From Candidatus Thorarchaeota archaeon SMTZ1-45 (GTDB taxonomy: Archaea; Asgardarchaeota; Thorarchaeia; Thorarchaeales; Thorarchaeaceae): DNA of 54,985 bases. The position numbers and the translations under genes were made by a program. Positions within the stretch are counted from its first letter, which is position 1. Each line of letters starts with the position of its first letter. The stretch spans positions 1 to 54,985 of the forward strand of contig LRSL01000033.1 in NCBI GenBank assembly GCA_001563335.1, written 5' to 3'. Shown in pieces: positions 1 through 54,985 of the stretch. Under the pieces are notes generated by a model that saw nothing but the letters and a program-made list of their open reading frames with translations, did not search any database and was not told the DNA's origin.

Positions 1-1
1 G

Positions 2-2623
2 CTCGAGCTAGACATAGGTACGGACCCATTGCTTAATGATACCGACTCAGATACCCTTTCAGACTGGGAAGAGTGGATTCTCTATGATACCGACCCCACA
101 GAGGCGGACAAGGATCAAGATGGACTTAATGATGCAGAAGAGATAGAGAATGGTACAGACTGGGAAAACTGGGACACTGATTTCGACACCATCAGTGATG
201 GAGATGAAGTGAACATCTATGAAACATCACCAATCAACGATGACACTGATGCGGACAATATCGCTGATGCAGATGAATTGTTCAATAGTCATACTAATCC
301 TCTATTACTTGATACAGATGGGGACACAATACCTGACGACTTGGATGACCAAGATGCGGATGGACTCAACAATCATGATGAGATTTACCTTTACGAGCCA
401 AACTGTACAATGATTGACTCTGACTTGGACTTGATTAGTGACTACGATGAGGTATTTGTCTGGGAAACATCACCTAACAAGTTTGACAGTGATGATGATG
501 GTCTTGGAGATTGGGATGAACTCTTCTACTGGTCGAGTGACCCCAATGACAGAGATAGTGATAATGATGGTTTAGAAGATTCAGAGGAAGCGCTTACATG
601 GCACACTCTATTGAATAGTACAGACACAGATTCAGATAGTCTTTCTGACTACGATGAGATTAAGGTGTTCGAAACAGACCCCTTGCTCTTTGATACAGAT
701 GGTGACTCCCTTGGAGACGGAGATGAACTTAACATCTACAACACATCACCCTTGCGAAAAGATACAGATAGTGACAAACTTCTCGATGGGCAGGAGATAA
801 ACGGCTTCTATATGACCTTCAATATAAGCGGTGTCATCAGCAGCAGATGGGTCTACACAAACCCAAGAGTGAGCGACACCGATAAAGACACGCTCACAGA
901 CTTTGAAGAAGTAAATAGGACGAACACAGATCCAACGCTCTACAGCACTCAGGGAACCACAGTATCAGATGCAGATTGGGATATTGATGGCGACCTCCTG
1001 ACTAATGCGCAGGAAATCCGACTCACGAGAACAAATCCACGAGTCTATGATACCGATTCTAATGGCAAGTCGGATGGTGCTGATGATGAGGATAGAGACC
1101 TTCTCACGAACTACTGGGAGTGTGTCCTGACCAAGACTGATCCCAGAGATCCAGATAGTAACGATAATGGCATATCCGATTACAACGACGATGAAGATGG
1201 TGATACACTGTCAAATGGGGAAGAGTGCAAGATCTATGGAACTGACCCAAGACACAGAGATAGTGACCGTGACGGACTCTATGACAACGAAGAGGTTGAG
1301 GACTGGGGGACTGACCCACTCAATAAAGACAGTGATTTCGATGGTCTAGAGGATGGTCCTGAGGTCAACACATGGGGGACCATGCCTGACTCTAATGACA
1401 CTGACTTAGATTGGCTCACTGATTATGAGGAAGTTATCCTGACAAACACAGATCCTACAACCAACACGACCTACGGTGTCACATTGGACAGAAACTATGA
1501 CAGTGACTCTGACGGACTCTCCAATTGGGATGAGCTGAGGGTCTACTTCACACTCCCCAACGACCCTGATTTTGACAATGATGATCTCATTGATGGTCTT
1601 GAGATTACTTTGGGCACACTCATCAATGGCACGGACAGCGACTCTGACATGTTGACTGATGGAGAAGAATACATTCTCTATGGTACTGATCCATTGGAGC
1701 CGGACAGTGACTTAGACGGACTCAGCGACTTCGAGGAAGTGTTGGTCTACGATACGGATCCGCTGGTTGAGGACAGCGATGAGGATGGCATCAGTGACTA
1801 TGATGAGGTCTGGGCTGTGAACCCACTGGGCATAGCTACTAACCCGCTAGAAGATGATGGAGACTTCGATGGGTTGAGTGACTATCAGGAACTTTTCGTT
1901 ACACCATACTCAGACCCGACCACCCCAGATAGTGACTCAGATGGACTTGACGATTACGAAGAAGTCACAGCATACTTCACTCATCCAATGAACAATGATA
2001 CGGATTCAGATCTCTTGTCAGATGGAAATGAGGTTTTCGTATATCAGACGAACCCAAGAAACCCAGACAGTGATCAAGATGGCCTAGATGACTATACAGA
2101 GGTCATGGTTCTAGGAACAGACCCTAACAATAGAGATAGTGATGCGGATGGTTTGCTTGACGGACAAGACTTTCTACCTCGTATCCACTGGATATTCCCA
2201 ATTGCGGGTCTCATTGTGCTCGCTTTCGTGGCGGCTTTAGGTATAAAACGGTACAGAGAAACTCATATGGTGGAGGAGTATGTGACCAGAGCAGAGCCTG
2301 CGAGCCTTGGGCTTGAGCCGGGCATGGACATCGTAGTAGAGTACAAGATCCGGGACGGACGGGTCATCTTTGGCGTGGTCGTGAGGAATGGTGCAAAGAA
2401 TGCCATGCATAATGTGCAGGTGATACTTGGTGTGCCAGATTTGACTGATCAAATCAAGACACAGAACCTTGGCACAGTAGAGCCGGACACGGTTTCAATA
2501 GTGCAGATCGAGTTCGAGCTGCAGCCTGGAGCTGAGGGCGAGCTCGTTGGCATGGTAGAGTACGACAGCGTAGAGGGCGAGCACAGGATAGTGAACCTGA
2601 AACCTGTCAAGATTGTCGCATAG
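2..2623 (+). CDS. Ca2+-binding acidic repeat (thrombospondin type 3-like DxDxDG) membrane protein with C-terminal beta-sandwich domain; 5'-truncated by the window edge
   Basis: The frame is open from position 2 (LELDIGTDPLLND...), so the gene starts upstream of the window. It has many imperfect T[DN]P..xD[ST]DxD(G)LxDxxE repeats, a TM helix IHWIFPIAGLIVLAFVAALGI followed by KRYR, and a ~120-aa beta-rich tail. Confidence 0.85.
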   Translation, partial: LELDIGTDPLLNDTDSDTLSDWEEWILYDTDPTEADKDQDGLNDAEEIENGTDWENWDTDFDTISDGDEVNIYETSPINDDTDADNIADADELFNSHTNPLLLDTDGDTIPDDLDDQDADGLNNHDEIYLYEPNCTMIDSDLDLISDYDEVFVWETSPNKFDSDDDGLGDWDELFYWSSDPNDRDSDNDGLEDSEEALTWHTLLNSTDTDSDSLSDYDEIKVFETDPLLFDTDGDSLGDGDELNIYNTSPLRKDTDSDKLLDGQEINGFYMTFNISGVISSRWVYTNPRVSDTDKDTLTDFEEVNRTNTDPTLYSTQGTTVSDADWDIDGDLLTNAQEIRLTRTNPRVYDTDSNGKSDGADDEDRDLLTNYWECVLTKTDPRDPDSNDNGISDYNDDEDGDTLSNGEECKIYGTDPRHRDSDRDGLYDNEEVEDWGTDPLNKDSDFDGLEDGPEVNTWGTMPDSNDTDLDWLTDYEEVILTNTDPTTNTTYGVTLDRNYDSDSDGLSNWDELRVYFTLPNDPDFDNDDLIDGLEITLGTLINGTDSDSDMLTDGEEYILYGTDPLEPDSDLDGLSDFEEVLVYDTDPLVEDSDEDGISDYDEVWAVNPLGIATNPLEDDGDFDGLSDYQELFVTPYSDPTTPDSDSDGLDDYEEVTAYFTHPMNNDTDSDLLSDGNEVFVYQTNPRNPDSDQDGLDDYTEVMVLGTDPNNRDSDADGLLDGQDFLPRIHWIFPIAGLIVLAFVAALGIKRYRETHMVEEYVTRAEPASLGLEPGMDIVVEYKIRDGRVIFGVVVRNGAKNAMHNVQVILGVPDLTDQIKTQNLGTVEPDTVSIVQIEFELQPGAEGELVGMVEYDSVEGEHRIVNLKPVKIVA

Positions 2624-2635
2624 TGAATCGATAGT

Positions 2636-3037
2636 TCACCTAGCATCATTTGTCCACGAATGGACATTCTTATTTAAAATATCATAACCTGTCTTGAGGC
2701 TCGCAAGTATCTCAATGATACAGAGAAGAAGAATCACAATGAGCCCACCAATAAGAGGAACGTTACCAGAATATGAAAACACAATGAATAGCAATCCTAG
2801 GCTCATTAGAACACTCCATCCGTATCCCACCTGTTGCCACCGTTCCCTTGGAATCCAGAGAAAGAGGAGTCCTATAAGATCTATGAGTCATATCAAGAAA
2901 GATAATGTTTCAAGTGCACCTATATACCAGTAAGCAGGAAAGAAGAAAAAAAACATGCTGAATAAAACAGCATCTCGAGCGAGATGTGTACTTCGTATGA
3001 CTGTGAGTGATGTATTATCTTGACCTTTGGACAACAT
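2636..3037 (-). pseudogene. small multi-pass membrane protein interrupted by one in-frame TGA
   Basis: ATG at 3037 reads MLSKGQDN...YWYIGALETLSFLI, then TGA (2890-2888), then continues in the same frame as LIDLIGLLFLWIPRERWQQVGYGW... into the 2636..2830 ORF. Confidence 0.6.
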
Positions 3038-3246
3038 GTAAAATTCCCCTCATGATTTTACTTTTCTCGAATGAATATAAAGAGGATTCACATTTTTGGT
3101 AGATGCCAGACAATTCTTATGAAAAGTTGTTCAGACTAGTGAGGCTGAAACCAGTGAGGATTATCACATAGTTATCTCAGCAATTCATTAGACATGGAAC
3201 AAAGAATCGCATTACTTAAGGGTCGGAGCAGTTTGTAGAATAGACC

Positions 3247-3933
3247 ATGTCGCTAGAGATCTTTAGTGTAATCTTTTGGGTCTTCGCAATAGTTTCTACA
3301 TACCTACAGGACAAAGCCTCAACAGGTGAAAAAAAAGTCGTATCCCTGACCACCCTGATTAAAATCATTCCAGCATTAAGTGCGGTCATCTTTGTTATGC
3401 TCTTTCGACCACCGACGCTATTCACCATCCTTCTGGCTGCTGCATTCGCTTTCTGTATGTTTGGAGATGTTGGGATGGAGGTTGACCTCATTCCGGGGAT
3501 AGGTATGTTTCTCATTGCTCACATTCTCTACACGATAAACTTCCTATGGCATATTAGCACAATAGGGTTCGACATACTCCAAGCAGTAATTGCTGTAGTT
3601 TGTATGTTAATCATGGTGTTGTATGTCTTCATGTTAATCAGATATCTTCGTGCCTCAGGTCCGGAAGTTCCACCCTTCATTTTAAAAGCTGGGACTTTGT
3701 ATTTCCTATTAATCTCTGCAACACTCAGTTCTTCCCTCCTACTCTGGTTGACCTCCAATGTTATTTTTGGAGCCCTTTCTGTCTTTGGTGCACTTATCTT
3801 CATAGTTTCAGATTCATTGATCGCGATTAACGAGTTTCGTCAAGAGATAACACACCATGAGTTTTACATCATGCCAACATATTATCTAGCAATCTTCCTC
3901 CTTTCGCTAGGTGTATTTGTATTTGCATTCTGA
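3247..3933 (+). CDS. lysoplasmalogenase / YhhN (TMEM86) family membrane protein
   Basis: Multi-TM protein with motifs K..P, FGDV, GIGMFLIAHILY, GALIFIVSDSLIA and PTYYLA, typical of YhhN. Confidence 0.85.
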   Translation: MSLEIFSVIFWVFAIVSTYLQDKASTGEKKVVSLTTLIKIIPALSAVIFVMLFRPPTLFTILLAAAFAFCMFGDVGMEVDLIPGIGMFLIAHILYTINFLWHISTIGFDILQAVIAVVCMLIMVLYVFMLIRYLRASGPEVPPFILKAGTLYFLLISATLSSSLLLWLTSNVIFGALSVFGALIFIVSDSLIAINEFRQEITHHEFYIMPTYYLAIFLLSLGVFVFAF

Positions 3934-4003
3934 AAGAAACAAGGTGAATATCAGTTCCAAAGTTTGATAAGACTAAAGACCCTCACAGGCTGAGGGGACA
4001 GCT

Positions 4004-5266
4004 TTGAACAAAGACGAGCTGCTGGAGACAATTGATGCCAAACTGGACCAGCTTAATCCTGAAGAACTGATCAGTCCAGAGAGCATGCGACCAATTGCCA
4101 TTAAAACACGAGAAAGAAGGCAGCTTGCAGAACTCGAGAGAGAATTACTACAGACACTCGAGGAGATAAAGTCAGACAAGCGAGTTCCAAACATTATAAC
4201 GCGATTAGCCAATGTCTATCTTAAGGAGGCTTCATTTAGCAGGGCAATTGTCCTATACGAGCTGACATTGGGACTTGATAGCAAACAGGTCAATGCATGG
4301 ATAAACATGGGTCAGGCATATTTGAAGATATCAAGCCCAGTAGAAGCTATCAGTTGCTTAGGTAGTGCTTTGGCGATGGATCAGAGAAATGCCTTAGCAA
4401 TGGTCTTTTTAGCTACAGCACAGTTGAAGCTGGGAGAACTTGAAGAAGCAAACAAGAACTTAGACCGCGCCATATTCATTAATTCTAACATGACTCGAGC
4501 ATTGCTCGGAAAAGGTGAGTATTTTCGGGCAAAGGGAGAGCTTGATGTAGCTGTGACGTGGTTGCGGCGTGCTCTATCTATGGACCCCAACTTTCTGCCA
4601 GCGCTAATGGAACTTGGTAGTGTGTATCTTGCCCTCAAGAGATATGAGGAGGCAGTTGAAGTACTAAATAAAGCTCTCAAGTTAGATCCAAACCAACCAT
4701 TTGCGCTTTCTACGATGGGGGACGTCTATTTTGAATTGCATGAGCTAGAGTCAGCCCTATATTATTATGATAAAGCAGTGAGTATCAAGTTTGATGATCC
4801 CGAACTGTGGATTAAGAAAGGTGATATCCACAAGGCGTTGAAGTCATATCAACAAGCATCCAATGCTTATCAAAAGGCAATCAATGCAGATCCTGAACAT
4901 GTGGAGTCTTGGGTTAAAAATGGAGCAGTAATGCTTCTTCTTGATGATGAAGGAACAGCTTTGGAATACCTCAACACCGCGCTTGCTCTTGATCCAACGA
5001 ATGCAGAGATAGCTTACCAGAGAGGGCTCATATACTATTCTCTGGAAAGATACGAAGAAGCATTTGCTGACTTTGATGCTGCATTTTCACTTAACCCTAG
5101 TAATCCAGAGAATCTCTACTATCGTGCAATGATGTTGGAATTGCTCGACAGAAAACCTGAAGCAAGACGAACATGGACTGTTGCGCAGCGGCTATACGAA
5201 GAGATTGGCAATGTCACAAAAGTAGCAGAATGCAAGGTGAGGATTAGACGACTAGTTCAGACTTAG
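4004..5266 (+). CDS. tetratricopeptide repeat protein
   Basis: About 9-10 consecutive TPR-like units, e.g. ALMELGSVYLALKRYEEAVEVLNKALKLDP. Confidence 0.9.
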   Translation: MNKDELLETIDAKLDQLNPEELISPESMRPIAIKTRERRQLAELERELLQTLEEIKSDKRVPNIITRLANVYLKEASFSRAIVLYELTLGLDSKQVNAWINMGQAYLKISSPVEAISCLGSALAMDQRNALAMVFLATAQLKLGELEEANKNLDRAIFINSNMTRALLGKGEYFRAKGELDVAVTWLRRALSMDPNFLPALMELGSVYLALKRYEEAVEVLNKALKLDPNQPFALSTMGDVYFELHELESALYYYDKAVSIKFDDPELWIKKGDIHKALKSYQQASNAYQKAINADPEHVESWVKNGAVMLLLDDEGTALEYLNTALALDPTNAEIAYQRGLIYYSLERYEEAFADFDAAFSLNPSNPENLYYRAMMLELLDRKPEARRTWTVAQRLYEEIGNVTKVAECKVRIRRLVQT

Positions 5267-5350
5267 GGAAAAATGACTTATGGCACAGGTATAAATCACC
5301 ATCAGGGTTATTAATCAAGAGTGAGCAAAATCTGACGGCACTGAGGAAAA

Positions 5351-6352
5351 ATGACGGAAGACTACGAAAGACTAGTCAAGAGAAACGGACGCAAGGTGAA
5401 ATGGAGTGAGTTTGTTGGTTCTACCACATTTATTGAGTCAAAGAACCTTGCAAGACATGTAGGCTGTGAAAGACTATATCTGAAATTTGAGGGAGGGAAT
5501 CCGACCGGCACACAGAAAGACCGTATTGCTCTTGCTATTATGGACGCAGCTAAACAGAAAAATGCCAGTGCAGTCACTACAGCCACCTGCGGTAATTTTG
5601 GAGCCGCACTGGCATGGGCGGCAAGAGTTTTTGATATTCCAGCTCATATCTTTATCCCAGAGGGATATCATGTACCAAAAGATCGAATGAAGCGAATCAA
5701 AGAAACTGGTGCGCAGCTCCACTTCGCACCAGGTCAATATGAGGACCTCGTTGAACTATCAAAAAAGACTGCAAAAGAGGAAGGCTGGTTTGATGCAAAT
5801 CCAGGAGTGGATGGTGTCAAGGAGATTTCTATAGAAGCGTATGCTGATATTTCACAGGAGATATACCGAGATATTCGAAGAGCTCCCAATTTTGTCTTTG
5901 TGCCTGTAGGAAATGGAACAACAATAGCAGGAATTCACATGGGATTTAAGCGATTATATGAGGCGGGTAAGATTCAGTTTCTGCCAAGGATGGTAGCTAC
6001 GAGTACTCGGCGGGGTAATCCAATTGTGAAGTCATTCAAGTTGAATAGTCGAAATATTCAAGACCTTCGTAGAGATGAAATCAAAGAAACCAAATTCAAT
6101 GAACCTCTCACCAATTGGCATGCATATGATGGTCAAGAAGCCTTAGATGCCATCTATGAATCAAAGGGATTTGCTGATTATGCCTCGGAAAGCAAAATGG
6201 TCGAGTTTTCAAAACTACTTCGTCAGGAAGAGGGTCTCTATGTCCTTCCTGCAGCAGCAAGTACACTTGCTGTTATGCATGATCTTGCAGATGACAAAGT
6301 CACAATGAAAGGAACCTTTGTTGCAATACTCACAGGTAGAGATTTTGAATAG
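5351..6352 (+). CDS. PLP-dependent fold-type II enzyme, threonine-synthase-like
   Basis: LYLKFEGGNPTGTQKDR (PLP lysine), TATCGNFGAA and VPVGNGT phosphate loop. Confidence 0.85.
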   Translation: MTEDYERLVKRNGRKVKWSEFVGSTTFIESKNLARHVGCERLYLKFEGGNPTGTQKDRIALAIMDAAKQKNASAVTTATCGNFGAALAWAARVFDIPAHIFIPEGYHVPKDRMKRIKETGAQLHFAPGQYEDLVELSKKTAKEEGWFDANPGVDGVKEISIEAYADISQEIYRDIRRAPNFVFVPVGNGTTIAGIHMGFKRLYEAGKIQFLPRMVATSTRRGNPIVKSFKLNSRNIQDLRRDEIKETKFNEPLTNWHAYDGQEALDAIYESKGFADYASESKMVEFSKLLRQEEGLYVLPAAASTLAVMHDLADDKVTMKGTFVAILTGRDFE

Positions 6353-6360
6353 AACTAGAA

Positions 6361-6876
6361 TTAGAGTGTAAGACTCATAGTGATATTACCATCATCTTCA
6401 ATACGTAGAACCTTAAAACCAAATGTTTCATAGAATCTCTGCAATGGTATCCCTACCTCATTCTCAGCCTCAGTGTCGAGCTCTATCGCATCATATCGAT
6501 TTAATTTAGCCCATTGGATTATGGAGTTTAGAACGATTCTCCCAATACCTTTGCCCCTTGTTCTAATAGCAAAGGTATCCAAATAGAATGTACTTCCTTC
6601 TTTTCTTTTAACAGGGTAACCTAAAATAACACCTTCAGAGCGTTTATTCAGAATTATGAATAGAAGTAGCACATTCTCCTCAGTCATTCTTGTTTGGAGT
6701 TCCTCAGTACTATATCGAAGAGACTCTCTAAATGAGTGTGCCTCAATATCTTTGAACAATCTTTCATATTGATCAGACCATGATTTTGCCATGACAACAC
6801 GCAAATCATCTCCTAAGAGTGGGAGGAGTTGGTCTTTCATATTCTCCCAAACATTTTGAGGGAACGATGAGTTCAT
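6361..6876 (-). CDS. GNAT family N-acetyltransferase
   Basis: Motif A TRGKGIGR and C-terminal LQRFYETFGF. Confidence 0.85.
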   Translation of the reverse strand: MNSSFPQNVWENMKDQLLPLLGDDLRVVMAKSWSDQYERLFKDIEAHSFRESLRYSTEELQTRMTEENVLLLFIILNKRSEGVILGYPVKRKEGSTFYLDTFAIRTRGKGIGRIVLNSIIQWAKLNRYDAIELDTEAENEVGIPLQRFYETFGFKVLRIEDDGNITMSLTL

Positions 6877-6899
6877 AGATTGGTGCCTCGCTCAGAGTA

Positions 6900-7895
6900 C
6901 TATTTTTTCAAATCATATCTATGGGCAGCAGAATCCATGATTCTCTGGATTAATTGGTCATAGGTATAACCAGACTTCATCGCCATAAATGGGTAAAATG
7001 ATATGTCTTGGTTATCTGGATCAAAGTCCATTCCAGGTAGCGGGTTGATTTCTAAGAAGTATAGCTGTTCGTCTTCATCCATTCTATAATCAATTCGTGC
7101 AAAATCTGGAACTTCGAGTAATTCACAAATTTCAATTGAAACCTTCTCGATTTTTCTTTTCAGGTCTTTTCGGATTTTTGCAGGACATATGTAATGGTCC
7201 AGTCCTTCATAGATTGTCTTGGCTTTCTGTCCGTAGACTCCAGCAATTTCTGATGGAAACTTCGAGAAATCTATCTCCAATATAGCAAGAACATCAGGTT
7301 TTGAACCAAGACAATCTAAGACACCCACGCTAAACTCGCGTCCTTGGATGAATTGTTCGGCCAAAATTGGTTGTTTATACTCCTGTAGCATAGCTCCCAG
7401 TTTCTTGATAAGTTGCTTCCTGTCATAGACAACATTATCCTCATTAATACCCACTGAAGATCCTTCTTCATTGGGCTTTAGTATGACAGGATATTTGAAT
7501 ACAAGTTTGCTAACTTGCTTAGTGCTGGATAGAATGTTGAACTGAGGAGTCAAAATATTGTGGAAAGATAAGAACTTCTTAGTCCAACCCTTATTCAAAC
7601 AAACTGCAGTCGAGAGAACATTTGCGCCAACATATGGAATTCCTAGCATCTCCAAGATAGCAGGAATGTGAGATTCTCGGCTCTCACCACGGACACCCTC
7701 AGCTCGATTGAAGACAAGATCTGGCTTGACTTGCTTCAATGTTTCAAGTATGTTCTCATCTGCTTCGATGAAAACATAGTCATGACCTCCTGATTCTATT
7801 CCATGTTTAATCATCTCAATTGTATGAGGCGGGTCATATTCTACTTCGAACTCTGATTCATCTTTTCGTGTGTTTAAGACTAGTGCAACTTTCAT
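6900..7895 (-). CDS. D-alanine--D-alanine ligase family ATP-grasp enzyme
   Basis: LEMLGIPYVG, CLNK, PVILKPNEEGSSVGI, EQFIQGREFSVG, ARIDYR and FLEINPLPG. Confidence 0.9.
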   Translation of the reverse strand: MKVALVLNTRKDESEFEVEYDPPHTIEMIKHGIESGGHDYVFIEADENILETLKQVKPDLVFNRAEGVRGESRESHIPAILEMLGIPYVGANVLSTAVCLNKGWTKKFLSFHNILTPQFNILSSTKQVSKLVFKYPVILKPNEEGSSVGINEDNVVYDRKQLIKKLGAMLQEYKQPILAEQFIQGREFSVGVLDCLGSKPDVLAILEIDFSKFPSEIAGVYGQKAKTIYEGLDHYICPAKIRKDLKRKIEKVSIEICELLEVPDFARIDYRMDEDEQLYFLEINPLPGMDFDPDNQDISFYPFMAMKSGYTYDQLIQRIMDSAAHRYDLKK

Positions 7896-7970
7896 TGAAT
7901 ATCAGCATAGGAATCATGCACATTTCTGTTTAAATTTTTGATACATTCTCAAATTTACCATTTTAATGGC

Positions 7971-9338
7971 CTATAGTTCAAAAGAATCAATCTCCTCTTT
8001 GAAAATAGACATGACCCTATCTTTCAAATCAGCTGGTATACTAATAGGGTCGTAGAGAGTGATGAATTTCTTGAAGAGTTCATCCTCGCGAGCTTGAGCT
8101 TCCTCATACAGTTTAGATGCCTTGAATTCTTCGACCAAGTCGCCTTTTACATTTTTCTTAACAGCAGAGTAAAATGCGAATAACTGTTCATCCATTGCAG
8201 TTTCCGAGAGAAGATAGGTCAGTGTTGTTTTCCCACCAAAGAGTGTAAAGCGATTCTTATGTTCTCTATTGAGCATGTTTTCGTGGAACCCTATTTGACT
8301 AGGGTCAATCCCTCCACCCGCACAGAGGAGGTACATCTTACCACAAATTGTGCAATGATGACACCACCTATAGTCTCGGCCTGCTTCGGTTTCTGTAAAG
8401 CAGCTCATCTGGTATTTCGCAATGTCTGGATATCGATGAGCAAGAGTTCGCTGTACCATCATATCCATCAAGGGTTCAATCAGACTTCCTGTTCCAACAG
8501 ACCGACCTGAGAACATCTTTGTCATTTGATCAATGTGCACAGTCCAATTATGAGTCTGGTCCCAGCAGGGATTCACAAGCCATCCATACTTGTCCATGTA
8601 GGTTGCAGATGTTGTTTGTTCGTTTCCAAATAGGATATACTTCCCTTGGAGCGCATATGCAAGCGGAATACATTCCAGAGCATATTCTGTAGACTGTAGA
8701 GCCCAACCAAACTCAGAGAAGGGAAGACCAAGGTAGGGATAATCTCGGAGCTTTCCGGTTTCATGTTCTATTATATGAAGGTCTTTGTTGAACTCTTTCT
8801 TGAACTGCTCAGCCAATGCAGTCTTGTGTTTCTCCTCGTATGTCATGCTATGTTCAACAAAGTAAGCCATTTCTGGATCAAGTTCCAACTCTCGAGCAAC
8901 TGCATATGTGAGAAGACTATCCTTTCCAAAACTCATACCAACGATTGCCCGGAATCCATCCTCCACAGTTTCATCAGATGGAATCTTAATGACCGGGTCT
9001 AAGAATCGGTATTGTGTATTAAAGAACCTGCGTACATATTCTACCGTATCAGTTCCGTCGACCTCAGTACAGGAGGGAATATCCCGAAAGAAATTTTCCA
9101 CAAAATACGATTCCAAGAAAGGGCGTCCTGAATGGTATACAATCTCGGGAATGTCAAAGACTATCGGGAGATGCATTGTGGTAGCTAAAGCAAGATTATC
9201 CGTAAGCGCGAGTCTTGTTTGCTCTGGTGTCTTTTCCCAATAGTTTTGTGGGTATGTTACAGGCAAAGAGTCGTTTTTGTATACAACAGCGAACCCATTT
9301 TCTATTTGTTTCGAATGTATCTCGAGCATGACAAGCAC
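7971..9338 (-). CDS. MurL-like PP-loop ATP-dependent peptide epimerase homolog
   Basis: SFGKDS PP-loop, FGNEQTTS, VNPCW, SLIEPL, QMSC and RWCHHCTIC occur in the same order as the MurL motifs I recall (GGGKDS, FSNExSAS, VNHQW, SLLRPL, FSSC, RWCxxCPKC). Confidence 0.7.
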   Translation of the reverse strand: MLVMLEIHSKQIENGFAVVYKNDSLPVTYPQNYWEKTPEQTRLALTDNLALATTMHLPIVFDIPEIVYHSGRPFLESYFVENFFRDIPSCTEVDGTDTVEYVRRFFNTQYRFLDPVIKIPSDETVEDGFRAIVGMSFGKDSLLTYAVARELELDPEMAYFVEHSMTYEEKHKTALAEQFKKEFNKDLHIIEHETGKLRDYPYLGLPFSEFGWALQSTEYALECIPLAYALQGKYILFGNEQTTSATYMDKYGWLVNPCWDQTHNWTVHIDQMTKMFSGRSVGTGSLIEPLMDMMVQRTLAHRYPDIAKYQMSCFTETEAGRDYRWCHHCTICGKMYLLCAGGGIDPSQIGFHENMLNREHKNRFTLFGGKTTLTYLLSETAMDEQLFAFYSAVKKNVKGDLVEEFKASKLYEEAQAREDELFKKFITLYDPISIPADLKDRVMSIFKEEIDSFEL

Positions 9339-9390
9339 AAACTGACTTGGTGATGTCTGAATAACTGTTGTTGTATTGAATTAAACGCAC

Positions 9391-10077
9391 CTATTCGGAC
9401 CTTTTTTCCTGATCAAATGATTTGTTTTCTTCTTCTTTTGCTTTCTTCTTTTTAGCTTCCTTCTCTTTTTCCTTCTTCGCTTTTTCAAGCGCTCTAAAAT
9501 ATGCAGTCATTTTATCGTCAAGTGTGATGATATGGTGTACATCAGAGAATATCGATTTCAGGACATGTTCAAAGCTAAAAAAGAACAGTAACAAGATAGT
9601 AAGGTAGAAAACAATCATTGCAAAGAACACGTAAAAAAGTAGTTCAAGTAGAGCAGTATTAGGACCAAAACTTACCAAAGCAAACGATACCCCTTCATAC
9701 CATACGATCTGGCTGATTGCAGTGGCAAGATAGCCAAACATTAATGCAGAGAGTCGAAGTACTCGCTTATAATTCAGAAATCGGTCTGTTTCAAACTCAG
9801 GGATTAAATGAATTCTGTTAAGGTATGGAATGAACTCCGTACGATACCAATTAATTCCAGGGAGAATTGCATAGAAAAGACCTGTTCCTGAGAGTAGGAT
9901 AGGAGTTAGTACACCGGGCCCAACACACCAGAAGAATAATCCTTCAAAGAAGCTAAGAGTAGATATGATGGCACATACAACAAGGTGCGCAAAAAAAACA
10001 TAACCTTGGTAGGAGTCGGGTTTGGATGGTTCTAGATTAGACCAATCGTATTCGTTTTGGCCATCTAATAGATCCAC
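9391..10077 (-). CDS. hypothetical membrane protein (about 4 TM) with Lys/Glu-rich C-terminal tail
   Basis: 228-aa ORF with hydrophobic segments and the tail EKAKKEKEKEAKKKKAKEEENK. Confidence 0.7.
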   Translation of the reverse strand: MDLLDGQNEYDWSNLEPSKPDSYQGYVFFAHLVVCAIISTLSFFEGLFFWCVGPGVLTPILLSGTGLFYAILPGINWYRTEFIPYLNRIHLIPEFETDRFLNYKRVLRLSALMFGYLATAISQIVWYEGVSFALVSFGPNTALLELLFYVFFAMIVFYLTILLLFFFSFEHVLKSIFSDVHHIITLDDKMTAYFRALEKAKKEKEKEAKKKKAKEEENKSFDQEKRSE

Positions 10078-10160
10078 TTCAAACCCTCAAATGATTCAGG
10101 AGAGGTTCTCACCATGCACCTTTCAAGTTATTGAGTACCTACACCTATACCTGAAGAATT

Positions 10161-10193
10161 TGAGAAAAAGAGAGAGGAGGGGAAATCCCCCTC
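10161..10193 (-). terminator. probable terminator of the 13534->10201 operon
   Basis: GAGGGG-aaatc-CCCCTC hairpin (10177-10193), followed on the minus strand by a pyrimidine/T tract (CTCTCTCTTTTTCTC), just after the stop codon at 10201. Confidence 0.5.
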
Positions 10194-10200
10194 ACTAGTA

Positions 10201-10953
10201 CTATGTGAAGATGGCTGAGATACCACCAGTGGTTGTTTCAATAATGACGGTTAGTGTCTGTGATGCTGTGTCATAATCCGAGGATTCGTAGTGGTTCGAT
10301 GTAATCTGCGTCCAACCGGCTGCAGTAATATCAACACTACCAGTTGTAACAGCACATTCCACGCTACCGCCAACTCCACTTGGAACATCCACTACTACAC
10401 TAACTCCGCCAGTAGTAGTGTCAAGATTAAATGTAGCATTTCCAAGTAAGACCACGTCATCGGTCATCACTAGTGAAATTCCACCAGTTACTGTTGTGAG
10501 TGCAATATCACCAACATGTGCACCGTTGAGCAAGTTGACATTGATTCCTCCTGTAGAAACATCAACATCCAAAGTGTAGTTCACACCACTTCCAAGAGTG
10601 ATGTTCACACCAGCAGTAGTATAATCGAGCCGAATGGTATTGCTCGAGAATGTGACTGAGGGTGTACCATCTATTTCGAGTGTGGTATTCTGAACCTCGA
10701 TGTCAATATCGTAGAGTAGTGATGCATTATCAACGAATGTTATCAATATGCCGCCTGTAGCTAAATCAATATCTAAGTTCACTGTACCTGTGGTGGCTCC
10801 AACTTCTGCTTCGAAGGAGAAGTCAGTAGTAGCTAAATTCCAGTTAAACCAGTTAGTGCCGAAGTAGGATAAAGCTCCCACAGCAATTGCACCTACGATT
10901 ATAACTGCAAATATACACACAACCATACTTGTGTTTCTCTGATAATTACTCAT
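10201..10953 (-). CDS. membrane-anchored DUF4097/adhesin-like beta-strand repeat protein
   Basis: N-terminal TM followed by repeated (L/V)x(T/S)(T/S)GG(I/V)x(I/L/V) units. Confidence 0.75.
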   Translation of the reverse strand: MSNYQRNTSMVVCIFAVIIVGAIAVGALSYFGTNWFNWNLATTDFSFEAEVGATTGTVNLDIDLATGGILITFVDNASLLYDIDIEVQNTTLEIDGTPSVTFSSNTIRLDYTTAGVNITLGSGVNYTLDVDVSTGGINVNLLNGAHVGDIALTTVTGGISLVMTDDVVLLGNATFNLDTTTGGVSVVVDVPSGVGGSVECAVTTGSVDITAAGWTQITSNHYESSDYDTASQTLTVIIETTTGGISAIFT

Positions 10954-10956
10954 TGT

Positions 10957-11583
10957 TTATTCACCTTGTCTGTGAGACTGTAGAAAAGCGTGCCAATTCT
11001 TTCTCAAGTCTCGATATTGCGAATCTTCTTCCAGAGCGAAGCGACGCATGATTCGCGATGCATCGCCTCGTATTGAGGAGGGCAATTTATCAAGGCGCTC
11101 CTCATTCACAACAAGATTGCGAGAAGTTAGCTCATTCTCGCGATTTATCAACGCCGTCAGTAGTTCCACAGCCTCGCCAATCTGATCCTCTGGAATATCT
11201 ATACCATAGACTGAGAGGCTTTTAATTATGGATTTCAGACGCTTTGTTGTATCATCCCCAGTAGCCTGTATCATTTCACTGATACCCATCCTGTACTCGC
11301 GTGCAGAAGCACGATAGTACCGCTGAACAATACCAGTCTGGGTCTGTTCTGTTCGTTCTTCGAAGACAAGACCAACTTCTTTCAACTTCTGAATATGATG
11401 AAGTATAGTACCAGGATTTTTCCCAGTCACTTCTGAAAGCTGTTTTACTGTCATCGAGTCTTTCACGAGATAGTCAAACACTATCTTAGCTCGGGTTGGC
11501 TCCATGAGTAGCTTGATTAGATTCTTGTCTTCAATGACCTCCATGTCCTTGATTCGTTGTTTTTGTTTCTTGGAGCCGTTCAC
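10957..11583 (-). CDS. ArsR-like winged helix-turn-helix transcriptional regulator
   Basis: LMEPTRAKI...MTVKQLSEVTGKNPGTILHHIQKLKEVGLV...IVQRYYRA. Confidence 0.9.
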   Translation of the reverse strand: MNGSKKQKQRIKDMEVIEDKNLIKLLMEPTRAKIVFDYLVKDSMTVKQLSEVTGKNPGTILHHIQKLKEVGLVFEERTEQTQTGIVQRYYRASAREYRMGISEMIQATGDDTTKRLKSIIKSLSVYGIDIPEDQIGEAVELLTALINRENELTSRNLVVNEERLDKLPSSIRGDASRIMRRFALEEDSQYRDLRKNWHAFLQSHRQGE

Positions 11584-11585
11584 TG

Positions 11586-12536
11586 TTATAATCCTCCTAT
11601 AAAACTGGGACCAACTTCATCCTCACTATTCATTGGGATAAGATCATCATCATCTGCTGTGAGAATCATGTAGACTCTTGTGAGACCTATGGAAAGCGCA
11701 GGTAAGACTACGAATGCCAAGAGGAGGCTCATTATGACAGCATAGATTCCTAGTGGTACCAATGCAAGAATTTGAGTTGTAAAGAAAGGAATCGCCATTA
11801 TGAACAATGGTGAAGCAAGAACAACTATTAGCAATATATAAGAGAGCCAAGTGCCAAAGACACGGTCGAAATATTTGATACCCATTTGGATTGACTTCTT
11901 TGTTGCTTCAACAACAGAATAGCCATCGATAATTGCAGGGAACAGCATTGTCATGAGTCCAGTGCTCAATACAAACCAGACTATACCTAGTACAGAAATT
12001 AGTGGATTCATGATATTTGAAGACCCAACACCTATGAAAGCAACATTGAGAATTTGTTCTCCAAATAGAGTTACTGCTGCTAAGATCACTATCATGACTG
12101 GTCCCAGAATGAAAAGGAACAGCATAATTCCACCACCTGCCAGGGAGAAGAACTTCTTTCTGTACCAGGTAAAGACGCCCTCCGCAGAAGTTCCTTCACT
12201 CTCCACAATCTCTCTTGACATTCCAAAGAGTGCACCGCTAGCTACGAAGAATGGAGCAACAAATGGCAGCGCAATCAGGAAGATACCAGTTGCGATTGTT
12301 ATACCACCAGTTGTGAACCACGATTCCAGTGACTCAGCCCAGATTGTGAATGCTTGGAGCCCCCCAGGCGATATCACAATAGGAATGAAGATGAATGCAG
12401 CAACTATACCAATCAAGATGATTGTAACTAAGAAGACTCCAATAATCGCAAGCACATAGGAGATCACGTTTCTGAGTGCAAACCTAATGCTGATCTTCAG
12501 GTCTTCCACAATTGTTTGAAAGCTCGCTTTTTTCAT
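11586..12536 (-). CDS. hypothetical polytopic membrane protein (paralog of 12614..13534)
   Basis: About 6 TM helices. Shares D(L/M)KxS, GxxxGMS, AE..F..(Y/F)RxKFxSxAGxG, S.....YFDRV(F/Y)G and xVY with the neighbouring gene. Confidence 0.8.
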   Translation of the reverse strand: MKKASFQTIVEDLKISIRFALRNVISYVLAIIGVFLVTIILIGIVAAFIFIPIVISPGGLQAFTIWAESLESWFTTGGITIATGIFLIALPFVAPFFVASGALFGMSREIVESEGTSAEGVFTWYRKKFFSLAGGGIMLFLFILGPVMIVILAAVTLFGEQILNVAFIGVGSSNIMNPLISVLGIVWFVLSTGLMTMLFPAIIDGYSVVEATKKSIQMGIKYFDRVFGTWLSYILLIVVLASPLFIMAIPFFTTQILALVPLGIYAVIMSLLLAFVVLPALSIGLTRVYMILTADDDDLIPMNSEDEVGPSFIGGL

Positions 12537-12613
12537 TATTTTTCACACCTGGAAATATTGAGGGAGAGTATCTTGAAAGTTGTCCTTCAAGACACTCTCC
12601 AAGTTCATCGCAC

Positions 12614-13534
12614 CTACACGATGGGCATATCAACAACGCTCTGCGTTGCTATCTCTCCACCAGTGAGTTCTTGGTAGACCTTGACCCAGACGATCCTTAC
12701 CATTGGTAAGAACAGGAGAAGCCAGAGGAGCACCATAATCACAGTATAGAGACCAACACCAACAATAGCTGGGATGAATACCAGAGTGACTGGTGGAATG
12801 AAATCTGCCATAGCAAGAGCTGCTATGACAAGAGGACCGAAGGTGGCGGCTAGCAGAAGCACGATGGCTGTCAAGACTCCGTAGACACGATCAAAGTACC
12901 GGGTGGATAGAGAGAAAGAGTCCTTGAAAGCTTCCTGAACTCCCTTGCCACTGGCTACTGCAGGCCAGACCATTGAGGTCAAACCAGCAGTAATGTAAAC
13001 CCACACAAATGTGAAGGTCGTGAGGACATAGGTGGCTGGCGCGGTGATTGCGTAACCCATCGCATAGGAGGTTAGACCCCAGGCGATGGTGGGTGGTAGT
13101 ACGACAATAATTGTAAGAATTGCACCAGTGCCTGCAAAGGAGAGGAACTTGTGTCTGAAATAGGAGAATGCAAGCTCGGCCTTGGTTTCGCCCTTGGTGA
13201 CTAAGTCATGACTCATCCCATAGATAGAGCCGCTGACGACCAAGAATAATGAAACAAGTGGAATCAATACTAGGATACCAATTCCTCCAACAATGAGAGG
13301 ATTGACTGCAGCCCAATTAGCCAGAGCAGTCATTGTGGCTTCGGAGAATGGCGCGAGAACTACCCATGCTACAATGAGCACAGGGATTGCTACGATCCCA
13401 AGAAGGATCACCATGACAATCAACATGCCTAGATTCGCAAGGAAGTAACTTAGCATGCTCTTCCAAGCAAGTTTAAGGCTCGTCTTCATGTCGTCAAGAA
13501 TTGTACCGAAAGTTGTAGACATTGTATACACCAT
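12614..13534 (-). CDS. hypothetical polytopic membrane protein (paralog of 11586..12536)
   Basis: Same motifs and TM pattern as the adjacent gene. Confidence 0.8.
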   Translation of the reverse strand: MVYTMSTTFGTILDDMKTSLKLAWKSMLSYFLANLGMLIVMVILLGIVAIPVLIVAWVVLAPFSEATMTALANWAAVNPLIVGGIGILVLIPLVSLFLVVSGSIYGMSHDLVTKGETKAELAFSYFRHKFLSFAGTGAILTIIVVLPPTIAWGLTSYAMGYAITAPATYVLTTFTFVWVYITAGLTSMVWPAVASGKGVQEAFKDSFSLSTRYFDRVYGVLTAIVLLLAATFGPLVIAALAMADFIPPVTLVFIPAIVGVGLYTVIMVLLWLLLFLPMVRIVWVKVYQELTGGEIATQSVVDMPIV

Positions 13535-13545
13535 ATTATTATCGG

Positions 13546-13635
13546 CAAACGCTTAGCTTGTTACTTACCAAACGTTTGACACATATCAAACTATAACTCA
13601 TACCCTTATAAATTGTTTGGTAAACGCCAAACGTT
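13546..13635 (-). promoter_or_regulatory. archaeal promoter (TTTATAA box at 13612-13606) flanked by repeated CAAACG operator-like sites
   Basis: CAAACGCTT 13546-54, palindrome CAAACGTTTG 13569-78, GTTTGG-n6-CCAAAC 13615-32, and TTACCAAAC 13565-73 inverted against GTTTGGTAA 13615-23. Confidence 0.55.
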
Positions 13636-13666
13636 ACAACGACCATCAAACATACAGGTCTGTGAT

Positions 13667-14587
13667 CTACATCTTTGCAGAATTGACCATCCCGATGAGT
13701 TTCGCATGTCTATAACTTGAGAAGTACTGGTGATGCCCGCTGATCAAGACTTTCACACTTGTCACATGCTCATTCTTCCTAATAGAGCGAACGATTTCAA
13801 TGAGTTCGGTGATATCATCAGCTACCAAAAGTGCGTAAATCACTGGTTCAGAAGCTGATATGTAAGTTTCTCTATGATGGATAGGATATTCCTTCTCTAG
13901 CATATCCGCGATTGTTGAATACTTAGCTGTTTTTTCATTCCAGAGAATCCGCACTATGAATGGCAGACTCGTGCCAGCTCCCAATTCAACCAAAGCAACA
14001 AAACGGAGTGCGTTATTCTCTTCAAACTCTCCAATCAGCCTTCTCACTCGTCGCGCAGTCAGTCCTGTCTTCTGTGCAATATCAACTATTGGAAGTCGCG
14101 GGTCCTCTAAGAGCGGTTCTAAGATGCGAAGATGAGTCTTGGTAAGGTTCATCTTTGCGCCCCAAGTTCCTATGATTGTATGTAATTCTGCACTGATAAC
14201 ACTATCAAGTGTTCGAAGGAACGACCCAAGCTCCTGTAATTCTTGTGGTCCATGGTATTCTGCCACAAGAGCATAGGTGCCATCAGTATAAGATGAGGCC
14301 GCCATAACATACTTGCTTGATCCAATTTCCTCAACCATCTCAACTTCATCTCTTGAACCATCAGTCGATAAGAGACCGAAGAGAAAACCTGTGCCAGTCA
14401 TTGCAGGAGACATGAAAATGGAATAACCAGAGATGATTCCATTTTCTTCCAGATTCAAAATACGACGACGAATCGCATTGGCTGAAATACCATACTTTCG
14501 TGAGAGCTCTTGGTAACTGAGTCTGCAATTTCGTTGTAAGTCAGTTAGTATGTTCTTGTCCATTTCATCCAAGATGTACACATCCAC
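13667..14587 (-). CDS. Lrp/AsnC family transcriptional regulator with two tandem HTH-RAM units
   Basis: LDEMDKNILTDLQRNCRLSYQELSR...GIISGY, and a second unit LTKTHLRILEPLLEDPRLPIVDIAQKTGLT. Confidence 0.85.
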   Translation of the reverse strand: MDVYILDEMDKNILTDLQRNCRLSYQELSRKYGISANAIRRRILNLEENGIISGYSIFMSPAMTGTGFLFGLLSTDGSRDEVEMVEEIGSSKYVMAASSYTDGTYALVAEYHGPQELQELGSFLRTLDSVISAELHTIIGTWGAKMNLTKTHLRILEPLLEDPRLPIVDIAQKTGLTARRVRRLIGEFEENNALRFVALVELGAGTSLPFIVRILWNEKTAKYSTIADMLEKEYPIHHRETYISASEPVIYALLVADDITELIEIVRSIRKNEHVTSVKVLISGHHQYFSSYRHAKLIGMVNSAKM

Positions 14588-14811
14588 GCTTTCTCAGCAA
14601 TCGGTTGAAGACACTTTAACCTCATCAAATGAGCTAGACTGTGAGATTTATGCATTCCTAACTAAGTGTAGATTATGTAGATTAGCACCCTAGGACATGC
14701 TTGATACAGTCATTACTACAACTAGTTTCAGTAGTTCACAGCCAACCTAAAAGAGCTAGTCTGGGTACGAGAGGTTGAGTTAAATTGGTAAATTAGAATC
14801 TGAAATGTGAA

Positions 14812-15468
14812 ATGACTCGGAATCTCGAAGATTTGCATATACACTCCAACTACTCTGATGGAGTTTCTAGTGTTGGAGAGATTACTCAACGAGCTGCGTT
14901 TCTTAAACTAAAGACGATTGCTATTGCTGATCATTTTTGGCCATCATTGGGTTCTCGAAAGGGTGGAATAAACATCATCGAACAGAGACGTCATGAGATT
15001 GAAACTTGCAGAGATGACTATCCAGAACTGAAGATTCTCGATGTTGCAGAAGTTGACATTCAGTCAAATGGAGAGCTTGCACCTGTTGCTGGTGGGCTTG
15101 AGCAATTCGATCTAATCATAGGGTCGTTCCACTGGTTCACTGATTCCACAAGGTGGGTATCAGCTCTGGTTCAAGCATTGAGAAGGAAAGAGTTTCAGAT
15201 TCTCGGACACTGGGACGGCTATCTCTCCTCTTACAGAGAGGAGGATGGGAGAATTGCGGCGGAGGCGCTCGCGGAAGCAGGTGTCGCAATTGAGCTGAAT
15301 GGTAGATACTCAGTTGAGCATATTGGTTTTCTAGAACTAGCCAACGCGTATGGGTGTTCCTTCACACTTGGCAGTGATTCACATCATGTGAGCACAGTTG
15401 GAGATCTTGACTTCCAAGAGAAACTTGCAACAAGCATGAATCTTAATCTAATGAAAGTGAACCTTTAA
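14812..15468 (+). CDS. PHP domain phosphoesterase (YcdX/HisJ-like)
   Basis: Metal-binding motifs DLHIHSNYSDG, IADH, GSFH, ILGH, IELN and GSDSH. Confidence 0.9.
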   Translation: MTRNLEDLHIHSNYSDGVSSVGEITQRAAFLKLKTIAIADHFWPSLGSRKGGINIIEQRRHEIETCRDDYPELKILDVAEVDIQSNGELAPVAGGLEQFDLIIGSFHWFTDSTRWVSALVQALRRKEFQILGHWDGYLSSYREEDGRIAAEALAEAGVAIELNGRYSVEHIGFLELANAYGCSFTLGSDSHHVSTVGDLDFQEKLATSMNLNLMKVNL

Positions 15469-15548
15469 GGCGAGCATGGCAGGGGAATTGGCAAATCCAG
15501 AAGCCTTTTCACTTGCATAGTACAGAGTTTAATTATTGGAGATGATTA

Positions 15549-15968
15549 TTGATGGGTGACGAACTCGTTTTTCCATCGGACGAATGGATTAAGATGTACA
15601 TGGACCTCCTGAACAAGAATGACCGATATGAGGACGCTGCTAAAACTTGGGAGGGAGACTTTGTCTTTGAGATTACTGCAGATGGAGAGATTGTGACAGA
15701 ACCGATCAGGTTCTACATGGATCTTTACCATGGTAAGTGCAGGGCTGCAAGAATGGCTGGTCCTGATGACACAGCAGAGTTTACCTATTCAGGACCTTAC
15801 AAGAATTGGCGAGCCCTTTTCGATGGCAAGATTGACCCAATCAAGGGAATAATGGCTCGAAAATTCAAGCTTGATGGTGACATGGGCAAGGTCATGCGCT
15901 ACACAAAGGCGGCTCTAGAGCTTGTAGCCACAACAAGACTAGTTCCTACAAAATACTTGGATGAATAG
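15549..15968 (+). CDS. SCP2 sterol/lipid-binding domain protein
   Basis: FPSDEWI...W.GDF...GPYKNWRALFDGKIDPIKGIMARKFKLDGDM. Confidence 0.9.
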   Translation: MMGDELVFPSDEWIKMYMDLLNKNDRYEDAAKTWEGDFVFEITADGEIVTEPIRFYMDLYHGKCRAARMAGPDDTAEFTYSGPYKNWRALFDGKIDPIKGIMARKFKLDGDMGKVMRYTKAALELVATTRLVPTKYLDE

Positions 15969-17064
15969 CAACAAGACTGAATCAATCTCTGAATCATGTA
16001 GGAGCCCCACAATAATGTGGTGGAAAAGGAGCGGTTTAAAGAAAAGACCGGGACCAGGTTGCGCAGTCTGGGAAATCACTCTTGCTTGCAATCTAAAGTG
16101 TATTCATTGCGGTTCAGCTGCAGGTAAGGCACGTTCAGATGAGTTGTCAACAGAGGAAGCACTCCAGCTTTGTGAAGATCTCAAAAGCATTGGATGCAGA
16201 GGAGTAGCGCTCATGGGTGGTGAGCCCTTACTTAGAAAAGATTGGGTCACCATTTCTGAGAGAGTTCATGATTTGGACATGGATCTGTCAATAATAACCA
16301 ATGGATGGCTTGGTCAGAATGATGCCGTTACTCAACAACTAGTTGATCTATCACCAGAGTGTGTGACTGTGAGTCTCGATGGGGGAGAGTCTTCCATCCA
16401 TGATATGATTAGGGGTGTTGAAGGATCTTTTGAGCGTGCAGCAAAAGCCATTGACAGATATGCAGGTCTTGGACTTCCAACCTCCGTAATTACCACTGTA
16501 CATAAGTTGAATCTAAGGGAACTAACAAAGATACGAGATCTCTTGAGGGGGAAAGGAGTAGCATGGCAAATTCAAATGGCTACACCGCATGGAAGACTGG
16601 AACGTAAGCATGTGTTGTCCCAAGATGAGTTCTACTCAGTCGCACTGTTCATTGCAGCAACTAGGAAATTGTATTCTAAGCAACTTATGGTGGCTGGAGC
16701 TCATGATATGGGATACTTCTCCACAATTCTTGATGAGTTGCAGGTTATGTCGTGGCAAGGTTGTCAAGCTGGAATTGGTACACTAGGAATACAGAGCAAT
16801 GGAAACATCACAGGATGTTTAGCTCTGCCTGCGCAGTTCATTGAGGGGAATGTAAGGGAACGATCTCTAAATGAGATATGGTATGATAATGAGTCATTCA
16901 AATATTCACGTCGCGTAAAATTGTCGGACATGAAAGCGCACTGCACAACTTGTGAGTTCAAGGGAATCTGTAAGGGAGGGTGTTCTGCGGTTTCTGTAAC
17001 TATGGGGAAAGGACTCCATCAAGACCCATTCTGTGTGCGCCATATCGAACAATCGATGAAGTAG
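15961..17064 (+). CDS. radical SAM/SPASM domain protein, peptide/protein maturase-like (true start may be ATG at 16015)
   Basis: WEITLACNLKCIHCGS (CxxxCxxC), MGGEPL and VSLDG, plus the SPASM cysteines GCQAG...GC...CTTCEFKGICKGGC...FC. Confidence 0.9.
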   Translation: MNSNKTESISESCRSPTIMWWKRSGLKKRPGPGCAVWEITLACNLKCIHCGSAAGKARSDELSTEEALQLCEDLKSIGCRGVALMGGEPLLRKDWVTISERVHDLDMDLSIITNGWLGQNDAVTQQLVDLSPECVTVSLDGGESSIHDMIRGVEGSFERAAKAIDRYAGLGLPTSVITTVHKLNLRELTKIRDLLRGKGVAWQIQMATPHGRLERKHVLSQDEFYSVALFIAATRKLYSKQLMVAGAHDMGYFSTILDELQVMSWQGCQAGIGTLGIQSNGNITGCLALPAQFIEGNVRERSLNEIWYDNESFKYSRRVKLSDMKAHCTTCEFKGICKGGCSAVSVTMGKGLHQDPFCVRHIEQSMK

Positions 17065-17116
17065 CCAGAAGCAAGAATCAAAGAGCTTATTGCTAGTTTT
17101 TACTTAATATTCATGG

Positions 17117-17509
17117 GTGAAGGAGTTGAGATGGAGTGGAAGAGGAACAGTTGGATATGCATATCTCAAATTCCGCGATTTTCTACCAACAACTATGAAG
17201 ATGGTGGCTGATGAGTTTATTCGAATTCGGTTTCCTACAAGAAAGCAGTTAGCAGAGATTGAAGCTCTTGGCAAGTGCATAGGCTTAGATGGGAAGGAGA
17301 TTTATGCGGCAACTGGTTTTCCAATCAACAACGAATATTTACAGAAACGTAGATTGACTCCATTATCAGTGTGTATAATGGTTTTAGTCATCATAATCAT
17401 AGGCTTTGTAATCCTTGTTCTTACAGGATATTTTCCTAGACCTCCCGAAGTATATGGTGCTGGTACTCGTTACGGAAGTATAAAACCTAAAGATTTCATC
17501 GTAGACTAA
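17117..17509 (+). CDS. small single-pass membrane protein with C-terminal YxxGxxYG motif (paralog A)
   Basis: TM preceded by KRR, tail PEVYGAGTRYGSIKPKDF. Clear similarity to the next ORF. Confidence 0.75.
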   Translation: MKELRWSGRGTVGYAYLKFRDFLPTTMKMVADEFIRIRFPTRKQLAEIEALGKCIGLDGKEIYAATGFPINNEYLQKRRLTPLSVCIMVLVIIIIGFVILVLTGYFPRPPEVYGAGTRYGSIKPKDFIVD

Positions 17510-17529
17510 CTCACTCGGGGTGGTAAGAT

Positions 17530-17934
17530 TTGCTTGGAATAATTATGCACATGATTTGGGTTGACATAAACCGACTAGAGAGCTATCTTCCCATCAGACT
17601 TTATGATAGAATGCAGCAGATAACAGGTTATGTTGAACCTAGCAGACAACAGTTAACCAAGATTGAGTTACTAGGGAAAAATGTAGGGCTCGAGAAATCA
17701 GAAGTCTTGGCAGCACTGGATTCACATTTGAGCACCACGGGTATTGGGAGTAAATCTAGGATTTCTCTTTTTACTACAATAATCGTTATGATTGTCATAG
17801 CATTAGTAAGTGTCCTTCTTACTTGGTTCGTTGTAGATCCTGAGAGTTTTCCCGTACCAACATATGTTCCAGGTTCACTCTATGGAACCATATCTCCAAG
17901 AGACTTCAGCGCTCTTGACCCAGTGATAGCTTAG
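17530..17934 (+). CDS. small single-pass membrane protein with C-terminal YxxGxxYG motif (paralog B)
   Basis: TM preceded by KSR, tail PTYVPGSLYGTISPRDF. Clear similarity to the previous ORF. Confidence 0.75.
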   Translation: MLGIIMHMIWVDINRLESYLPIRLYDRMQQITGYVEPSRQQLTKIELLGKNVGLEKSEVLAALDSHLSTTGIGSKSRISLFTTIIVMIVIALVSVLLTWFVVDPESFPVPTYVPGSLYGTISPRDFSALDPVIA

Positions 17935-17937
17935 TTT

Positions 17938-19242
17938 GTGGTGAATGAATTATTGAAACTCAATATTGGCTGTGGTCACGAATACAAGAAAGGCTATGTC
18001 AATATTGATGCCTTCGATAGTTCAATTGCAGACAAGAAAATGTCAGCTCTAAATCTTGAGTTTGATGATGATTCATTTACTCAGGTTGAATGTGTACAAG
18101 TACTCGAACACCTTGGGGCTGCAAAGTCAATCTATGCATTGGCTGAAGTTTATCGTGTACTCAAGCCAGAAGGAGTCTTTATCATAGTAACTCCGGATTT
18201 AAGGAATTCATTCAAGATTTTTCTTAAAGGGAATGAGGAACAACGAAAACTAGTGATGAACTGGATATACGGACTAGACATTCCAGGCATGTCGCACAAA
18301 TATGGTTTCCCAGAGGAACTTCTAGAGAGAATGCTACAGGAAACAGGATTCTTTGATATTGATATTAAACGGATTAATAGCAAGTCAACACATCCCTCGC
18401 TTCAGGTAGTTTGTAAGAAGCCATTTTCAAGATGGCATCAGTTATTTACACATTTTCGGAAAAAGCTTGTACAGGGAGACTTGGTGGACCTACAGAACCA
18501 GATCGATGTGATTGATAAGGAAACCATACTGCAAGATATTTTGACAGCTGTTCTGAAGACTAATACCGCAAGGCAGGTTCTACAAATAACTTCAACAAGC
18601 AGTCCCAAGATCGGGCAGGTATTCATGGAGGAATATGTTGCAGAAAATCTAGTATCTGAGGATTATGTTCGGATTCATCTCGGAATACTAGAGGAACTAG
18701 CTCTTCTGGAATTTCCAAAGATGATGACCTATCTTTTTCGAGAAATGCCAGTGATACCTGGATGTCAATCTGAAACATTTGAAACGGTCAGATCGATGTG
18801 TGCTAAATCGGTCAAGAAACTTATCTCTGGGGAGAAAGAAGTCATCGATGAATTAAGAAATACATCAAAAAAGGTTGATATCGAAATCCAGACTATCATT
18901 TTCTCAAAGACTATGTTAAATTCAATCTCGCAGTATCATCAAGCCTTAGGAGCCAAGGCATTTAGCCAAAACAAGTTAGTTGAGGCAATGATTCAGTACA
19001 AGAATGCAGTTCGATTCAATCGTGACAATACATTGGCGTATTGGAATCTCGCACGATTACATGTTTTGAATAATCTGCAAGAAAAAGCTAGAGTGTGTTA
19101 CAGTACTACACACGATCTAGTTTCATTGATGCACCCAAAGGTTATGAAACCCCTGCTTAGAGAGATAGAAACTGAATTTGAACAAGCAATGAAGAGAAAT
19201 TGGAAACATATTGACCAACCAGTTTTGTCGCTACTGCGTTGA
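17938..19242 (+). CDS. class I SAM-dependent methyltransferase with C-terminal helical/TPR region
   Basis: LNIGCG, VNID, VLEHL and YRVLKPEG, with TPR-like AMIQYKNAVRFNRDNTLAYWNLARL. Confidence 0.85.
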   Translation: MVNELLKLNIGCGHEYKKGYVNIDAFDSSIADKKMSALNLEFDDDSFTQVECVQVLEHLGAAKSIYALAEVYRVLKPEGVFIIVTPDLRNSFKIFLKGNEEQRKLVMNWIYGLDIPGMSHKYGFPEELLERMLQETGFFDIDIKRINSKSTHPSLQVVCKKPFSRWHQLFTHFRKKLVQGDLVDLQNQIDVIDKETILQDILTAVLKTNTARQVLQITSTSSPKIGQVFMEEYVAENLVSEDYVRIHLGILEELALLEFPKMMTYLFREMPVIPGCQSETFETVRSMCAKSVKKLISGEKEVIDELRNTSKKVDIEIQTIIFSKTMLNSISQYHQALGAKAFSQNKLVEAMIQYKNAVRFNRDNTLAYWNLARLHVLNNLQEKARVCYSTTHDLVSLMHPKVMKPLLREIETEFEQAMKRNWKHIDQPVLSLLR

Positions 19243-19286
19243 TTCAGTACGGAAATTTATATCACACGTTGTAAATTCGAGATTCT

Positions 19287-20378
19287 ATGACTCTCCTTCA
19301 CACTGAACTCTGTGATATAATTGGAATCAAGCACCCCATACTTCAGGGAGGCATGGGACCATATAAGACTGAGGCACTAGCAATTGCAGTGGTTAATGCT
19401 GGAGCTCTAGGCGTTATCAGTTGTATAGGCATGGCTGCGACACTCATTCCTGAAGCAGCTCCAATTGATGCACAGAGATTATTTGGCTCAGACCCGCCAG
19501 CCATCATTCTACAGAAATCGATTGAAAAAGTCACAAAGGAAACTCGTTCATCTGGTGGAGTTTTTGGAGTAAATGTGCCTGTAGCTGCTGAATTCATCTT
19601 GGCATCAAAGATGTTTGTAGAACAGACAATTGAGTCCTGTAAGGCAGATTCAGACACTGAACGTTCATTGAGAGTTGTTGTGACGTCAGCTGGAAACCCA
19701 AAGCCATGGTCAGTCCTCAAAGATGAGGGTTTCATCTGGGTGCATGTAGTACCCTCTGTATATCACGCAAAGAAGGCTGAAGCAGCGGGTGCGGACATCA
19801 TTGTGGCATCGGGACACGAGGGAGGGGCGCATGTTTCATGGGATCCTGTCCATTCCATGGTGCTTGTTCCAGCAGTTGCTAAGGCTGTGAAAACTCCGGT
19901 AGTTGGAGCGGGTGGTTTTTGCGATGGATTAACCCTTGCTGCAGCTCTATGCTTGGGAGCTGTTGGCATTCAGATGGGTACACGTTTCATAGCAACCAAG
20001 GAGAGTGATTTTGAGCCAATGTGGAAACAGGCGATATTAAAGAGAGAAGAGCGTCAGACTCTCGTCGGACGAGGTCTCTTTGGACCAATGCGATTCTTGC
20101 GTAACAAGAGAGCTGAAGAGATTGTAGAACAGACCTTAGAGGATTTGCCAAACTTCTACCTAGGTGAGCCTCTAGACTCAAATGAGGTGATTCTGAAACT
20201 TGAACAGACAGGATTCGATGACCTTCTTGATGCAAAAGAGGATACTGCTCTGATGTTTGGAGGGGAGGTAGCAGGTCGAATTCAAGATCTACCCACTACA
20301 GCTGAGCTCATAGGAAGCATAGTTAGTGAGGCTTCAGAGGTGCTTGGTAGAGCACCAAAATTTGTGGTTAGTGGTTGA
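19287..20378 (+). CDS. nitronate monooxygenase / FabK-like flavoprotein
   Basis: PILQGGM, GHEGGAH, VVGAGG, GIQMGTRF and GEVAGRI. Confidence 0.9.
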   Translation: MTLLHTELCDIIGIKHPILQGGMGPYKTEALAIAVVNAGALGVISCIGMAATLIPEAAPIDAQRLFGSDPPAIILQKSIEKVTKETRSSGGVFGVNVPVAAEFILASKMFVEQTIESCKADSDTERSLRVVVTSAGNPKPWSVLKDEGFIWVHVVPSVYHAKKAEAAGADIIVASGHEGGAHVSWDPVHSMVLVPAVAKAVKTPVVGAGGFCDGLTLAAALCLGAVGIQMGTRFIATKESDFEPMWKQAILKREERQTLVGRGLFGPMRFLRNKRAEEIVEQTLEDLPNFYLGEPLDSNEVILKLEQTGFDDLLDAKEDTALMFGGEVAGRIQDLPTTAELIGSIVSEASEVLGRAPKFVVSG

Positions 20379-20454
20379 GAGTAGCCAGTGCGAGGAAATA
20401 AAGGGGCGAGATTCCTCCATATGATAGCACATTATGCTATGAGGAGAGATTGGA

Positions 20455-21636
20455 ATGGTCTGGTGGTTTTATGTTCCAAATATCGTGTTTGGGGAAGATG
20501 CCCTTACTGAACTTGAGCAGATTAGTGGAAAGAAAGCATTCATTGTAACTGATAGAGTAATCAATAGTCTTGGTCTAGCTGAGAAAGTCTGTCGGATATT
20601 GACGGAAAGACAATGGGAGGCGGCGATTTGGGATGGTGTGGAACCAGATCCAAAGGTTTCCACAGTCAAAGCTGCCGCTGAGGCAATCAAGATGTTCGGT
20701 GCGGATTGGATTATTGCAGTAGGTGGAGGAAGTGTCATGGACACAGCCAAAGCAGCATGGGTACTCTATGAGAAGCCAGATGTCGAACTACATGCTCTAA
20801 CACCATTTGATGAATTAGGTCTTCGTAAAAAAGCCAAGCTGATTTGCATACCAACAACTACGGGTACAGGTTCTGAAGCAACTAAAGCAATCGTTATTCG
20901 TGATGATGAAACGGGTAGAAAATTCGCAACCATAAATCCTGAATTGACACCAGATATAGCGATTTTAGATCCGGAATTTGTGGTTGGCCTTCCGAGGAAT
21001 CTCACAGCTTATACAGGTATGGATGCACTAACCCATGCAGTAGAAGGATATGTTTCTGTTTGGAAGAATGACTTCTCTGATGGTTGTTCACTTCAAGCAG
21101 TCAAGATGATTTTCGAGTGGCTCCCCAAGTCAGTTGATAATCTAACGGATTTAGAGAGTAGGGAGAAGATGCTAATTGCCGCATGTCTTGCAGGAATGGC
21201 ATTTGGTAATTCACAAGCTGCACTTGCTCACTCCCTAGGTCATAGTATGGGCTCAGTACTTCGAACTCATCACGGGATGTCTGTAGGAATGGCATTACCA
21301 TATACTATCGAGTTCAACTGTAGAGGTAAAGAGAATGAGGAAGCTGCGAAACAATACTCAGAGTTAGCAAGACTGATTGGAATTACAGGGAAAAAACCTG
21401 AAACTGTATCTCTGAAATTTGCTGGAGCTGTCCGAGAATTGATGAAGAAGATTGGTAGTCCTCAGAGTTTCAAGGAAGCTGGAGTTAAGAAGAAAGACTT
21501 CAACGCTGGACTAGAGAACATGGTTGATTTTGCCATGATGGATACAAGCCTGACGATGAACCCACGAAATATTGACAGTGAAGAGATTCGAAAGATGTAC
21601 AGATACATGTATGATGGAACAGTTATCGATTTCTAG
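20455..21636 (+). CDS. iron-containing alcohol dehydrogenase
   Basis: GGGSVMDTAK, PTTTGTGSE, GMDALTHAVEGY, AHSLGH and HG. Confidence 0.95.
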   Translation: MVWWFYVPNIVFGEDALTELEQISGKKAFIVTDRVINSLGLAEKVCRILTERQWEAAIWDGVEPDPKVSTVKAAAEAIKMFGADWIIAVGGGSVMDTAKAAWVLYEKPDVELHALTPFDELGLRKKAKLICIPTTTGTGSEATKAIVIRDDETGRKFATINPELTPDIAILDPEFVVGLPRNLTAYTGMDALTHAVEGYVSVWKNDFSDGCSLQAVKMIFEWLPKSVDNLTDLESREKMLIAACLAGMAFGNSQAALAHSLGHSMGSVLRTHHGMSVGMALPYTIEFNCRGKENEEAAKQYSELARLIGITGKKPETVSLKFAGAVRELMKKIGSPQSFKEAGVKKKDFNAGLENMVDFAMMDTSLTMNPRNIDSEEIRKMYRYMYDGTVIDF

Positions 21637-21639
21637 GGG

Positions 21640-23472
21640 ATGGTGCCAATGGTGGATGGTTATCGAGGAAAAATACTCAGGGTAGACCTGAGTGCAGGGT
21701 CAACATCTGTTACGTCAATCGATGAAGAATTGTTGAGAGGGTTTATTGGAGGAGCAGGACTGGGTGCTCGTTTGCTTTATGATATGATTGACAAAGACAC
21801 AGAACCTCTTGGTCCAGAGAATCCTCTATTGTATCTGACAGGTCCATTATGTGGCACTATGGCACCCACTGGTAGCAAGTCAACATTCTGCTCAAGGTCT
21901 CCAAAGACAGGTCTTTTCGGATATAGCACTGTGGGAGGACACTTAGGTGCAGACCTCAAGTTCGCTGGTTATGACGGAATCATATTCACTGGAGCTGCAA
22001 AGGAACCATCATATCTTCTTGTGGACAATTCAGATGTTGAAATTAGGAATGCCAAACATTTGTGGGGTATGGACACAATACAGGTTTGGGAGGAGCTGAA
22101 GAAAGAGACCGGTTACAAGAATGCGGGTATCGCTAGAATTGGTATTGCTGGAGAGAACCTTGTGAAGTATGCATGTATCATTGTAGATCACCATAGAGCT
22201 GCCGGGCGAACGGGACAGGGTGCAGTTATGGGGTCAAAGAAGCTGAAAGCAATAGTAATCAATGGAACTGATCGAAAGGTGCCTGTTGCGGATGAGAAAG
22301 GTCTCAGAGAATATGCCAATGAGCTTAATGAAGATAAGAAAGAAGACCCTACTTTCCGGATGTACTCTGACCTTGGAACAGCTGGCTTCACAGACATGGC
22401 TAGCATGATGTGGGGTTCATTGCCTGCTGGATACTACACGGTTCCTGATTTTGACACATACAATCTAAGCGGCACAACTGTCAGAGAAACTATCTTGGTG
22501 GGCAAATCAGCATGTTATCGATGTCCCATTGCATGCGGAAGAGTGATAGAGATTCCAGAAGGCAAGTACAAGATGGATAGGTATGCTGGACCTGAGCTTG
22601 AAGTAACTGGAACTATGGGTTCTCTTCTCCTCAATAATGATGTCGAATCAGTAGCTTATGCGAACAAGATACTCAACATGCTTGGAATTGATACGATTTC
22701 TGGAGGAAATACTATAGCGTTTGCCTACTATCTCTTCAAGGAAGGAAAGATAACTACGGAGGACCTTGATGGGATTACGCCAGAATGGGGTGATGTTGAT
22801 CCAGGAATAGCTCTCGCAGAGAAGATAGCCAAACGGGATGGTATCGGAAACATGTTGGCTGAGGGAGCCTTTGAGTTTGGAGAGAAGTTTGGAGTTTCTG
22901 ACCTAGCTGTTCAAGTCAATGGTCTTGAACTACCGCAGCACGACCCACGAGGTTTCTCAGGCCATGCCATTGGTTACGCAACATCACCTCGTGGTGCATG
23001 TCATATGAGTGCAGATATGTATAATGTCCAGATGGGACAACCCAATGAGGCTTTTAGAATTGAGAGTGAAGACAGATTCGCCAATGAGGCAGACTTGGTT
23101 GCAAGACTCCAAGATTTTCGTGCTCTGACAAACTCCGCTGTGATGTGCAATTTCTATCCTGCAAACGGAAACCAGTTATTGAAGCTCCTAAAACTAGCAA
23201 CTGGATGGGATATGGATATTGAAGAGTTAGTGAAGACAGGTGAGAGAATCTTCACCATGATGAGATTGCTTAACCTCAAGCTTGGTTATTACACAAAAAA
23301 GGAGGGTCTTCCATTGCTTGTGCTGAAACCGCTTGAGGGAGCCACAGAAGGTCATGTGCCTGATATCGAGGCACAATTGAATACATGGTATGAATACCGT
23401 GAATGGGACAGAAAGACTGGAAGACCACCCAAAGAAAAGCTTGAGGAACTAGGTCTAGGAGACCTCACCTAA
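21640..23472 (+). CDS. aor: tungsten aldehyde:ferredoxin oxidoreductase
   Basis: KILRVDL, RSPKTG, LKFAGYDG, AAGRTGQGAVMGSKKLKAI, CYRCPIAC, GPELE, GIDTIS, HDPRG and RGACH. Confidence 0.92.
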   Translation: MVPMVDGYRGKILRVDLSAGSTSVTSIDEELLRGFIGGAGLGARLLYDMIDKDTEPLGPENPLLYLTGPLCGTMAPTGSKSTFCSRSPKTGLFGYSTVGGHLGADLKFAGYDGIIFTGAAKEPSYLLVDNSDVEIRNAKHLWGMDTIQVWEELKKETGYKNAGIARIGIAGENLVKYACIIVDHHRAAGRTGQGAVMGSKKLKAIVINGTDRKVPVADEKGLREYANELNEDKKEDPTFRMYSDLGTAGFTDMASMMWGSLPAGYYTVPDFDTYNLSGTTVRETILVGKSACYRCPIACGRVIEIPEGKYKMDRYAGPELEVTGTMGSLLLNNDVESVAYANKILNMLGIDTISGGNTIAFAYYLFKEGKITTEDLDGITPEWGDVDPGIALAEKIAKRDGIGNMLAEGAFEFGEKFGVSDLAVQVNGLELPQHDPRGFSGHAIGYATSPRGACHMSADMYNVQMGQPNEAFRIESEDRFANEADLVARLQDFRALTNSAVMCNFYPANGNQLLKLLKLATGWDMDIEELVKTGERIFTMMRLLNLKLGYYTKKEGLPLLVLKPLEGATEGHVPDIEAQLNTWYEYREWDRKTGRPPKEKLEELGLGDLT

Positions 23473-24968
23473 GCACTAGCTTCTTCATATTAGGAAGATC
23501 CTCAACAATTTCCTTCAAGACATTGAAAAGAATTTCAACATCAATTATCCTGAGACGTTCATCAGGAGTATGAGGATTCTCCAGAGTAGGTCCTATTGAC
23601 ACCATTTGTATGCCAGGTATCTTTGATCCAATTATTCCGCACTCAAGACCTGCATGAATGGCCTCAACCTTGACCTCTCTTCCAGTCACATTTTCAAAAT
23701 GTTTACGTACAAATGAAAGAAACGGACTCTTTGGTTCGGGATTCCACCCAGGATATCCAGGTTTCTTTGTGATTTGCCATCCACTCAATTCAGCAAGATC
23801 CACAATACTATTTCTGAAGGCTTCAAGTTCTGAGTCTACACTACTCCTAGTAGAGAGCAGAACATAGACTTCAGATGCTCCAGTCTTGATTATAGCAACA
23901 TTGTTTGAAGTTTCCACAAGACCATCAACATTAGGGGAGAAACGGATGGGTCCATGAGGTAAAATGTTGATTGATTGAATTATCCGTTTTGATTCTTCAA
24001 GTGAAAATGCAGGTTCTGAAGATGATTTGTCCCAGTTGACTTGCATATCAGGCTCAAGTTCCTTGTAGTATGTTTTGAGGACCTTACGAACTCCTGTAAG
24101 TAACTCTTCAACCCTCTTGGATTTATTAGATTCCACTGCAAATTTGACTGTTGCTTCACGGGCAATAGCATTATGCTTGCTTCCTCCGTTCCAATTACAG
24201 AGATGCAAATTCATCTCAGCCACAAGTGAAGATAACAATCTAGCAGCCACTTTGTTTGAATTGGCTCGATGTTTGTGAATATCAACTCCTGAATGTCCAC
24301 CAAACAGACCTGAAACAGTCAGATTGAAGAATGTGATATCTCCTGTGACCTCTCTGAGTTCGATCTTTTTTGTGAGTTCCAGGTCACCTCCACCTGCGGA
24401 ACCTATAGTAATCACTTCAAGAGTTTCAGAGTCGATATTCATCATGAGCTTGCTCGTTATGCCCATGTTTTTAGGTTCAAGCGCAAAAGCGCCTACAAGA
24501 CCAGTTTCCTCATCAACCGTGATAAGAAGCTCTAGGGGACCATGTCGAACTTTTGGATCCAACATCAGAGCTAGACAAAGTGATACGCCAATCCCATTAT
24601 CTGCTCCAAGGGTAGTACCATCAGCATCCACCCATTCTCCATTTTCTTGTATACGAATCGGAATAGAGTTGTTTTCAAAATCAAAACCATCTGGTCTATC
24701 AGTTTCACACACCATATCCATATGACCCTGAAGGAGAAGAGGTTGAGCAGCCTCCATCCCCTTTGTTGGACCTTTTTTGATGAGCAGATTGCCAGCCTTA
24801 TCTTCAATCACTTCAATCTTCATTCCGAGTGATGTCGCACGTTCAGGAATCCAGCTCTTCAGCTTTTCTCGAATCTTGTCTTCTTTCTTTGAACCTCGTG
24901 GTGTCTTTGTGAAGACTTCTTCAAAAATCTCCCAAACAAGTTTAGGCTCCAAGCTCTCAAAGACCATT
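23465..24968 (-). CDS. pepD: aminoacyl-histidine dipeptidase (M20C peptidase)
   Basis: LQGHMDMVCE, TTLGADNGIG, VDEETG, NIDSE, GGHSG, IHAGLECG and HTPDE. The start is likely MVFESLEPK rather than position 25006. Confidence 0.9.
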
Positions 24969-25089
24969 AGAGAACCTCCGTGATCATTCATGACTTGATG
25001 CTCCACTATAAGGTTTTGTCAATGAACCAACAGATATTTCTTTCACCAGATTCATGAACTGTTGTTTCCTAATTGAGGAGTGACGGGTT

Positions 25090-25962
25090 ATGTGGTTTGA
25101 TCCATCAATTACGGACATTCTCAGAGATATCCTACCGGGTTTGGGTGATTTCTTCCTTCTCATGTCCCAACTGGGAGGTGAAACATTCTACATCGCCCTG
25201 TTGCTAATACTATATTGGGCATTTAACAAGAGAGAGGCCATACTTGCTTCGTATATACTCATTGCAGCAATAATCTCAAACTACTGGCTGAAGATTATGA
25301 TTGCTAATGAGAGACCACCTGTGAGTAATTGGCTTCCTGGTGCAGATGGCCCAAACTATAGCACACCTAGTGGTCATTCCCAGAACTCTGCAACTCTCTA
25401 CAGCTGGTTCACAGCGAGAGTCAGGACATGGTGGATGGGACTCATTGCAATCATACTCACACTGTTGATTGGCATTTCCAGAGTGTATATTGGTGTCCAT
25501 TTTCTGGAGGATGTGCTGCTTGGATGGGGAATTGGTATAATCACGGTTCTTCTGTTCGTATATTTTGAGAAACCTGTTAGAGAATATCTTTCAAAATACA
25601 ATGCTGAACACTTGTTGCTTGTATTGATGTTCATTGGATTATTGATGACTCTGACTAATTCATTCCTACCGCCACCGCCGAATGATAATTTTGGTGCGTA
25701 CGGAGGACTGACAATAGGATTTGCCTTGGGGCTTATTCTTGAAATGAGGTTCGTGAACTTCACCACTGAGCCCTATGAGGGACAGAAATGGCGTTTGGTG
25801 ATACGAGTTGTAATCGGTTTGATTCTAGTCATTGGTTTGATGTATTTACTTGCTCCATTCCTTCCGACTGGAGAGATTTGGCTTCGAACAATCCGTTATG
25901 CATTGATAGCGATTACTGGACTGTTCATCTGGCCATTGATATTCAAGAAAGTCAACCTCTGA
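25090..25962 (+). CDS. PAP2 family membrane phosphatase
   Basis: K......RP, PSGH and SRVYIGVHF..D motifs, with multiple TM helices. Confidence 0.92.
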   Translation: MWFDPSITDILRDILPGLGDFFLLMSQLGGETFYIALLLILYWAFNKREAILASYILIAAIISNYWLKIMIANERPPVSNWLPGADGPNYSTPSGHSQNSATLYSWFTARVRTWWMGLIAIILTLLIGISRVYIGVHFLEDVLLGWGIGIITVLLFVYFEKPVREYLSKYNAEHLLLVLMFIGLLMTLTNSFLPPPPNDNFGAYGGLTIGFALGLILEMRFVNFTTEPYEGQKWRLVIRVVIGLILVIGLMYLLAPFLPTGEIWLRTIRYALIAITGLFIWPLIFKKVNL

Positions 25963-26015
25963 AATTGCTCTCGACAGATTCAATAATCGGAATTCACAGG
26001 CTTGGAATGTGAGTT

Positions 26016-26738
26016 ATGATGAGAAAGGGGAAGAGTACACCATTATTATCACCAGCATATCCAAGACCACCCTATCACTACATCAATGCTAGACTGTTCT
26101 TGGCAATGTTCAATCCTCCAGAGGATACAATGCAGGATTTGTTACCAGCCCCATTACGGCCCTCACAGATGCCATTAGCTGCATTGATGTTTGGAGAAAT
26201 GCCTTGTAAGGAAACCGGAACCTTCATGGAATCAGGAATTCTGGTACAATGTGTGTTTGACAACCACGAAACCAAGGAAGAGGAAGTTGGTGTCTATTTT
26301 GCCTACAACTATGTGAACACAGATGTCGCACAGGTATCAGGACGTGAGATCTGGGGGTATCCAAGGAAGCTGGCTAATATCTCTCTAAATTGGAGAAAAA
26401 ACACCATCATTGGGAAAGTTGTGAGGGATAGGACTACAATTTACAAAGCCAGCTGCAAGATGGAGGACGAAGGCGCGTGGATTGATAGCGGCCCCAATAT
26501 CAATGCCAAAGTTATTCCAAGTCCATCTGGAGAAGGATATGATCTAGCAGTGTTAACAGCAGCCTATCTTGAGTACACAATAAAGAACGGAAGGTCTGGG
26601 GAGGTCAAAATCGAGATTCAGGGTGGACCTCGGGATGATTTGAGTCCTGTGAAGATTGAATCGCTGATGATAGGGCAGTATTTTGACTGCGACATGCTGC
26701 TTCCTCCGGCAAAGGTTGTCGGTGACCTTAAGCTATAG
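26016..26738 (+). CDS. acetoacetate decarboxylase family protein (catalytic Lys position is Arg)
   Basis: STPLLSPAYPRPPY, ESG and GREIWGYPRKLA. Confidence 0.85.
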   Translation: MMRKGKSTPLLSPAYPRPPYHYINARLFLAMFNPPEDTMQDLLPAPLRPSQMPLAALMFGEMPCKETGTFMESGILVQCVFDNHETKEEEVGVYFAYNYVNTDVAQVSGREIWGYPRKLANISLNWRKNTIIGKVVRDRTTIYKASCKMEDEGAWIDSGPNINAKVIPSPSGEGYDLAVLTAAYLEYTIKNGRSGEVKIEIQGGPRDDLSPVKIESLMIGQYFDCDMLLPPAKVVGDLKL

Positions 26739-26742
26739 CTCT

Positions 26743-28458
26743 TCACAGATAATCAGATGCTTCTTTCTGGGTCAGTTTATTACCTGCACTTCGGGCATAG
26801 TGTCGAGAGAGGCTTAAGCAAATGACTCCAAAGGGGAAGAGTGCTCCATAAGCGAATAATGGATTCAAGAAGAAACCTAGACCCAGTATCGCAGAAAGTC
26901 CTGTAAACCCAATTATGTTAGGAAGAAGTTGAGCACGAAGGATTGACCACCCACGAATTGGCATCTGAACTGCCCCACCCCTTTGACGTGTGACAATTCG
27001 CTCAGCACGAAAATCACCACCAATGGCTGCCGCATTTGCGGCAATTCCTCCCGCAGCTTGATTAATGAAGACCGCTGAGAGAATCACCACAGGAACATAT
27101 AGTAGCATGCCAGGAGCAATTATCGTGACTAGAATGGATATCGCAGCACTAACAACAAATGCGAAGGGTGCTGAGCTATATACTTTCCCCATCACATAAT
27201 CATACATGCTTAAGGGAGCAAGCTGAAGGTTCATGAGATTACGGCCTTCATAGACGAGCTCGTATCCTGCAAAGCTTACTGCGTATGAGATGACGAAAGG
27301 TACGATAATTGCAATAACAATGAAGGGTGTGAAGCCCATCATAAGCTCACCTCCAGCGAATAAACCAAACACGATAATCACAACAAACCTCATGGGACCA
27401 ACGAGATAATTTGCGAATACTCTCCCTTCTCTTCTGATATTCGTGATGTTATACCAAATCGACACACTTGTTGCTGTGTTGAAAGTAAAACCAGGAATAA
27501 CCTGTGGATTCCAGACATCGTGAGTTATTATTACCTTGTCCTTTGATGTTCTCGTTGAACCACTGGCAAGCCAACCACTATAGTGTGCAGTTTCACTAAC
27601 ATAAGCGTTCAGATTCACAAGAATAATCGCAAGAGCACCATATAATAACGCAAGAAAGACATCATTGATTATTATTTGCTCTCCGACTAGAAAACCAAGT
27701 GATAAGGCACTTGTTGCCGCGCCAGGACTGATACCAGAAGTGAAACCCAGAGTTTCTGCTATCTCAAAAAGAATCGGGAAAATGTTCGCAAACCCCTCAT
27801 CGAGAAAGATGAAGTAATAGTAAAGAGCACTGGCAAGGACAGCCATAGAGGTTCCAATGAACCAACCGACCTGCTTAAGGCGCCTTCTTCCTGCAAGAAT
27901 ACGTGAGAAGAAAAGTCCAACAAGACCTCCAATTGAAACTCCCAAGGTTGATAGAACAAGCATCATACCCACAAATGTAGGGATTGAGAGGAGCGCCAGC
28001 GGAGCATTGGATACCATGCTCAGACCTATGAAGATAGGAGTACCAATCACAAGGAAGAAGACAGAGCTATAAAGAATCACTATAATGGTTTTCTCGAGAA
28101 ATAATGTACGAAGAGAGATAGGCATCGTCATGAGATACTCCATTCTTGAGGAGTTTCCAACGGTTGTAGCACTGAACATTATAGATCCAATGAATGAGAA
28201 CAGGAGAAGGACATTGAATAATGATGATCCAGCCCCGATGTTCTCTGTGAGTAGTGTATCAAGAATATCCCAACCAAACTGGGGAACAAGCCAGTTTATG
28301 CCCCAGATAATTAAAAGCCCAAAAGCTACCGCTGCAATAGGTGCAAATAATCTACGAATCACACTCTTTTGTTCGGTCCTCTTCCCCTTTGCACCTGAAA
28401 CTCTGTAATTCTGTGTCAGGTCTTGTTTCAGTAGGACCCATAAGTCGTTGAGTGTCAC
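26743..28458 (-). CDS. ABC transporter permease (ABC-2-like, duplicated membrane domain)
   Basis: About 13-14 TM helices with YLMTMPIS...EK and LQLAPLS...GK repeats. Overlaps the stop of the ABC ATPase gene. Confidence 0.85.
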   Translation of the reverse strand: MTLNDLWVLLKQDLTQNYRVSGAKGKRTEQKSVIRRLFAPIAAVAFGLLIIWGINWLVPQFGWDILDTLLTENIGAGSSLFNVLLLFSFIGSIMFSATTVGNSSRMEYLMTMPISLRTLFLEKTIIVILYSSVFFLVIGTPIFIGLSMVSNAPLALLSIPTFVGMMLVLSTLGVSIGGLVGLFFSRILAGRRRLKQVGWFIGTSMAVLASALYYYFIFLDEGFANIFPILFEIAETLGFTSGISPGAATSALSLGFLVGEQIIINDVFLALLYGALAIILVNLNAYVSETAHYSGWLASGSTRTSKDKVIITHDVWNPQVIPGFTFNTATSVSIWYNITNIRREGRVFANYLVGPMRFVVIIVFGLFAGGELMMGFTPFIVIAIIVPFVISYAVSFAGYELVYEGRNLMNLQLAPLSMYDYVMGKVYSSAPFAFVVSAAISILVTIIAPGMLLYVPVVILSAVFINQAAGGIAANAAAIGGDFRAERIVTRQRGGAVQMPIRGWSILRAQLLPNIIGFTGLSAILGLGFFLNPLFAYGALFPFGVICLSLSRHYARSAGNKLTQKEASDYL

Positions 28459-29219
28459 TTCACGTCACCAAGATACTCTGCAATCTTTTGCATATCAGGT
28501 CCACCAGTCAATGAAAGGAAAATCTCCTCCAAGGAACTCTCACCCTTCGCTTGTACTCTGAGCTCTTCCATCGAACCCTCAGCAACCATCTTCCCATCAT
28601 CAATAATACCAATTCTGTCACAGAGTTGTTCAGCTATCTCAAGGATGTGTGTGCTCATCAGGATTGTTACACCTTTTGTACGTAAACCATTGAGAATTTC
28701 CTTTATTGTTGCAGCCCCTCGTGGATCAATACCAGCTTGAAGCTCATCGAGAATCAGGACCTTTGGCTGATGAATTAATGCAGCAACAAGACTGATTTTT
28801 CGTGACATTCCTTTGGAGTATGTTTCTATGAGATCATCACTGGCATCTTTGATGTCAAGCAATGTTAGAAGCTCATCCAACTCGTCCTCACGTTCAGGTC
28901 CTCGTGGAACTCGCCAGATATCGCTCACATAGTTTGCATATTCCCAACCTGTAAGACGTTCAGGTAGGACAGGTTCCTCAGGAACATAGCCCATCATACG
29001 CTTGGCTTCAACAATCTCGGTTCTGATGTCAAAGCCCATTACCTTTGCCGTTCCTTCGGTTGGTTTTAACAAACCTAACAGCATTCTCATCGTAGTTGAT
29101 TTTCCAGACCCATTGGGTCCAAGCATTCCATAGATTTCTCCAGGAGTTACATGAAATGATAGGTTGTCAACTGCAGTGAACTCGCTGAACATTTTCTTCA
29201 AACCGATGGCTTCAATCAT
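28455..29219 (-). CDS. ABC transporter ATP-binding protein
   Basis: Walker A GPNGSGKST, signature YSKGM, LILDE and H-loop STH. The likely start is MIEAIGL. Confidence 0.95.
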   Translation of the reverse strand: MIEAIGLKKMFSEFTAVDNLSFHVTPGEIYGMLGPNGSGKSTTMRMLLGLLKPTEGTAKVMGFDIRTEIVEAKRMMGYVPEEPVLPERLTGWEYANYVSDIWRVPRGPEREDELDELLTLLDIKDASDDLIETYSKGMSRKISLVAALIHQPKVLILDELQAGIDPRGAATIKEILNGLRTKGVTILMSTHILEIAEQLCDRIGIIDDGKMVAEGSMEELRVQAKGESSLEEIFLSLTGGPDMQKIAEYLGDVK

Positions 29220-29323
29220 CAAAATCGAGAGTTGTTCCTCTGGGACACATTTATGCCTTAGCATCCTAACATATCCTGTTTCATTTGGTAACTGATATAA
29301 GCCAAAGCAATTGGCGATAACTC

Positions 29324-30418
29324 ATGACACTTGAGAGTTGGAGGCTTCTCGATTTGGGCCCAATCGCACCAATCGAGACCCAGATTAACTACGATATGAT
29401 TGCTCAAGGAATAACTGAGGGAGAATCCGAAAATACTCTCATTATCTGCTGGCCAGCTAGACCCCTTGTAAGCCTTGGATACTTCCAAGAGATTGAAGCA
29501 GATATAGACACGAAGTTTTGTGATGAGAATGACATCTTCTACACTCGTCGAGTCGTTGGTGGTGGTGGCGTTTATCTCGATGATGGCCAAATGTTCTACC
29601 AATTGATTGGACGGAAAGACAGTCCTATAACACCCAAGAGAATTGATGACTACTATGTCAAGTTTCTTGAAGCCCCTGTTCAGGCATACAGGAATCTTGG
29701 AATACCCGCAGAGTTCAAGCCAGTGAATGACATTATTGCCAATGAAAAGAAGATTTCAGGGAACGGAGCAGGAGACATTGGTGACGCAAGGATTCTTGTT
29801 GGAAATTTAATATTTGACTTCAATTTTGATATGATGGTCAAGGTTCTGAGGGTGCCTAACGAAAAATTCAGGGATAAGATTGCACAGAGCCTTCGAGAGA
29901 GAATGTCTACAATTCTAATACAAACAGGATCAATGCCTGATAGGTTGGAGGTAAAGGAGGACCTCTTACGACTATATGAAGAGACACTCGACATTGAATT
30001 GGTTCCTGGCAAGTTCAATAGGTGGGAAATAGACAGAGTAAACGAACTCAAACCGAAGTACATGTCTGATGAGTGGCTACATTGGAGACGTGGTGGGCGT
30101 CTAGATGCCAGGACCGTGAGAATCTCAGCAACAACACGCGTAGGAACTTCCAACTACAAAGCACCAGGTGGTCTTGTCCGAGTTACTGCTGAGGATGTCG
30201 AAGGGAAGTTAAACGAGATAATCATCAGTGGTGACTTTTTCATGTTACCAATGGATGCCATCTCTAATCTCGAAAAGACACTCATTGGCGCGAAGATAGA
30301 AAATGGAGATCTTTTGAATAGGGTAAATGAGGTATATACTAAGTTCAATATCGAATCACCAGGTGTCACTCCTCAGGATATTGAAACTGCAGTAAAGCTA
30401 GCTTTTGAGCAGAAATAG
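29324..30418 (+). CDS. lplA: lipoate--protein ligase A with C-terminal accessory domain
   Basis: RRVVGGGGVYLD, NDI...KKISGNG and C-terminal KAPGGLVR...ISGDFF. Confidence 0.85.
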   Translation: MTLESWRLLDLGPIAPIETQINYDMIAQGITEGESENTLIICWPARPLVSLGYFQEIEADIDTKFCDENDIFYTRRVVGGGGVYLDDGQMFYQLIGRKDSPITPKRIDDYYVKFLEAPVQAYRNLGIPAEFKPVNDIIANEKKISGNGAGDIGDARILVGNLIFDFNFDMMVKVLRVPNEKFRDKIAQSLRERMSTILIQTGSMPDRLEVKEDLLRLYEETLDIELVPGKFNRWEIDRVNELKPKYMSDEWLHWRRGGRLDARTVRISATTRVGTSNYKAPGGLVRVTAEDVEGKLNEIIISGDFFMLPMDAISNLEKTLIGAKIENGDLLNRVNEVYTKFNIESPGVTPQDIETAVKLAFEQK

Positions 30419-31571
30419 ATTCAGAAGAATCCATAAGGATGCATCTATGAAACATAACTCAAGAAGAGAGGCGGCGGGTCTTTTGAGTGACAGTTCTCAG
30501 TCATCCTTCCTCGTGAGTGCACCTGGACGAGTTTGCCTTTTTGGAGAACATAGTGACTACTTGGGTTTAGATGTGATTGCAGCAGCAATAAGCATGTCAA
30601 TTGAGATTTTTACAGAACCACGAGAAGATAATTTGGTCCAGGTAAGATATATCGATCTTGACGAATTTGATGTGTTCTCACTGGATTCGGAAATTCAATA
30701 TAGAACCCAGAGAGATTATATCAGAAGCGCATTCAATGTGATGGCGAGAAGAGGAATCAGTCCGAAGCATGGATGGAACCTCGAAGTGAGAGGAACGATA
30801 CCTATTGCAGCCGGGCTCTCAAGCTCCTCTGCGTTGACAGTCGCAGCAATCAAAGCTATTTCAGGGATGGCTGCTTGTAAATTAGAAACCAATGAAATTG
30901 CATTATACGCATATGAGGCAGAAGTTGCAGAGTTTGGTGAAAGCGGCGGAACCATGGATCATTATGCATCATCCATTGGTGGAATCATACATGTGAACAC
31001 TATAAACAACAAGGTTTCCAAATTACCAGCAGAACTAGATACCTTCGTAATTGGCGATTCAGGTGAAAAGAAAAAAGACACCGTTGGAGACCTCCGATAT
31101 ATCAGGTCAACAGTCGAGAGGGAGTATGGAGAGATTGGGAAGATGATAAAGTCATTCAATCGACGTGAAACACAGGCTCTTGAGGTTCAGAAATTAAGAC
31201 GGGGAGTACCAAGTAAAGAGAGAAGAATGGCGGAGGCAACACTTCGTAATAGAGACCTTACTAGACAAGCTCTTAAACTGCTGAGCCAGCTAACACCAGA
31301 CCGTATTGAACTTGGGAGGATGTTGAAAGAACATCATGAGATATTACGAGACGACTTAGAGCGTTCTACACCCAAGATTGAAAGAATGATTTCAGCAGCA
31401 TATGATGCTGGGGCTCTTGGTTGTAAAATAAATGGAAGTGGGGGTGGTGGATCAATGATGGCGTATGCTTCAAAGAATGAACAGGAAGTAGCAGCATCTA
31501 TTGAAGCTGCTGGAGGAACTGCATATATCGTAAGGGTGGGAGAAGGAGTCACTCTCTCATTGAGAAACTAA
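30405..31571 (+). CDS. GHMP kinase, galactokinase-like (true start probably downstream, near 30483)
   Basis: APGRVCLFGEHSDY, PIAAGLSSSSA, GTMDH and KINGSGGGG. Confidence 0.85.
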   Translation: MSRNRFRRIHKDASMKHNSRREAAGLLSDSSQSSFLVSAPGRVCLFGEHSDYLGLDVIAAAISMSIEIFTEPREDNLVQVRYIDLDEFDVFSLDSEIQYRTQRDYIRSAFNVMARRGISPKHGWNLEVRGTIPIAAGLSSSSALTVAAIKAISGMAACKLETNEIALYAYEAEVAEFGESGGTMDHYASSIGGIIHVNTINNKVSKLPAELDTFVIGDSGEKKKDTVGDLRYIRSTVEREYGEIGKMIKSFNRRETQALEVQKLRRGVPSKERRMAEATLRNRDLTRQALKLLSQLTPDRIELGRMLKEHHEILRDDLERSTPKIERMISAAYDAGALGCKINGSGGGGSMMAYASKNEQEVAASIEAAGGTAYIVRVGEGVTLSLRN

Positions 31572-33139
31572 CTGCTCTTAGCAAGCTCTTTCATTCGAAC
31601 CTCTACAATCTCAAGGACTTCATTCTTAAGCAATGTAGCATCTTTCAAGAGTTTCTCTACCTCTTTAGCAGTCTTATCGACGAATGATTTGTCCTTTATA
31701 TTTCCAAGATTGATTCGTACATTCAGGGCAGCACCTTCAATAGCCGCCATGAGCGCATGAGCAGCGACGCCTGCGTCAGTGATTGAGTTTATGTTTCCCT
31801 TCTCAGCAGCCAAGCGCGCATGAGTTAACGCATTGAATGAGTGTTGCATTGTTGTTAATGGGACCTTAGCTGCTTCAATGGTTGCTTCCTCAATGATAGC
31901 ATCCTTCTTTTTCTTTTCAGCAGCAGTTTCTGCGGGAGCTCTCATGGCATCCATGACAACATCGAACGCCTTGGAGTCTTTCTCGATTAGGTCCATAAGG
32001 ACACCTCGATCGTATTCACATGCGTGTCGATGTTCCAGCATCTCTTCCTTAATTCCTGCGAATTTTCGACCAGATAGTGAGAGACCTGTAACCATACAAA
32101 CCAAACCAGCTCCAAATGAACCCAAGGCTGCTGCAACACTTCCGCCACCAGGAGTAGCACGTGCTCTGCGAACCTCGTTTCCAAATTCAATCATTGACAT
32201 TTCAGTGAATGTCTTCTTTGTGGGATCAAACCCACCGGCAAGGTAATAGAGATCGAGAATCATGGATTCATCTAGCCTTTCTGGTTGGAGATAATATCTT
32301 AGAGCATCAAGAAGAGCAAAGAGCGGCACCATTCCAACTATCTCAGTTTCAACGACTGTTGCTCCAAACCTGCGTGCTTCGTTTCGTACAACCTCGAGCA
32401 CTTGATGAATCTTGGTGCGTCTAGGATGCGTCAAGTTCAGAGAGACCTGCACACAGTTCTTTGCGGGAAGGTCAAGGCCAATTCCTTGAACATTGACAAA
32501 ACCTCCAGTCGTAGCACGTACTGCATCAGCACAGACCTTTGCAACTTCAAGATTCGTCGTGCTCAGATTGAAGTTAATTGCTATTAAGAAGTTACGAGCA
32601 CCCGTTGCAGTTGCACCGGCTGTTGGATGTATTTTGCTGGGCCCATAGTCAGGATCTTTCTCAGGATTCGTGCCAATCTCCTCTCTGAGTCCTTCAAATT
32701 CACCCTCACGGATATTTGGTAAATCAACTCGATCTCGCCGGGTTGCAGATTTCGAATAGAGAAAGACTGGGACATTACACTTCTCCGAGAACTCTTTGGC
32801 AAACTCCTTTGAGAGTTCTATACACTCACCGATTGTGGTGCCATGAAGTGGTATAAATGGTACAACATCAACTGCACCCATCCTTGGATGTGCACCCTTA
32901 TGTTTTGTCAGATCAATCTTCTCGACTGCAAGCTCTGCAGCTTTTAGTGCGGCGTTTTTCACCTGTTGTGGTCCACCAATGAATGTGAAGACAGACCGGT
33001 TATGGTCAGGGTCAAATTCTACATCTAGAAGTCGGACACCTTCAACGCTCTTGATAGCGTTTGCCAAAGCATCTATGATACTCTGGTTTCGGCCTTCTGA
33101 AAAGTTGGGCACACACTCAACAACTTTCACAAGATTCAC
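31568..33139 (-). CDS. ftcD: bifunctional glutamate formimidoyltransferase / formiminotetrahydrofolate cyclodeaminase
   Basis: VECVPNFSEGR, DHNRSV and HPRMGAVDVVPF, followed by the cyclodeaminase motifs TPGGGSVAA and LNVRINL. Confidence 0.92.
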   Translation of the reverse strand: MNLVKVVECVPNFSEGRNQSIIDALANAIKSVEGVRLLDVEFDPDHNRSVFTFIGGPQQVKNAALKAAELAVEKIDLTKHKGAHPRMGAVDVVPFIPLHGTTIGECIELSKEFAKEFSEKCNVPVFLYSKSATRRDRVDLPNIREGEFEGLREEIGTNPEKDPDYGPSKIHPTAGATATGARNFLIAINFNLSTTNLEVAKVCADAVRATTGGFVNVQGIGLDLPAKNCVQVSLNLTHPRRTKIHQVLEVVRNEARRFGATVVETEIVGMVPLFALLDALRYYLQPERLDESMILDLYYLAGGFDPTKKTFTEMSMIEFGNEVRRARATPGGGSVAAALGSFGAGLVCMVTGLSLSGRKFAGIKEEMLEHRHACEYDRGVLMDLIEKDSKAFDVVMDAMRAPAETAAEKKKKDAIIEEATIEAAKVPLTTMQHSFNALTHARLAAEKGNINSITDAGVAAHALMAAIEGAALNVRINLGNIKDKSFVDKTAKEVEKLLKDATLLKNEVLEIVEVRMKELAKSS

Positions 33140-33188
33140 CAGTGCCCGCTCGGGGAGCCGATATACAAAAGCGTTTGGGAATGCATCC

Positions 33189-34073
33189 TTATTCTATCAT
33201 TTGTGCTCTATATGCTGAAACAAGGTTCTTCAAGAGCATCGCAATCGTCATTGGTCCGACTCCTCCTGGGACGGGGGTCACGCATAGAGCCTTGTCCTTT
33301 ACATTTTCAAAATCGACGTCTCCCAGGGGAGTAGCAACATCAATGACGACAGCTCCTTCTTTGACCATATCTGTAGTGATGAAGAAGGGGTCGTCCTCAG
33401 AGGTACGTCGACCTATTGCACTAACTAGGACATCAGCTTGTCTAGTGAAGAATGGCAAGTCTTTGGTTCTCGAGTGACAGACTGTGACTGTAGCATTCCT
33501 GTTCAATAAAAGCATGATCAAAGGTTTACCTACGATTGTTGACCGATTGATAATCACAGCATGTTTTCCAGATAGATCATTCCAGCCAATCCTGTCAAGT
33601 ATAGTTACAATACCATGAGGCGTGGCAGCACTCAAGTCTTCGCCACCATAAAATAAGCGATACACATTAGCAGGTGAAAATCCATCCACATCTTTTAGAG
33701 GATTGATAGATCCAATGATTGTTTTCTCATCGATATGTTTCGGTATGGGAAGTTGTACTAGAATTCCATGCACCGATGCATCATCATTTAACTTCTTTAT
33801 CAATCTGAGAAGTTCAGCCTGTGTGGTAGTTTCAGGAAGATCATGATGGTCTGAAAGAATGCCAGCTTTGTTTGATGCCTTGTGTTTCATTCTAACATAC
33901 ATCTGTGAACCAGGGTCCTCTCCAACAATGACTGTTACTAGCTTGGGAGAAACTCCATGATGTGCAACAAGTTCTGCGACTTCGTTTTCAACCTCAGTTC
34001 TAATCCGATTTGAGAGACGACGACCCTTGATTTCATGTTCCTCGCATATTGGTTTTAGATCATCATCAGACAT
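33189..34073 (-). CDS. folD: methylenetetrahydrofolate dehydrogenase/cyclohydrolase
   Basis: YVRMK, HGILVQLP, KDVDG, RSTIVGKP and TPVPGGVGPMTIAML. A GAGGTGA ribosome-binding site lies upstream. Confidence 0.95.
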   Translation of the reverse strand: MSDDDLKPICEEHEIKGRRLSNRIRTEVENEVAELVAHHGVSPKLVTVIVGEDPGSQMYVRMKHKASNKAGILSDHHDLPETTTQAELLRLIKKLNDDASVHGILVQLPIPKHIDEKTIIGSINPLKDVDGFSPANVYRLFYGGEDLSAATPHGIVTILDRIGWNDLSGKHAVIINRSTIVGKPLIMLLLNRNATVTVCHSRTKDLPFFTRQADVLVSAIGRRTSEDDPFFITTDMVKEGAVVIDVATPLGDVDFENVKDKALCVTPVPGGVGPMTIAMLLKNLVSAYRAQMIE

Positions 34074-34084
34074 GAATTCACCTC

Positions 34085-35686
34085 TTAGAATATTCCACTG
34101 ATGTTGCCATCTTTATCTATGTCCATTCCATGCGCAGCTGGCTCTTCAGGGAGACCAGGCATAAGATTGATGTCCCCCATCTGAATTACGATAAATCCAG
34201 CACCATTACTTACATTTGCACCGTTGACTTCTGCATCAAATCCCGTTGGTCTTCCCCGTAAGCTCTTTGAGTCGGACAAGCTGAATTGTGTCTTTGCTAT
34301 GCAAATTGGTAGGTTTCCATACTCACGTCTCTCCAGAGACCTGATGGTTCCTTTTGCAGTGGTGGTGTACAGAACATCATTGGCACCATAGATTTTCTGA
34401 GCGACTTTCAAGATTTTTGTCTTGATTGGGTCCTCTAAATCATAGGTATAATTAATCCGTTTGATCGGGTTACTCGCGATTGTGTCAAGTACAACTTTTG
34501 CAAGAGCTTTTCCACCTTCACTGCCCCTAGCATATACCTCTGAAACTTCCATCCCCCAGCCTTTCTCTTCACAGAATCTTCTAAGTTGGTCTATTTCCTC
34601 ATCTGTGTCATCAGGGAATCGGTTGAGTGCGACAACCGCGGGCACACCAAAATTGTTGATATTCTCCATATGTTTCTCCAAATTGGGAAAACCATCTTGG
34701 AGATCATCAAATCCGTGATATTTGAGGGCACGAATCGTTGTGATTACAACGCATGCATCAACGATAAAATCACCAGCTCTGGTGACAATATTGAAGAACT
34801 TCTCAGCACCTAAGTCAGCACCAAAGCCAGCTTCGATTACTACATAGTCAAATAGACGTAATGCAATATCGGTTCCAATGATTGAGCTTGTACCATGTGC
34901 TATGTTTGCAAATGGTCCGGTGTGGATTATCGCAGGAGTCCCTTCCTGTGTTTGCACCAGATTTGGTTTCAGAGCATCTCTCAAGATAACAGCCATAGCT
35001 CCCTCTGCTTTGACATCTTTTGCATACATCTCTTTCAATTGTTCAGAACGCGCAATCAGAATATTACCTAGTCTTTCTTTGAGGTCAACATAGTCTTTTG
35101 ATAATCCAAGAATTGCCATTACCTCTGAAGCTGAAGTTATTACAAAATTATCCTCGCGTGGAAACCCATCGAATCTGCCGCCTAATCCAACAATAACCTT
35201 TCTCAGAGCACGGTCATTCATATCGACATTTCGTGGCCAATAGGTTCGCCTAACATCAATTTCAGGTTGATGGTCATGATGGATGTAATTGTCAATCATT
35301 GCCGAGAGTAAGTTACCAGCAGCAGATACTGCAGGAAAATCTCCCGTGAACATTAGATTGATTTGCTCAAATGGTTCAACGGTGGACTTTCCTCCACCTG
35401 CTGCTCCACCTTTTATGCCAAAGACAGGACCAAGTGAGGGTTGTCTCAGTGCCACAACAGCACTGTGTCCCAAGGCATTGAGAGACATTGAGAGACCAAT
35501 GGAGTTGGTTGTCTTTCCTTCTCCAGCTGGAGTCGGATTTGTTGCAGTAACAAGTATGAGCTTGCCCTTCCGCTTCCCTAAATCCGTTCTAATCTTCAGG
35601 TCAATCTTAGCCATGAACGCTCCGTAATGTTCCAGATACTTCTCATTAATTCCAGCTTTCTTTGCCACTTCAGATATAGGAATCAA
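34085..35686 (-). CDS. fhs: formate--tetrahydrofolate ligase
   Basis: PTPAGEGKTT, LRQPSLGPVFGIKGGAAGGG, GPFANIAHG, EAGFGADLGAEKF, CIAKTQ and MPGL. Confidence 0.97.
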   Translation of the reverse strand: MIPISEVAKKAGINEKYLEHYGAFMAKIDLKIRTDLGKRKGKLILVTATNPTPAGEGKTTNSIGLSMSLNALGHSAVVALRQPSLGPVFGIKGGAAGGGKSTVEPFEQINLMFTGDFPAVSAAGNLLSAMIDNYIHHDHQPEIDVRRTYWPRNVDMNDRALRKVIVGLGGRFDGFPREDNFVITSASEVMAILGLSKDYVDLKERLGNILIARSEQLKEMYAKDVKAEGAMAVILRDALKPNLVQTQEGTPAIIHTGPFANIAHGTSSIIGTDIALRLFDYVVIEAGFGADLGAEKFFNIVTRAGDFIVDACVVITTIRALKYHGFDDLQDGFPNLEKHMENINNFGVPAVVALNRFPDDTDEEIDQLRRFCEEKGWGMEVSEVYARGSEGGKALAKVVLDTIASNPIKRINYTYDLEDPIKTKILKVAQKIYGANDVLYTTTAKGTIRSLERREYGNLPICIAKTQFSLSDSKSLRGRPTGFDAEVNGANVSNGAGFIVIQMGDINLMPGLPEEPAAHGMDIDKDGNISGIF

Positions 35687-35817
35687 AATCTCACTCTTCC
35701 TGATAATTGTCGAATGTGCTTCACCGTGTGTTTCACCTTGATAAAAGAAGCTCTACGGCAAAGTTAACGGATTGCGTAGATTATCAGACTTAATTTGCAA
35801 TGGATTGAAATCGATTT

Positions 35818-36999
35818 ATGCCATCTCGGAGTTCGAGAATCGTAGTTATAGTTCTACTACTTTCCATGCTAGTTCTTGTGATACCGTCTGATGTTCAAAC
35901 AGCCAGACCAGTTGTAATCTGGCCGACAGAGGAGTGGGTGATATCAACCCCAGAAAATCAAGGAATGGATTCCACAGCTCTCGACGATGTCTATTCACAT
36001 GTCAGAGATTCAGGTGCTAGTATTCGTAGCCTTCTTGTTGTTAGACATGGGTATCTTGTTGCAGAGGAATATTTCACACCAATTCTTTATGATGTCGATG
36101 ACACACACATACTATATTCAGTAACAAAAAGTGTTGTTTCTTCCTTGATTGGAATTACTATCGATCAGGGGTTCATTGATAACACAAGTCATCTGTTACT
36201 TGACTTCTTTCCAGATCGAACAATTGCAAACCTCAGTGAATGGAAAGAGTCAATCACACTTGAAGATGTGCTGCAAATGAGGTCAGGTTTTCAATGGAAC
36301 GAGGACAACTACAATGAATACAATGATTTCTTTGCAATGAGAGATTCTGAAGATTGGGTTCAGTATGTCCTCGACCGTCCAATAGCATTTGAACCAGGTT
36401 CAACCTTTTATTACAATAGCGGAAACTCTCATTTACTCGCTGCAATAATCAATGTTACCACAGGTATGACTCCACTTGCCTTTGCAGACCAATATCTCTT
36501 CGGTCCTCTAGGAATCACAACAAGACTGTGGCTTACAGACCCACTAGGAATCAATTTCGGTGGTTCTAACCTTGCTCTGAGACCACGAGACATGGCGAAA
36601 TTCGGACTCTTATTCCTAAACAATGGGACTTGGGATGATCAACAGATAGTGTCATCAAGTTGGGTTAATAGATCAAGCCATGGTCCATCGACCCCCTATG
36701 CAGGAGTCAGTTACGGATATCAGTGGTGGCTTAACGATAACACTGAGTGGTACTCTGCTAGAGGATATGATGGTCAATTCATCTACGTCATTCCGGAACA
36801 TGACATTGTTGTAGTATTTACATCAGACAACAGTGATGGTCCCTATGAGTATGATTGGCTTGTGGGCGAAGGGATACTTGGAGCTGTGACAAATATCTAT
36901 CCAGATGAAAATCCATCAAACATCCCCTACATACTTGTCGGTGTGGTTTCGATGGGAGTTTTGGTTGTAGCTATCTTAGTTTTCAGAGGCAGAAGATAA
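35818..36999 (+). CDS. secreted, C-terminally anchored serine hydrolase (beta-lactamase class C / AmpC-like family)
   Basis: Signal peptide, SVTK (SxxK), YNSG, YGYQWW, GYDGQ, and a C-terminal TM followed by RGRR. Confidence 0.9.
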   Translation: MPSRSSRIVVIVLLLSMLVLVIPSDVQTARPVVIWPTEEWVISTPENQGMDSTALDDVYSHVRDSGASIRSLLVVRHGYLVAEEYFTPILYDVDDTHILYSVTKSVVSSLIGITIDQGFIDNTSHLLLDFFPDRTIANLSEWKESITLEDVLQMRSGFQWNEDNYNEYNDFFAMRDSEDWVQYVLDRPIAFEPGSTFYYNSGNSHLLAAIINVTTGMTPLAFADQYLFGPLGITTRLWLTDPLGINFGGSNLALRPRDMAKFGLLFLNNGTWDDQQIVSSSWVNRSSHGPSTPYAGVSYGYQWWLNDNTEWYSARGYDGQFIYVIPEHDIVVVFTSDNSDGPYEYDWLVGEGILGAVTNIYPDENPSNIPYILVGVVSMGVLVVAILVFRGRR

Positions 37000-37069
37000 T
37001 CCATTATCGAGGAGAGTTTCTCCAAAAGAACATAAGACGGGCGTGCATAGAATAGTGTGGTTGATTGTA

Positions 37070-38383
37070 ATGGAAAAACTTCCACTAGATGCACTACCTG
37101 ATGCACTACCCGATGCTATTGATGAAGACAAGTATGTCATCTGTACTTACTATGTTGGTCTCCCTCCGTTCATGGATGCTCGTGAGTTAGCGCATGCAGC
37201 TGCTGTTGAACAGAGTACTGGTACTTGGACCCTTGTGCCAGGAGAAACTCCTGAAGTTCGAAGGCGTCATGTTGCCAAAGTTATAGGAGTCTACGAAGTG
37301 CCCCAGCATGAGTACAGTATCCCAAAGGATATTGAGAGAAGAGAATATATCATGCAGGTTGCATTTCCCTGGGAGAATTTTGGTCAGCAGATACCAATGC
37401 TGCTCAGCACAGTTATTGGCAATATCTCCCTATATGGCAGAATCAAATGTCTAGACATGAAATTCCCGAAGAGCTGGCTTAAGGGATTCAAAGGTCCAAA
37501 GTTTGGTATCAAGGGTCTCCGGAAACTGTTGAAAATTAAGAAGAGACCTATCCTGAACAATATGGTCAAACCATGTGTATACACATCATGCCAGATGGGT
37601 GCAGATTTAGCCTATGAAGCAGCGGCTGGAGGTGCCGACATAATCAAGGATGACGAGCTATTGGCAAATCCAGATTTCAACACGCTTGAGGATCGCATCC
37701 CTCGGTTCATGGAAGCCCTTGATCGAGCAGACTCAGAGAAGGGGGAGAAGACGATCTACACTGTTAATATAACTGATAGACTTCCAAGAATGTTTGAGAA
37801 TGCAGAGAGGGCTATCGAGTTGGGAGCTAATGGTCTGATGATAAACTTTCTTGCAGTAGGTTACTCTGCATTCCGTCATGTGAGTGAAGATCTTGCACCA
37901 AAGGTTCCCCTTCTGGCTCATATGGATGTCACAGGAGCAATGACCTATTCACCGATAGTGGGCATCTCTTCAAACATAGTGACAGGGAAACTGCCAAGGA
38001 TCTGTGGTTCAGATATCACAGTGTTTCCCGCACCCTACGGAAAAGCCCCTGTTCTCAGAGAACGTTTCCTCAATGTTGCACATGACATGGTGATGCCTCT
38101 TCATAATATCGGACCGACAGCCCCAATGCCCAGTGGAGGTATCAGTCAAGGGCATGTTGAGGAGGTCATGAATGATCTTGGACCAGATATTGTCATCGGA
38201 ACGGGAGCAGGAATCCATGCGCATCCAATGGGACCACGTGCAGGAGCAATCGCGTTCAGGCAGGCGATCGAAGCCAAGATGCAAGGCATCCCCGTAAGCA
38301 GGTACGCAAAGGAGGAAGGACACGAAGAACTGAAAGTCGCCATGGAGTCTTGGGGTTCTGGAAGGACCGGAGCAGACCTCTAG
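37070..38383 (+). CDS. RuBisCO-like protein (form IV)
   Basis: EQSTGTW, GNIS, GPKFGI, VKPC, GADIIKDDE, LAHMD, PSGG and GAGIHAHP. The likely start is ATG at 37070. Confidence 0.9.
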   Translation: MEKLPLDALPDALPDAIDEDKYVICTYYVGLPPFMDARELAHAAAVEQSTGTWTLVPGETPEVRRRHVAKVIGVYEVPQHEYSIPKDIERREYIMQVAFPWENFGQQIPMLLSTVIGNISLYGRIKCLDMKFPKSWLKGFKGPKFGIKGLRKLLKIKKRPILNNMVKPCVYTSCQMGADLAYEAAAGGADIIKDDELLANPDFNTLEDRIPRFMEALDRADSEKGEKTIYTVNITDRLPRMFENAERAIELGANGLMINFLAVGYSAFRHVSEDLAPKVPLLAHMDVTGAMTYSPIVGISSNIVTGKLPRICGSDITVFPAPYGKAPVLRERFLNVAHDMVMPLHNIGPTAPMPSGGISQGHVEEVMNDLGPDIVIGTGAGIHAHPMGPRAGAIAFRQAIEAKMQGIPVSRYAKEEGHEELKVAMESWGSGRTGADL

Positions 38384-38398
38384 CCCAATGGTGATGAG

Positions 38399-39445
38399 GT
38401 GATGGTGGACTTTTCAGAACCAATTGATATTGCAGGTCTTGAAGTCAAGAATCGATTCGTGATGCCACCTATGGTAAGGAGTCTTGCATCGGAAGATGGG
38501 TCTGTGACGGATGCAGTTATCCAACATTACGAGGACCGCAGCAGAGGTCAGGTTGGTCTCATTATAGTGGAGGCAGCCGCCATAGCTTGGGAACACCGTA
38601 TTGGTATGAAGAATATTGGAATCCATGATGATAGGCTGATTCCAGGGCTCAAAAGGCTTGCAGATGGAATAAAAGCACATGGGGCACGAGCTTTCATTCA
38701 GATCAATCACTCCGGTTCGAAAACACACTTTAATACAAGATATGTTGGTCCTTCCAACATCCCAGTTGTGAAACACAAAATACCTGAGCCACTTTCTTTA
38801 GAAGAGATTTATGACATAACACAGAAGTTTGTCGACGCCACAAGAAGAGCTATGGAGGCGGGATTTGATGGTGTGGAAATCCATGGCGCTCATTACTATC
38901 TCTTGAGTGAGTTTCTTTCAGGCTACACGAATCGTAGAAACGATGAGTATGGAGGAACTACAAAAAAGAAAGCGAAGTTCTCTGTAGAGGTGATTAGAGC
39001 TATTCGAAGAGAGTTAGGCGACTATCCACTCATCTTCCGCATGAATGGAGTCGAGAATGTTGAAAATGGAATCACAATCGATGAAGGCATTGAGATTGCC
39101 AAGATTATTGAACATGCAGGGATTGATGTACTCCATATCTCCTGCGTTGTTGACTCAACATTCAATCCAGGGTTGCCTCCAGTGTTTGACAAAGAATCGC
39201 AACCAGATTTTCTCAAGGACTATCCATATGATTCCTGCATACCGATTGCTGGAAAAATCAGACCTCATGTTAGTGTGCCGGTGATTGGAGTTGGAGAGGT
39301 TAGAGATGCAATACTTGTAAAGAAAGTCGAGAGAGATAACATGTGCGATATGCTTGGTATTGGTAGAGGCTTACTTGCAGACCCGTACTTCATTCAAAAA
39401 ATCTTGGAGGGTCACGAGGAAGACATTATTCCATGGAAAGAGTAA
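38399..39445 (+). CDS. NADH:flavin oxidoreductase (old yellow enzyme family)
   Basis: KNRFVMPPM, QINHSG, AGFDGVEIHGAHYYL, NRRNDEYGG and GRGLLADP. Confidence 0.92.
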   Translation: MMVDFSEPIDIAGLEVKNRFVMPPMVRSLASEDGSVTDAVIQHYEDRSRGQVGLIIVEAAAIAWEHRIGMKNIGIHDDRLIPGLKRLADGIKAHGARAFIQINHSGSKTHFNTRYVGPSNIPVVKHKIPEPLSLEEIYDITQKFVDATRRAMEAGFDGVEIHGAHYYLLSEFLSGYTNRRNDEYGGTTKKKAKFSVEVIRAIRRELGDYPLIFRMNGVENVENGITIDEGIEIAKIIEHAGIDVLHISCVVDSTFNPGLPPVFDKESQPDFLKDYPYDSCIPIAGKIRPHVSVPVIGVGEVRDAILVKKVERDNMCDMLGIGRGLLADPYFIQKILEGHEEDIIPWKE

Positions 39446-39448
39446 ATG

Positions 39449-39910
39449 TCATTCAATACTCACGAAGAATTGCCAGCCACAAGGGCAGTCTAGGTAACCG
39501 TGGTACAATACTCCAGCTAATGGACTTGTGTGGTCTGCTATAACAGCAGCTAATGGATCCCTCACGAAACCACTTGTTCGCCAATCAGAGCCAGTATAAA
39601 ACGTGATTATTTCACTTGTATTATCAGAAAACTCGATTAGAAAATATGCTGTATAATCAGCATCGTATGCACCTTGAGGATATGTCCAGTACATGAAGGT
39701 GAATGTTACCTCATGAAAATTCACCACGTACGAGGTGTTATCTCCTGCGTCATAGATTTCACTGATATAACAAATCTCCCCGGTTTCTTTAACATACCCG
39801 ACACCCCAATATCGTGTATCCAAGTATGCCATGTAGGCTAAGAGTCCAACTAGTGAGATGATTAGTATACTAATAACAAAAAAGATGAGAATCATTCGGT
39901 TTCGTTTCAT
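39449..39910 (-). CDS. hypothetical membrane-anchored protein
   Basis: MKRNRMIL... N-terminal TM followed by a small beta-rich domain. The likely start is ATG at 39910. Confidence 0.65.
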   Translation of the reverse strand: MKRNRMILIFFVISILIISLVGLLAYMAYLDTRYWGVGYVKETGEICYISEIYDAGDNTSYVVNFHEVTFTFMYWTYPQGAYDADYTAYFLIEFSDNTSEIITFYTGSDWRTSGFVRDPLAAVIADHTSPLAGVLYHGYLDCPCGWQFFVSIE

Positions 39911-40026
39911 AACATAACCACCCAAGACTAATTCTCTTTCACAACATCCTTTTTTGACACGCCTCAACTGTCTTTATGGAAGAAAATCTTTATGCATTTT
40001 TTCAAAGTTGGCACTTTGGATGAGTA

Positions 40027-40935
40027 CTATTTCTCAGGGTATCTAGCAGCTTCAGACCTGAATCTTTGACCTTCATTGAAGATTTCCTTTGGATCTGTTA
40101 CAATGAATGCGAATCGATAGATCATCGTTGTTGCAGTACTTGACCAGAAGAAATACTCTGGAGGGAGAATGAATGCCTCACTCCATTTTGTACATAGAGA
40201 ACTGAAAAACTCCTCTAACTTTGGTTGCGAGCACGTTCGTTCCACCTCAATATCGAAAGTGTACCTATAGACCTCATCTCCTCTGGTGAGGAACTTTAGC
40301 TTCTCCACCACATCCTGAAACCTTGAGTCTTTGTCATCGTCTGGATCAAAAATTTCATGTTTGTAGCTCATGCCGCGCTCATCAAAGTAGTCGTCAATTC
40401 TAACCCTGAAATTTGTAAGTCGGGAGTCAATCGTTGTGGAGTTTGGAACGAATTGTCTTGTGTGGTCAATTCTTAGGACTCGTGTGTAGTTGAGAGTGAT
40501 CTCAAGGACAATTCCTTCGGTTTCCCCAAGGCGGATATAGTCACCAACTCGAAAAGGTCTTGCAACAAGTACATAGAGACCACTGACAATGTTTGAGAGA
40601 GCTCTAGAGAATGCAAGACCTATGGCTGTACCAATGAGCGCACCACCGGCAACAACATACTGAGCTATGGACTCACCAACTGCTGATAGAAAAATCAGGA
40701 GCGCGATTGAAAAGAAGAACAGCCTTATTCCGAAGATTGTACCACCTGTCGCTTCTCTGGGCATTCCCACCTTCTTGAAAGACATCTTAATGGAACGAAT
40801 TACTATCAGGTAAAAGATGTAAAGAATTATGAAGAAAGGTATCAAAGCGATGAAACCAGCATAGTTTCCCAAACCTGAAGGGCCGAGTAGGCTTGTCAGG
40901 TATGTGATGAAGTCAGAGAATATATCCTGCAACAT
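40027..40935 (-). CDS. small-conductance mechanosensitive channel (MscS family)
   Basis: AIGLAFSRALSNIVSGL...RPFRVGDYI...EGIVLEITLNYT...VPNS. Confidence 0.9.
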   Translation of the reverse strand: MLQDIFSDFITYLTSLLGPSGLGNYAGFIALIPFFIILYIFYLIVIRSIKMSFKKVGMPREATGGTIFGIRLFFFSIALLIFLSAVGESIAQYVVAGGALIGTAIGLAFSRALSNIVSGLYVLVARPFRVGDYIRLGETEGIVLEITLNYTRVLRIDHTRQFVPNSTTIDSRLTNFRVRIDDYFDERGMSYKHEIFDPDDDKDSRFQDVVEKLKFLTRGDEVYRYTFDIEVERTCSQPKLEEFFSSLCTKWSEAFILPPEYFFWSSTATTMIYRFAFIVTDPKEIFNEGQRFRSEAARYPEK

Positions 40936-41035
40936 TAATCAGGCTCTCGGAGTGATAGGTCGAGAGTACGTTTGTACGATTAATTCTTTTGGGTGGGAGC
41001 TAGCCCTTATTACAAAGAAATTCAGATGTGAAAGT

Positions 41036-42031
41036 ATGAGATGGATGGAGGTAATCAGTCAGAAGATTGTCGACTGGTTGTTGGGCCCGGAGAATCCAGG
41101 AGTAAGATATTGGGCACTTCAGCAACTAAAAGATAGACCTGCTGATAATGCAGATGTTATGGAAGCTCAGGATGCAGTGATGGTTTCAGCATGTATCAAG
41201 ACAATCATGAAGGCTCAAAAAAGTGAGGGTCACTGGGGCACCTATGGGAATATGTATTTACCAAAATACAAGGCAACTACACATAATCTGTTGATTCTTG
41301 CTGAGCTAGGAGCAGAAAGAACTGTAAAAATAGAGAAGGCAATTGAGCATCTTTTTTTGTATCAACGGAACTCAGGGCATTTTCTCACAGATATCCCCAA
41401 GACTGAGAAAGGATATGCAAGTGTTGTAAACGATGGGTGCTGTCTAGATGGGAATATCTTGTATTATCTGATTCATTTTGGATATCTGGATGATTCAAGA
41501 ACTCAGAGGCTCATTGACTTCCAAGTGGAGTATCATTCAGACGATGTAGGAGGCTGGAAGTGTAGAGCCTTTCCAATTGACAGGAGTAAAGTGTTTCCAG
41601 AGAACTGTTACATGGGCGGAGTGAAAGTACTCAAAGCAATTGCACGAATCCCGAAAAAACGTAGGTCGAAGGATCTAGATCGCATAGTTCGTCAAGAAAC
41701 AGAGATCCTGTTAGAGAATGAGATCTTTAGATATCTTCAAAATCCAGATGGAACTAGAAAAGAAAAGGCAGGTTGGAAGAAGTTCGGTTTTCCACTTTTT
41801 TACCAATCGGATGTCTTGGAGGTGCTTGATGTCTTGACTGAACTTGGAGTAAGGGACAAACGGATGCAGGAATCAATTGATCTTGTTATTAAGAGCAAAA
41901 CATCAGATGACAAATGGCTTCTCAAGAATACATACAATGGTAAGATGCTCTGTGAAATAGATGAGAAGAATAAACCATCAAAGTGGATTACGCTGAGAGC
42001 TGCTAGAGTCTTGAAGCGGCACCTTGGTTGA
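41036..42031 (+). CDS. prenyltransferase/squalene cyclase-like alpha/alpha-toroid protein of unknown function
   Basis: WLL..ENPGVRY, AQKSEGHW, Y.PKY..T, QRNSGHF, DVGGWKC, FGFPLFYQSD and PSKWITLRA. The start is likely at 41036 or 41045. Confidence 0.75.
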   Translation: MRWMEVISQKIVDWLLGPENPGVRYWALQQLKDRPADNADVMEAQDAVMVSACIKTIMKAQKSEGHWGTYGNMYLPKYKATTHNLLILAELGAERTVKIEKAIEHLFLYQRNSGHFLTDIPKTEKGYASVVNDGCCLDGNILYYLIHFGYLDDSRTQRLIDFQVEYHSDDVGGWKCRAFPIDRSKVFPENCYMGGVKVLKAIARIPKKRRSKDLDRIVRQETEILLENEIFRYLQNPDGTRKEKAGWKKFGFPLFYQSDVLEVLDVLTELGVRDKRMQESIDLVIKSKTSDDKWLLKNTYNGKMLCEIDEKNKPSKWITLRAARVLKRHLG

Positions 42032-42035
42032 ATCC

Positions 42036-42548
42036 TCAGCGCCTATTCTCTGGAATTGTCACCTTATACCCAACACCTGTATGGTTCCCTCTCAACTCCA
42101 TTAAGCCATATCCGAGTCCATAGCAGAATACAGTGGGTTCAGGTGTTATTTTGATGTAGGCAATTTCAACTCCTAACTCATCGGCATCTGCTTGAAGATT
42201 CATACGACCGATTCTTGTTTGACTCATTGCCCATCGCCCATCTGCATCATTGGCAGGAAGAATTTCGGCTGTTCCTCGGAACATCACATAGCTCGCTGGA
42301 GCAAACCGGACCCAGTAATGTGGAAAAGTCACAACTAGGGACACATTGGGATTTCGTCTAATGTTTCGAACCTTCACGTAATTTGCTCCAGCTATGCTAT
42401 ACAGAGCAAAAGGTTTCTCTGGAGGTCCAACAGCATAAATAATTCCAGTACTATGGGGTCGCCCCTTAGAGTCAATCGTCGTGATTACTCCAAACGTCTT
42501 CTTTCTTACTTGTTTCTCTACAAAATCAAATGAAAATCGAGTCATCAT
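42036..42548 (-). CDS. pyridoxamine 5'-phosphate oxidase-like (FMN/F420 split barrel) protein
   Basis: GVITTIDSKGRPH...KVRNIRRNPNVSL...FRGTAEI. Confidence 0.85.
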   Translation of the reverse strand: MMTRFSFDFVEKQVRKKTFGVITTIDSKGRPHSTGIIYAVGPPEKPFALYSIAGANYVKVRNIRRNPNVSLVVTFPHYWVRFAPASYVMFRGTAEILPANDADGRWAMSQTRIGRMNLQADADELGVEIAYIKITPEPTVFCYGLGYGLMELRGNHTGVGYKVTIPENRR

Positions 42549-42566
42549 ATCAAATCCAAGTGACGA

Positions 42567-44144
42567 CTATTGATTCAGTCGTTTGTGCATTGATTTATTG
42601 TTCTTGTATATGTTAAGAAATTCTTTGAACAACGAATCGTAGAGAACACGATTATCAGGATTTGGTTCAAAGATATTTGAGAACTGAATGAGATTGGGAA
42701 TATCATCAAACGTACAGAATCCAAGGCTTGATGCAGCAATGAACGCCGCTCCTCGTGCATTCGCCATGATTGGGTCTTTTACCTGTCTAATAGTTCTATT
42801 GAGAACATCAGCAAAGATCTGGCACCAGATATCAGACCGAGCTCCTCCACCAATCATATTCACAGGATTCATCTTCCGTTTTATGAACCTCTCCACTAAC
42901 TCGAACAACCACCTAGTATTGAAAGCAACACCCTCGAAGACGGCACGAATCATGTTTCCACGTTTAACAGTCAGGGACATGTTATGAAGACCACCTCTGA
43001 TCGTGTGATCCTCGATGGGTGTTCGTTCACCATAGAGCCAAGGCGTAAAGATTAGCCCATTACTCCCTGGTGGTGATTCTTTAACAATCTCATCGAATTC
43101 TTGGTACACCTCGGGATTTCCCTTGCGAGAATCATCATCAGAATAGAAAACATTGTCTCTCAGAAACGTCAGACAGGCTCCAGCACTTTCCTGTTCATTG
43201 GCAACGAAATACTTGCCTGGGATTGAGGAGGGAACTGCAGCCATGTTGTGAGAGATATCTGTCTTTTTGAAGGGAACATGGCAAGTAGTCCAACTACTAG
43301 TGCCTATGTAGATATGACCCTCAAAGTCACGTACCGCTCCAGACCCAATTATAGCTGACTGAAGATCGGGAGACCCTACAACAACTTGCGTGTCTTCTCG
43401 TATACCCAATTCCTGTGCGATCTCTGGTTTTATTGGACCAAGGATGTCAATGGAACTCATTAATGGCGGGAGCTTTTCAGCATCAATGCCCATCTTCTTG
43501 ATGAGTCCGTTATTGTAGTGAACGTTGTTGATATCACGAATATCTGTGACCCAATGCAGCATGATTGAATCATAGGATGCGGCGAATTTTCCGGTCAGTT
43601 GTAAATTCATGTAGTCTTTGGGTTCCAAGAATTTGTATGTGGATTCGTAGACCTCGGGAAGTTCATTCTTCAGAAAGAGGATGTGGGCAGTTGGATCCTT
43701 TCCTGCTTTTGCAGGTAGACCACCGGTACTTCTAAGCCATCGAGCAATATTGAGGATTCCGTAACCCGAGATGTTTATGATACCCTCGTTTATTTCACGA
43801 ATATATGGCTCACCACGTGAGTCCATCCAGATGATCGCGTTGTGAAGATGATAACCACTTTCATCAACCGCAACCGTTCCAGACCATTGGCTTGACACAC
43901 AGATGGCAACTATTTCCTCAATAGGTACGATATTGCGGGAAAGAAGTCGTTTTGTGCTTGTGATAAATGCACTCCACCACTCATCGGGATCCTGCTCAGC
44001 ACCCCCACCATCATAGAGGTAGATAGGGGTTTCTTCAAACTCAAAGCCAAGGATCTCGCCGCATGTGTCTGCGAGTGCAACCTTCATTGCTGATGTTCCA
44101 TGGTCAACTGCAATCACATACTTCGTTTCTCTCTCAGAAGTCAT
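42567..44144 (-). CDS. FGGY family carbohydrate kinase (xylulokinase-like)
   Basis: AVDHGTSAMK, EQDPDEWW, IIWMDSR, IGTS, GERTP, RAVFEGVA and GGGARS. Confidence 0.92.
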   Translation of the reverse strand: MTSERETKYVIAVDHGTSAMKVALADTCGEILGFEFEETPIYLYDGGGAEQDPDEWWSAFITSTKRLLSRNIVPIEEIVAICVSSQWSGTVAVDESGYHLHNAIIWMDSRGEPYIREINEGIINISGYGILNIARWLRSTGGLPAKAGKDPTAHILFLKNELPEVYESTYKFLEPKDYMNLQLTGKFAASYDSIMLHWVTDIRDINNVHYNNGLIKKMGIDAEKLPPLMSSIDILGPIKPEIAQELGIREDTQVVVGSPDLQSAIIGSGAVRDFEGHIYIGTSSWTTCHVPFKKTDISHNMAAVPSSIPGKYFVANEQESAGACLTFLRDNVFYSDDDSRKGNPEVYQEFDEIVKESPPGSNGLIFTPWLYGERTPIEDHTIRGGLHNMSLTVKRGNMIRAVFEGVAFNTRWLFELVERFIKRKMNPVNMIGGGARSDIWCQIFADVLNRTIRQVKDPIMANARGAAFIAASSLGFCTFDDIPNLIQFSNIFEPNPDNRVLYDSLFKEFLNIYKNNKSMHKRLNQ

Positions 44145-44328
44145 TTCCTAACCCAATATTCTAGATGGTCAAACCGCCATATATAGAATGGCTCCGCCTG
44201 CATTTTTCATCTCGAGCTGGTCAGCATTCTAAGGTAGTGCTATTAGCAGGAGAGATCTCTCGATTCTCATAGGAAAAGAAGGTGTCGGAGTAACTATCTT
44301 TGAGCTACTCCTCAACCTTAACTGTGAC

Positions 44329-45350
44329 TTATCTCCTACGGATAAGCACAACCACAACTAGGATCACAATCACTATGCCCACTCCACCCATGAGTATCAA
44401 TGGGTAAGAGTGAGTCCAGATGATGGAGTCACAGTCACTATAATTGTATGGCTCACAGATCTACCTATGAAATCTGTGACTATTGCTGTTAAGTTCCATA
44501 CTCCTACCTCGAGTCCATCCAGTGAAACCGTTATTCGATCATTGTCATCGCTAATAGAACCAATCTGGACAGAGGTGTGGTTTCTAAGGACCTCATAAGA
44601 ACTAAGTAGATAATCGAAACTCCGCCATTCCACGGTTTCACCAGTAGTGCCAAACTCAATGCTGACGCTGTTTCCACTGGTGCTGTAGATATCAGGTGGG
44701 TTATAATCAGAAACCATCATCAGATAATGCGTCTGTTCTTCAGTTGTAGCATCATGTCCAACAATGGTTATGTTAGCAATGACCATGTTTTGTTGCCAAA
44801 ACCAGACGGATGCATTGTAAATAGTATCTGAGAATTGGAAACCATACTCAAATCCCCAGTACCAATATTGGTGTAACACTGAAAGCACACGCTCCTGAAC
44901 AACAATTGGTCCGTGAGGTCCAGAGGTCCAATTTAGAACAAGGTCAGTGTAAACTTCAAGGGACATACCACTAGGTAATGCAAATCTGCACCAATATCCA
45001 GCAACAACACCACCATATGAGAAGACATCAGTGAAATCATCGATTTCGGTCGTGACATTACCGGATGTTGTAAACCCAGTAACAGGTGCTTCAGGTAACT
45101 CAGTCCAGTCATTAAGGTCTGTAAACCCATAAGCACCTGGAGGAAGCTCGAACATGTCAGGTAATGGTGAATCAACTCGGAAGCTAACAATTTTGTCCTG
45201 ATACAGTCCATCGGATATGAATCGGAAGTCAATGTAGTCGCCCTCATTGATTCCCCAGTCGACACTAATAGAAGCAGCATCGGTTGCAATAAGACTCTAT
45301 GAAAAAACCACAAGAATTGAAAGGAATAATAGTATCATGTAGCGCCTCAT
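44329..45350 (-). pseudogene. secreted, C-terminally anchored surface protein disrupted by an in-frame TAG and a frameshift
   Basis: ATG at 45350 reads MRRYMILLFLSILVVFS, then TAG (45299-45297), then SLIATDAASISVDWGINEGD..., in frame with ORF 44397..45155. Near 44400 the anchor PLILMGGVGIVIVILVVVVLIRRR-stop lies in a shifted frame. Confidence 0.75.
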
Positions 45351-45440
45351 AGTTCTCCGCCAAATTGCATTGGAAAAAATCAGACATAAAAAAGTGTCTT
45401 ATATTTCCGATTTCAGAGGACAGAGAGTCCCAGAAACGTT

Positions 45441-46655
45441 CTAAATTTCGAGTTGCTCCACATTGCCATCTTTGTCTATTGACTCTATGATTAATGGAGA
45501 ACCCTGTCCTGTCATTGTATCTAGTTTGAGGTGTTCCTGCATAAGACCAAGAAAATCAAGTGGGGCAACACACGCTTCAGGAGGCAACACACCCTTTTCA
45601 GTGATTTTACCTCGATGCATTAGAATGGCTCCAAAAGCAGCAGGGATTCCCGTTCCCTCACCCATTGATTGGCCAATAGAGGACATCTGAAAATTGTATT
45701 GTCGAGGTTCACCATCTTCAACACCCTTTATCGAGATCTTTAGACAGCCTCGCTGCTCTCCAAAATCAGTTTCCTTAAGGATACGCTCCCTCTCTCTTAT
45801 GACATACGCTATTGCAAACTCTCTGGGTATCACTTCTTGCCCATCTACCATAATTGCTTCTTCATCAATGATACCAAGTCTGACAACATCTTGCGTTAAC
45901 TGGTAGTATTCAGGTGGAAGTACACACCCAAGATTGGTCACTCGTTTGCATTTGATGTATTTTGGTAATGTTATTGTTTCAGGGTGAGGATATGGATAGC
46001 AAGTATATGTTCCAATTTGATGGAAATCGACCTCTTCACGAAGAGCTATTCCATCCTCTTCAAAGTATTCAACGGTTGTGTATTCACCATTTAGATACAT
46101 TGGAATTGGGGATATCATGCTATGAATACGATGTGCAACTACAGCAGCACCTTCAGAGGGCTCACCACCGTGAGCGTGCAGAATGTCGATTGAATCGACT
46201 TCATCAAGCATATGATCAGAGCAGAATTTAGCAAGAAGATTAGCTACACCTGGAGAACTGCCCATTCCAATGAGTGCTGAAATACCTGCTCTTTTTGCTC
46301 TTTCATTCATCCTAAGGAGTCTTTGTGTGGCATCGAGATCGTCACAGACATCGACATAATCAATCTCGGAATCAATAACAGTTTCCAAAATTATTGGTCC
46401 AAGCTTATAGAAAGGTCCAGAGCAATTTAGTACAACGTCAGAGTCCTCAATTGCGTCCTTAATCAGTTCAGGCTCGGTCAAATCAACTCTGATTGATGAT
46501 AGACGTGAGTCTCCAATCTCAACCACATATTTGTCTGCTTTCTCGATATTGATATCTCCGATTACAATCTCATCAAAATCTGCTGTTGACACTAATGCCT
46601 TTACAGCTTGAATACCAACAATTCCACAACCACCCAGGATAATAACTCGAGGCAT
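45441..46655 (-). CDS. saccharopine dehydrogenase family oxidoreductase
   Basis: ILGGCGIVG, NCSGPFY, YVDVCDD, GMGSSPG, HPETITLP and GVLPPE. Confidence 0.9.
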   Translation of the reverse strand: MPRVIILGGCGIVGIQAVKALVSTADFDEIVIGDINIEKADKYVVEIGDSRLSSIRVDLTEPELIKDAIEDSDVVLNCSGPFYKLGPIILETVIDSEIDYVDVCDDLDATQRLLRMNERAKRAGISALIGMGSSPGVANLLAKFCSDHMLDEVDSIDILHAHGGEPSEGAAVVAHRIHSMISPIPMYLNGEYTTVEYFEEDGIALREEVDFHQIGTYTCYPYPHPETITLPKYIKCKRVTNLGCVLPPEYYQLTQDVVRLGIIDEEAIMVDGQEVIPREFAIAYVIRERERILKETDFGEQRGCLKISIKGVEDGEPRQYNFQMSSIGQSMGEGTGIPAAFGAILMHRGKITEKGVLPPEACVAPLDFLGLMQEHLKLDTMTGQGSPLIIESIDKDGNVEQLEI

Positions 46656-46733
46656 AGTGAGTTCTCAATATTATAACGTTGTAGATAAGCTTCACTGCTA
46701 TTCTGCCATATCCAGTTTCATATTAAGACTCTT

Positions 46734-49700
46734 TCAAGCTCCAGTCCACTCAGTGGGTAGTCCCTCAATAGTAGATCCTAACTTCCTTTTCAAAGCTAAC
46801 CCAACTAAAGCAATAATTGGCGCACCAGCCACTATTGGGGTGGACCCTGCATCAAGCACGATACTAATGGGGACTGGATTGGAAGTGAACTGCAGTTCGC
46901 TCATTGCAGTTTTCACCACAGGAAGTCCAAGAACAGTCATTTTGGCAGTGAATTTACCCTCCATGTTCAGCACAAGATATAATGTAAGTTTGATGTGCTG
47001 GTTGATGCTTAAGGTATGATTAAGCAGCAGGGTGTCCAAGGGGTCATACAAAGAGAGTATAAGCAGTCCGTACCAGTTGGTGTCAACACCAAGAACACTC
47101 ACTGCTAGGTCAAGACTGCAGTTTGAATTAACATAGGGTTGTGTCAGAGGTGTTAGGTTGATGCTAACAATGGGACGCACCTCTAGTTGCTTTTCTACTA
47201 AACAGGGAGCCAATGAGTCAGTCCCTGCGTATGAGATTCTTACTACGTATGTTCCAGCCAATAGACTTTGAAGGGAACTGGTTGCTATGCCCCTGCTGTT
47301 CGTGTTCATTATTCTTTCAAGAACAATATTCTCTTCAAGAAGTACTGTGAGGAGAATTTCAGCACCGCCCAGTTTGGAAAGTGTGCTGGACAGAGTGACT
47401 TCTATCTCTATATCCATTGGATAATCCACAGGTTCCAAGTCATTAACTGTGAGTATTGTGAGCCTTCGTGTCAGAATGTCCATAGACAAAGTTGTGGGTT
47501 GCCTCCAATCGTTACCAAGGTAGCGAATAAGGAGTGTGTAATTTCCAGTCCACGAGGGGAACCATGAAACCTCTGCAAGACCATTTACAAGATTGATGGG
47601 AGTCCTGTCACCAATGCTTCCATAAACCTCTACACCATCAGGTCGGTAAAGGCTAACCCAAATGGTCATGTCCATCATGGTGTCATTAAGGGAGTCAACA
47701 AGACACACGATGACAGAGTGTTCCTGATCGACGATGCCAGGGAAATCAGAAGTGACTATTTTCAGCTCACTCTGTGTAATGACTTTTAGTTGAGAAATCA
47801 TAACCGAACCGATTCTTTTAGTGCTGCTAGCTACTGTAATGTTCAGAGTGTAATCACCCACAGCAAGTCCCAGCAAACTGAGGTTGAAGCTATCGCCATT
47901 CAGCCATGATACGGTCGGAACTACTCCACTTGCATTTGTCATTGTGATTTCAATTGGAATGGAATAGAGGTCTAGCAGTTGTCCCAGCTCATCAACCACT
48001 GATATCGTAATGTTCTCTGAACTAGCTCGATCCATCACAAGGGGACCATTAAGCACGATGGAGCTTGTTCCCAGTACGAGGACATTCACAGCTGCATTGG
48101 AGGAGTGATAATGAGCTGAACCAGCAAAGGAGAAAATGACGGTGTAAGTTCCTCCTTGAATAAGTAGTATCTCTACTACCTCTGGCTCAACGCCCTGTTG
48201 AATAAGACTCCCACTATCTACTAATCCAATAATAGAGTTGTATGCGGCCCAATGGATAGTTCGCCCCTCGAGTGGTGTTCCTCCCGAGTCCACAAGGAGT
48301 ACACTAACATTCAACGGAATAAGCCCAGCAATAATGTCACCTTGATTGAAGCTTTCTATGATTACAGAAGTGCCATAACTGGAGTGTACTGCTTTAGAGT
48401 CCATCGTAGGTAGATATGTCGCAAGTCCAAGGAATTCTACCCATACTGTCAAGAACCCTTGGTCATCAATGACCACCTCCCATGATACATGACCAGATGC
48501 ATTGGTGACTCGTGTTACGGGGTCCTGAGTAGCATCACCCTCAATGGCAATGTTCACATCCATTCCCACAAGTGGATTACCATAGACATTCAGCAGTTGT
48601 GCAACGACCTGAAGTGTTTCTCCAACTTCTATGTCAACATCTTCAATCACCAGTCTAAGAGAGGTTGGACAGTACACTGTGTGCTCATGGTCATTTCTGT
48701 CCTCAAAGAAATCGTACACAGATGGACCACCACTTGATGAGATCTCCACACTGTAAAGACCCCATTGAGTTGGAGTGAACTGTGCAATAGCTACACCGTC
48801 GATTGTATCGCGAGTTCTAGTAAGAATTAGTTGATCATAGATATTGTATATCTTGACTGTAATTCTAAGACCATCTATTGGAAGCCCTAGATCATCAGTT
48901 ATGAAGAGGGTCACGTTAATTAGTTGCCCCACTGAAGGAGGTTTGGGAAACAGGTTTGTGAGTGTATGAGCATAGGTCATAGCTGTAACATCAGTCTGTC
49001 GATCGCCACCCAGCATGAACTGGTTCTCTGCTGGAGCTGCAGTTGCCTTTAGAAGCCCGTGTAAATCATCAGCATAATAAATGGCACTTGCGACACCCAA
49101 TTCATCGGTAAGCACATGCTTCGTCCATACTGGTACAAGATCCATGCCCAATACCTGGAACATTATATCCACTCCAGTTGTATTCCCGGTGGACTCAAGT
49201 GTGTAGGTAATGGTCAATGTGCTAAGCAAATCAACCATTGAAGAATCAAGCTCTAGGACACCACTTACTACCTCCATCACCGAAATTGATGAGTCTGTGA
49301 AGTTATCATAATAGTAGGCACTTCCATCATGGACTACTACAATCGTAGCTAGACCTCTCTCTAATGGAGTCCAGAGAATGGATGCAAGCCCATTCATAGA
49401 AGTGACCTGTGTTTGGAACACAATCACCCCACTCATAGTTATTGAGAGCTGGAGTACTCTTCCTTTGATGTATTGTCCAAGCGAGTCCCTAATTCCTAGT
49501 AGAAACTCAATCGAATTTCCAACATTGACAGTCGGATCATGCATGAGAACCATCGTAGGTGTAACATAGACCCTTTGAATTTCAGAATCATATGCTGAGG
49601 AATTCAACCCAGAGCTGAAATATGAAGCTTCCACTCTGAAATCTCCAATGTAATTGAAAGTATGGGATGATGAACATGTACCGTCAGCTCCAGTAAACAC

Positions 49701-52700
49701 AACGATAGAATGAATAATCGTGCCATTAATCCATGAAACAGCTATCTGCACCTCTGCTCCGGTGAGCGGTGAACCTTGCCAATCCATGACAAGGACGGAA
49801 ATCCCTAATCTCGTGCCCTGTTTGATTGGTTGTCCAGGTAAGCTCAACAGAAGAGATGTTTCTCCGAACACCACATTTGTAGTCTGAGTTGTCGCTCCTA
49901 GTAACCATCCTTGAGGGGGTAAAAATAAGATTATTTCAAGCGCTCCTGGTGAGTCAAGTAATAGAGTGAATGTGAATGATCCAGCCCCTCCTGTAATATA
50001 GATTGTATCAAGAATGACCGAACCATCGAGTGAAACAAGTGTATTAACAGACACCCATGAAACAGTCTGAGAGCCTGAGCTTATCACTGAAACAGTGATT
50101 GTTGTTGAACTTGGTGCAAGCAAGTTTCCATTCAGTTGAATCGCAATAGAAGGTTGATCAAAAACATCTATGGTCCCATTGAATTCACTCTCCATTAGGA
50201 CACCATTCCTGGCGAAATGTAGGTTAAAGGTGTAGCATCCCCTCTTCATGGGAGTCCATATGAAGTTTTTAGGACCGTTCACAGACAACATAGTATCTGT
50301 GTGAACCACACTAAGACTTTCATTCCAGATTGTAATGGACACCATTTCTCCAATAATGACTGAACCATTAGACTCTAGATGCAGTGTGAATGGAATCAGG
50401 GTTTCGTTTCCCACTCCTCCCTGCAGTGATGAGCTGGACAATAGGAATGTTATCTCGGGTTGGAGCACAGATACCACTCTCCAAAGCACAAGATCCTCGC
50501 ATCCACTCCGACGAAGGGTTACAATAAGATTGTATGGACCCTCAGAGAGGTCATTTGTGGGTATCGAAAAGTCATATGGACTCAGCTCCGTTGATGTCCA
50601 GTCGTGGAAGAAGGATCCATTAGATAGGCGGATGATAACATCTGTCATCCCTGCATCTCCACCACCTGATAATGCCCAGGAAACAGTACCAAGAATAGGG
50701 TTTCCTCTAACGATAACTGGTGTGTGTACAATGAGTGAGCCTTCTATTGATCCTAGAACATCGACAGTTTTGCTATCAAATGCTCTTGACATCCCCCAGT
50801 TCCATACCATCAGGGAGATGTCTTGAGGCCCTATTGCATCAATGTCAGAGGGGACTGAGAGTGACAGCGTGTCCAGTCCAGCTACATTCTCAAATAGAGT
50901 CCAAGAATTAAATGCATTGATAAATACTGAGTGTGTTGGTTGTGTGGATGTGATGGACACTGTGAGTTCCAGCGTATCTCCTAGTTGAACGGAACTTGGA
51001 ATTGTTGCAGAGATCGTACAACCCTCTACCTCGTTCATTCGAGGTCTCAAGCCAAGGGTTGAAACCATATCAAGAACACCCTCAGTGAAGACAGGTTGCC
51101 ACCACGTTGAAGAGTTGAACCAAGCATCTGAAAAGGCAGACCGGAGAGTACTAAGTATGGAATCAGAATCTATTGAGTCTAGGCTTGTTAGGAACCCACT
51201 TGTGTTCAAAAGAGCAAGCGTCCTGACATCCCAGCTCAATGACCATAGGTCAGTATATTGGAAGCGTGCCTCAATTACGTTGGCAATCTCTGTTGCCATG
51301 ATAGATGTGACAAGTCCAAGTCTTAAGGCTAGACGAGTGCAAAAGAAATCAATTGCTGATTGCACTCCAACAAAAGGCGCAAGATCCCAACCTACAGAGC
51401 TCCAACTCCCAGAAGAGTAGGATGAGAGAACTTGTGACTCAATAGCAGTCCTATACCAAATTGTATCCATTTCATTAAGCTGGAACAGAGTTTCAACTGC
51501 GGCAATAGTGTATTGCATGTGAGGCGTCCCAAGCACCGAAGGTTTGTAGTGTCCTGTTGTGGCTTGTCTCATAGATAGGTAGAATGTGATAGAGGAAACC
51601 TGACTTGGTGAGAGCGTGATAAAATTTGAGTCAGCAAGACCAACTCCAAAGAATTGAGCCCATACTCCAGAGAGATAGTACTGCTGATTGTCATACTCAG
51701 GAGCAATCAAGATCGTGAGATTGGAGTGACCAGGGTATTGAATCAGAGTATTTCCTTCAAAACCTTGAAGATAGTAAGTCATTAGTTCGTTGTCAACCAT
51801 CCCTGTGTGAGCAAGTCTATTCACTTCAGATAACCAGAAGGACCACATCAGAGATGGGACCTCTTCCATTAGTTCGAAACCAGCTTTGCTTTGAATAGCA
51901 TTAATGTAAGAGAGTAATCCAGTGACAATGGGACCTGTGATTGATTCCAGTTTCTTCAGGCATATTGCCACTTCAGCTGCAGCCCAGGTCTTTCCCACTA
52001 TATCGTCTGATGCCAGTCCCATGCCATATCCTCCTGATGGGAGTTGATTGGCAGAGAACCAAGCAAGACCTAAGGTCCTGTTAGACAGGTCTAGAGTGCC
52101 AAGTACAGACATCGTCGCGAGAGCAGAAGCAGTCCCTCTAGTAATATGCATGTCAGCTCCAATGGTGTCTTGAAAGGACCCATCCCCAATGCTTGTTTCT
52201 AAAATCCACTCAGTGAGTTTTGCAGGATCGGTGTGCGTTTTTCCAAGCATCAATAGTGAAACCACATACTGTGAAGAATAGATGTTGTGCGATTCACCAT
52301 TTGTAGGATTCTTAGCTACGCCACCCCAGTTTTCAGGTGATCCTGTATCACCATCTACTACACATGATCTAAGCCAAGATTCAAGGCTATCTGTGTCGAT
52401 AGTTCCAAATCCTCCACTCTCTGACAGTGCCTCGATGACATGATAGGTTGTAGTCATGTGATTAGAAAACCCACCCTCCACGCTTTGTCGTGAGCTAAGA
52501 TAGAAAGTGAGCTTCGTGCTGTTGAACTGCGACTCAAGCCCCATAAGTGTGACAAGCCAGAGTCCCATAGCGGTTGTGTCCACAGTTACCGTACTATCAA
52601 AAACAGACTCTGCAAAACCTGCTTCAATCCCGAAGTCAGCATAGAGTCTAGCCAGAATATTCTGAACCAATGCTTGATTATCTGACCGCCAAATAGAGAA

Positions 52701-53621
52701 GCTCGCGAAATCCTTCAGATCATGAACTGTGTGTACTGCAAGGTAGGTTCCTTCCAGACTTGGTGTATGAGAATGATGCAGTCCTCCAGCCAATGTCTGT
52801 CCCTCCTTTGATTGGACTGACTGGAAGATATTAGCAAGTGAGGTCTCTCGGAGAGCTGAAGCATAAGCTAGCGTGTTCACAAAGAGTCCCTTCCCGGTCC
52901 CTGTCCACTGAGTAGGGTCTTCTGGACCAAAGAGGAACAAATCGAGAGGCCAGGACTCGTATCGTAATGGCGAGAGGACTGCGGGTGTGGTAGTTCCTGT
53001 GAGATCTATCAACCGTGACCGTTCTGCCTGTATTTCATGCACGGGTAGAATCAAGCCGGTCTCCGTCGTGAGGAGAGAGCCAATTGTGAGGCTCGACGGT
53101 TGAGATAGGAAGACTGCTCCATTGAACTCGGGGGTTGTGTTTAATTGACGCTCAATTGATGCAGTGGTCAAGGGTGGACTGGTCTGTCTGAGCCGATGGA
53201 CAAGCCATGCAGCACGGCCAACCAAAATCGTGGGAAGGTCCGTTCGGACCAGAAGTGTGATGAACTCCTCAGTCACAGCTGACCCATCATTGGAGCCACA
53301 ACTAGGGTCTATGATGAGTGCTTGTGCGTCATTAAGAAGAGTGGGGGCAAGCAGAACTTCTGTCAAATTGTACTGTACATGCAAAATCCCTTTGTCTGTG
53401 AGGAGTGAGGAAAGTGATGAGCTGTGTGAAGGAATTGTAGATCCAGGTAGATCTATGATGACATATATCCCAAGGTCTGTAGCTAAACCAGGGTCTGCGG
53501 CAAGATGCGTTTCCTCATGTTGTGAAACAATGTTTCCTGTCGCTCTTGAGATATCAACAATCGTAAGTCCGCTCATAATCCAAAGTAAGAGTAGTACAAC
53601 AACGAATCCCCGAACCCTCAA
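46734..53621 (-). CDS. 2295-aa cell-surface protein: signal peptide, prenyltransferase-like (PFTB) helical repeats, tandem Ig-like domains, C-terminal TM
   Basis: Repeats such as YLSSRQSVEGGF, ANQLPSGGY and YLSMRQATTGHY. Ig-like units such as D..G.P(L/I).G..V...T...G.A and Y.G...Y. TM followed by KRK near the C-terminus. Confidence 0.85.
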   Translation of the reverse strand: MRVRGFVVVLLLLWIMSGLTIVDISRATGNIVSQHEETHLAADPGLATDLGIYVIIDLPGSTIPSHSSSLSSLLTDKGILHVQYNLTEVLLAPTLLNDAQALIIDPSCGSNDGSAVTEEFITLLVRTDLPTILVGRAAWLVHRLRQTSPPLTTASIERQLNTTPEFNGAVFLSQPSSLTIGSLLTTETGLILPVHEIQAERSRLIDLTGTTTPAVLSPLRYESWPLDLFLFGPEDPTQWTGTGKGLFVNTLAYASALRETSLANIFQSVQSKEGQTLAGGLHHSHTPSLEGTYLAVHTVHDLKDFASFSIWRSDNQALVQNILARLYADFGIEAGFAESVFDSTVTVDTTAMGLWLVTLMGLESQFNSTKLTFYLSSRQSVEGGFSNHMTTTYHVIEALSESGGFGTIDTDSLESWLRSCVVDGDTGSPENWGGVAKNPTNGESHNIYSSQYVVSLLMLGKTHTDPAKLTEWILETSIGDGSFQDTIGADMHITRGTASALATMSVLGTLDLSNRTLGLAWFSANQLPSGGYGMGLASDDIVGKTWAAAEVAICLKKLESITGPIVTGLLSYINAIQSKAGFELMEEVPSLMWSFWLSEVNRLAHTGMVDNELMTYYLQGFEGNTLIQYPGHSNLTILIAPEYDNQQYYLSGVWAQFFGVGLADSNFITLSPSQVSSITFYLSMRQATTGHYKPSVLGTPHMQYTIAAVETLFQLNEMDTIWYRTAIESQVLSSYSSGSWSSVGWDLAPFVGVQSAIDFFCTRLALRLGLVTSIMATEIANVIEARFQYTDLWSLSWDVRTLALLNTSGFLTSLDSIDSDSILSTLRSAFSDAWFNSSTWWQPVFTEGVLDMVSTLGLRPRMNEVEGCTISATIPSSVQLGDTLELTVSITSTQPTHSVFINAFNSWTLFENVAGLDTLSLSVPSDIDAIGPQDISLMVWNWGMSRAFDSKTVDVLGSIEGSLIVHTPVIVRGNPILGTVSWALSGGGDAGMTDVIIRLSNGSFFHDWTSTELSPYDFSIPTNDLSEGPYNLIVTLRRSGCEDLVLWRVVSVLQPEITFLLSSSSLQGGVGNETLIPFTLHLESNGSVIIGEMVSITIWNESLSVVHTDTMLSVNGPKNFIWTPMKRGCYTFNLHFARNGVLMESEFNGTIDVFDQPSIAIQLNGNLLAPSSTTITVSVISSGSQTVSWVSVNTLVSLDGSVILDTIYITGGAGSFTFTLLLDSPGALEIILFLPPQGWLLGATTQTTNVVFGETSLLLSLPGQPIKQGTRLGISVLVMDWQGSPLTGAEVQIAVSWINGTIIHSIVVFTGADGTCSSSHTFNYIGDFRVEASYFSSGLNSSAYDSEIQRVYVTPTMVLMHDPTVNVGNSIEFLLGIRDSLGQYIKGRVLQLSITMSGVIVFQTQVTSMNGLASILWTPLERGLATIVVVHDGSAYYYDNFTDSSISVMEVVSGVLELDSSMVDLLSTLTITYTLESTGNTTGVDIMFQVLGMDLVPVWTKHVLTDELGVASAIYYADDLHGLLKATAAPAENQFMLGGDRQTDVTAMTYAHTLTNLFPKPPSVGQLINVTLFITDDLGLPIDGLRITVKIYNIYDQLILTRTRDTIDGVAIAQFTPTQWGLYSVEISSSGGPSVYDFFEDRNDHEHTVYCPTSLRLVIEDVDIEVGETLQVVAQLLNVYGNPLVGMDVNIAIEGDATQDPVTRVTNASGHVSWEVVIDDQGFLTVWVEFLGLATYLPTMDSKAVHSSYGTSVIIESFNQGDIIAGLIPLNVSVLLVDSGGTPLEGRTIHWAAYNSIIGLVDSGSLIQQGVEPEVVEILLIQGGTYTVIFSFAGSAHYHSSNAAVNVLVLGTSSIVLNGPLVMDRASSENITISVVDELGQLLDLYSIPIEITMTNASGVVPTVSWLNGDSFNLSLLGLAVGDYTLNITVASSTKRIGSVMISQLKVITQSELKIVTSDFPGIVDQEHSVIVCLVDSLNDTMMDMTIWVSLYRPDGVEVYGSIGDRTPINLVNGLAEVSWFPSWTGNYTLLIRYLGNDWRQPTTLSMDILTRRLTILTVNDLEPVDYPMDIEIEVTLSSTLSKLGGAEILLTVLLEENIVLERIMNTNSRGIATSSLQSLLAGTYVVRISYAGTDSLAPCLVEKQLEVRPIVSINLTPLTQPYVNSNCSLDLAVSVLGVDTNWYGLLILSLYDPLDTLLLNHTLSINQHIKLTLYLVLNMEGKFTAKMTVLGLPVVKTAMSELQFTSNPVPISIVLDAGSTPIVAGAPIIALVGLALKRKLGSTIEGLPTEWTGA

Positions 53622-53848
53622 TTCTTGAACCTCCTATGTGTTTCTCCTGTTGAGATAACGTCAATGAAGTCAGCATTGTGGAGGACTGGTTTATAGATCA
53701 CAGAATGAGCTCTTGGGTGCTCAGGCTCGGACTCAGAAAGAGGGTGGGATAGTTGATTCCTGGGAAGAGATGTAGGCATGAAGCTAAAATAAACTGCGGA
53801 ATCTGTCCGAGCCTGAACTTTCGTTTTATGTTCCACTCGCTGGATCAC
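53618..53848 (-). CDS. small hypothetical protein
   Basis: 76-aa ORF whose start and stop each overlap a neighbouring gene by 4 nt (GTGA and TTGA). No recognisable motif. Confidence 0.4.
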   Translation of the reverse strand: MIQRVEHKTKVQARTDSAVYFSFMPTSLPRNQLSHPLSESEPEHPRAHSVIYKPVLHNADFIDVISTGETHRRFKN

Positions 53849-54444
53849 ATTCCCACCCCCATATACATCGTGTAGTAAATGAAACCCATGATGACCATGA
53901 AACCGATGAACTCAATGGTTCCACTCCGGGGTTTGTTCCGTAGAGAAGCCAGAATTAGTGATAAGTCCCCTGATCGAAGTGAGCAATTGAATAGTATCCC
54001 TAGTGCAATCCACCAAAACACAAGAACCCATAATGTTTCGATATAGATCATCACTGGCATTACTATCAGCGTGAAGGCTGTGAACACAGCAGCCACAACA
54101 TTCAGAAAGAGGACCACAAGCACGACGCCAACTCGAGGAGGTTTTTCCACTTTCAGGAAGACATTGATTTCACCATAGGTGGACGAACTTCCAATGTCCT
54201 CAACATCGACTCCAAATACTCTAGCGAGCAGATAGCGTATCCCCATATAAGCAAGGGTTCCTGGAAGGAATATGATAGTGAGAAAGGTCATTAGCTTGTT
54301 GCGTGTCCAGTCCTCGAACTCTCTTTTCTGGCCTGAGAGAAGTAGTAAGCCCCTTAGTATGCTGGCTCCAACAAGGACTATAGGGGTCACACTGAAAGAG
54401 TAGACAAGATTAGCAAGCATCAATATTCCAATGTCTGACTGCAA
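53845..54444 (-). CDS. hypothetical membrane protein (about 5 TM)
   Basis: Hydrophobic 199-aa ORF with an RBS-like AGGAAGTGA upstream. Confidence 0.75.
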   Translation of the reverse strand: MQSDIGILMLANLVYSFSVTPIVLVGASILRGLLLLSGQKREFEDWTRNKLMTFLTIIFLPGTLAYMGIRYLLARVFGVDVEDIGSSSTYGEINVFLKVEKPPRVGVVLVVLFLNVVAAVFTAFTLIVMPVMIYIETLWVLVFWWIALGILFNCSLRSGDLSLILASLRNKPRSGTIEFIGFMVIMGFIYYTMYMGVGM

Positions 54445-54752
54445 GATCTCACTTCCTTGCTTCCTCTATGACCGGTGCTGTTATTGTTCCACATCTGTGG
54501 AATGTCGGGTCATTCATGGTATGTATGGAGATGTTGGAATTATTCGTAAACTTTCACTCAAGAACATCTACAGGAGTATAGAAGTATATGAATGAAAAAA
54601 TGGAATTATTGTCACTCCGAAAGGTATATTCAGACTCATAGATTTTATAATTTAAAAAGAAGCGTTATGGTTCCTTTTTTGAGTCCCATTGAGTCCAAAA
54701 GTGCAACAATAATACTTATGCCACACTTGTTTCTGATGTGAGATTCACGGAT

Positions 54753-54983
54753 TTACACCCATTGCTCTAGTGTGCTCTGGGTTTTTCCAAACATCTTCCA
54801 TAGGCGAACCATTTCTCGTGTCTTGGCTTCTGCTGTGGCTTTACCAAATGCTGGACTAAGTACTCGCACCAATTTTGTGATGATAGGTGGTTTCAGGGAG
54901 AGTTCTATACCATTCGTAGTCATGTAGGTAGACTCATTGAACACCTCTCGTGCTTGCAGATACTCTTCTCTTTCTGATGGTGT
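54753..54983 (-). CDS. 3' end of a CDS that begins beyond the window
   Basis: The frame is open to the window edge: TPSEREEYLQAREVFNES...GKTQSTLEQWV-stop. Confidence 0.6.
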   Translation of the reverse strand, partial: TPSEREEYLQAREVFNESTYMTTNGIELSLKPPIITKLVRVLSPAFGKATAEAKTREMVRLWKMFGKTQSTLEQWV

Positions 54984-54985
54984 AA

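Follow-up and report, generated by a model that had tools for sequence, protein, structure and literature searches.

What could four adjoining genes, coding for a MurL-like protein, a Ddl-like ligase, a GNAT, and a pyridoxal phosphate (PLP) enzyme, make in an archaeon? The question is raised by a locus on contig LRSL01000033.1 of Candidatus Thorarchaeota archaeon SMTZ1-45, of which a stretch of 54,985 nucleotides (the window) was analyzed. Three of the genes form a unit on the minus strand. The gene for the MurL-like protein (positions 7971 to 9338, 455 amino acids) comes first, followed after 75 nt (7896 to 7970) by the ligase gene (6900 to 7895, 331 amino acids) and after another 23 nt (6877 to 6899) by the GNAT gene (6361 to 6876, 171 amino acids). 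The PLP gene (5351 to 6352, 333 amino acids) lies on the plus strand and converges with this unit, the stops of the GNAT and PLP genes being 8 nt apart (6353 to 6360). The ORF list confirmed this layout, with all four genes and all three gaps, as it had been given in an earlier note made from the DNA letters alone. That note had also taken the contig to be archaeal and the window to be free of mur genes. Indeed, the window belongs to a Thorarchaeota/Sifarchaeia-like Asgard archaeon and not to a bacterium, and a Pfam scan of 44 window ORFs (13 in one set plus 31 of at least 120 amino acids) revealed no Mur ligase, MraY, MurG, or alanine racemase. A search for a transporter, regulator, or riboswitch that would give a clue to the ligand of the module found none.

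The four-gene arrangement is far beyond chance. Our main set comprised 65 loci from Asgard archaea, Bathyarchaeia/Thermoproteota, Spirochaetota, and unlabelled MAGs, 47 of which had enough flanking DNA to be assessable. All three partners adjoin the MurL-like gene in 44 of the 47 (Asgard, 22/22; Bathyarchaeia/Thermoproteota, 13/16; Spirochaetota, 5/5; unlabelled, 4/4). The PLP gene is linked in 46 of the 47 assessable loci and in 56 of all 65, truncated contigs included, and the ligase gene adjoins in 62 of the 65 as well as in 10 of 15 loci from other lineages. When 1163 ORFs from 80 loci were compared, the four module genes were the only gene families common across lineages. In most Asgard and Bathyarchaeia loci, the PLP gene converges with the unit from downstream, but it is upstream and on the same strand in seven of eight spirochaete loci and in both Borrarchaeum loci, and the linkage persists despite these changes of place and strand. 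An overlapping four-gene operon occurs in spirochaetes, and the four ORFs of locus L045 each overlap by 4 nt. Furthermore, the Ddl-like ligase and the GNAT are encoded in one ORF in three loci (L051, L055, and L057), and the MurL-like proteins with a linked PLP gene fall into a single clade (60 rows, SH-aLRT 98). Partners are missing in three of the 47 loci (the GNAT was undetected in L032 and L054, and L010 has the ligase as its sole partner), and therefore, the GNAT appears to be dispensable or replaceable. Conservation of the neighborhood, which the earlier note had named beforehand as the point on which its claim of a functional link could fail, came out in favor of that claim, with the complete loci and the Ddl-GNAT fusions supporting a functional link among the four genes. 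The note's surprise at finding such genes in an archaeal lineage is justified insofar as the contig is from an Asgard archaeon and the window is without mur genes, but the module is common to Bathyarchaeia and the bacterial Spirochaetota. We found no published description of it.

The MurL-like protein, which likely starts at the ATG at 9329, the fourth codon of the ORF as listed, had been named an epimerase in the earlier note. What stands of this is a distant kinship: by sequence, the protein appears related to MurL only remotely, at the level of the superfamily. It has no match in the local copy of Pfam and reaches 23 bits against the NCBIfam model MurL_Xanthmoales, with a cut-off of 700. 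The match is co-linear (residues 227 to 340 on model positions 223 to 339 of 447), the two are of similar length, and the closest Atlas clusters have the name MurL (score 0.97) and contain the Pfam-38 domains MurL_N and MurL_epimerase_C. The MurL model is matched weakly by 67 of 102 family representatives (best E value, 3.3e-12), and none of the 102 approaches 700 bits. The AlphaFold2 model (pLDDT 96.9, pTM 0.95) points to a QueC-like PP-loop fold. Foldseek returned QatC (9y01_B, E value of 2.4e-5) and QueC (3bl5_A, target-normalised TM of 0.69), with a probability of 1.00 and target-normalised TM values of 0.60 to 0.69 to QueC; Cap9, TtuA, PAPS reductase, NAD synthetase, and TilS followed, and an N-acetyl sugar amidotransferase was also among the neighbors. 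The protein carries a nucleotide motif, S-x-G-x-D-S, and a four-cysteine motif, C(x12)CxxCxxC, which resemble the SGGxDS and C(x)8CxxCxxC motifs given for QueC in the part of PMC13329287 that deals with them. S136, G138, K139, D140, S141, C313, C326, C329, and C332 are invariant in 18 close homologues, and G138, C313, C326, and C329 are invariant across the 102 representatives. Nevertheless, it differs from QueC: it has no Pfam QueC match (6 of 102 relatives match weakly), hhalign to E. coli QueC gave a probability of 3.8%, it has extra N- and C-terminal domains, and no 7-deazaguanine genes lie near the module. The protein is predicted to be an enzyme of the MurL superfamily built on a PP-loop ATP-pyrophosphatase core of the QueC type. 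A D-residue as its product is plausible by analogy with MurL and at the same time conjectural, because the solved QueC-fold enzymes amidate, thiolate, or conjugate and do not epimerise.

The second gene of the unit is predicted from its sequence to encode a Ddl-family ATP-grasp enzyme that forms an amide bond. The protein matches Pfam Dala_Dala_lig_C with 113.9 bits (cut-off, 24), and hhalign of 20 family members to E. coli DdlB gave a probability of 99.9 (E value of 3e-36). Catalytic and carboxylate-binding residues of Ddl are retained: K144, S150/S151, K215, and R255 of DdlB correspond to K140, S147/S148, K226, and R267, and D257, E270, N272, and S281 correspond to D269, E282, N284, and S299. 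Like Ddl and Van ligases, the protein has an ATP-grasp fold, a Ser-Ser loop, and the catalytic residues Lys, Arg, Asp, Glu, and Asn, whereas its score against the NCBIfam Ddl models (at most 182 bits, cut-off of 243) stays under every cut-off. Furthermore, the alignment starts only at DdlB residue 24, the N-terminal 35 columns with the region of the first-substrate residue Glu15 do not align, Y216 is replaced by Thr227 and L282 by Phe300, a six-residue insert precedes S299, and there is no murein context. The GNAT-family N-acetyltransferase matches Pfam Acetyltransf_1 with 30.8 bits (cut-off, 20.7). It is the least conserved of the partners (24 to 67% identity), with BH1408 as its best PDB relative (28 bits) and generic GNAT clusters, mostly from Bathyarchaeota, as its Atlas neighbors.

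Is the PLP gene a part of the module or a housekeeping threonine synthase (ThrC) gene that lies beside an unrelated three-gene unit by chance? The enzyme matches Pfam PALP (187.9 bits), its best solved relatives are the ThrCs 2zsj, 2d1f, 1uim, and 6cgq (115 to 73 bits), it belongs to the length class of short bacterial ThrCs, and it has the motif N-P-T-G-x-x-K-D-R with the PLP lysine, K56. A housekeeping role is favored by the score of 369 bits against NCBIfam PRK06381 "threonine synthase" (cut-off, 266), by the name "threonine synthase" that JGI gives to its homologues, and by the opposite strand in the window. However, it reaches only 95 bits against TIGR00260 thrC (cut-off, 167) and is far under the cut-offs of the other ThrC equivalogs. 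Copies from the module score even higher on PRK06381 (spirochaete, 423 bits; Borrarchaeum, 373 bits), and therefore, this model probably describes the enzyme of the module. Moreover, three segments common to the four solved ThrCs are altered: S-T-G-N-T to T-C-G-N-F, G-N-A-G-N to G-N-G-T-T, and N-S-V-N-P-x-R-x-E-G-Q-K-T to D-G-V-K-E-I-S-I-E-A-Y-A-D. N154, S155, R160, and T88 of Thermus ThrC, which presumably bind the substrate phosphate, fall in the replaced segment, and the family has a conserved signature of its own across 52 sequences. The gene is linked to the ligase module and not to thrA or thrB, and this linkage holds in nearly all assessable loci, in both archaea and bacteria and in each of three arrangements, one of them the overlapping operon of spirochaetes. 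A chance neighbor is, hence, a reading to which we give hardly any credence, and the motif evidence sustains the idea of the earlier note that the enzyme is no ordinary ThrC. By sequence, it is a fold-type-II enzyme of the ThrC superfamily and the PRK06381 family, and its role is probably to provide or alter an amino acid used as a building block.

The earlier note had suggested as the product an N-acylated peptide with a D-amino acid, which might serve as an osmolyte, an envelope component, or a protein tag. In our preferred model, which we consider to have about an even chance of being correct, the four genes together form a self-contained and horizontally mobile module that builds a small, modified, peptide-like metabolite and is not a remnant of murein synthesis. 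The ThrC-like enzyme, with the ThrC-type phosphate pocket lost, would make or reshape a nonstandard amino acid, and the Ddl-like ligase would join two amino acids via an acyl-phosphate. The MurL-like enzyme would then adenylate the new C-terminal carboxylate, and the activated N-acylated residue could be epimerised to the D form, as by MurL after MurD2; amidation or ring closure would be equally allowed by the fold. Finally, the GNAT would acetylate the free amine. A pattern across the wider family speaks for this model: of 15 loci fetched from other lineages, 14 place an enzyme that forms amides or N-acylates directly beside the MurL-like gene, and the one exception (L063) is on a short contig. 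The neighbor is a Ddl-like gene in ten of them (tblastn), a KamA-Ddl fusion in L066, and a DUF1611/DgcN-like gene in L052, L058, and L065; in five of the 15, a KamA-family aminomutase takes the place of the PLP enzyme. According to the pertinent parts of PMC5808125 and PMC8788868, MurD2/MurL of Xanthomonas, Micromonospora, and relatives is an alternative route to D-Glu in peptidoglycan synthesis, in which MurL, with ATP and Mg2+ required and AMP released, inverts the C-terminal L-Glu that MurD2 has just attached. Both systems have a ligase gene next to that of an ATP-dependent MurL-superfamily enzyme of about 450 amino acids. However, apart from the distance from MurL, the module has an ATP-grasp ligase of the Ddl type instead of a Mur ligase, a PLP enzyme and a GNAT are further partners, and archaea are among the hosts, with no mur genes in the window. 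UDP-MurNAc-dipeptide cannot be the substrate unless those genomes make it, of which there is no sign here. A precedent for the proposed logic is the NAGGN pathway, in which, as far as PMC8070244 describes it in the part concerned, Ngg catalyzes acetylation and peptide bond formation and AsnO catalyzes C-terminal amidation. The three kinds of chemistry are the same (N-acetylation, dipeptide formation driven by ATP, and activation of a C-terminal carboxylate), and ligase and acetyltransferase can be fused; the likeness is one of chemistry and not necessarily of homologous parts, AsnO amidates with glutamine, and NAGGN involves no PLP enzyme and is known from bacteria.

The same pathway lends some weight to the unlikely but serious alternative that the MurL-like enzyme amidates the C terminus of the dipeptide with ammonia, or cyclises it. 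The product would be an all-L N-acetyl dipeptide amide, a solute similar to NAGGN but built with nonhomologous parts. The three activities would be the same, and the Ddl-GNAT fusion resembles the bifunctional Ngg. The structural neighbors QueC, QatC, Cap9, NAD synthetase, TilS, and N-acetyl sugar amidotransferase speak for it as well; they direct an N or S nucleophile onto an activated carbonyl (for QatC and Cap9, also according to the abstracts). Against it, the nearest characterised family by sequence is MurL, an epimerase, no glutaminase partner is present, and no NAGGN-type name is found among the NCBIfam matches of the ligase (best 25 of 42) or the GNAT (2). That the module instead modifies a macromolecule (for example, a protein C terminus or envelope polymer), as RimK and RimI do with ribosomal proteins, and yields no free small molecule is very unlikely. 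The GNAT does match the rimI model weakly (E value of 9.3e-4, 19.4 bits, cut-off of 86.4), and QatC and Cap9, which have the QueC fold, target the termini of proteins, as their abstracts state. MurL-like genes and Ddl-like genes occur in tandem at some distant loci, an arrangement that would fit stepwise extension. But the ligase is of the Ddl and not the RimK type, no PADLOC defense model was matched, and the module has no conserved partner gene for a small carrier or target, the 88-amino-acid ORFs of L066 and L069 being hydrophobic membrane proteins.

A further, rather improbable reading is that the module salvages or converts D-amino acids, with the GNAT or the ligase N-acylating D-amino acids or D-dipeptides from necromass and the MurL-like enzyme inverting them irreversibly at the expense of ATP. 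Salvage is favored by the pairing of the MurL-like gene with DgcN-like DUF1611 proteins in DPANN relatives (152 to 179 bits against NCBIfam DgcN, cut-off of 480), with DapF also beside the MurL-like gene in L052, and by the hosts, which we take to be sediment heterotrophs. The Heimdall locus L034 has two genes between GNAT and PLP, one of the D-aminopeptidase/AmpH-like beta-lactamase family and one for an enolase of the OSBS/N-acylamino-acid-racemase (NAAAR) type (menC_lowGC_arch, 286 bits, cut-off of 200.65). This insert suits salvage of D-amino acids as well as synthesis. The DgcN/DgcA and N-succinyl-amino-acid racemase pathways likewise tie N-acylation to a change of configuration, and dgcN is, in the relevant part of PMC12363236, the key gene of an irreversible and energy-costly racemisation. 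However, those pathways use enolase-superfamily racemases without ATP, have no ligase or PLP enzyme, and run from D to L, whereas MurL, in the portions of its literature cited above, acts only from L to D. It is also hard to see what the most constant partners, the ATP-grasp ligase and the ThrC-like enzyme, would do in a catabolic inversion. The module is not accompanied by a conserved deacylase or peptidase, and the insert occurs at L034 alone.

In sum, we favor the synthesis of a small, modified peptide-like metabolite by a module that Asgard archaea share with Bathyarchaeia and spirochaetes. Since no exporter conserved with the module was found, its product would more likely be an intracellular solute or precursor than a secreted compound.

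In the window, the four genes of the module form a compact arrangement in which the gene of the PLP enzyme (5351-6352, plus strand) faces the minus-strand genes of the GNAT (6361-6876), the ATP-grasp ligase (6900-7895), and the 455-aa MurL-like protein (7971-9338). The ORF listing gives spacers of 75, 23, and 8 nt between the four ORFs, and both the positions and the spacers in the earlier note, which had seen here a candidate peptide-building cluster, are correct; the true start of the MurL-like ORF is probably the ATG at 9329, three codons in. The further statement that the window lacks mur genes was borne out, as Pfam scans of 44 window ORFs (13 in one, 31 in another) gave no Mur ligase, MraY, MurG, or alanine racemase. 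Nor is the MurL-like gene paired with MurD2 or any other mur gene among these 44 ORFs; the partner that is kept is the Ddl-type ATP-grasp gene.

The contig is archaeal, as the earlier note had assumed, since the 455-aa and PLP proteins have their closest homologues in MAGs of Thorarchaeota, Sifarchaeia, and 'Promethearchaeota', at 85-95% identity. Furthermore, a 16.4-kb locus from a Thorarchaeota MAG (L001) shares ~12 kb of synteny with the window (positions 4696-16088 of the locus). Elsewhere in the window, the Pfam scan revealed tetrahydrofolate (THF) C1 enzymes, a RuBisCO-like gene, and an aldehyde:ferredoxin oxidoreductase, a set that we take to be fitting for a Thorarchaeota-like archaeon. 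The THF C1 cluster (31568-35686) encodes a formiminotransferase-cyclodeaminase, FolD, and formate-THF ligase, and the RuBisCO-large-subunit-like gene (37043-38383) lies near it. A further ORF of 2295 aa (46734-53621), probably for a surface protein, joins Ig-like (Big_1, Big_3_5) domains to an alpha-alpha toroid domain of the prenyltransferase type. No tRNA, riboswitch, or other Rfam family was detected in the window, and a search of seven spirochaete loci gave one tRNA only and no riboswitch or other Rfam family.

The genes on both sides of the module were considered as further members and rejected. Beside the PLP gene (29-5266) lie genes for a TSP3-repeat protein of at least 864 aa, cut off by the start of the window, for a membrane protein of the YhhN family, and for a TPR protein of 420 aa; this order is common to other Thorarchaeota loci, in which a far longer repetitive gene contains the TSP3 part, and it reflects Thorarchaeota synteny only. 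Upstream of the MurL-like gene, on the same strand (9391-13534), are genes for a multi-pass membrane protein of 228 aa whose tail is rich in lysine and glutamate (9391-10077), a protein with a LiaF C-terminal domain, an ArsR-type regulator, and two hypothetical proteins (306 and 316 aa) that are paralogues of each other. They are kept only among Thorarchaeota-like loci, and these genes, together with an Lrp gene, were likewise dismissed as lineage synteny.

Linkage of the four genes was followed across genomes with a search based on a 20-sequence alignment. A degenerate-pattern scan with one genome per species gave 353 MurL-like relatives, and the best 80 of these 353 loci, all MAG-derived and named by their record titles, were examined. 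Only four families cross lineages in tblastn searches and in a clustering of 1163 ORFs, namely, the MurL-like, Ddl-like, PLP, and GNAT families. Where at least 1.3 kb upstream and at least 4.2 kb downstream of the MurL-like gene could be assessed, all three partners were present in 22 of 22 Asgard loci, 13 of 16 Bathyarchaeia/Thermoproteota loci, 5 of 5 Spirochaetota loci, and 4 of 4 unlabelled loci, and so the co-occurrence on which the proposed cluster depended is kept in these groups. The exceptions are a locus with the ligase only (L010), one with a fragmented ligase and no GNAT found (L032), and one with no GNAT (L054); a profile search did not recover their missing partners. Among the 15 fetched loci of other lineages, none of the 10 assessable ones had all three partners, and 8 of the 10 had a Ddl-like gene.

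Gene order varies around this constant set. The PLP gene is convergent and downstream in most Asgard and Bathyarchaeia loci and lies upstream on the same strand in seven of eight spirochaete loci, both Borrarchaeum loci, and some Bathyarchaeia loci. On a complete spirochaete chromosome (L045), the four ORFs overlap by 4 nt each, and in three loci (L051, L055, and L057) the Ddl-like and GNAT domains share a single ORF. In one MAG (L004:10001-12412), an 803-aa frame runs through both the MurL-like and the Ddl-like gene; it could have arisen by natural fusion or through an error of sequencing or assembly. In a Heimdallarchaeota MAG (L034:12997-15274), a beta-lactamase-family (AmpH/D-aminopeptidase-like) gene and a gene for an enolase of the OSBS/N-acylamino-acid-racemase type are inserted between the GNAT and PLP genes.

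In a maximum-likelihood tree that comes from a quick search and has long branches in its outgroup part, a single clade of 60 rows (SH-aLRT 98) unites the PLP-linked MurL-like proteins. Within this clade, the spirochaetes are monophyletic (99) and the Bathyarchaeia appear in two places, one of them nested among Asgard archaea. With the Bathyarchaeia placed twice and the spirochaetes inside the PLP-linked clade, the module has therefore travelled as a whole across phyla and domains. A locus titled 'Actinomycetota bacterium' (L026) has a module near-identical to that of a Bathyarchaeia locus (L025), and its label is probably a binning error.

The MurL-like proteins are 56-89% identical across Asgard phyla and Bathyarchaeia and belong to a small family, which makes up 280 clusters at 50% identity in a set of 1.8 billion representatives. 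The sole curated match of the 455-aa protein is NCBIfam MurL_Xanthmoales, with 23.2 bits (E 2.1e-5) over residues 227-340 only, below the 700-bit cut-off. The same model was matched by 67 of 102 full-length family representatives, with a best E value of 3.3e-12 and the same equivalog cut-off of 700 bits. In the Atlas, the clusters closest to the protein (score 0.97) bear the name MurL, and 20-80% of their members have Pfam-38 MurL_N/MurL_epimerase_C (PF26298, PF26299). Kinship to MurL is thus real at the superfamily level. No Pfam match in the local library was found for the protein, even at E 10, and PDB sequence searches with the protein and with its 18-sequence profile gave nothing meaningful. 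Longer or fused forms of the protein were not found either, which is weak evidence by the search tool's own statement.

Closer inspection revealed a nucleotide loop, S136-F-G-K-D-S141, of which all residues but F137 are invariant in 18 close homologues; across the 102 representatives, G138 never varies, and conservation is at least 90% for K139 and S141. The loop fits a PP-loop of the SGGxDS type with Phe in place of the second Gly. Also invariant in the 18 homologues is C313-(x12)-C326-xx-C329-xx-C332, a predicted zinc-type four-cysteine motif. Motifs listed for QueC in parts of PMC13329287 are SGGxDS and C(x)8CxxCxxC, and the first cysteine spacing therefore differs (x8 versus x12). A confident AlphaFold2 model from the 102-sequence alignment (pLDDT 96.9, pTM 0.95) was compared with the PDB by Foldseek: QatC aligned full length (E 2.4e-5), QueC 3bl5_A followed with E 3.3e-4 and a target-normalised TM of 0.69 (0.60 for 2pg3), and then came Cap9, followed by TtuA, PAPS reductase, NAD synthetase, TilS, and N-acetyl sugar amidotransferase. 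These matches point to a QueC-like PP-loop ATP pyrophosphatase as the predicted core. The weak Pfam matches to QueC, PAPS_reduct, and PP-loop in 9 of 102 relatives and the weak NCBIfam TtuA and WbuX matches among the 102 representatives agree with this fold. The assignment comes from the fold search and not from hhalign, in which the family and Escherichia coli QueC were co-linear over the cysteine motif at a non-significant probability of 3.8% (E 0.011); Pfam QueC (PF06508) had no match to the window protein at E 10 and a weak match in 6 of 102 relatives only.

In the passages of PMC5808125 and PMC8788868 that concern it, MurL needs ATP and Mg2+, releases AMP, and is said to be 'without known conserved domains'; it inverts a C-terminal residue from L to D in a reaction that depends on ATP/Mg2+ and forms AMP (PMC5808125). 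A PP-loop core fits these published properties. The fold matches to QatC and Cap9 also raised a role in anti-phage defence (Qat or CBASS type IV), which was rejected, as PADLOC gave no match for the MurL-like, Ddl-like, and PLP proteins and sub-threshold noise only for the GNAT.

The ligase is best described as a predicted ATP-grasp enzyme of the Ddl family but no orthodox Ddl. It matches Pfam Dala_Dala_lig_C with 113.9 bits, its best PDB relatives are Ddl enzymes (89-75 bits), and hhalign of 20 family members against E. coli DdlB gave a probability of 99.9. The alignment, from which the DdlB numbering was counted, shows that the equivalents of K144, S150/S151, K215, R255, D257, E270, N272, and S281 are kept, residues that we take to be the catalytic set. 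With 182.4 bits versus a cut-off of 243 for its best NCBIfam Ddl model, the ligase nevertheless stays under every Ddl cut-off. It differs from DdlB in the change of Tyr216 to Thr227 and of Leu282 to Phe and in a six-residue insert ahead of Ser281. Furthermore, the N-terminal DdlB segment with Glu15, the first-substrate region, is unaligned to the family, which has conserved N-terminal residues of its own (N8, E19, D21, and T25).

Outside the PLP-linked clade, relatives with 33-40% identity occur in MAGs of DPANN archaea, Methanosarcinales, Gammaproteobacteria, and Saccharibacteria, without the PLP and GNAT genes. In 14 of the 15 other-lineage loci, the MurL-like gene adjoins an enzyme gene for amide formation on an amino acid; the exception is a short contig (L063). 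Five loci (L064, L066, L067, L069, and L078) combine one or two MurL-like genes and one or two Ddl-like genes with a gene for a KamA-family radical-SAM aminomutase, and in one of them the aminomutase is fused to the ligase in a 685-aa ORF (L066:6557-8614). The aminomutases score above the KamA-family cut-off and just under that for lysine 2,3-aminomutase, with glutamate 2,3-aminomutase close behind. Such sister modules occur in DPANN, Methanosarcinales, and a gammaproteobacterial MAG (e.g., L069:5493-11368), and a conserved 88-aa hydrophobic ORF is next in those of L066 and L069. The gammaproteobacterial or Enterobacteriaceae labels of L070, L074, and L078 are MAG titles alone; L078 has bacterial FtsW and Fpg genes. 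Three loci (L052, L058, and L065) have a DUF1611/DgcN-like protein as the partner. Two of these, from DPANN (L052:1305-5909 and L065:167-4774), have tandem MurL-like genes followed by DUF1611/DgcN-like and DapF-like genes, of which the L052 copy passes the DapF cut-off and the L065 copy is merely in the same ORF cluster; the third (L058:9968-12431) has a lone MurL-like gene and then the DUF1611 gene.

The PLP enzyme belongs to the threonine synthase (ThrC) branch of fold-type II, and its best PDB relatives are four ThrCs. A housekeeping ThrC that is adjacent by chance would account for this and for the PRK06381 'threonine synthase' score of 369 against a cut-off of 266, but this explanation is unlikely. 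TIGR00260 gave 95 against 167, and four other ThrC equivalogs were below cut-off. PRK06381 probably describes the enzyme of the module and not proven threonine synthases, because the module copies of spirochaetes and Borrarchaeum score higher still (423 and 373 bits). Segments common to the four solved ThrCs are S-T-G-N-T, N-S-V-N-P-x-R-x-E-G-Q-K-T, and G-N-A-G-N; in Thermus numbering, confirmed by alignment, the first is S84-T85-G-N-T88 and the second begins N154-S155-V-N-P-x-R160. T88, N154, S155, and R160 are, as we assume, binders of the substrate phosphate; a literature search on this site gave no relevant paper. The window protein has T-C-G-N-F, D-G-V-K-E-I-S-I-E-A-Y-A-D, and G-N-G-T-T instead, the residue equivalent to T88 differs among the PLP enzymes of the module, and this family has an invariant signature of its own. 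With the ThrC-invariant active-site segments absent, the earlier idea that this is not an ordinary ThrC is supported at the motif level, and the enzyme appears to be ThrC-derived with a changed pocket. The GNAT (Pfam Acetyltransf_1, 30.8 bits versus a cut-off of 20.7) is a predicted acetyltransferase; it is generic and the least conserved of the partners, and the Atlas search gave generic GNAT clusters only.

The analysis shows a Ddl-type ligase with an intact catalytic set, a MurL-related carboxylate-adenylating fold, a PLP enzyme of ThrC descent whose pocket is changed, an acetyltransferase, and tight genetic coupling of the four; substrates and product we infer. Given the precedent of MurD2 and MurL, the most economical reading is ligation followed by adenylation by the MurL-like enzyme. 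The Ddl-type ligase would make an amide, the MurL-like enzyme would, by analogy to MurD2/MurL, adenylate the resulting C-terminal carboxylate, the PLP enzyme would supply an unusual amino acid, as the aminomutase would in the sister modules, and capping of the free amine would fall to the GNAT. Once activated, N-acyl amino acids readily racemise via oxazolones, which would explain why MurL-type enzymes are always beside an N-acylating partner. The MurL-like fold would support amidation or ring closure just as well, leading to an NAGGN-like product; according to parts of PMC8070244, these three activities also serve in NAGGN synthesis. Among readings of another kind, the chief rival is that the module salvages D-amino acids. 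Modification of a protein or polymer is unlikely; a search for a small carrier protein of the module gave the 88-aa ORFs of L066 and L069, which are hydrophobic membrane proteins, and no conservation of the remaining small ORFs. To return to ligation and adenylation, a joint reading that we put forward tentatively, and consider rather doubtful as a whole, is that the MurL superfamily is a general device outside peptidoglycan that ligates, then adenylates and inverts. Its product in Asgard archaea, Bathyarchaeia, and spirochaetes would be a free N-acetylated dipeptide that is built on an amino acid supplied by a repurposed ThrC and has its C-terminal residue converted to the D form after ligation. 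The sister modules of DPANN, Methanosarcinales, and some bacteria would work likewise on beta-amino acids that KamA-type aminomutases provide.

Our literature search yielded two reviews of MurL but no account of MurL relatives outside peptidoglycan or of the four-gene module, and the main text of a 2026 survey of the QueC family (PMC13329287) has no occurrence of the term MurL. Some archaeal members are already labelled 'MurL family' by automatic resources. The coupling of a ligase to an ATP-dependent MurL-type enzyme is known; what is new is the context and the partners. If true, the joint reading would give MurL-type enzymes their first non-murein role and would add a previously unknown D-amino-acid metabolite to the archaeal relatives of eukaryotes.

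The predicted QueC/PP-loop placement of the MurL superfamily would explain its AMP-forming chemistry, and the superfamily is much wider than peptidoglycan synthesis. When the metabolism of these uncultured lineages is reconstructed, the labels 'threonine synthase' and 'D-alanine--D-alanine ligase' on these genes probably mislead. The module is small, and direct expression and reconstitution are therefore feasible. In sum, a tightly conserved four-gene module, exchanged among Asgard archaea, Bathyarchaeia, and spirochaetes, points to a metabolite that is important in anoxic sediments and that may be a D-amino-acid-containing or amidated N-acetyl dipeptide.

Follow-up and report, generated by a model that had tools for sequence, protein, structure and literature searches.

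A conserved radical SAM/SPASM cassette of Thorarchaeota, related to peptide spliceases and possibly producing membrane-tethered, protease-inhibitor-like tails

Introduction

The closest described relatives of the system reported here are the PlpX-type spliceases (TIGR04103, 'nif11-class peptide radical SAM maturase 3'), which act on Nif11/NHLP precursors, and the enzymes of TIGR03913 ('GDL motif peptide-associated radical SAM/SPASM maturase'), which are associated with DUF1843 peptides. In the Nostoc reference precursor the LYG core lies close to the C-terminus. According to one study, spliceases dock a helix that belongs either to the leader or to a partner protein (PMC11414181), and two reports describe splicease-made ketoamides as inhibitors of serine and cysteine proteases (PMC11414181; PMC9811515). 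For TIGR03913, our literature search found no statement on what the enzymes do. Among peptide inhibitors, microviridins vary strongly at one specificity residue while their scaffold is conserved.

Here we followed up a first-pass annotation of a 54,985-nucleotide stretch of DNA from Candidatus Thorarchaeota archaeon SMTZ1-45 (LRSL01000033.1, positions 1 to 54985, hereafter the window), in which a splicease-like enzyme had been noticed next to two small proteins and a methyltransferase.

Results

A four-gene cassette with conserved linkage

The ORF coordinates confirmed the annotated gene order, with gaps of 52, 20 and 3 nt on the same (+) strand: a radical SAM/SPASM maturase (15961..17064, ORF of 367 aa), precursor A (17117..17509, 130 aa), precursor B (17530..17934, 134 aa) and a class I SAM methyltransferase with a helical, TPR-like half (17938..19242). 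The enzyme orthologues begin at the residue equivalent to M19 (ATG at 16015) and, in one orthologous locus, stop codons lie upstream of this position; therefore, the first 18 ORF codons are probably outside the translated protein, whose likely length is 349 aa.

Directly upstream of the enzyme, and overlapping its ORF start, lies a gene coding for an SCP2-domain protein (15549..15968, + strand; Pfam SCP2 49.8 bits), preceded by one for a PHP-domain protein (14812..15468, + strand; Pfam PHP 39.8 bits). Each of the two adjoins the enzyme in 7 of 79 related loci, the SCP2 gene in Thorarchaeota only; they are neighbours in the Thorarchaeal lineage, outside the conserved core. A divergent intergenic region of 224 nt separates the PHP gene from a gene for an Lrp/AsnC-type protein with two HTH domains (13667..14587, - strand; Pfam HTH_24 and HTH_AsnC-type), a homologue of which is present in 7 loci and which is a possible regulator of the operon.

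The 79 loci, which come from Asgard archaea, Thermoplasmatota, Elusimicrobiota and others, showed that the linkage of enzyme, putative substrate and methyltransferase annotated as a system does recur: precursors adjoin the enzyme in 71 of them and the methyltransferase in 56. Where at least 3 kb of sequence is available on both enzyme flanks (45 loci), a precursor is found in 41, the methyltransferase in 39 and both in 36. Each cassette carries one to five small precursors, and every other gene family is limited to at most 8 of the 79 loci. The lineages concerned are Thorarchaeota, Promethearchaeota, Thermoplasmatota, Elusimicrobiota, Myxococcota/Thermodesulfobacteriota, Nitrospirota and DPANN. 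The closest named relatives are Candidatus Thorarchaeota, in keeping with the Asgard origin suggested in the annotation. In conclusion, the radical SAM/SPASM enzyme, the precursors and the methyltransferase constitute a three-part cassette that stays linked in genomes far removed from this one.

Placement of the radical SAM/SPASM enzyme

The enzyme belongs to the radical SAM/SPASM superfamily: it carries the CxxxCxxC and seven-Cys motifs, and its Radical_SAM (PF04055; 87.6 bits, cutoff 29.5) and SPASM (PF13186; 32.5 bits, cutoff 21.5) domains exceed the Pfam cutoffs, as does Fer4_12. C43, C47 and C50 and the seven SPASM Cys (268, 286, 328, 331, 337, 341 and 358) are invariant in 15 sequences, and the same ten Cys are retained in both Thermoplasmatales enzyme paralogs. 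The closest solved structure by sequence is PqqE 6c8v (E 2.6e-17).

Searches against NCBIfam gave TIGR04103 (209 bits) and TIGR03913 (205 bits) as the top two models for the window enzyme, both below their curated cutoffs of 725 and 591.75 bits, respectively. The same two models ranked first and second in 11/11 members (the window enzyme and 10 diverse others, the latter scoring 162-228 bits with TIGR04103), leading the third-best model by 18-80 bits. AhbD (158 bits), MftC (147.6) and PqqE (98.9) also matched the window enzyme, while the models of the crosslinking families WgkB and StsB scored 70-90 bits lower. In the comparison with PqqE and NirJ/AhbCD proposed in the annotation, the heme and cofactor models rank below the two splicease-type ones in all 11 members. 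The heme and cofactor families (AhbC/D, NirJ, PqqE, MftC), all below cutoff and with no pathway genes recurring nearby, were rejected as a placement. Membership of TIGR04103 was also rejected, on the score, the absence of a Nif11/NHLP precursor and a tree position outside that clade; so was membership of TIGR03913 (205 vs 591.75 bits, no DUF1843 peptides adjacent).

On a tree including five references from the splicease-type clade, one of them from TIGR04103, and built without AhbD or NirJ sequences, the enzyme family is monophyletic (SH-aLRT 99) and its neighbour is a clade of TIGR04103, TIGR03913 and Tropicibacter sequences (support 99); both clades split from TIGR04053, MftC and PqqE (support 90). 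The start and SPASM signatures named in the annotation are supported: GS-AG-R after CxxxCxxC and the SPASM-domain start are common to the five reference clade enzymes and absent from four outgroups. Fourteen family-conserved positions are common to the reference splicease-type clade only, including Q203, Q205 and W265, which sit in the predicted substrate interface. Another 14 conserved positions are specific to the enzyme family, and since 8 of these (I177, H248, L287 and others) fall in the predicted interface, the pocket would differ from that of the reference clade. The kinship with PlpX, TIGR04103 and TIGR03913 put forward at first thus stands as regards best models and shared signatures, but not as membership, given the scores below cutoffs and the separate clade. 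By sequence comparison, we consider the family a previously uncurated sister of the PlpX-type 'spliceases', not a member of them.

Anatomy of the small proteins

The two small proteins are divergent paralogs, as annotated (34% identity over 94 residues, E 3e-15), and profile searches found no Pfam or NCBIfam family for either. Precursor A consists of a leader helix at about residues 40-65 (17234-17311), a hydrophobic segment at 85-103 (17369-17425) and a core from Y113 to F127 (17453-17497), in which the variable residue R118 is followed by the invariant Y119. In precursor B, the leader region spans residues 33-64 (17626-17721), the hydrophobic segment 84-102 (17779-17835) and the core Y112-F126 (17863-17907), with L117 as variable residue and Y118 as invariant Tyr.

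In general, the precursors begin with an N-terminal helix of the pattern GxxLGLxxxE and have a core of 15 residues built around the invariant Tyr; between the two, a membrane or signal segment may be present. A hydrophobic 19-mer is present in 98/127 precursors; the Thermoplasmatales versions are peptides of 57-67 aa in tandem copies, without a TM segment, and some precursors carry 3-5 tandem core units behind a single leader. A lipobox-like site occurs at about position 37 in 13/17 Elusimicrobiota precursors, and in three bacterial precursors, each from a different locus, a Pfam Kunitz_BPTI domain lies between signal segment and core (55.7, 51.7 and 19.9 bits, two of the three above the cutoff of 21). 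The Lokiarchaeia-type tails end in Lys-rich stretches.

The core motif and its variable residue

The pattern Y-x-x-G-x-x-Y-G-[ST]-I-x-P-[KR]-D-F holds for both tails, and VYG (17450-17458), RYG (17468-17476) and LYG (17878-17886) were read from the DNA where the annotation had placed them, so that X-Tyr-Gly is present in both window paralogs (RYG and LYG). Conservation of the tripeptide across the family was not supported: the VYG site is not conserved, and Gly follows the Tyr in 53/131 cores and in 96/152 cores of an independent sample, with Ser in Lokiarchaeia-type cores and Tyr or Phe in Elusimicrobiota. As to whether enzyme orthologues always neighbour YG-tail proteins, a check proposed in the annotation, precursors adjoin the enzyme in 71 of the 79 loci, with the Gly often replaced.

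A strict form of the motif, G..Y.[STA][IVLF]...[DE][FLI], occurs only at 17462-17497 and 17872-17907 in a six-frame translation of the whole window; in the related loci it is found in 91/127 precursor ORFs vs 0/2416 other ORFs of 45-190 aa. Y112, Y118 and F126 (precursor B numbering) are invariant in 78 aligned sequences. Relative to the central Tyr, S/T is found at +2 in 109/131 cores and I/V at +3 in 113/131, and further conserved positions are Y at -6, G at -3, D at +7 and F at +8.

The residue X preceding the Tyr is the sole core position differing among copies in 37/37 multi-copy loci. In 117/131 cores X is R, L, Y, K or F, as it is in 104/152 of the independent, 50%-dereplicated sample, in which Asp (12/152), Trp (9/152) and others also occur. 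All X residues within a locus differ in 31/35 loci, compared to 21.9 +/- 2.4 after shuffling (0/5000 shuffles reach 31), a test that overstates the diversity signal because related genomes are non-independent. Across species of this genus, X is basic in paralog A and hydrophobic in paralog B. The invariant Tyr is the likely site of modification.

Predicted interaction of enzyme and precursor

The model of the enzyme in complex with a precursor reached an ipSAE of 0.83, compared to 0.01 for the best control; this is the model's own confidence, available at the level of residue contacts, and not a measurement. The mark applied to this score is reached by 58/80 solved complexes and 2/110 mismatched pairs, counts that hold only roughly because our own alignments were used. 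Between model runs, at least 78% of the contacts coincide, and the partner has a pLDDT of at least 58. The predicted interface comprises only the leader region 33-64 and the core residues 112-126 of precursor B, with the TM segment outside, and the maturase is therefore predicted to bind both the recognition helix and the core. The locus shows the generic features of a RiPP-type precursor and maturase, namely linked small genes, a division into leader and core, and predicted binding, and the small proteins are very probably RiPP-like precursors and substrates of the enzyme.

The methyltransferase

The last gene encodes a class I SAM-dependent methyltransferase with a Rossmann-type fold and a Gly-rich SAM motif: Methyltransf_11 scores 32.6 bits (Pfam cutoff 21.2), and an alignment of 44 sequences shows no variation at G11, G13 and D24. 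The methyltransferase domain covers about residues 1-165, and the C-terminal half is all-helical and TPR-like (TPR_11 24.2 bits, just under the cutoff of 26.8), with helices from 165 to 418 in an AF2 model (pLDDT 94.3, pTM 0.88). A Foldseek search of the PDB gave 199 matches at E <= 0.001, led by generic class I methyltransferases (best E 1.2e-6); the list is dominated by the methyltransferase domain. Tyr at -6 is present in 60/75 cores of methyltransferase-positive loci vs 0/7 in methyltransferase-negative ones, which are small numbers from few lineages.

Discussion

The comparison with PlpX-type systems reveals shared features. TIGR04103 is both the best HMM match and part of the neighbouring clade; the enzyme lacks a fused RRE domain and has signature residues in common, including the WQIQ strand; multi-copy precursors end in a C-terminal X-Tyr-(Gly) core with variable X, and the leader-helix contact predicted in the window complex resembles the helix docking of spliceases. 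Unlike PlpX-type enzymes, however, the window enzyme scores less than one third of the cutoff, shows about 33-34% identity and branches in a clade of its own. Its precursors have no relation to Nif11 (hhalign against the Nostoc Nif11 precursor, probability 0.1%), insert a membrane or signal segment between leader and core, and often have another residue in place of the Gly that follows the Tyr. A dedicated methyltransferase-TPR protein is present and a PlpY-like partner is not, and the family is mainly archaeal.

As for TIGR03913, which is the best or second-best HMM in 11/11 members, tandem small precursors adjoin the enzyme in both cases, and an x-Tyr-[Gly/Ala/Met] site is found in the Azospirillum and Aureibacter precursors. 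One TIGR03913 locus, that of Aureibacter, also has a methyltransferase, not homologous to that of the window (blastp E 0.9). The TIGR03913 enzymes are longer (474-516 aa), and their DUF1843 site is N-terminal, whereas the core of the window family is C-terminal; the precursor HMM gave no match in the reference loci, and DUF1843 is unrelated to the precursors.

The reading that we favour, with a probability of roughly 0.42, is that the enzymes form a new family, sister to the spliceases, and make tethered tails resembling protease inhibitors. The enzyme would recognise each small protein through its short N-terminal helix GxxLGLxxxE, and the C-terminal core, Y-x-x-G-[ST]-X-Y-[G/S/A]-[ST]-[IV]-x-x-x-D-F, would enter the active site while the protein is still cytoplasmic, where the invariant Tyr would be modified by radical chemistry. 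The favoured reaction is a splicease-type excision of a tyramine unit, to which, taken by itself, we give somewhat less than an even chance. The methyltransferase would add a tailoring methyl, for which the upstream half of the core, Y-x-x-G, is a possible site. The hydrophobic segment would then fix the product in the membrane, or, in bacteria, serve as a signal or lipoprotein peptide removed along with the leader helix. The modified tail would probably be displayed outside the cell, a topology against which the Lys-rich ends of the Lokiarchaeia-type tails speak, since they favour a cytoplasmic location.

Several observations argue against splicing: no family cutoff is reached and the enzyme family lies outside the reference splicease clade, Gly-less cores characterise whole lineages whereas described spliceases act at X-Y-G, X includes Asp, Trp and others, and a methyltransferase is absent from the splicease systems in the literature compared. 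The dispensability of the Gly in most lineages, the eight family-specific residues lining the predicted pocket and the many core positions conserved besides the Tyr (+2, +3, +7, +8) would also suit the main competing explanation, in which the same cassette and substrates are retained and the enzyme crosslinks the invariant Tyr intramolecularly, with no tyramine excised. The product would be a small rigid macrocycle, closed either as a three-residue cyclophane to the Ser/Thr at +2 or by a C-C or C-O bond with some other residue conserved in the core. Most characterised radical SAM/SPASM peptide maturases do form crosslinks (PqqE, MftC, WgkB, StsB), and a macrocyclic substrate mimic, as in microviridin-type inhibitors, could equally use X as P1 residue. 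We nevertheless regard crosslinking as rather unlikely: the nearest characterised relatives by HMM and tree are spliceases and not crosslinkers, the WgkB and StsB models score well behind, and a hypervariable residue beside an invariant Tyr follows the X-Tyr scheme seen in spliceotides.

Another radical change at a single residue, such as epimerisation, beta-hydroxylation, dehydrogenation or, together with the methyltransferase, C-methylation, is distinctly doubtful. The enzyme belongs to no characterised family, and radical SAM/SPASM enzymes at about 33% identity often differ in reaction; the tight linkage of the methyltransferase (39/45 full-flank loci) and its tracking of the upstream Y-x-x-G half, in small numbers from few lineages, also fit such a change. 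None of these reactions has specific evidence in its favour, though, and an invariant Tyr with a variable neighbour is better explained by splicing or by a crosslink.

A role of the small proteins as scaffolds rather than end products, giving rise to a peptide-derived redox cofactor (as PQQ or mycofactocin) or to a protein-derived quinone, is very improbable. The Tyr-directed PqqE and MftC do appear among the HMM matches and share with the window family the SPASM architecture, the superfamily and a conserved Tyr in a small precursor. However, they are outgroups on the tree and score below cutoff, they need the chaperone PqqD or MftB and downstream enzymes, which are absent from the loci of the family, where no further conserved gene is found, and their precursors are single and invariant, whereas those of the window family are multi-copy with a deliberately varied residue and bear membrane, lipoprotein or Kunitz modules that would be superfluous for a scaffold. 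Least probable of all is that the small proteins are membrane partners of an enzyme acting on a lipid, heme or other small molecule, as the overlapping SCP2-domain gene and the AhbD/NirJ-like scores (AhbD 158 bits) might suggest, given that SCP2 and PHP genes stand beside the enzyme in so few loci, heme families rank below peptide-maturase families in 11/11 members, TM-free peptide and multi-core versions exist, and the complex model puts the conserved core in the enzyme.

Returning to the favoured splicease-type reading, X would be the specificity (P1) residue in a substrate-mimicking inhibition of proteases. The link to proteases is drawn from the Kunitz_BPTI fusions and from the inhibitory ketoamides of spliceases, and the arrangement resembles microviridin/graspetide- and Kunitz-type inhibitors in its scaffold with one hypervariable residue, a Kunitz domain being fused to three precursors. 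The maturation of those inhibitors is unrelated (ATP-grasp, or disulfides only) and inhibition by the window family is putative; the Kunitz fusion is confined to just 3 loci. We place an inhibitor role of the modified tails slightly short of even odds. In conclusion, the cassette probably yields surface-tethered modified peptides, possibly protease inhibitors, in many archaea and some bacteria.

Results

Genomic organization of the cassette

The four genes of the cassette lie on one strand, in the layout and with the gaps described by the first-pass annotation. Specifically, a gene for a radical SAM (rSAM)/SPASM enzyme (15961–17064, +), scoring above the Pfam cutoffs for Radical_SAM and SPASM, is followed by two small precursor genes without any Pfam or NCBIfam family, paralog A (17117–17509, +) and paralog B (17530–17934, +), and by a methyltransferase gene (MT; 17938–19242, +), which matches Methyltransf_11 above and TPR_11 slightly below the Pfam cutoff. 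The intergenic gaps are 52, 20 and 3 nt, and the positions reported for VYG and RYG (17450–17476) and for LYG (17878–17886) proved exact. Translation of the enzyme probably begins at M19 (16015), as its orthologues begin there and stop codons occur upstream in one orthologous locus. The two paralogs match each other with an E value of 3e-15, and a search of the genome for further copies returned none, the third-best match reaching only E 0.26. When translated in six frames, the window contains just two instances of the strict tail motif, one per paralog. Among named organisms, Candidatus Thorarchaeota are the closest relatives.

Upstream of the enzyme lie PHP and SCP2 genes (14812–15968, +), and divergent from this PHP-SCP2-rSAM operon is a gene for an Lrp/AsnC-type regulator with two HTH domains (13667–14587, −), which has a homologue in 7 Thorarchaeota loci. 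A tandem pair of paralogous polytopic membrane proteins of 316 and 306 aa (11586–12536 and 12614–13534, −), with no Pfam family at E ≤ 1e-5, is followed on the same strand by an ArsR-type HTH gene (10957–11583) and a LiaF-like gene (10201–10953). Directly downstream of the cassette, a nitronate monooxygenase-like gene, an iron alcohol dehydrogenase and an aldehyde:ferredoxin oxidoreductase occupy 19287–23472 (+), with an M20 peptidase gene (23465–25006) on the opposite strand; these genes probably serve unrelated metabolism.

Conservation and distribution

Within the genus, a clear enzyme orthologue (67–84% identity) was found in 8 of 24 other genomes, all of which maintain the gene order PHP, SCP2, rSAM, two to three small proteins and MT. 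A broader scan, in which an alignment of 15 enzymes was compared with one genome per prokaryote species, gave 570 relatives, and the best 80 of these defined 79 loci. ORFs of at least 40 aa from these loci were searched against the window proteins, and a small-protein HMM was iterated. The neighbourhood of orthologues with YG-tail proteins, which the first-pass annotation had singled out for checking, is widespread among these best-scoring relatives: precursors adjoin the enzyme in 71/79 loci and the MT does so in 56/79, and in the 45 loci where the enzyme is flanked on either side by 3 kb or more we found the precursor in 41, the MT in 39 and both in 36. Moreover, the strict tail motif is present in 91 of 127 precursor ORFs of the related loci vs none of 2416 other small ORFs. 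The SCP2 and PHP genes are present in 7/79 loci only, all of Thorarchaeota; in one related locus (L025, 8450–9411) a second PHP and SCP2 pair comes after the MT. All-against-all clustering of 715 larger ORFs revealed no other neighbour family in more than 8 loci. On the basis of these linkage counts, the conserved system consists of the enzyme, the precursors and usually the MT, without a dedicated protease or transporter.

The distribution of the enzyme in the Asgard phylum is patchy, with detection at E ≤ 1e-80 in 101 of 400 sampled genomes, in 20/90 when high-quality genomes are considered and in 20/85 when counted by genus. Beyond Asgard archaea, members of the enzyme family are found in Thermoplasmatota, Elusimicrobiota and further phyla. 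In a series of Thermoplasmatota loci (L037–L059; for example L047, 4974–7101), two adjacent paralogous rSAM/SPASM enzymes fall into two separate clades and both retain all 10 cluster cysteines, which suggests that the same peptides receive two modifications or that the two enzymes share the work on them.

Architecture of the precursor family

The small proteins are built of three parts: a leader, a middle and a core (numbering G49 to F126 as in paralog B). The leader is a short N-terminal helix in which G49, G53, L54 and E58 are at least 90% conserved. The middle part varies among lineages: in Asgard precursors it is a strongly hydrophobic segment, such as is found in 98/127 precursor ORFs; in Elusimicrobiota the hydrophobic segment ends in a lipobox-like site near residue 37 (13/17) and a long linker follows; in the Thermoplasmatales peptides, of 57–67 aa, it is missing altogether. 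In three loci (Myxococcota, Syntrophia and Nitrospirota) the middle part contains a Kunitz/BPTI domain, scoring 55.7, 51.7 and 19.9 bits, respectively, with the cutoff at 21. The core is a 15-residue unit located a median of 4 residues from the C-terminus, in which Y112, Y118 and F126 never vary and G115 and D125 are conserved to at least 90%.

Searching 1.84 billion representative proteins with the precursor profile retrieved 179 clusters at E ≤ 0.001, 91 of them at E ≤ 1e-10, including proteins with one leader and three to five tandem core units as well as proteins made of two or three complete leader-plus-core units. As far as sequence can tell, the architecture is that of RiPP precursors. 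A Nif11-like leader was discarded (hhalign probability 0.1%), and Pfam searches at E ≤ 0.1 with 10 diverse precursors returned only Kunitz and weak HTH/membrane noise. Precursor-like ORFs were found in none of six reference loci (Nostoc, two of Azospirillum, Aureibacter, Agathobacter and Tropicibacter), and an ESM Atlas search with paralog B gave no usable lead. Four related loci of Thermoplasmata and DPANN (L093, L097, L099 and L101) encode divergent precursors with several hydrophobic segments, which lack the usual core and end in a short x-Tyr-[Asn/Asp]-[Val/Ala]-Tyr; three of these loci also carry the MT.

One residue varies beside the invariant tyrosine

The first-pass annotation described the paralogs as XYG-motif substrates. 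Across the family X-Tyr-Gly is not the conserved motif: among 131 cores from the 79 loci the invariant Tyr is followed by Gly in 53, Ser in 40, Tyr in 10, Ala in 9 and Phe in 5. In a second, independent sample (150 representatives at 50% identity), a core was present in 119 and Gly stood at this position in 96 of the 152 instances. The residue after Tyr is fixed by lineage, varying within the locus in 6 of 37 multi-copy loci, and tracks the enzyme clades.

The residue preceding Tyr (X; Arg in paralog A, Leu in paralog B) behaves in another way. It is the sole core position that varies among copies in all 37 multi-copy loci, being most often R (37 of the 131 cores), L (34), Y (19), K (14) or F (13); these five residues account for 104/152 instances in the independent sample, which also contains D (12) and W (9). 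All copies of a locus carry a distinct X in 31 of 35 loci vs 21.9 ± 2.4 after shuffling, and none of 5000 shuffles reached 31, a test that overstates the signal because the genomes are related. In genomes of the genus, X stays basic in one paralog and hydrophobic in the other. A general rule of such pairing was set aside, as the two types co-occur in 25/35 loci vs 20.3 in shuffled data (277/5000 shuffles as high), just weakly above chance. The overall pattern fits a specificity residue.

The enzyme belongs to a clade next to the spliceases

In the comparison with NCBIfam models proposed by the first-pass annotation, which included PqqE and AhbCD, TIGR04103 (PlpX-type spliceases, which excise tyramine at X-Tyr-Gly) and TIGR03913 (maturases of GDL-motif peptides) ranked first with 209 and 205 bits, followed by TIGR04053 (165), AhbD (158) and MftC (148), all below cutoff. 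Ten further members from eight lineages gave the same top two models, the third trailing by 18–80 bits. In a maximum likelihood tree of 34 family representatives (of 90) and 10 named references from a plasmid collection, with AhbD and NirJ left out, the family is monophyletic (SH-aLRT 99). Its neighbour is a clade formed by TIGR04103, TIGR03913 and an enzyme from Tropicibacter (99), and the two together are split from TIGR04053, MftC and PqqE (90); an Agathobacter enzyme groups weakly with the family (81). The assignment to the TIGR04103/TIGR03913 clade has therefore to be revised: with scores below the cutoffs and a separate monophyletic clade, the enzyme lies near the spliceases in sequence space and outside both curated families.

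The family has 77 positions conserved to at least 90%; 29 of them are general, 20 mixed, 14 shared with the splicease-type clade only and 14 the family's own; the splicease-type set includes G51, S52, G55 and R58, after the cluster motif, together with Q203, Q205 and W265. Enzyme clades with Gly, Ser or Tyr/Phe after Tyr in their substrates share the same, invariant pocket residues, which suggests one chemistry for the whole family. A known defence system was rejected, as the only PADLOC match was a generic one of the viperin-type rSAM kind (64 bits), the remaining five proteins giving none.

Two reference loci may be described here. On a Tropicibacter oceani plasmid (L112, 2189–5880), a 540-aa rSAM of the splicease-type clade is encoded directly upstream of trypsin-like and M23 peptidases. 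On an Aureibacter tunicatorum plasmid (L106, 1707–4477), three DUF1843 peptides, with Gly, Ala or Met after an N-terminal x-Tyr, accompany a TIGR03913-like rSAM and an unrelated 187-aa class I methyltransferase.

Predicted enzyme–precursor complex

Complex prediction with enzyme residues 19–367 and paralog B, each supplied with its own alignment, gave an ipSAE of 0.83, compared to 0.01 for the best control. The calibration, in which 58/80 solved complexes and 2/110 mismatched pairs attain the ipSAE mark, applies only approximately to this prediction, as we supplied our own alignments. Contacts agreed by at least 78% between runs, and partner pLDDT was at least 58. The confident interface on paralog B comprises residues 33–64, in the leader region, and 112–126, the core, leaving the hydrophobic segment outside. 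The leader is predicted to contact enzyme residues 185–189 and helix 222–237, and the core to contact residues beside the GGE motif, the WQIQ strand (Q203, Q205), G246–H248 and the SPASM start (W265 to 276, and 286–288); 8 of the 14 family-own positions fall in this predicted interface. The placement agrees with splicease models of the Piel group, in which a helix of either the leader or PlpY docks on the enzyme and the core occupies the active site (PMC11414181). The model supports binding of the small proteins to the enzyme, and part of its confidence may reflect resemblance to known structures, since the PDB holds peptide-bound rSAM/SPASM structures (e.g. the 5v1q family).

The methyltransferase and the upstream half of the core

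Orthologues of the MT, which on sequence grounds is a specific partner of the cassette, were recovered with E values from 1e-196 to 1e-25. In its structure model (pLDDT 94.3, pTM 0.88), a compact class I MT domain precedes a helical repeat domain (residues 165–418). A fold search returned generic methyltransferases only, confirming the fold without indicating a substrate, and comparison with solved structures gave weak generic matches only (best E 0.049). The Aureibacter methyltransferase beside the TIGR03913-like enzyme was dismissed as a relative, not being homologous.

The MT is absent from 6 loci with full flanks, in which the upstream Y-x-x-G half of the core is missing too. Specifically, Tyr at −6 relative to the invariant Tyr (Y112) is found in 0/7 cores of MT-negative loci vs 60/75 of MT-positive ones, and Gly at −3 (G115) in 2/7 vs 65/75. 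This is a lead, drawn from few lineages, that the MT may act on or read the upstream half of the core.

Discussion

The RiPP-like, Tyr-directed rSAM system near the spliceases, with membrane-anchored substrates, that the first-pass annotation had proposed is upheld by these data, apart from the membership of TIGR04103/TIGR03913 and the X-Tyr-Gly motif. We give roughly one chance in three to the cassette representing a novel class of RiPP and the first spliceotide-like system in archaea, with export-coupled tethered tails, or, alternatively, a sister-clade enzyme that runs a not-yet-described Tyr-directed radical reaction.

A fixed frame with one varied side chain beside an invariant Tyr is also the X-Tyr logic of spliceotides. 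The spliceotide product is described as retaining the X side chain beside an alpha-keto amide, which acts as a warhead on serine and cysteine proteases (PMC9811515; PMC11414181), and the native products of spliceotides and their natural roles as still unknown (PMC9811515). The Kunitz fusions independently point to proteases. The X pattern supports an inhibitor function more than it does the splicing chemistry, because it would suit a macrocyclic substrate mimic as well.

In the tethered spliceotide-like system that we propose, the leader helix would be integrated into a signal-anchor or a lipoprotein signal peptide. A single round of export would then both remove or bury the leader and display the tail at the cell surface. 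The displayed tail would be backbone-spliced (an alpha-ketoamide) or otherwise modified at Tyr, and paralogous tails would be distinguished only by the specificity residue, Arg or Leu in the window. Jointly, such tails could form a tethered protease-inhibitor set for Asgard archaea, Thermoplasmatota and Elusimicrobiota.

We found no curated family for the enzyme or the precursor and no literature description of the cassette, which a splicease survey may list. The key survey of splicease types is reportedly that of Scott et al. (2022, Chem). The family may already be listed as a predicted type, since the survey is said to have detected spliceotide clusters in archaea as well as bacteria (PMC11626197) and predicted systems number 939 (PMC10533398), next to 27 characterised spliceases in the Piel group's survey.

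In conclusion, the enzyme family is present in about a quarter of the sampled Asgard genomes (101/400) and yet is uncurated. The system is small, with two to three genes, and its TM-free peptide versions should suit testing in E. coli; its clear natural pattern of one variable residue in a fixed frame could be exploited to engineer proteins or design inhibitors. Should the tails carry the proposed modification, the system would be a relative of the spliceotides that is archaeal and tethered to the membrane and, if true, this would bear on how protein-degrading sediment archaea handle extracellular proteases.

What the first reader, a model, noticed from the sequence alone, without database searches (positions are those of the whole stretch)
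17117..17934. Paralog pair with precursor-like layout: conserved N-terminal helical element, TM, conserved Tyr/Gly tail
Seen: PTRKQLAEIEALGKCIGLDGKEIYAA aligns with PSRQQLTKIELLGKNVGLEKSEVLAA, preceded by FLP or YLP. A basic patch, one TM and a ~25-30 aa Pro-rich tail carrying the shared motif follow. Inference: N-in/C-out topology puts a leader-like recognition element in the cytoplasm and displays the tail outside. Any modification by a cytoplasmic Fe-S enzyme would then precede membrane insertion. A displayed ketoamide could act as a protease-inhibiting or crosslinking group. The two proteins may heterodimerise.
Basis: partly seen in the sequence, partly recalled or inferred. Interest (0 to 1): 0.7.

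Follow-up and report, generated by a model that had tools for sequence, protein, structure and literature searches.

The report
Membrane-anchored substrates of radical SAM cassette
Two small neighbouring membrane proteins of a Thorarchaeota genome look like tethered substrates of the radical SAM enzyme and methyltransferase beside them, part of a gene set that I found described in no paper and whose chemistry, on an almost invariant two-tyrosine tail, is still unknown.

Summary
Two tandem paralogs (127 and 134 aa; BLASTP E 3e-15) share a helical N-terminal element (LGxxxGL), one TM helix and a tail motif, YxxGxxYGxIxPxDF.

They belong to a rare family: 123 of 1.84 billion cluster representatives match at E <= 0.001. 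It has a leader-plus-core layout. Thermoplasmatota versions are soluble 55-140 aa peptides with one to five cores found. Elusimicrobia versions carry a lipoprotein signal between leader and core.

In Thorarchaeota the genes form a discrete accessory cassette: rSAM/SPASM enzyme, 2-4 small proteins, then a methyltransferase with a C-terminal helical/TPR part. Five same-genus genomes without it join the flanking genes directly. Small proteins and rSAM co-occur: 10 of 10 related genomes, 8 of 8 small-protein-seeded metagenome loci that reach upstream, and 75 of 79 Asgard genomes (three of the four exceptions are contig ends or a frameshift).

Both tyrosines are nearly invariant. The residue after the second is Gly in only 80 of 130. 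The rSAM is nearest the splicease model TIGR04103, at 209 bits against a cut-off of 725. So "substrate of the rSAM" is well supported, while "ketoamide by tyramine splicing" is open (about 0.3). An obligate A+B heterodimer is not supported.

The parts
16015..17064 (+). Radical SAM/SPASM enzyme. The ORF is listed from 15961; the likely start is ATG 16015.
   Evidence: Pfam Radical_SAM 1.4e-24 and SPASM 1.1e-07. CxxxCxxC and seven later Cys are invariant in 14 orthologs. Best NCBIfam hits are TIGR04103 (209 bits, cut-off 725) and TIGR03913 (205 bits, cut-off 592). Orthologs in G010 and G026 have stop codons upstream of the equivalent of 16015.
17126..17509 (+). Small membrane protein A (127 aa from TTG 17126; listed by the ORF tool from GTG 17117)
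   Evidence: No Pfam or NCBIfam family.
17234..17311 (+). Leader-like two-helix element of A (aa 37-62, LGxxxGL)
   Evidence: Alignment A1. AF2 helices 39-51 and 56-63, pLDDT 86-88. Family-wide G 119/121, G 121/123, L 120/123.
17360..17425 (+). TM helix of A (aa 79-100)
   Evidence: AF2 helix 79-100, pLDDT about 91. Positive-inside count.
17453..17497 (+). Core motif of A (aa 110-124). Both tyrosines are followed by Gly, and the residue before the second Tyr is Arg.
17530..17934 (+). Small membrane protein B (134 aa from TTG 17530, with GGTGGT upstream)
   Evidence: The B-type clade has support 96/93.
17638..17718 (+). Leader-like element of B (aa 37-63)
17761..17835 (+). TM segment of B (aa 78-102)
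   Evidence: Hydrophobic stretch read. L96 and W99 are invariant in B-type proteins. Positive-inside count.
17863..17907 (+). Core motif of B (aa 112-126). The residue before the second Tyr is Leu.
17938..19242 (+). Class I SAM methyltransferase with a large all-helical C-terminal domain that includes TPR
   Evidence: Pfam Methyltransf_11 1.3e-07; TPR_11 hit at 24.2 bits, below Pfam's 26.8 cut-off. Invariant GCG, NxD, EH and H120 in 20 orthologs. AF2 pLDDT 91.3. Foldseek finds only generic class I methyltransferases. It lies directly downstream in every locus that reaches that far.

Best explanation
The two genes encode membrane-tethered substrates of the enzymes beside them. Each has three parts: a cytoplasmic N-terminal helical docking element (the leader, LGxxxGL), one TM helix oriented N-in/C-out, and a short unstructured tail carrying the core YxxG(T/S)xY(G/S/A)(T/S)(I/V)xxxDF.

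Inferred sequence of events:
1. The rSAM/SPASM enzyme, which has no separate recognition protein, binds the leader and carries out radical chemistry at the near-invariant tyrosine motif.
2. The methyltransferase adds a second modification.
3. Both steps happen in the cytoplasm. The TM ends only about 30 residues before the C-terminus, so insertion must be post-translational, as for tail-anchored proteins.
4. The modified tail is then displayed outside and stays tethered.

The chemistry is not known. My split is about 0.3 for splicease-type tyramine excision at X-Tyr-Gly giving an alpha-keto-beta-amide, about 0.3 for a Tyr-centred cross-link, and the rest for something else.

Shown here: family membership, gene linkage, motif conservation and the topology signals. 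Inferred: binding, order of events, chemistry and display.
For: 1. Same family as clear precursor peptides. Profile A1 finds 123 representatives at E <= 0.001 among 1.84 billion. These include 55-140 aa TM-less peptides with the same leader and one to five tandem 15-residue cores found.
2. Linkage. The small proteins were found (E <= 3.7e-8) in 10 of 36 other genomes of the taxonomic family, and the rSAM (E <= 1e-150) in exactly those 10. All 10 loci read rSAM, 2-4 small genes, methyltransferase; the G017 contig ends before the methyltransferase. In small-protein-seeded metagenome loci the rSAM is upstream in 8 of 8, and the methyltransferase downstream in 9 of 9, that reach far enough. Of 400 Asgard genomes, 79 have the small proteins, and 75 of those have the rSAM at E <= 1e-90 by my comparison of the two printed lists. 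Of the four exceptions, two are contig ends, one is an adjacent rSAM in two frames, and one (G246) was not examined.
3. Discrete cassette. Five of 5 same-genus genomes without it have PHP-SCP2-NMO-ADH contiguous.
4. Conservation peaks in the tail: Y 128/129, G 121/128, Y 129/130, D 123/128, F 117/127.
5. The enzyme is intact. Its closest named families are peptide maturases, and the closest solved relatives are SkfB and PqqE.
6. Topology. Positive-inside holds in 113 of 122. A lipobox replaces the TM in 10 of 10 Elusimicrobia forms.
7. For splicing in particular: TIGR04103 is the top hit. The residue before the Tyr is highly variable (L 40, R 40, F 10, Y 8 and others of 130), as X is in XYG motifs (PMC9811515, passages read).
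Against: - There is no experimental or expression evidence of any kind.
- The enzymes are cytoplasmic, yet the tail is predicted to be outside. The model therefore needs modification before insertion, which is inference only.
- The cassette has no recognition-element protein, protease or exporter.
- Against splicing: the rSAM scores 209 bits against a cut-off of 725, and equally well (205) to TIGR03913, whose chemistry I could not establish. The residue after the Tyr is Gly in only 80 of 130 (S 27, A 18, N 4) and is Tyr in most Elusimicrobia forms, whereas the published motif is XYG.
- The invariant first Tyr, the Gly, the Asp-Phe and the ever-present methyltransferase have no role in known splicing.
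- The roughly 35-residue N-terminal extension specific to the Thorarchaeota proteins (the conserved LP) is unexplained.
Confidence: 0.7

Rival explanations
1. The proteins are substrates, but the rSAM forms a tyrosine-centred cross-link (a C-C cyclophane or C-O ether to a neighbouring residue, or a link between the two tyrosines) rather than excising tyramine. The methyltransferase then caps a residue such as the invariant Asp or a Tyr hydroxyl.
For: Two near-invariant tyrosines six residues apart, plus invariant Gly and Asp-Phe, look more like a fixed scaffold than a single splice site. The residue after the second Tyr is S, A, N or Y in about a third of cores. Many rSAM/SPASM maturases make cross-links; WgkB, StsB, DynA and PqqE all appear among the hits. 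Repeated short cores are common in cyclophane-type precursors (recalled, not tested).
Against: The two best family hits are TIGR04103 and TIGR03913, not the cross-linking families, which score 40-70 bits lower. No partner residue can be named from the sequence.
Confidence: 0.3
2. The small proteins are not substrates. They are membrane partners of the enzymes, for example anchors that recruit the rSAM and methyltransferase to the membrane, or membrane-bound helix-turn-helix-like regulators or immunity proteins.
For: The LGxxxGL segment resembles a helix-turn-helix turn (my reading). The proteins are larger than classical precursors. No exporter or protease lies nearby.
Against: The same leader and core occur in 55-75 aa soluble peptides with tandem repeated cores, which cannot be anchors or DNA binders. 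The most conserved part is the unstructured tail, not the helices. No HTH family matches.
Confidence: 0.08
3. A and B form an obligate heterodimer in the membrane, and that complex is the functional unit.
For: Eight genomes, the window's included, keep one A-type and at least one B-type copy.
Against: Copy number runs from 2 to 4. G016 has two A-type copies, and G017, G030 and G048 have lineage-specific duplicates. Soluble relatives are single peptides or multi-core peptides.
Confidence: 0.07

Closest known systems
Binary (Y-protein-free) spliceotide systems such as RhaX/RhaA, and the PlpXY/PlpA type
   Same: An rSAM/SPASM maturase beside several precursor genes. A helical leader that, in the published system, docks on the enzyme (PMC11414181, text read). 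A core with X-Tyr-Gly in which X varies widely. Several cores or several precursors. No separate recognition protein, as in the binary type. The top NCBIfam hit is TIGR04103; equating that model with PlpX's subclass rests on its name and on my recollection.
   Different: The score is far below the family cut-off. Gly after the Tyr is present in only about 62% of cores. A second near-invariant Tyr, a Gly and a C-terminal Asp-Phe are present. A methyltransferase with a C-terminal helical/TPR part is always there. A TM helix or lipoprotein signal sits between leader and core. The hosts are archaea and Elusimicrobia. No chemistry has been shown.
[quoted passage not shown]
   Same: It scores as well as TIGR04103 (205 bits).
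   Different: The score is below the cut-off of 592. That family sits with DUF1842/DUF1843 proteins (PMC12114271, passage), and the small proteins here match no Pfam family.
Tail-anchored membrane proteins
   Same: A single TM close to the C-terminus. A median of 32 residues follow the 19-residue hydrophobic window across the family. The bulk of the protein is cytoplasmic.
   Different: Here the short exported tail is the conserved, presumably functional part. The insertion route is untested.
Mycofactocin and PQQ precursor systems (MftC, PqqE)
   Same: An rSAM/SPASM enzyme acting on a Tyr-containing peptide; both appear in the hit lists.
   Different: The precursors are multi-copy, variable and membrane-anchored. 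The Tyr is not C-terminal. The scores are below the cut-offs (148 against 265; 99 against 381).

Membership tests
Spliceotide / tyramine splicease system | rSAM enzyme with a CxxxCxxC motif and a SPASM domain | tested here: met
   Pfam hits. All cluster cysteines are invariant in 14 orthologs.
Spliceotide / tyramine splicease system | The enzyme scores as a member of the splicease family model (TIGR04103) | tested here: not met
   209 bits against a cut-off of 725. Relatives in other phyla score 165-225 bits.
Spliceotide / tyramine splicease system | X-Tyr-Gly motif in the substrate core | tested here: inconclusive
   The motif is present in both window proteins. Family-wide, the residue after the Tyr is G 80, S 27, A 18, N 4 of 130.
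Spliceotide / tyramine splicease system | Loss of a tyramine equivalent (C8H9NO), giving an alpha-keto-beta-amide | not testable with these tools
   This needs mass spectrometry of co-expressed proteins.
Spliceotide / tyramine splicease system | The leader helix docks on the enzyme and the Tyr enters the active site in a complex model | not testable with these tools
Only the helical nature of the leader was seen.
RiPP-type precursor | A leader plus core layout, multiple copies, and a position next to the maturase | tested here: met
RiPP-type precursor | Leader removal and export by a dedicated protease or transporter | tested here: not met
   None was found in the cassette, nor in eight Thermoplasmatota, Methanobacteriota and Elusimicrobia loci scanned.
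TIGR03913 GDL-motif system | Family cut-off reached, and DUF1842/DUF1843 partner proteins present | tested here: not met
   205 bits against a cut-off of 592. The small proteins have no Pfam hit.
Tail-anchored membrane protein | A single TM near the C-terminus, oriented N-in | tested here: met
   AF2 TM 79-100 of 127 residues. K+R is 2.13 before and 0.29 after the TM. This is sequence evidence only.
Class I SAM methyltransferase (the neighbour gene) | Rossmann-like methyltransferase fold with a Gly-rich SAM loop and an acidic residue | tested here: met
   The substrate is unknown.

The most novel reading that the evidence does not exclude
The cassette makes surface-displayed, membrane-tethered alpha-ketoamide peptides. 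The rSAM splices tyramine out of the tail before the tail-anchored protein is inserted, so the archaeal cell carries covalent-reversible protease-trapping warheads on its surface. Most genomes keep one Arg/Lys-type and one Leu/Phe-type copy, which would be two specificities. It would be the first RiPP-type backbone chemistry used on resident membrane proteins. The same logic would have been reached three ways: a TM helix in Asgard archaea, a lipid anchor in Elusimicrobia, and free peptides in Thermoplasmatota.
Probability: 0.2. Interest if true: 0.85.

Novelty: new variant of a known kind. Interest (0 to 1): 0.65.

Why it matters
rSAM-modified ribosomal peptides are known as secreted natural products or cofactor precursors. 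Here the same leader and core logic is built into small resident membrane proteins, or into lipoproteins, together with a fixed enzyme pair.

The set recurs in about a fifth of the Asgard genomes sampled, and also in Thermoplasmatota and Elusimicrobia. No family library names it, and none of the paper searches I ran found it.

If the chemistry is tyramine splicing, it extends spliceases to archaea and to a relaxed X-Tyr-(Gly/Ser/Ala) motif, which is useful for protein engineering. If it is not, a new tyrosine chemistry is waiting. The soluble relatives offer an easy test substrate.

Tried and rejected
- Complex prediction (rSAM alignment, precursor alignment, SAM and three 4Fe-4S clusters) was unavailable, so no statement on binding can be made.
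- The search for related loci with the 27-row alignment had no conserved stretch to search with. I used the rSAM alignment A2 and the B-type alignment A3 instead.
- Sequencing runs: no RNA holder is listed. Four DNA holders are marine sediment or seawater metagenomes.
- ESM Atlas: only unnamed clusters and weak structural rows.
- Longer, fused forms of the small protein: none at E <= 0.001, which is weak evidence.
- P0097 (1240 aa, four leader-like matches) has no Pfam family and was not followed up.
- The methyltransferase has no PDB sequence match, and Foldseek finds only generic class I methyltransferases. Its target residue stays unknown.
- The SCP2 and PHP genes upstream were considered as parts of the system. 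I rejected this because they stay next to NMO in 5 of 5 genomes that lack the cassette.
- The two weak small-protein matches in G019 and G029 (E 0.009 and 0.003) were dropped as chance. The G029 locus has no rSAM or methyltransferase, and neither genome has the rSAM.
- The paper by Scott et al. (Chem 2022) that classifies spliceases is not held. It and its supplements may already list archaeal homologs. [quoted passage not shown]

Full report
**What is there**

Window 17117-17934 (+) holds two adjacent small ORFs. The likely starts are TTG 17126 and TTG 17530, each 6-8 bases after a GGTG-type ribosome-binding-like sequence. Orthologs show the same arrangement.

Neither protein matches Pfam or NCBIfam. 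AlphaFold2 on a 27-row alignment gives four N-terminal helices. The two that carry LGxxxGL have pLDDT 86-88. A TM helix spans residues 79-100, and the tail is unstructured.

**Neighbours**

- Upstream lies an rSAM/SPASM enzyme. It has a CxxxCxxC motif and seven further cysteines that are invariant in 14 orthologs. Its real start is probably ATG 16015, because two orthologs have stop codons upstream of the equivalent position.
- Three bases downstream of B begins a 434-aa class I SAM methyltransferase with a long helical domain that includes TPR.
- The gaps between the genes are 61, 20 and 3 bases, all on one strand.

**A discrete cassette**

The small proteins were sought in 60 related genomes.
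- Twelve of 36 genomes of the same taxonomic family matched at E <= 0.01.
- Ten of these have tandem copies at E <= 3.7e-8.
- Two weak single matches (G019, G029) were dropped.

The rSAM at E <= 1e-150 is in exactly the same ten genomes. All ten loci read rSAM, then 2-4 small genes, then methyltransferase. The one exception is G017, whose contig ends before the methyltransferase.

Five of 5 same-genus genomes without the small genes have the flanking genes PHP-SCP2-NMO-ADH directly joined. SCP2 and PHP are therefore neighbours, not parts of the system. Titles of related loci name the organism group as Candidatus Thorarchaeota.

**Tests that start from the small protein, not the enzyme**

A metagenome scan seeded with the B-type alignment returned 11 loci. 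The rSAM is directly upstream in 8 of 8 that reach upstream. The methyltransferase is directly downstream in 9 of 9 that reach downstream.

Among 400 Asgard genomes, 79 have the small proteins at E <= 1e-6 and 104 have this rSAM clade at E <= 1e-90. By my comparison of the two printed lists, 75 of the 79 have both. The four exceptions:
- G396: the contig ends inside the rSAM.
- G292: the contig ends just after the small genes.
- G061: the rSAM is adjacent but split over two frames.
- G246: not examined.

The 29 genomes with the rSAM but no profile match belong to lineages whose loci carry more divergent, multi-TM proteins. These still start with a leader-like element and end in a Tyr-Gly tail.

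**The wider family**

The profile finds 123 cluster representatives at E <= 0.001 among 1.84 billion. The rSAM-seeded loci and these proteins show three architectures with the same leader and core.
- Soluble peptides of 55-140 aa with one to five tandem 15-residue cores found. Those seen in named loci are from Thermoplasmatota, whose clusters have two rSAM paralogs.
- Leader, TM, then one core, as here.
- In Elusimicrobia: leader, a hydrophobic stretch ending in a lipobox Cys (10 of 10 sequences by my reading), a linker, then the core.

After aligning 133 representatives to the profile, the leader positions are G 119/121, G 121/123 and L 120/123. The core positions are:

| Core position | Count |
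|---|---|
| First Tyr | 128/129 |
| Gly | 121/128 |
| Second Tyr | 129/130 |
| Residue after second Tyr | G 80, S 27, A 18, N 4 (of 130) |
| Asp | 123/128 |
| Phe | 117/127 |
| Residue before second Tyr | L 40, R 40, F 10, Y 8 and others (of 130) |

A homolog of the methyltransferase accompanies the rSAM in most rSAM-seeded loci whose enzyme is at least about 43% identical to the window's. Where it is missing, the locus often ends at a contig end. It is absent from all but one locus (L102) of the more distant ones.

**Topology**

Across 122 TM-bearing sequences, K+R averages 2.13 before the TM and 0.29 after, and 113 have more before. A median of 32 residues follow the 19-residue hydrophobic window. 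The set is partly redundant.

Together with the lipoprotein variant, this supports N-in/C-out with the core outside. The TM lies so near the C-terminus that insertion is expected to be post-translational. That would leave time for cytoplasmic enzymes to act. This step is inference.

**Chemistry**

The best NCBIfam hits of the rSAM are TIGR04103 (209 bits, cut-off 725) and TIGR03913 (205 bits, cut-off 592). The next families score 165 bits or less. Relatives in other phyla behave the same way. The nearest solved structures are SkfB and PqqE.

Spliceases excise tyramine at X-Tyr-Gly. They tolerate many residues at X, and in binary systems they use a leader helix (PMC11414181, parts 1 and 2 of the text read; PMC9811515, PMC11002830 and PMC10533398, passages). 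The variable residue before the Tyr and the frequent Gly after it fit this.

Several features do not fit: the sub-threshold score, the non-Gly third of cores, the second invariant Tyr, the Asp-Phe, and the constant methyltransferase. I put splicing at about 0.3 and a Tyr-centred cross-link at about 0.3.

**The pair itself**

A tree of the 27 proteins gives a supported B-type clade (96/93) and an unresolved A-type set. G016 has two A-type copies, and G017, G030 and G048 have their own duplicates. An obligate A+B heterodimer is therefore unlikely.

Reading alignment A1, 10 of 11 Thorarchaeota-family genomes carry at least one copy with Arg or Lys and one with Leu or Phe before the second Tyr. 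This includes G016. G017 has Lys and Arg only. These genomes are related, so this is an observation and not a statistical result.

**Prior knowledge**

Seven literature searches found no paper on this cassette. The key classification paper is not held. Earlier notes of this scan describe the same cassette in other Asgard genomes. They agree with this reading but are not independent evidence.

Noticed in passing
L025 (G011:C6) 3309-9119; also L122 and L123, 265-6076: PHP-SCP2 is present on both sides of the cassette. In L025 the downstream SCP2 copy is split over two frames. This is what a single crossover of a circular cassette-bearing piece within PHP-SCP2 would leave, and it hints at how the cassette moves within the genus.
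   Followed up: partly
window 15961-16014: The listed rSAM ORF overlaps SCP2 by 8 bases. Orthologs in G010 and G026 have stop codons in this stretch, so the true start is probably ATG 16015.
   Followed up: yes
L076 2065-4541; L082 1830-4511; L079, L059 and L071: Related Thermoplasmatota and Methanobacteriota clusters carry two rSAM/SPASM paralogs with precursors between or before them, against one in Thorarchaeota. This suggests two radical modifications there.
   Followed up: no
L063-L073 and L078 (Elusimicrobia loci): The core is preceded by a conserved Cys pair flanking the first Tyr in most of these sequences. The residue after the second Tyr is Tyr in nine of them and Ala in one (L078). 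A disulfide there would fit an extracytoplasmic location.
   Followed up: no
L133 (G061:C101) 3596-4604: The rSAM next to the small genes matches in two different frames. This is a frameshifted gene or an assembly error.
   Followed up: no
window 17200-19300: G+C is 0.38-0.40 over the small genes and the methyltransferase, against 0.44-0.48 in the flanks and the rSAM.
   Followed up: no
window 11586-12536 and 12614-13534 (-): Two tandem paralog-like multi-TM proteins of 316 and 306 aa. One has a weak, sub-threshold DUF7544 match.
   Followed up: no
window 13667-14587 (-): A 306-aa protein with two AsnC-type winged-helix modules, transcribed divergently from the PHP gene. It is conserved next to PHP in relatives with or without the cassette.
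   Followed up: no
P0097: A 1240-aa protein with four matches to the leader part of the profile and no Pfam family.
   Followed up: partly
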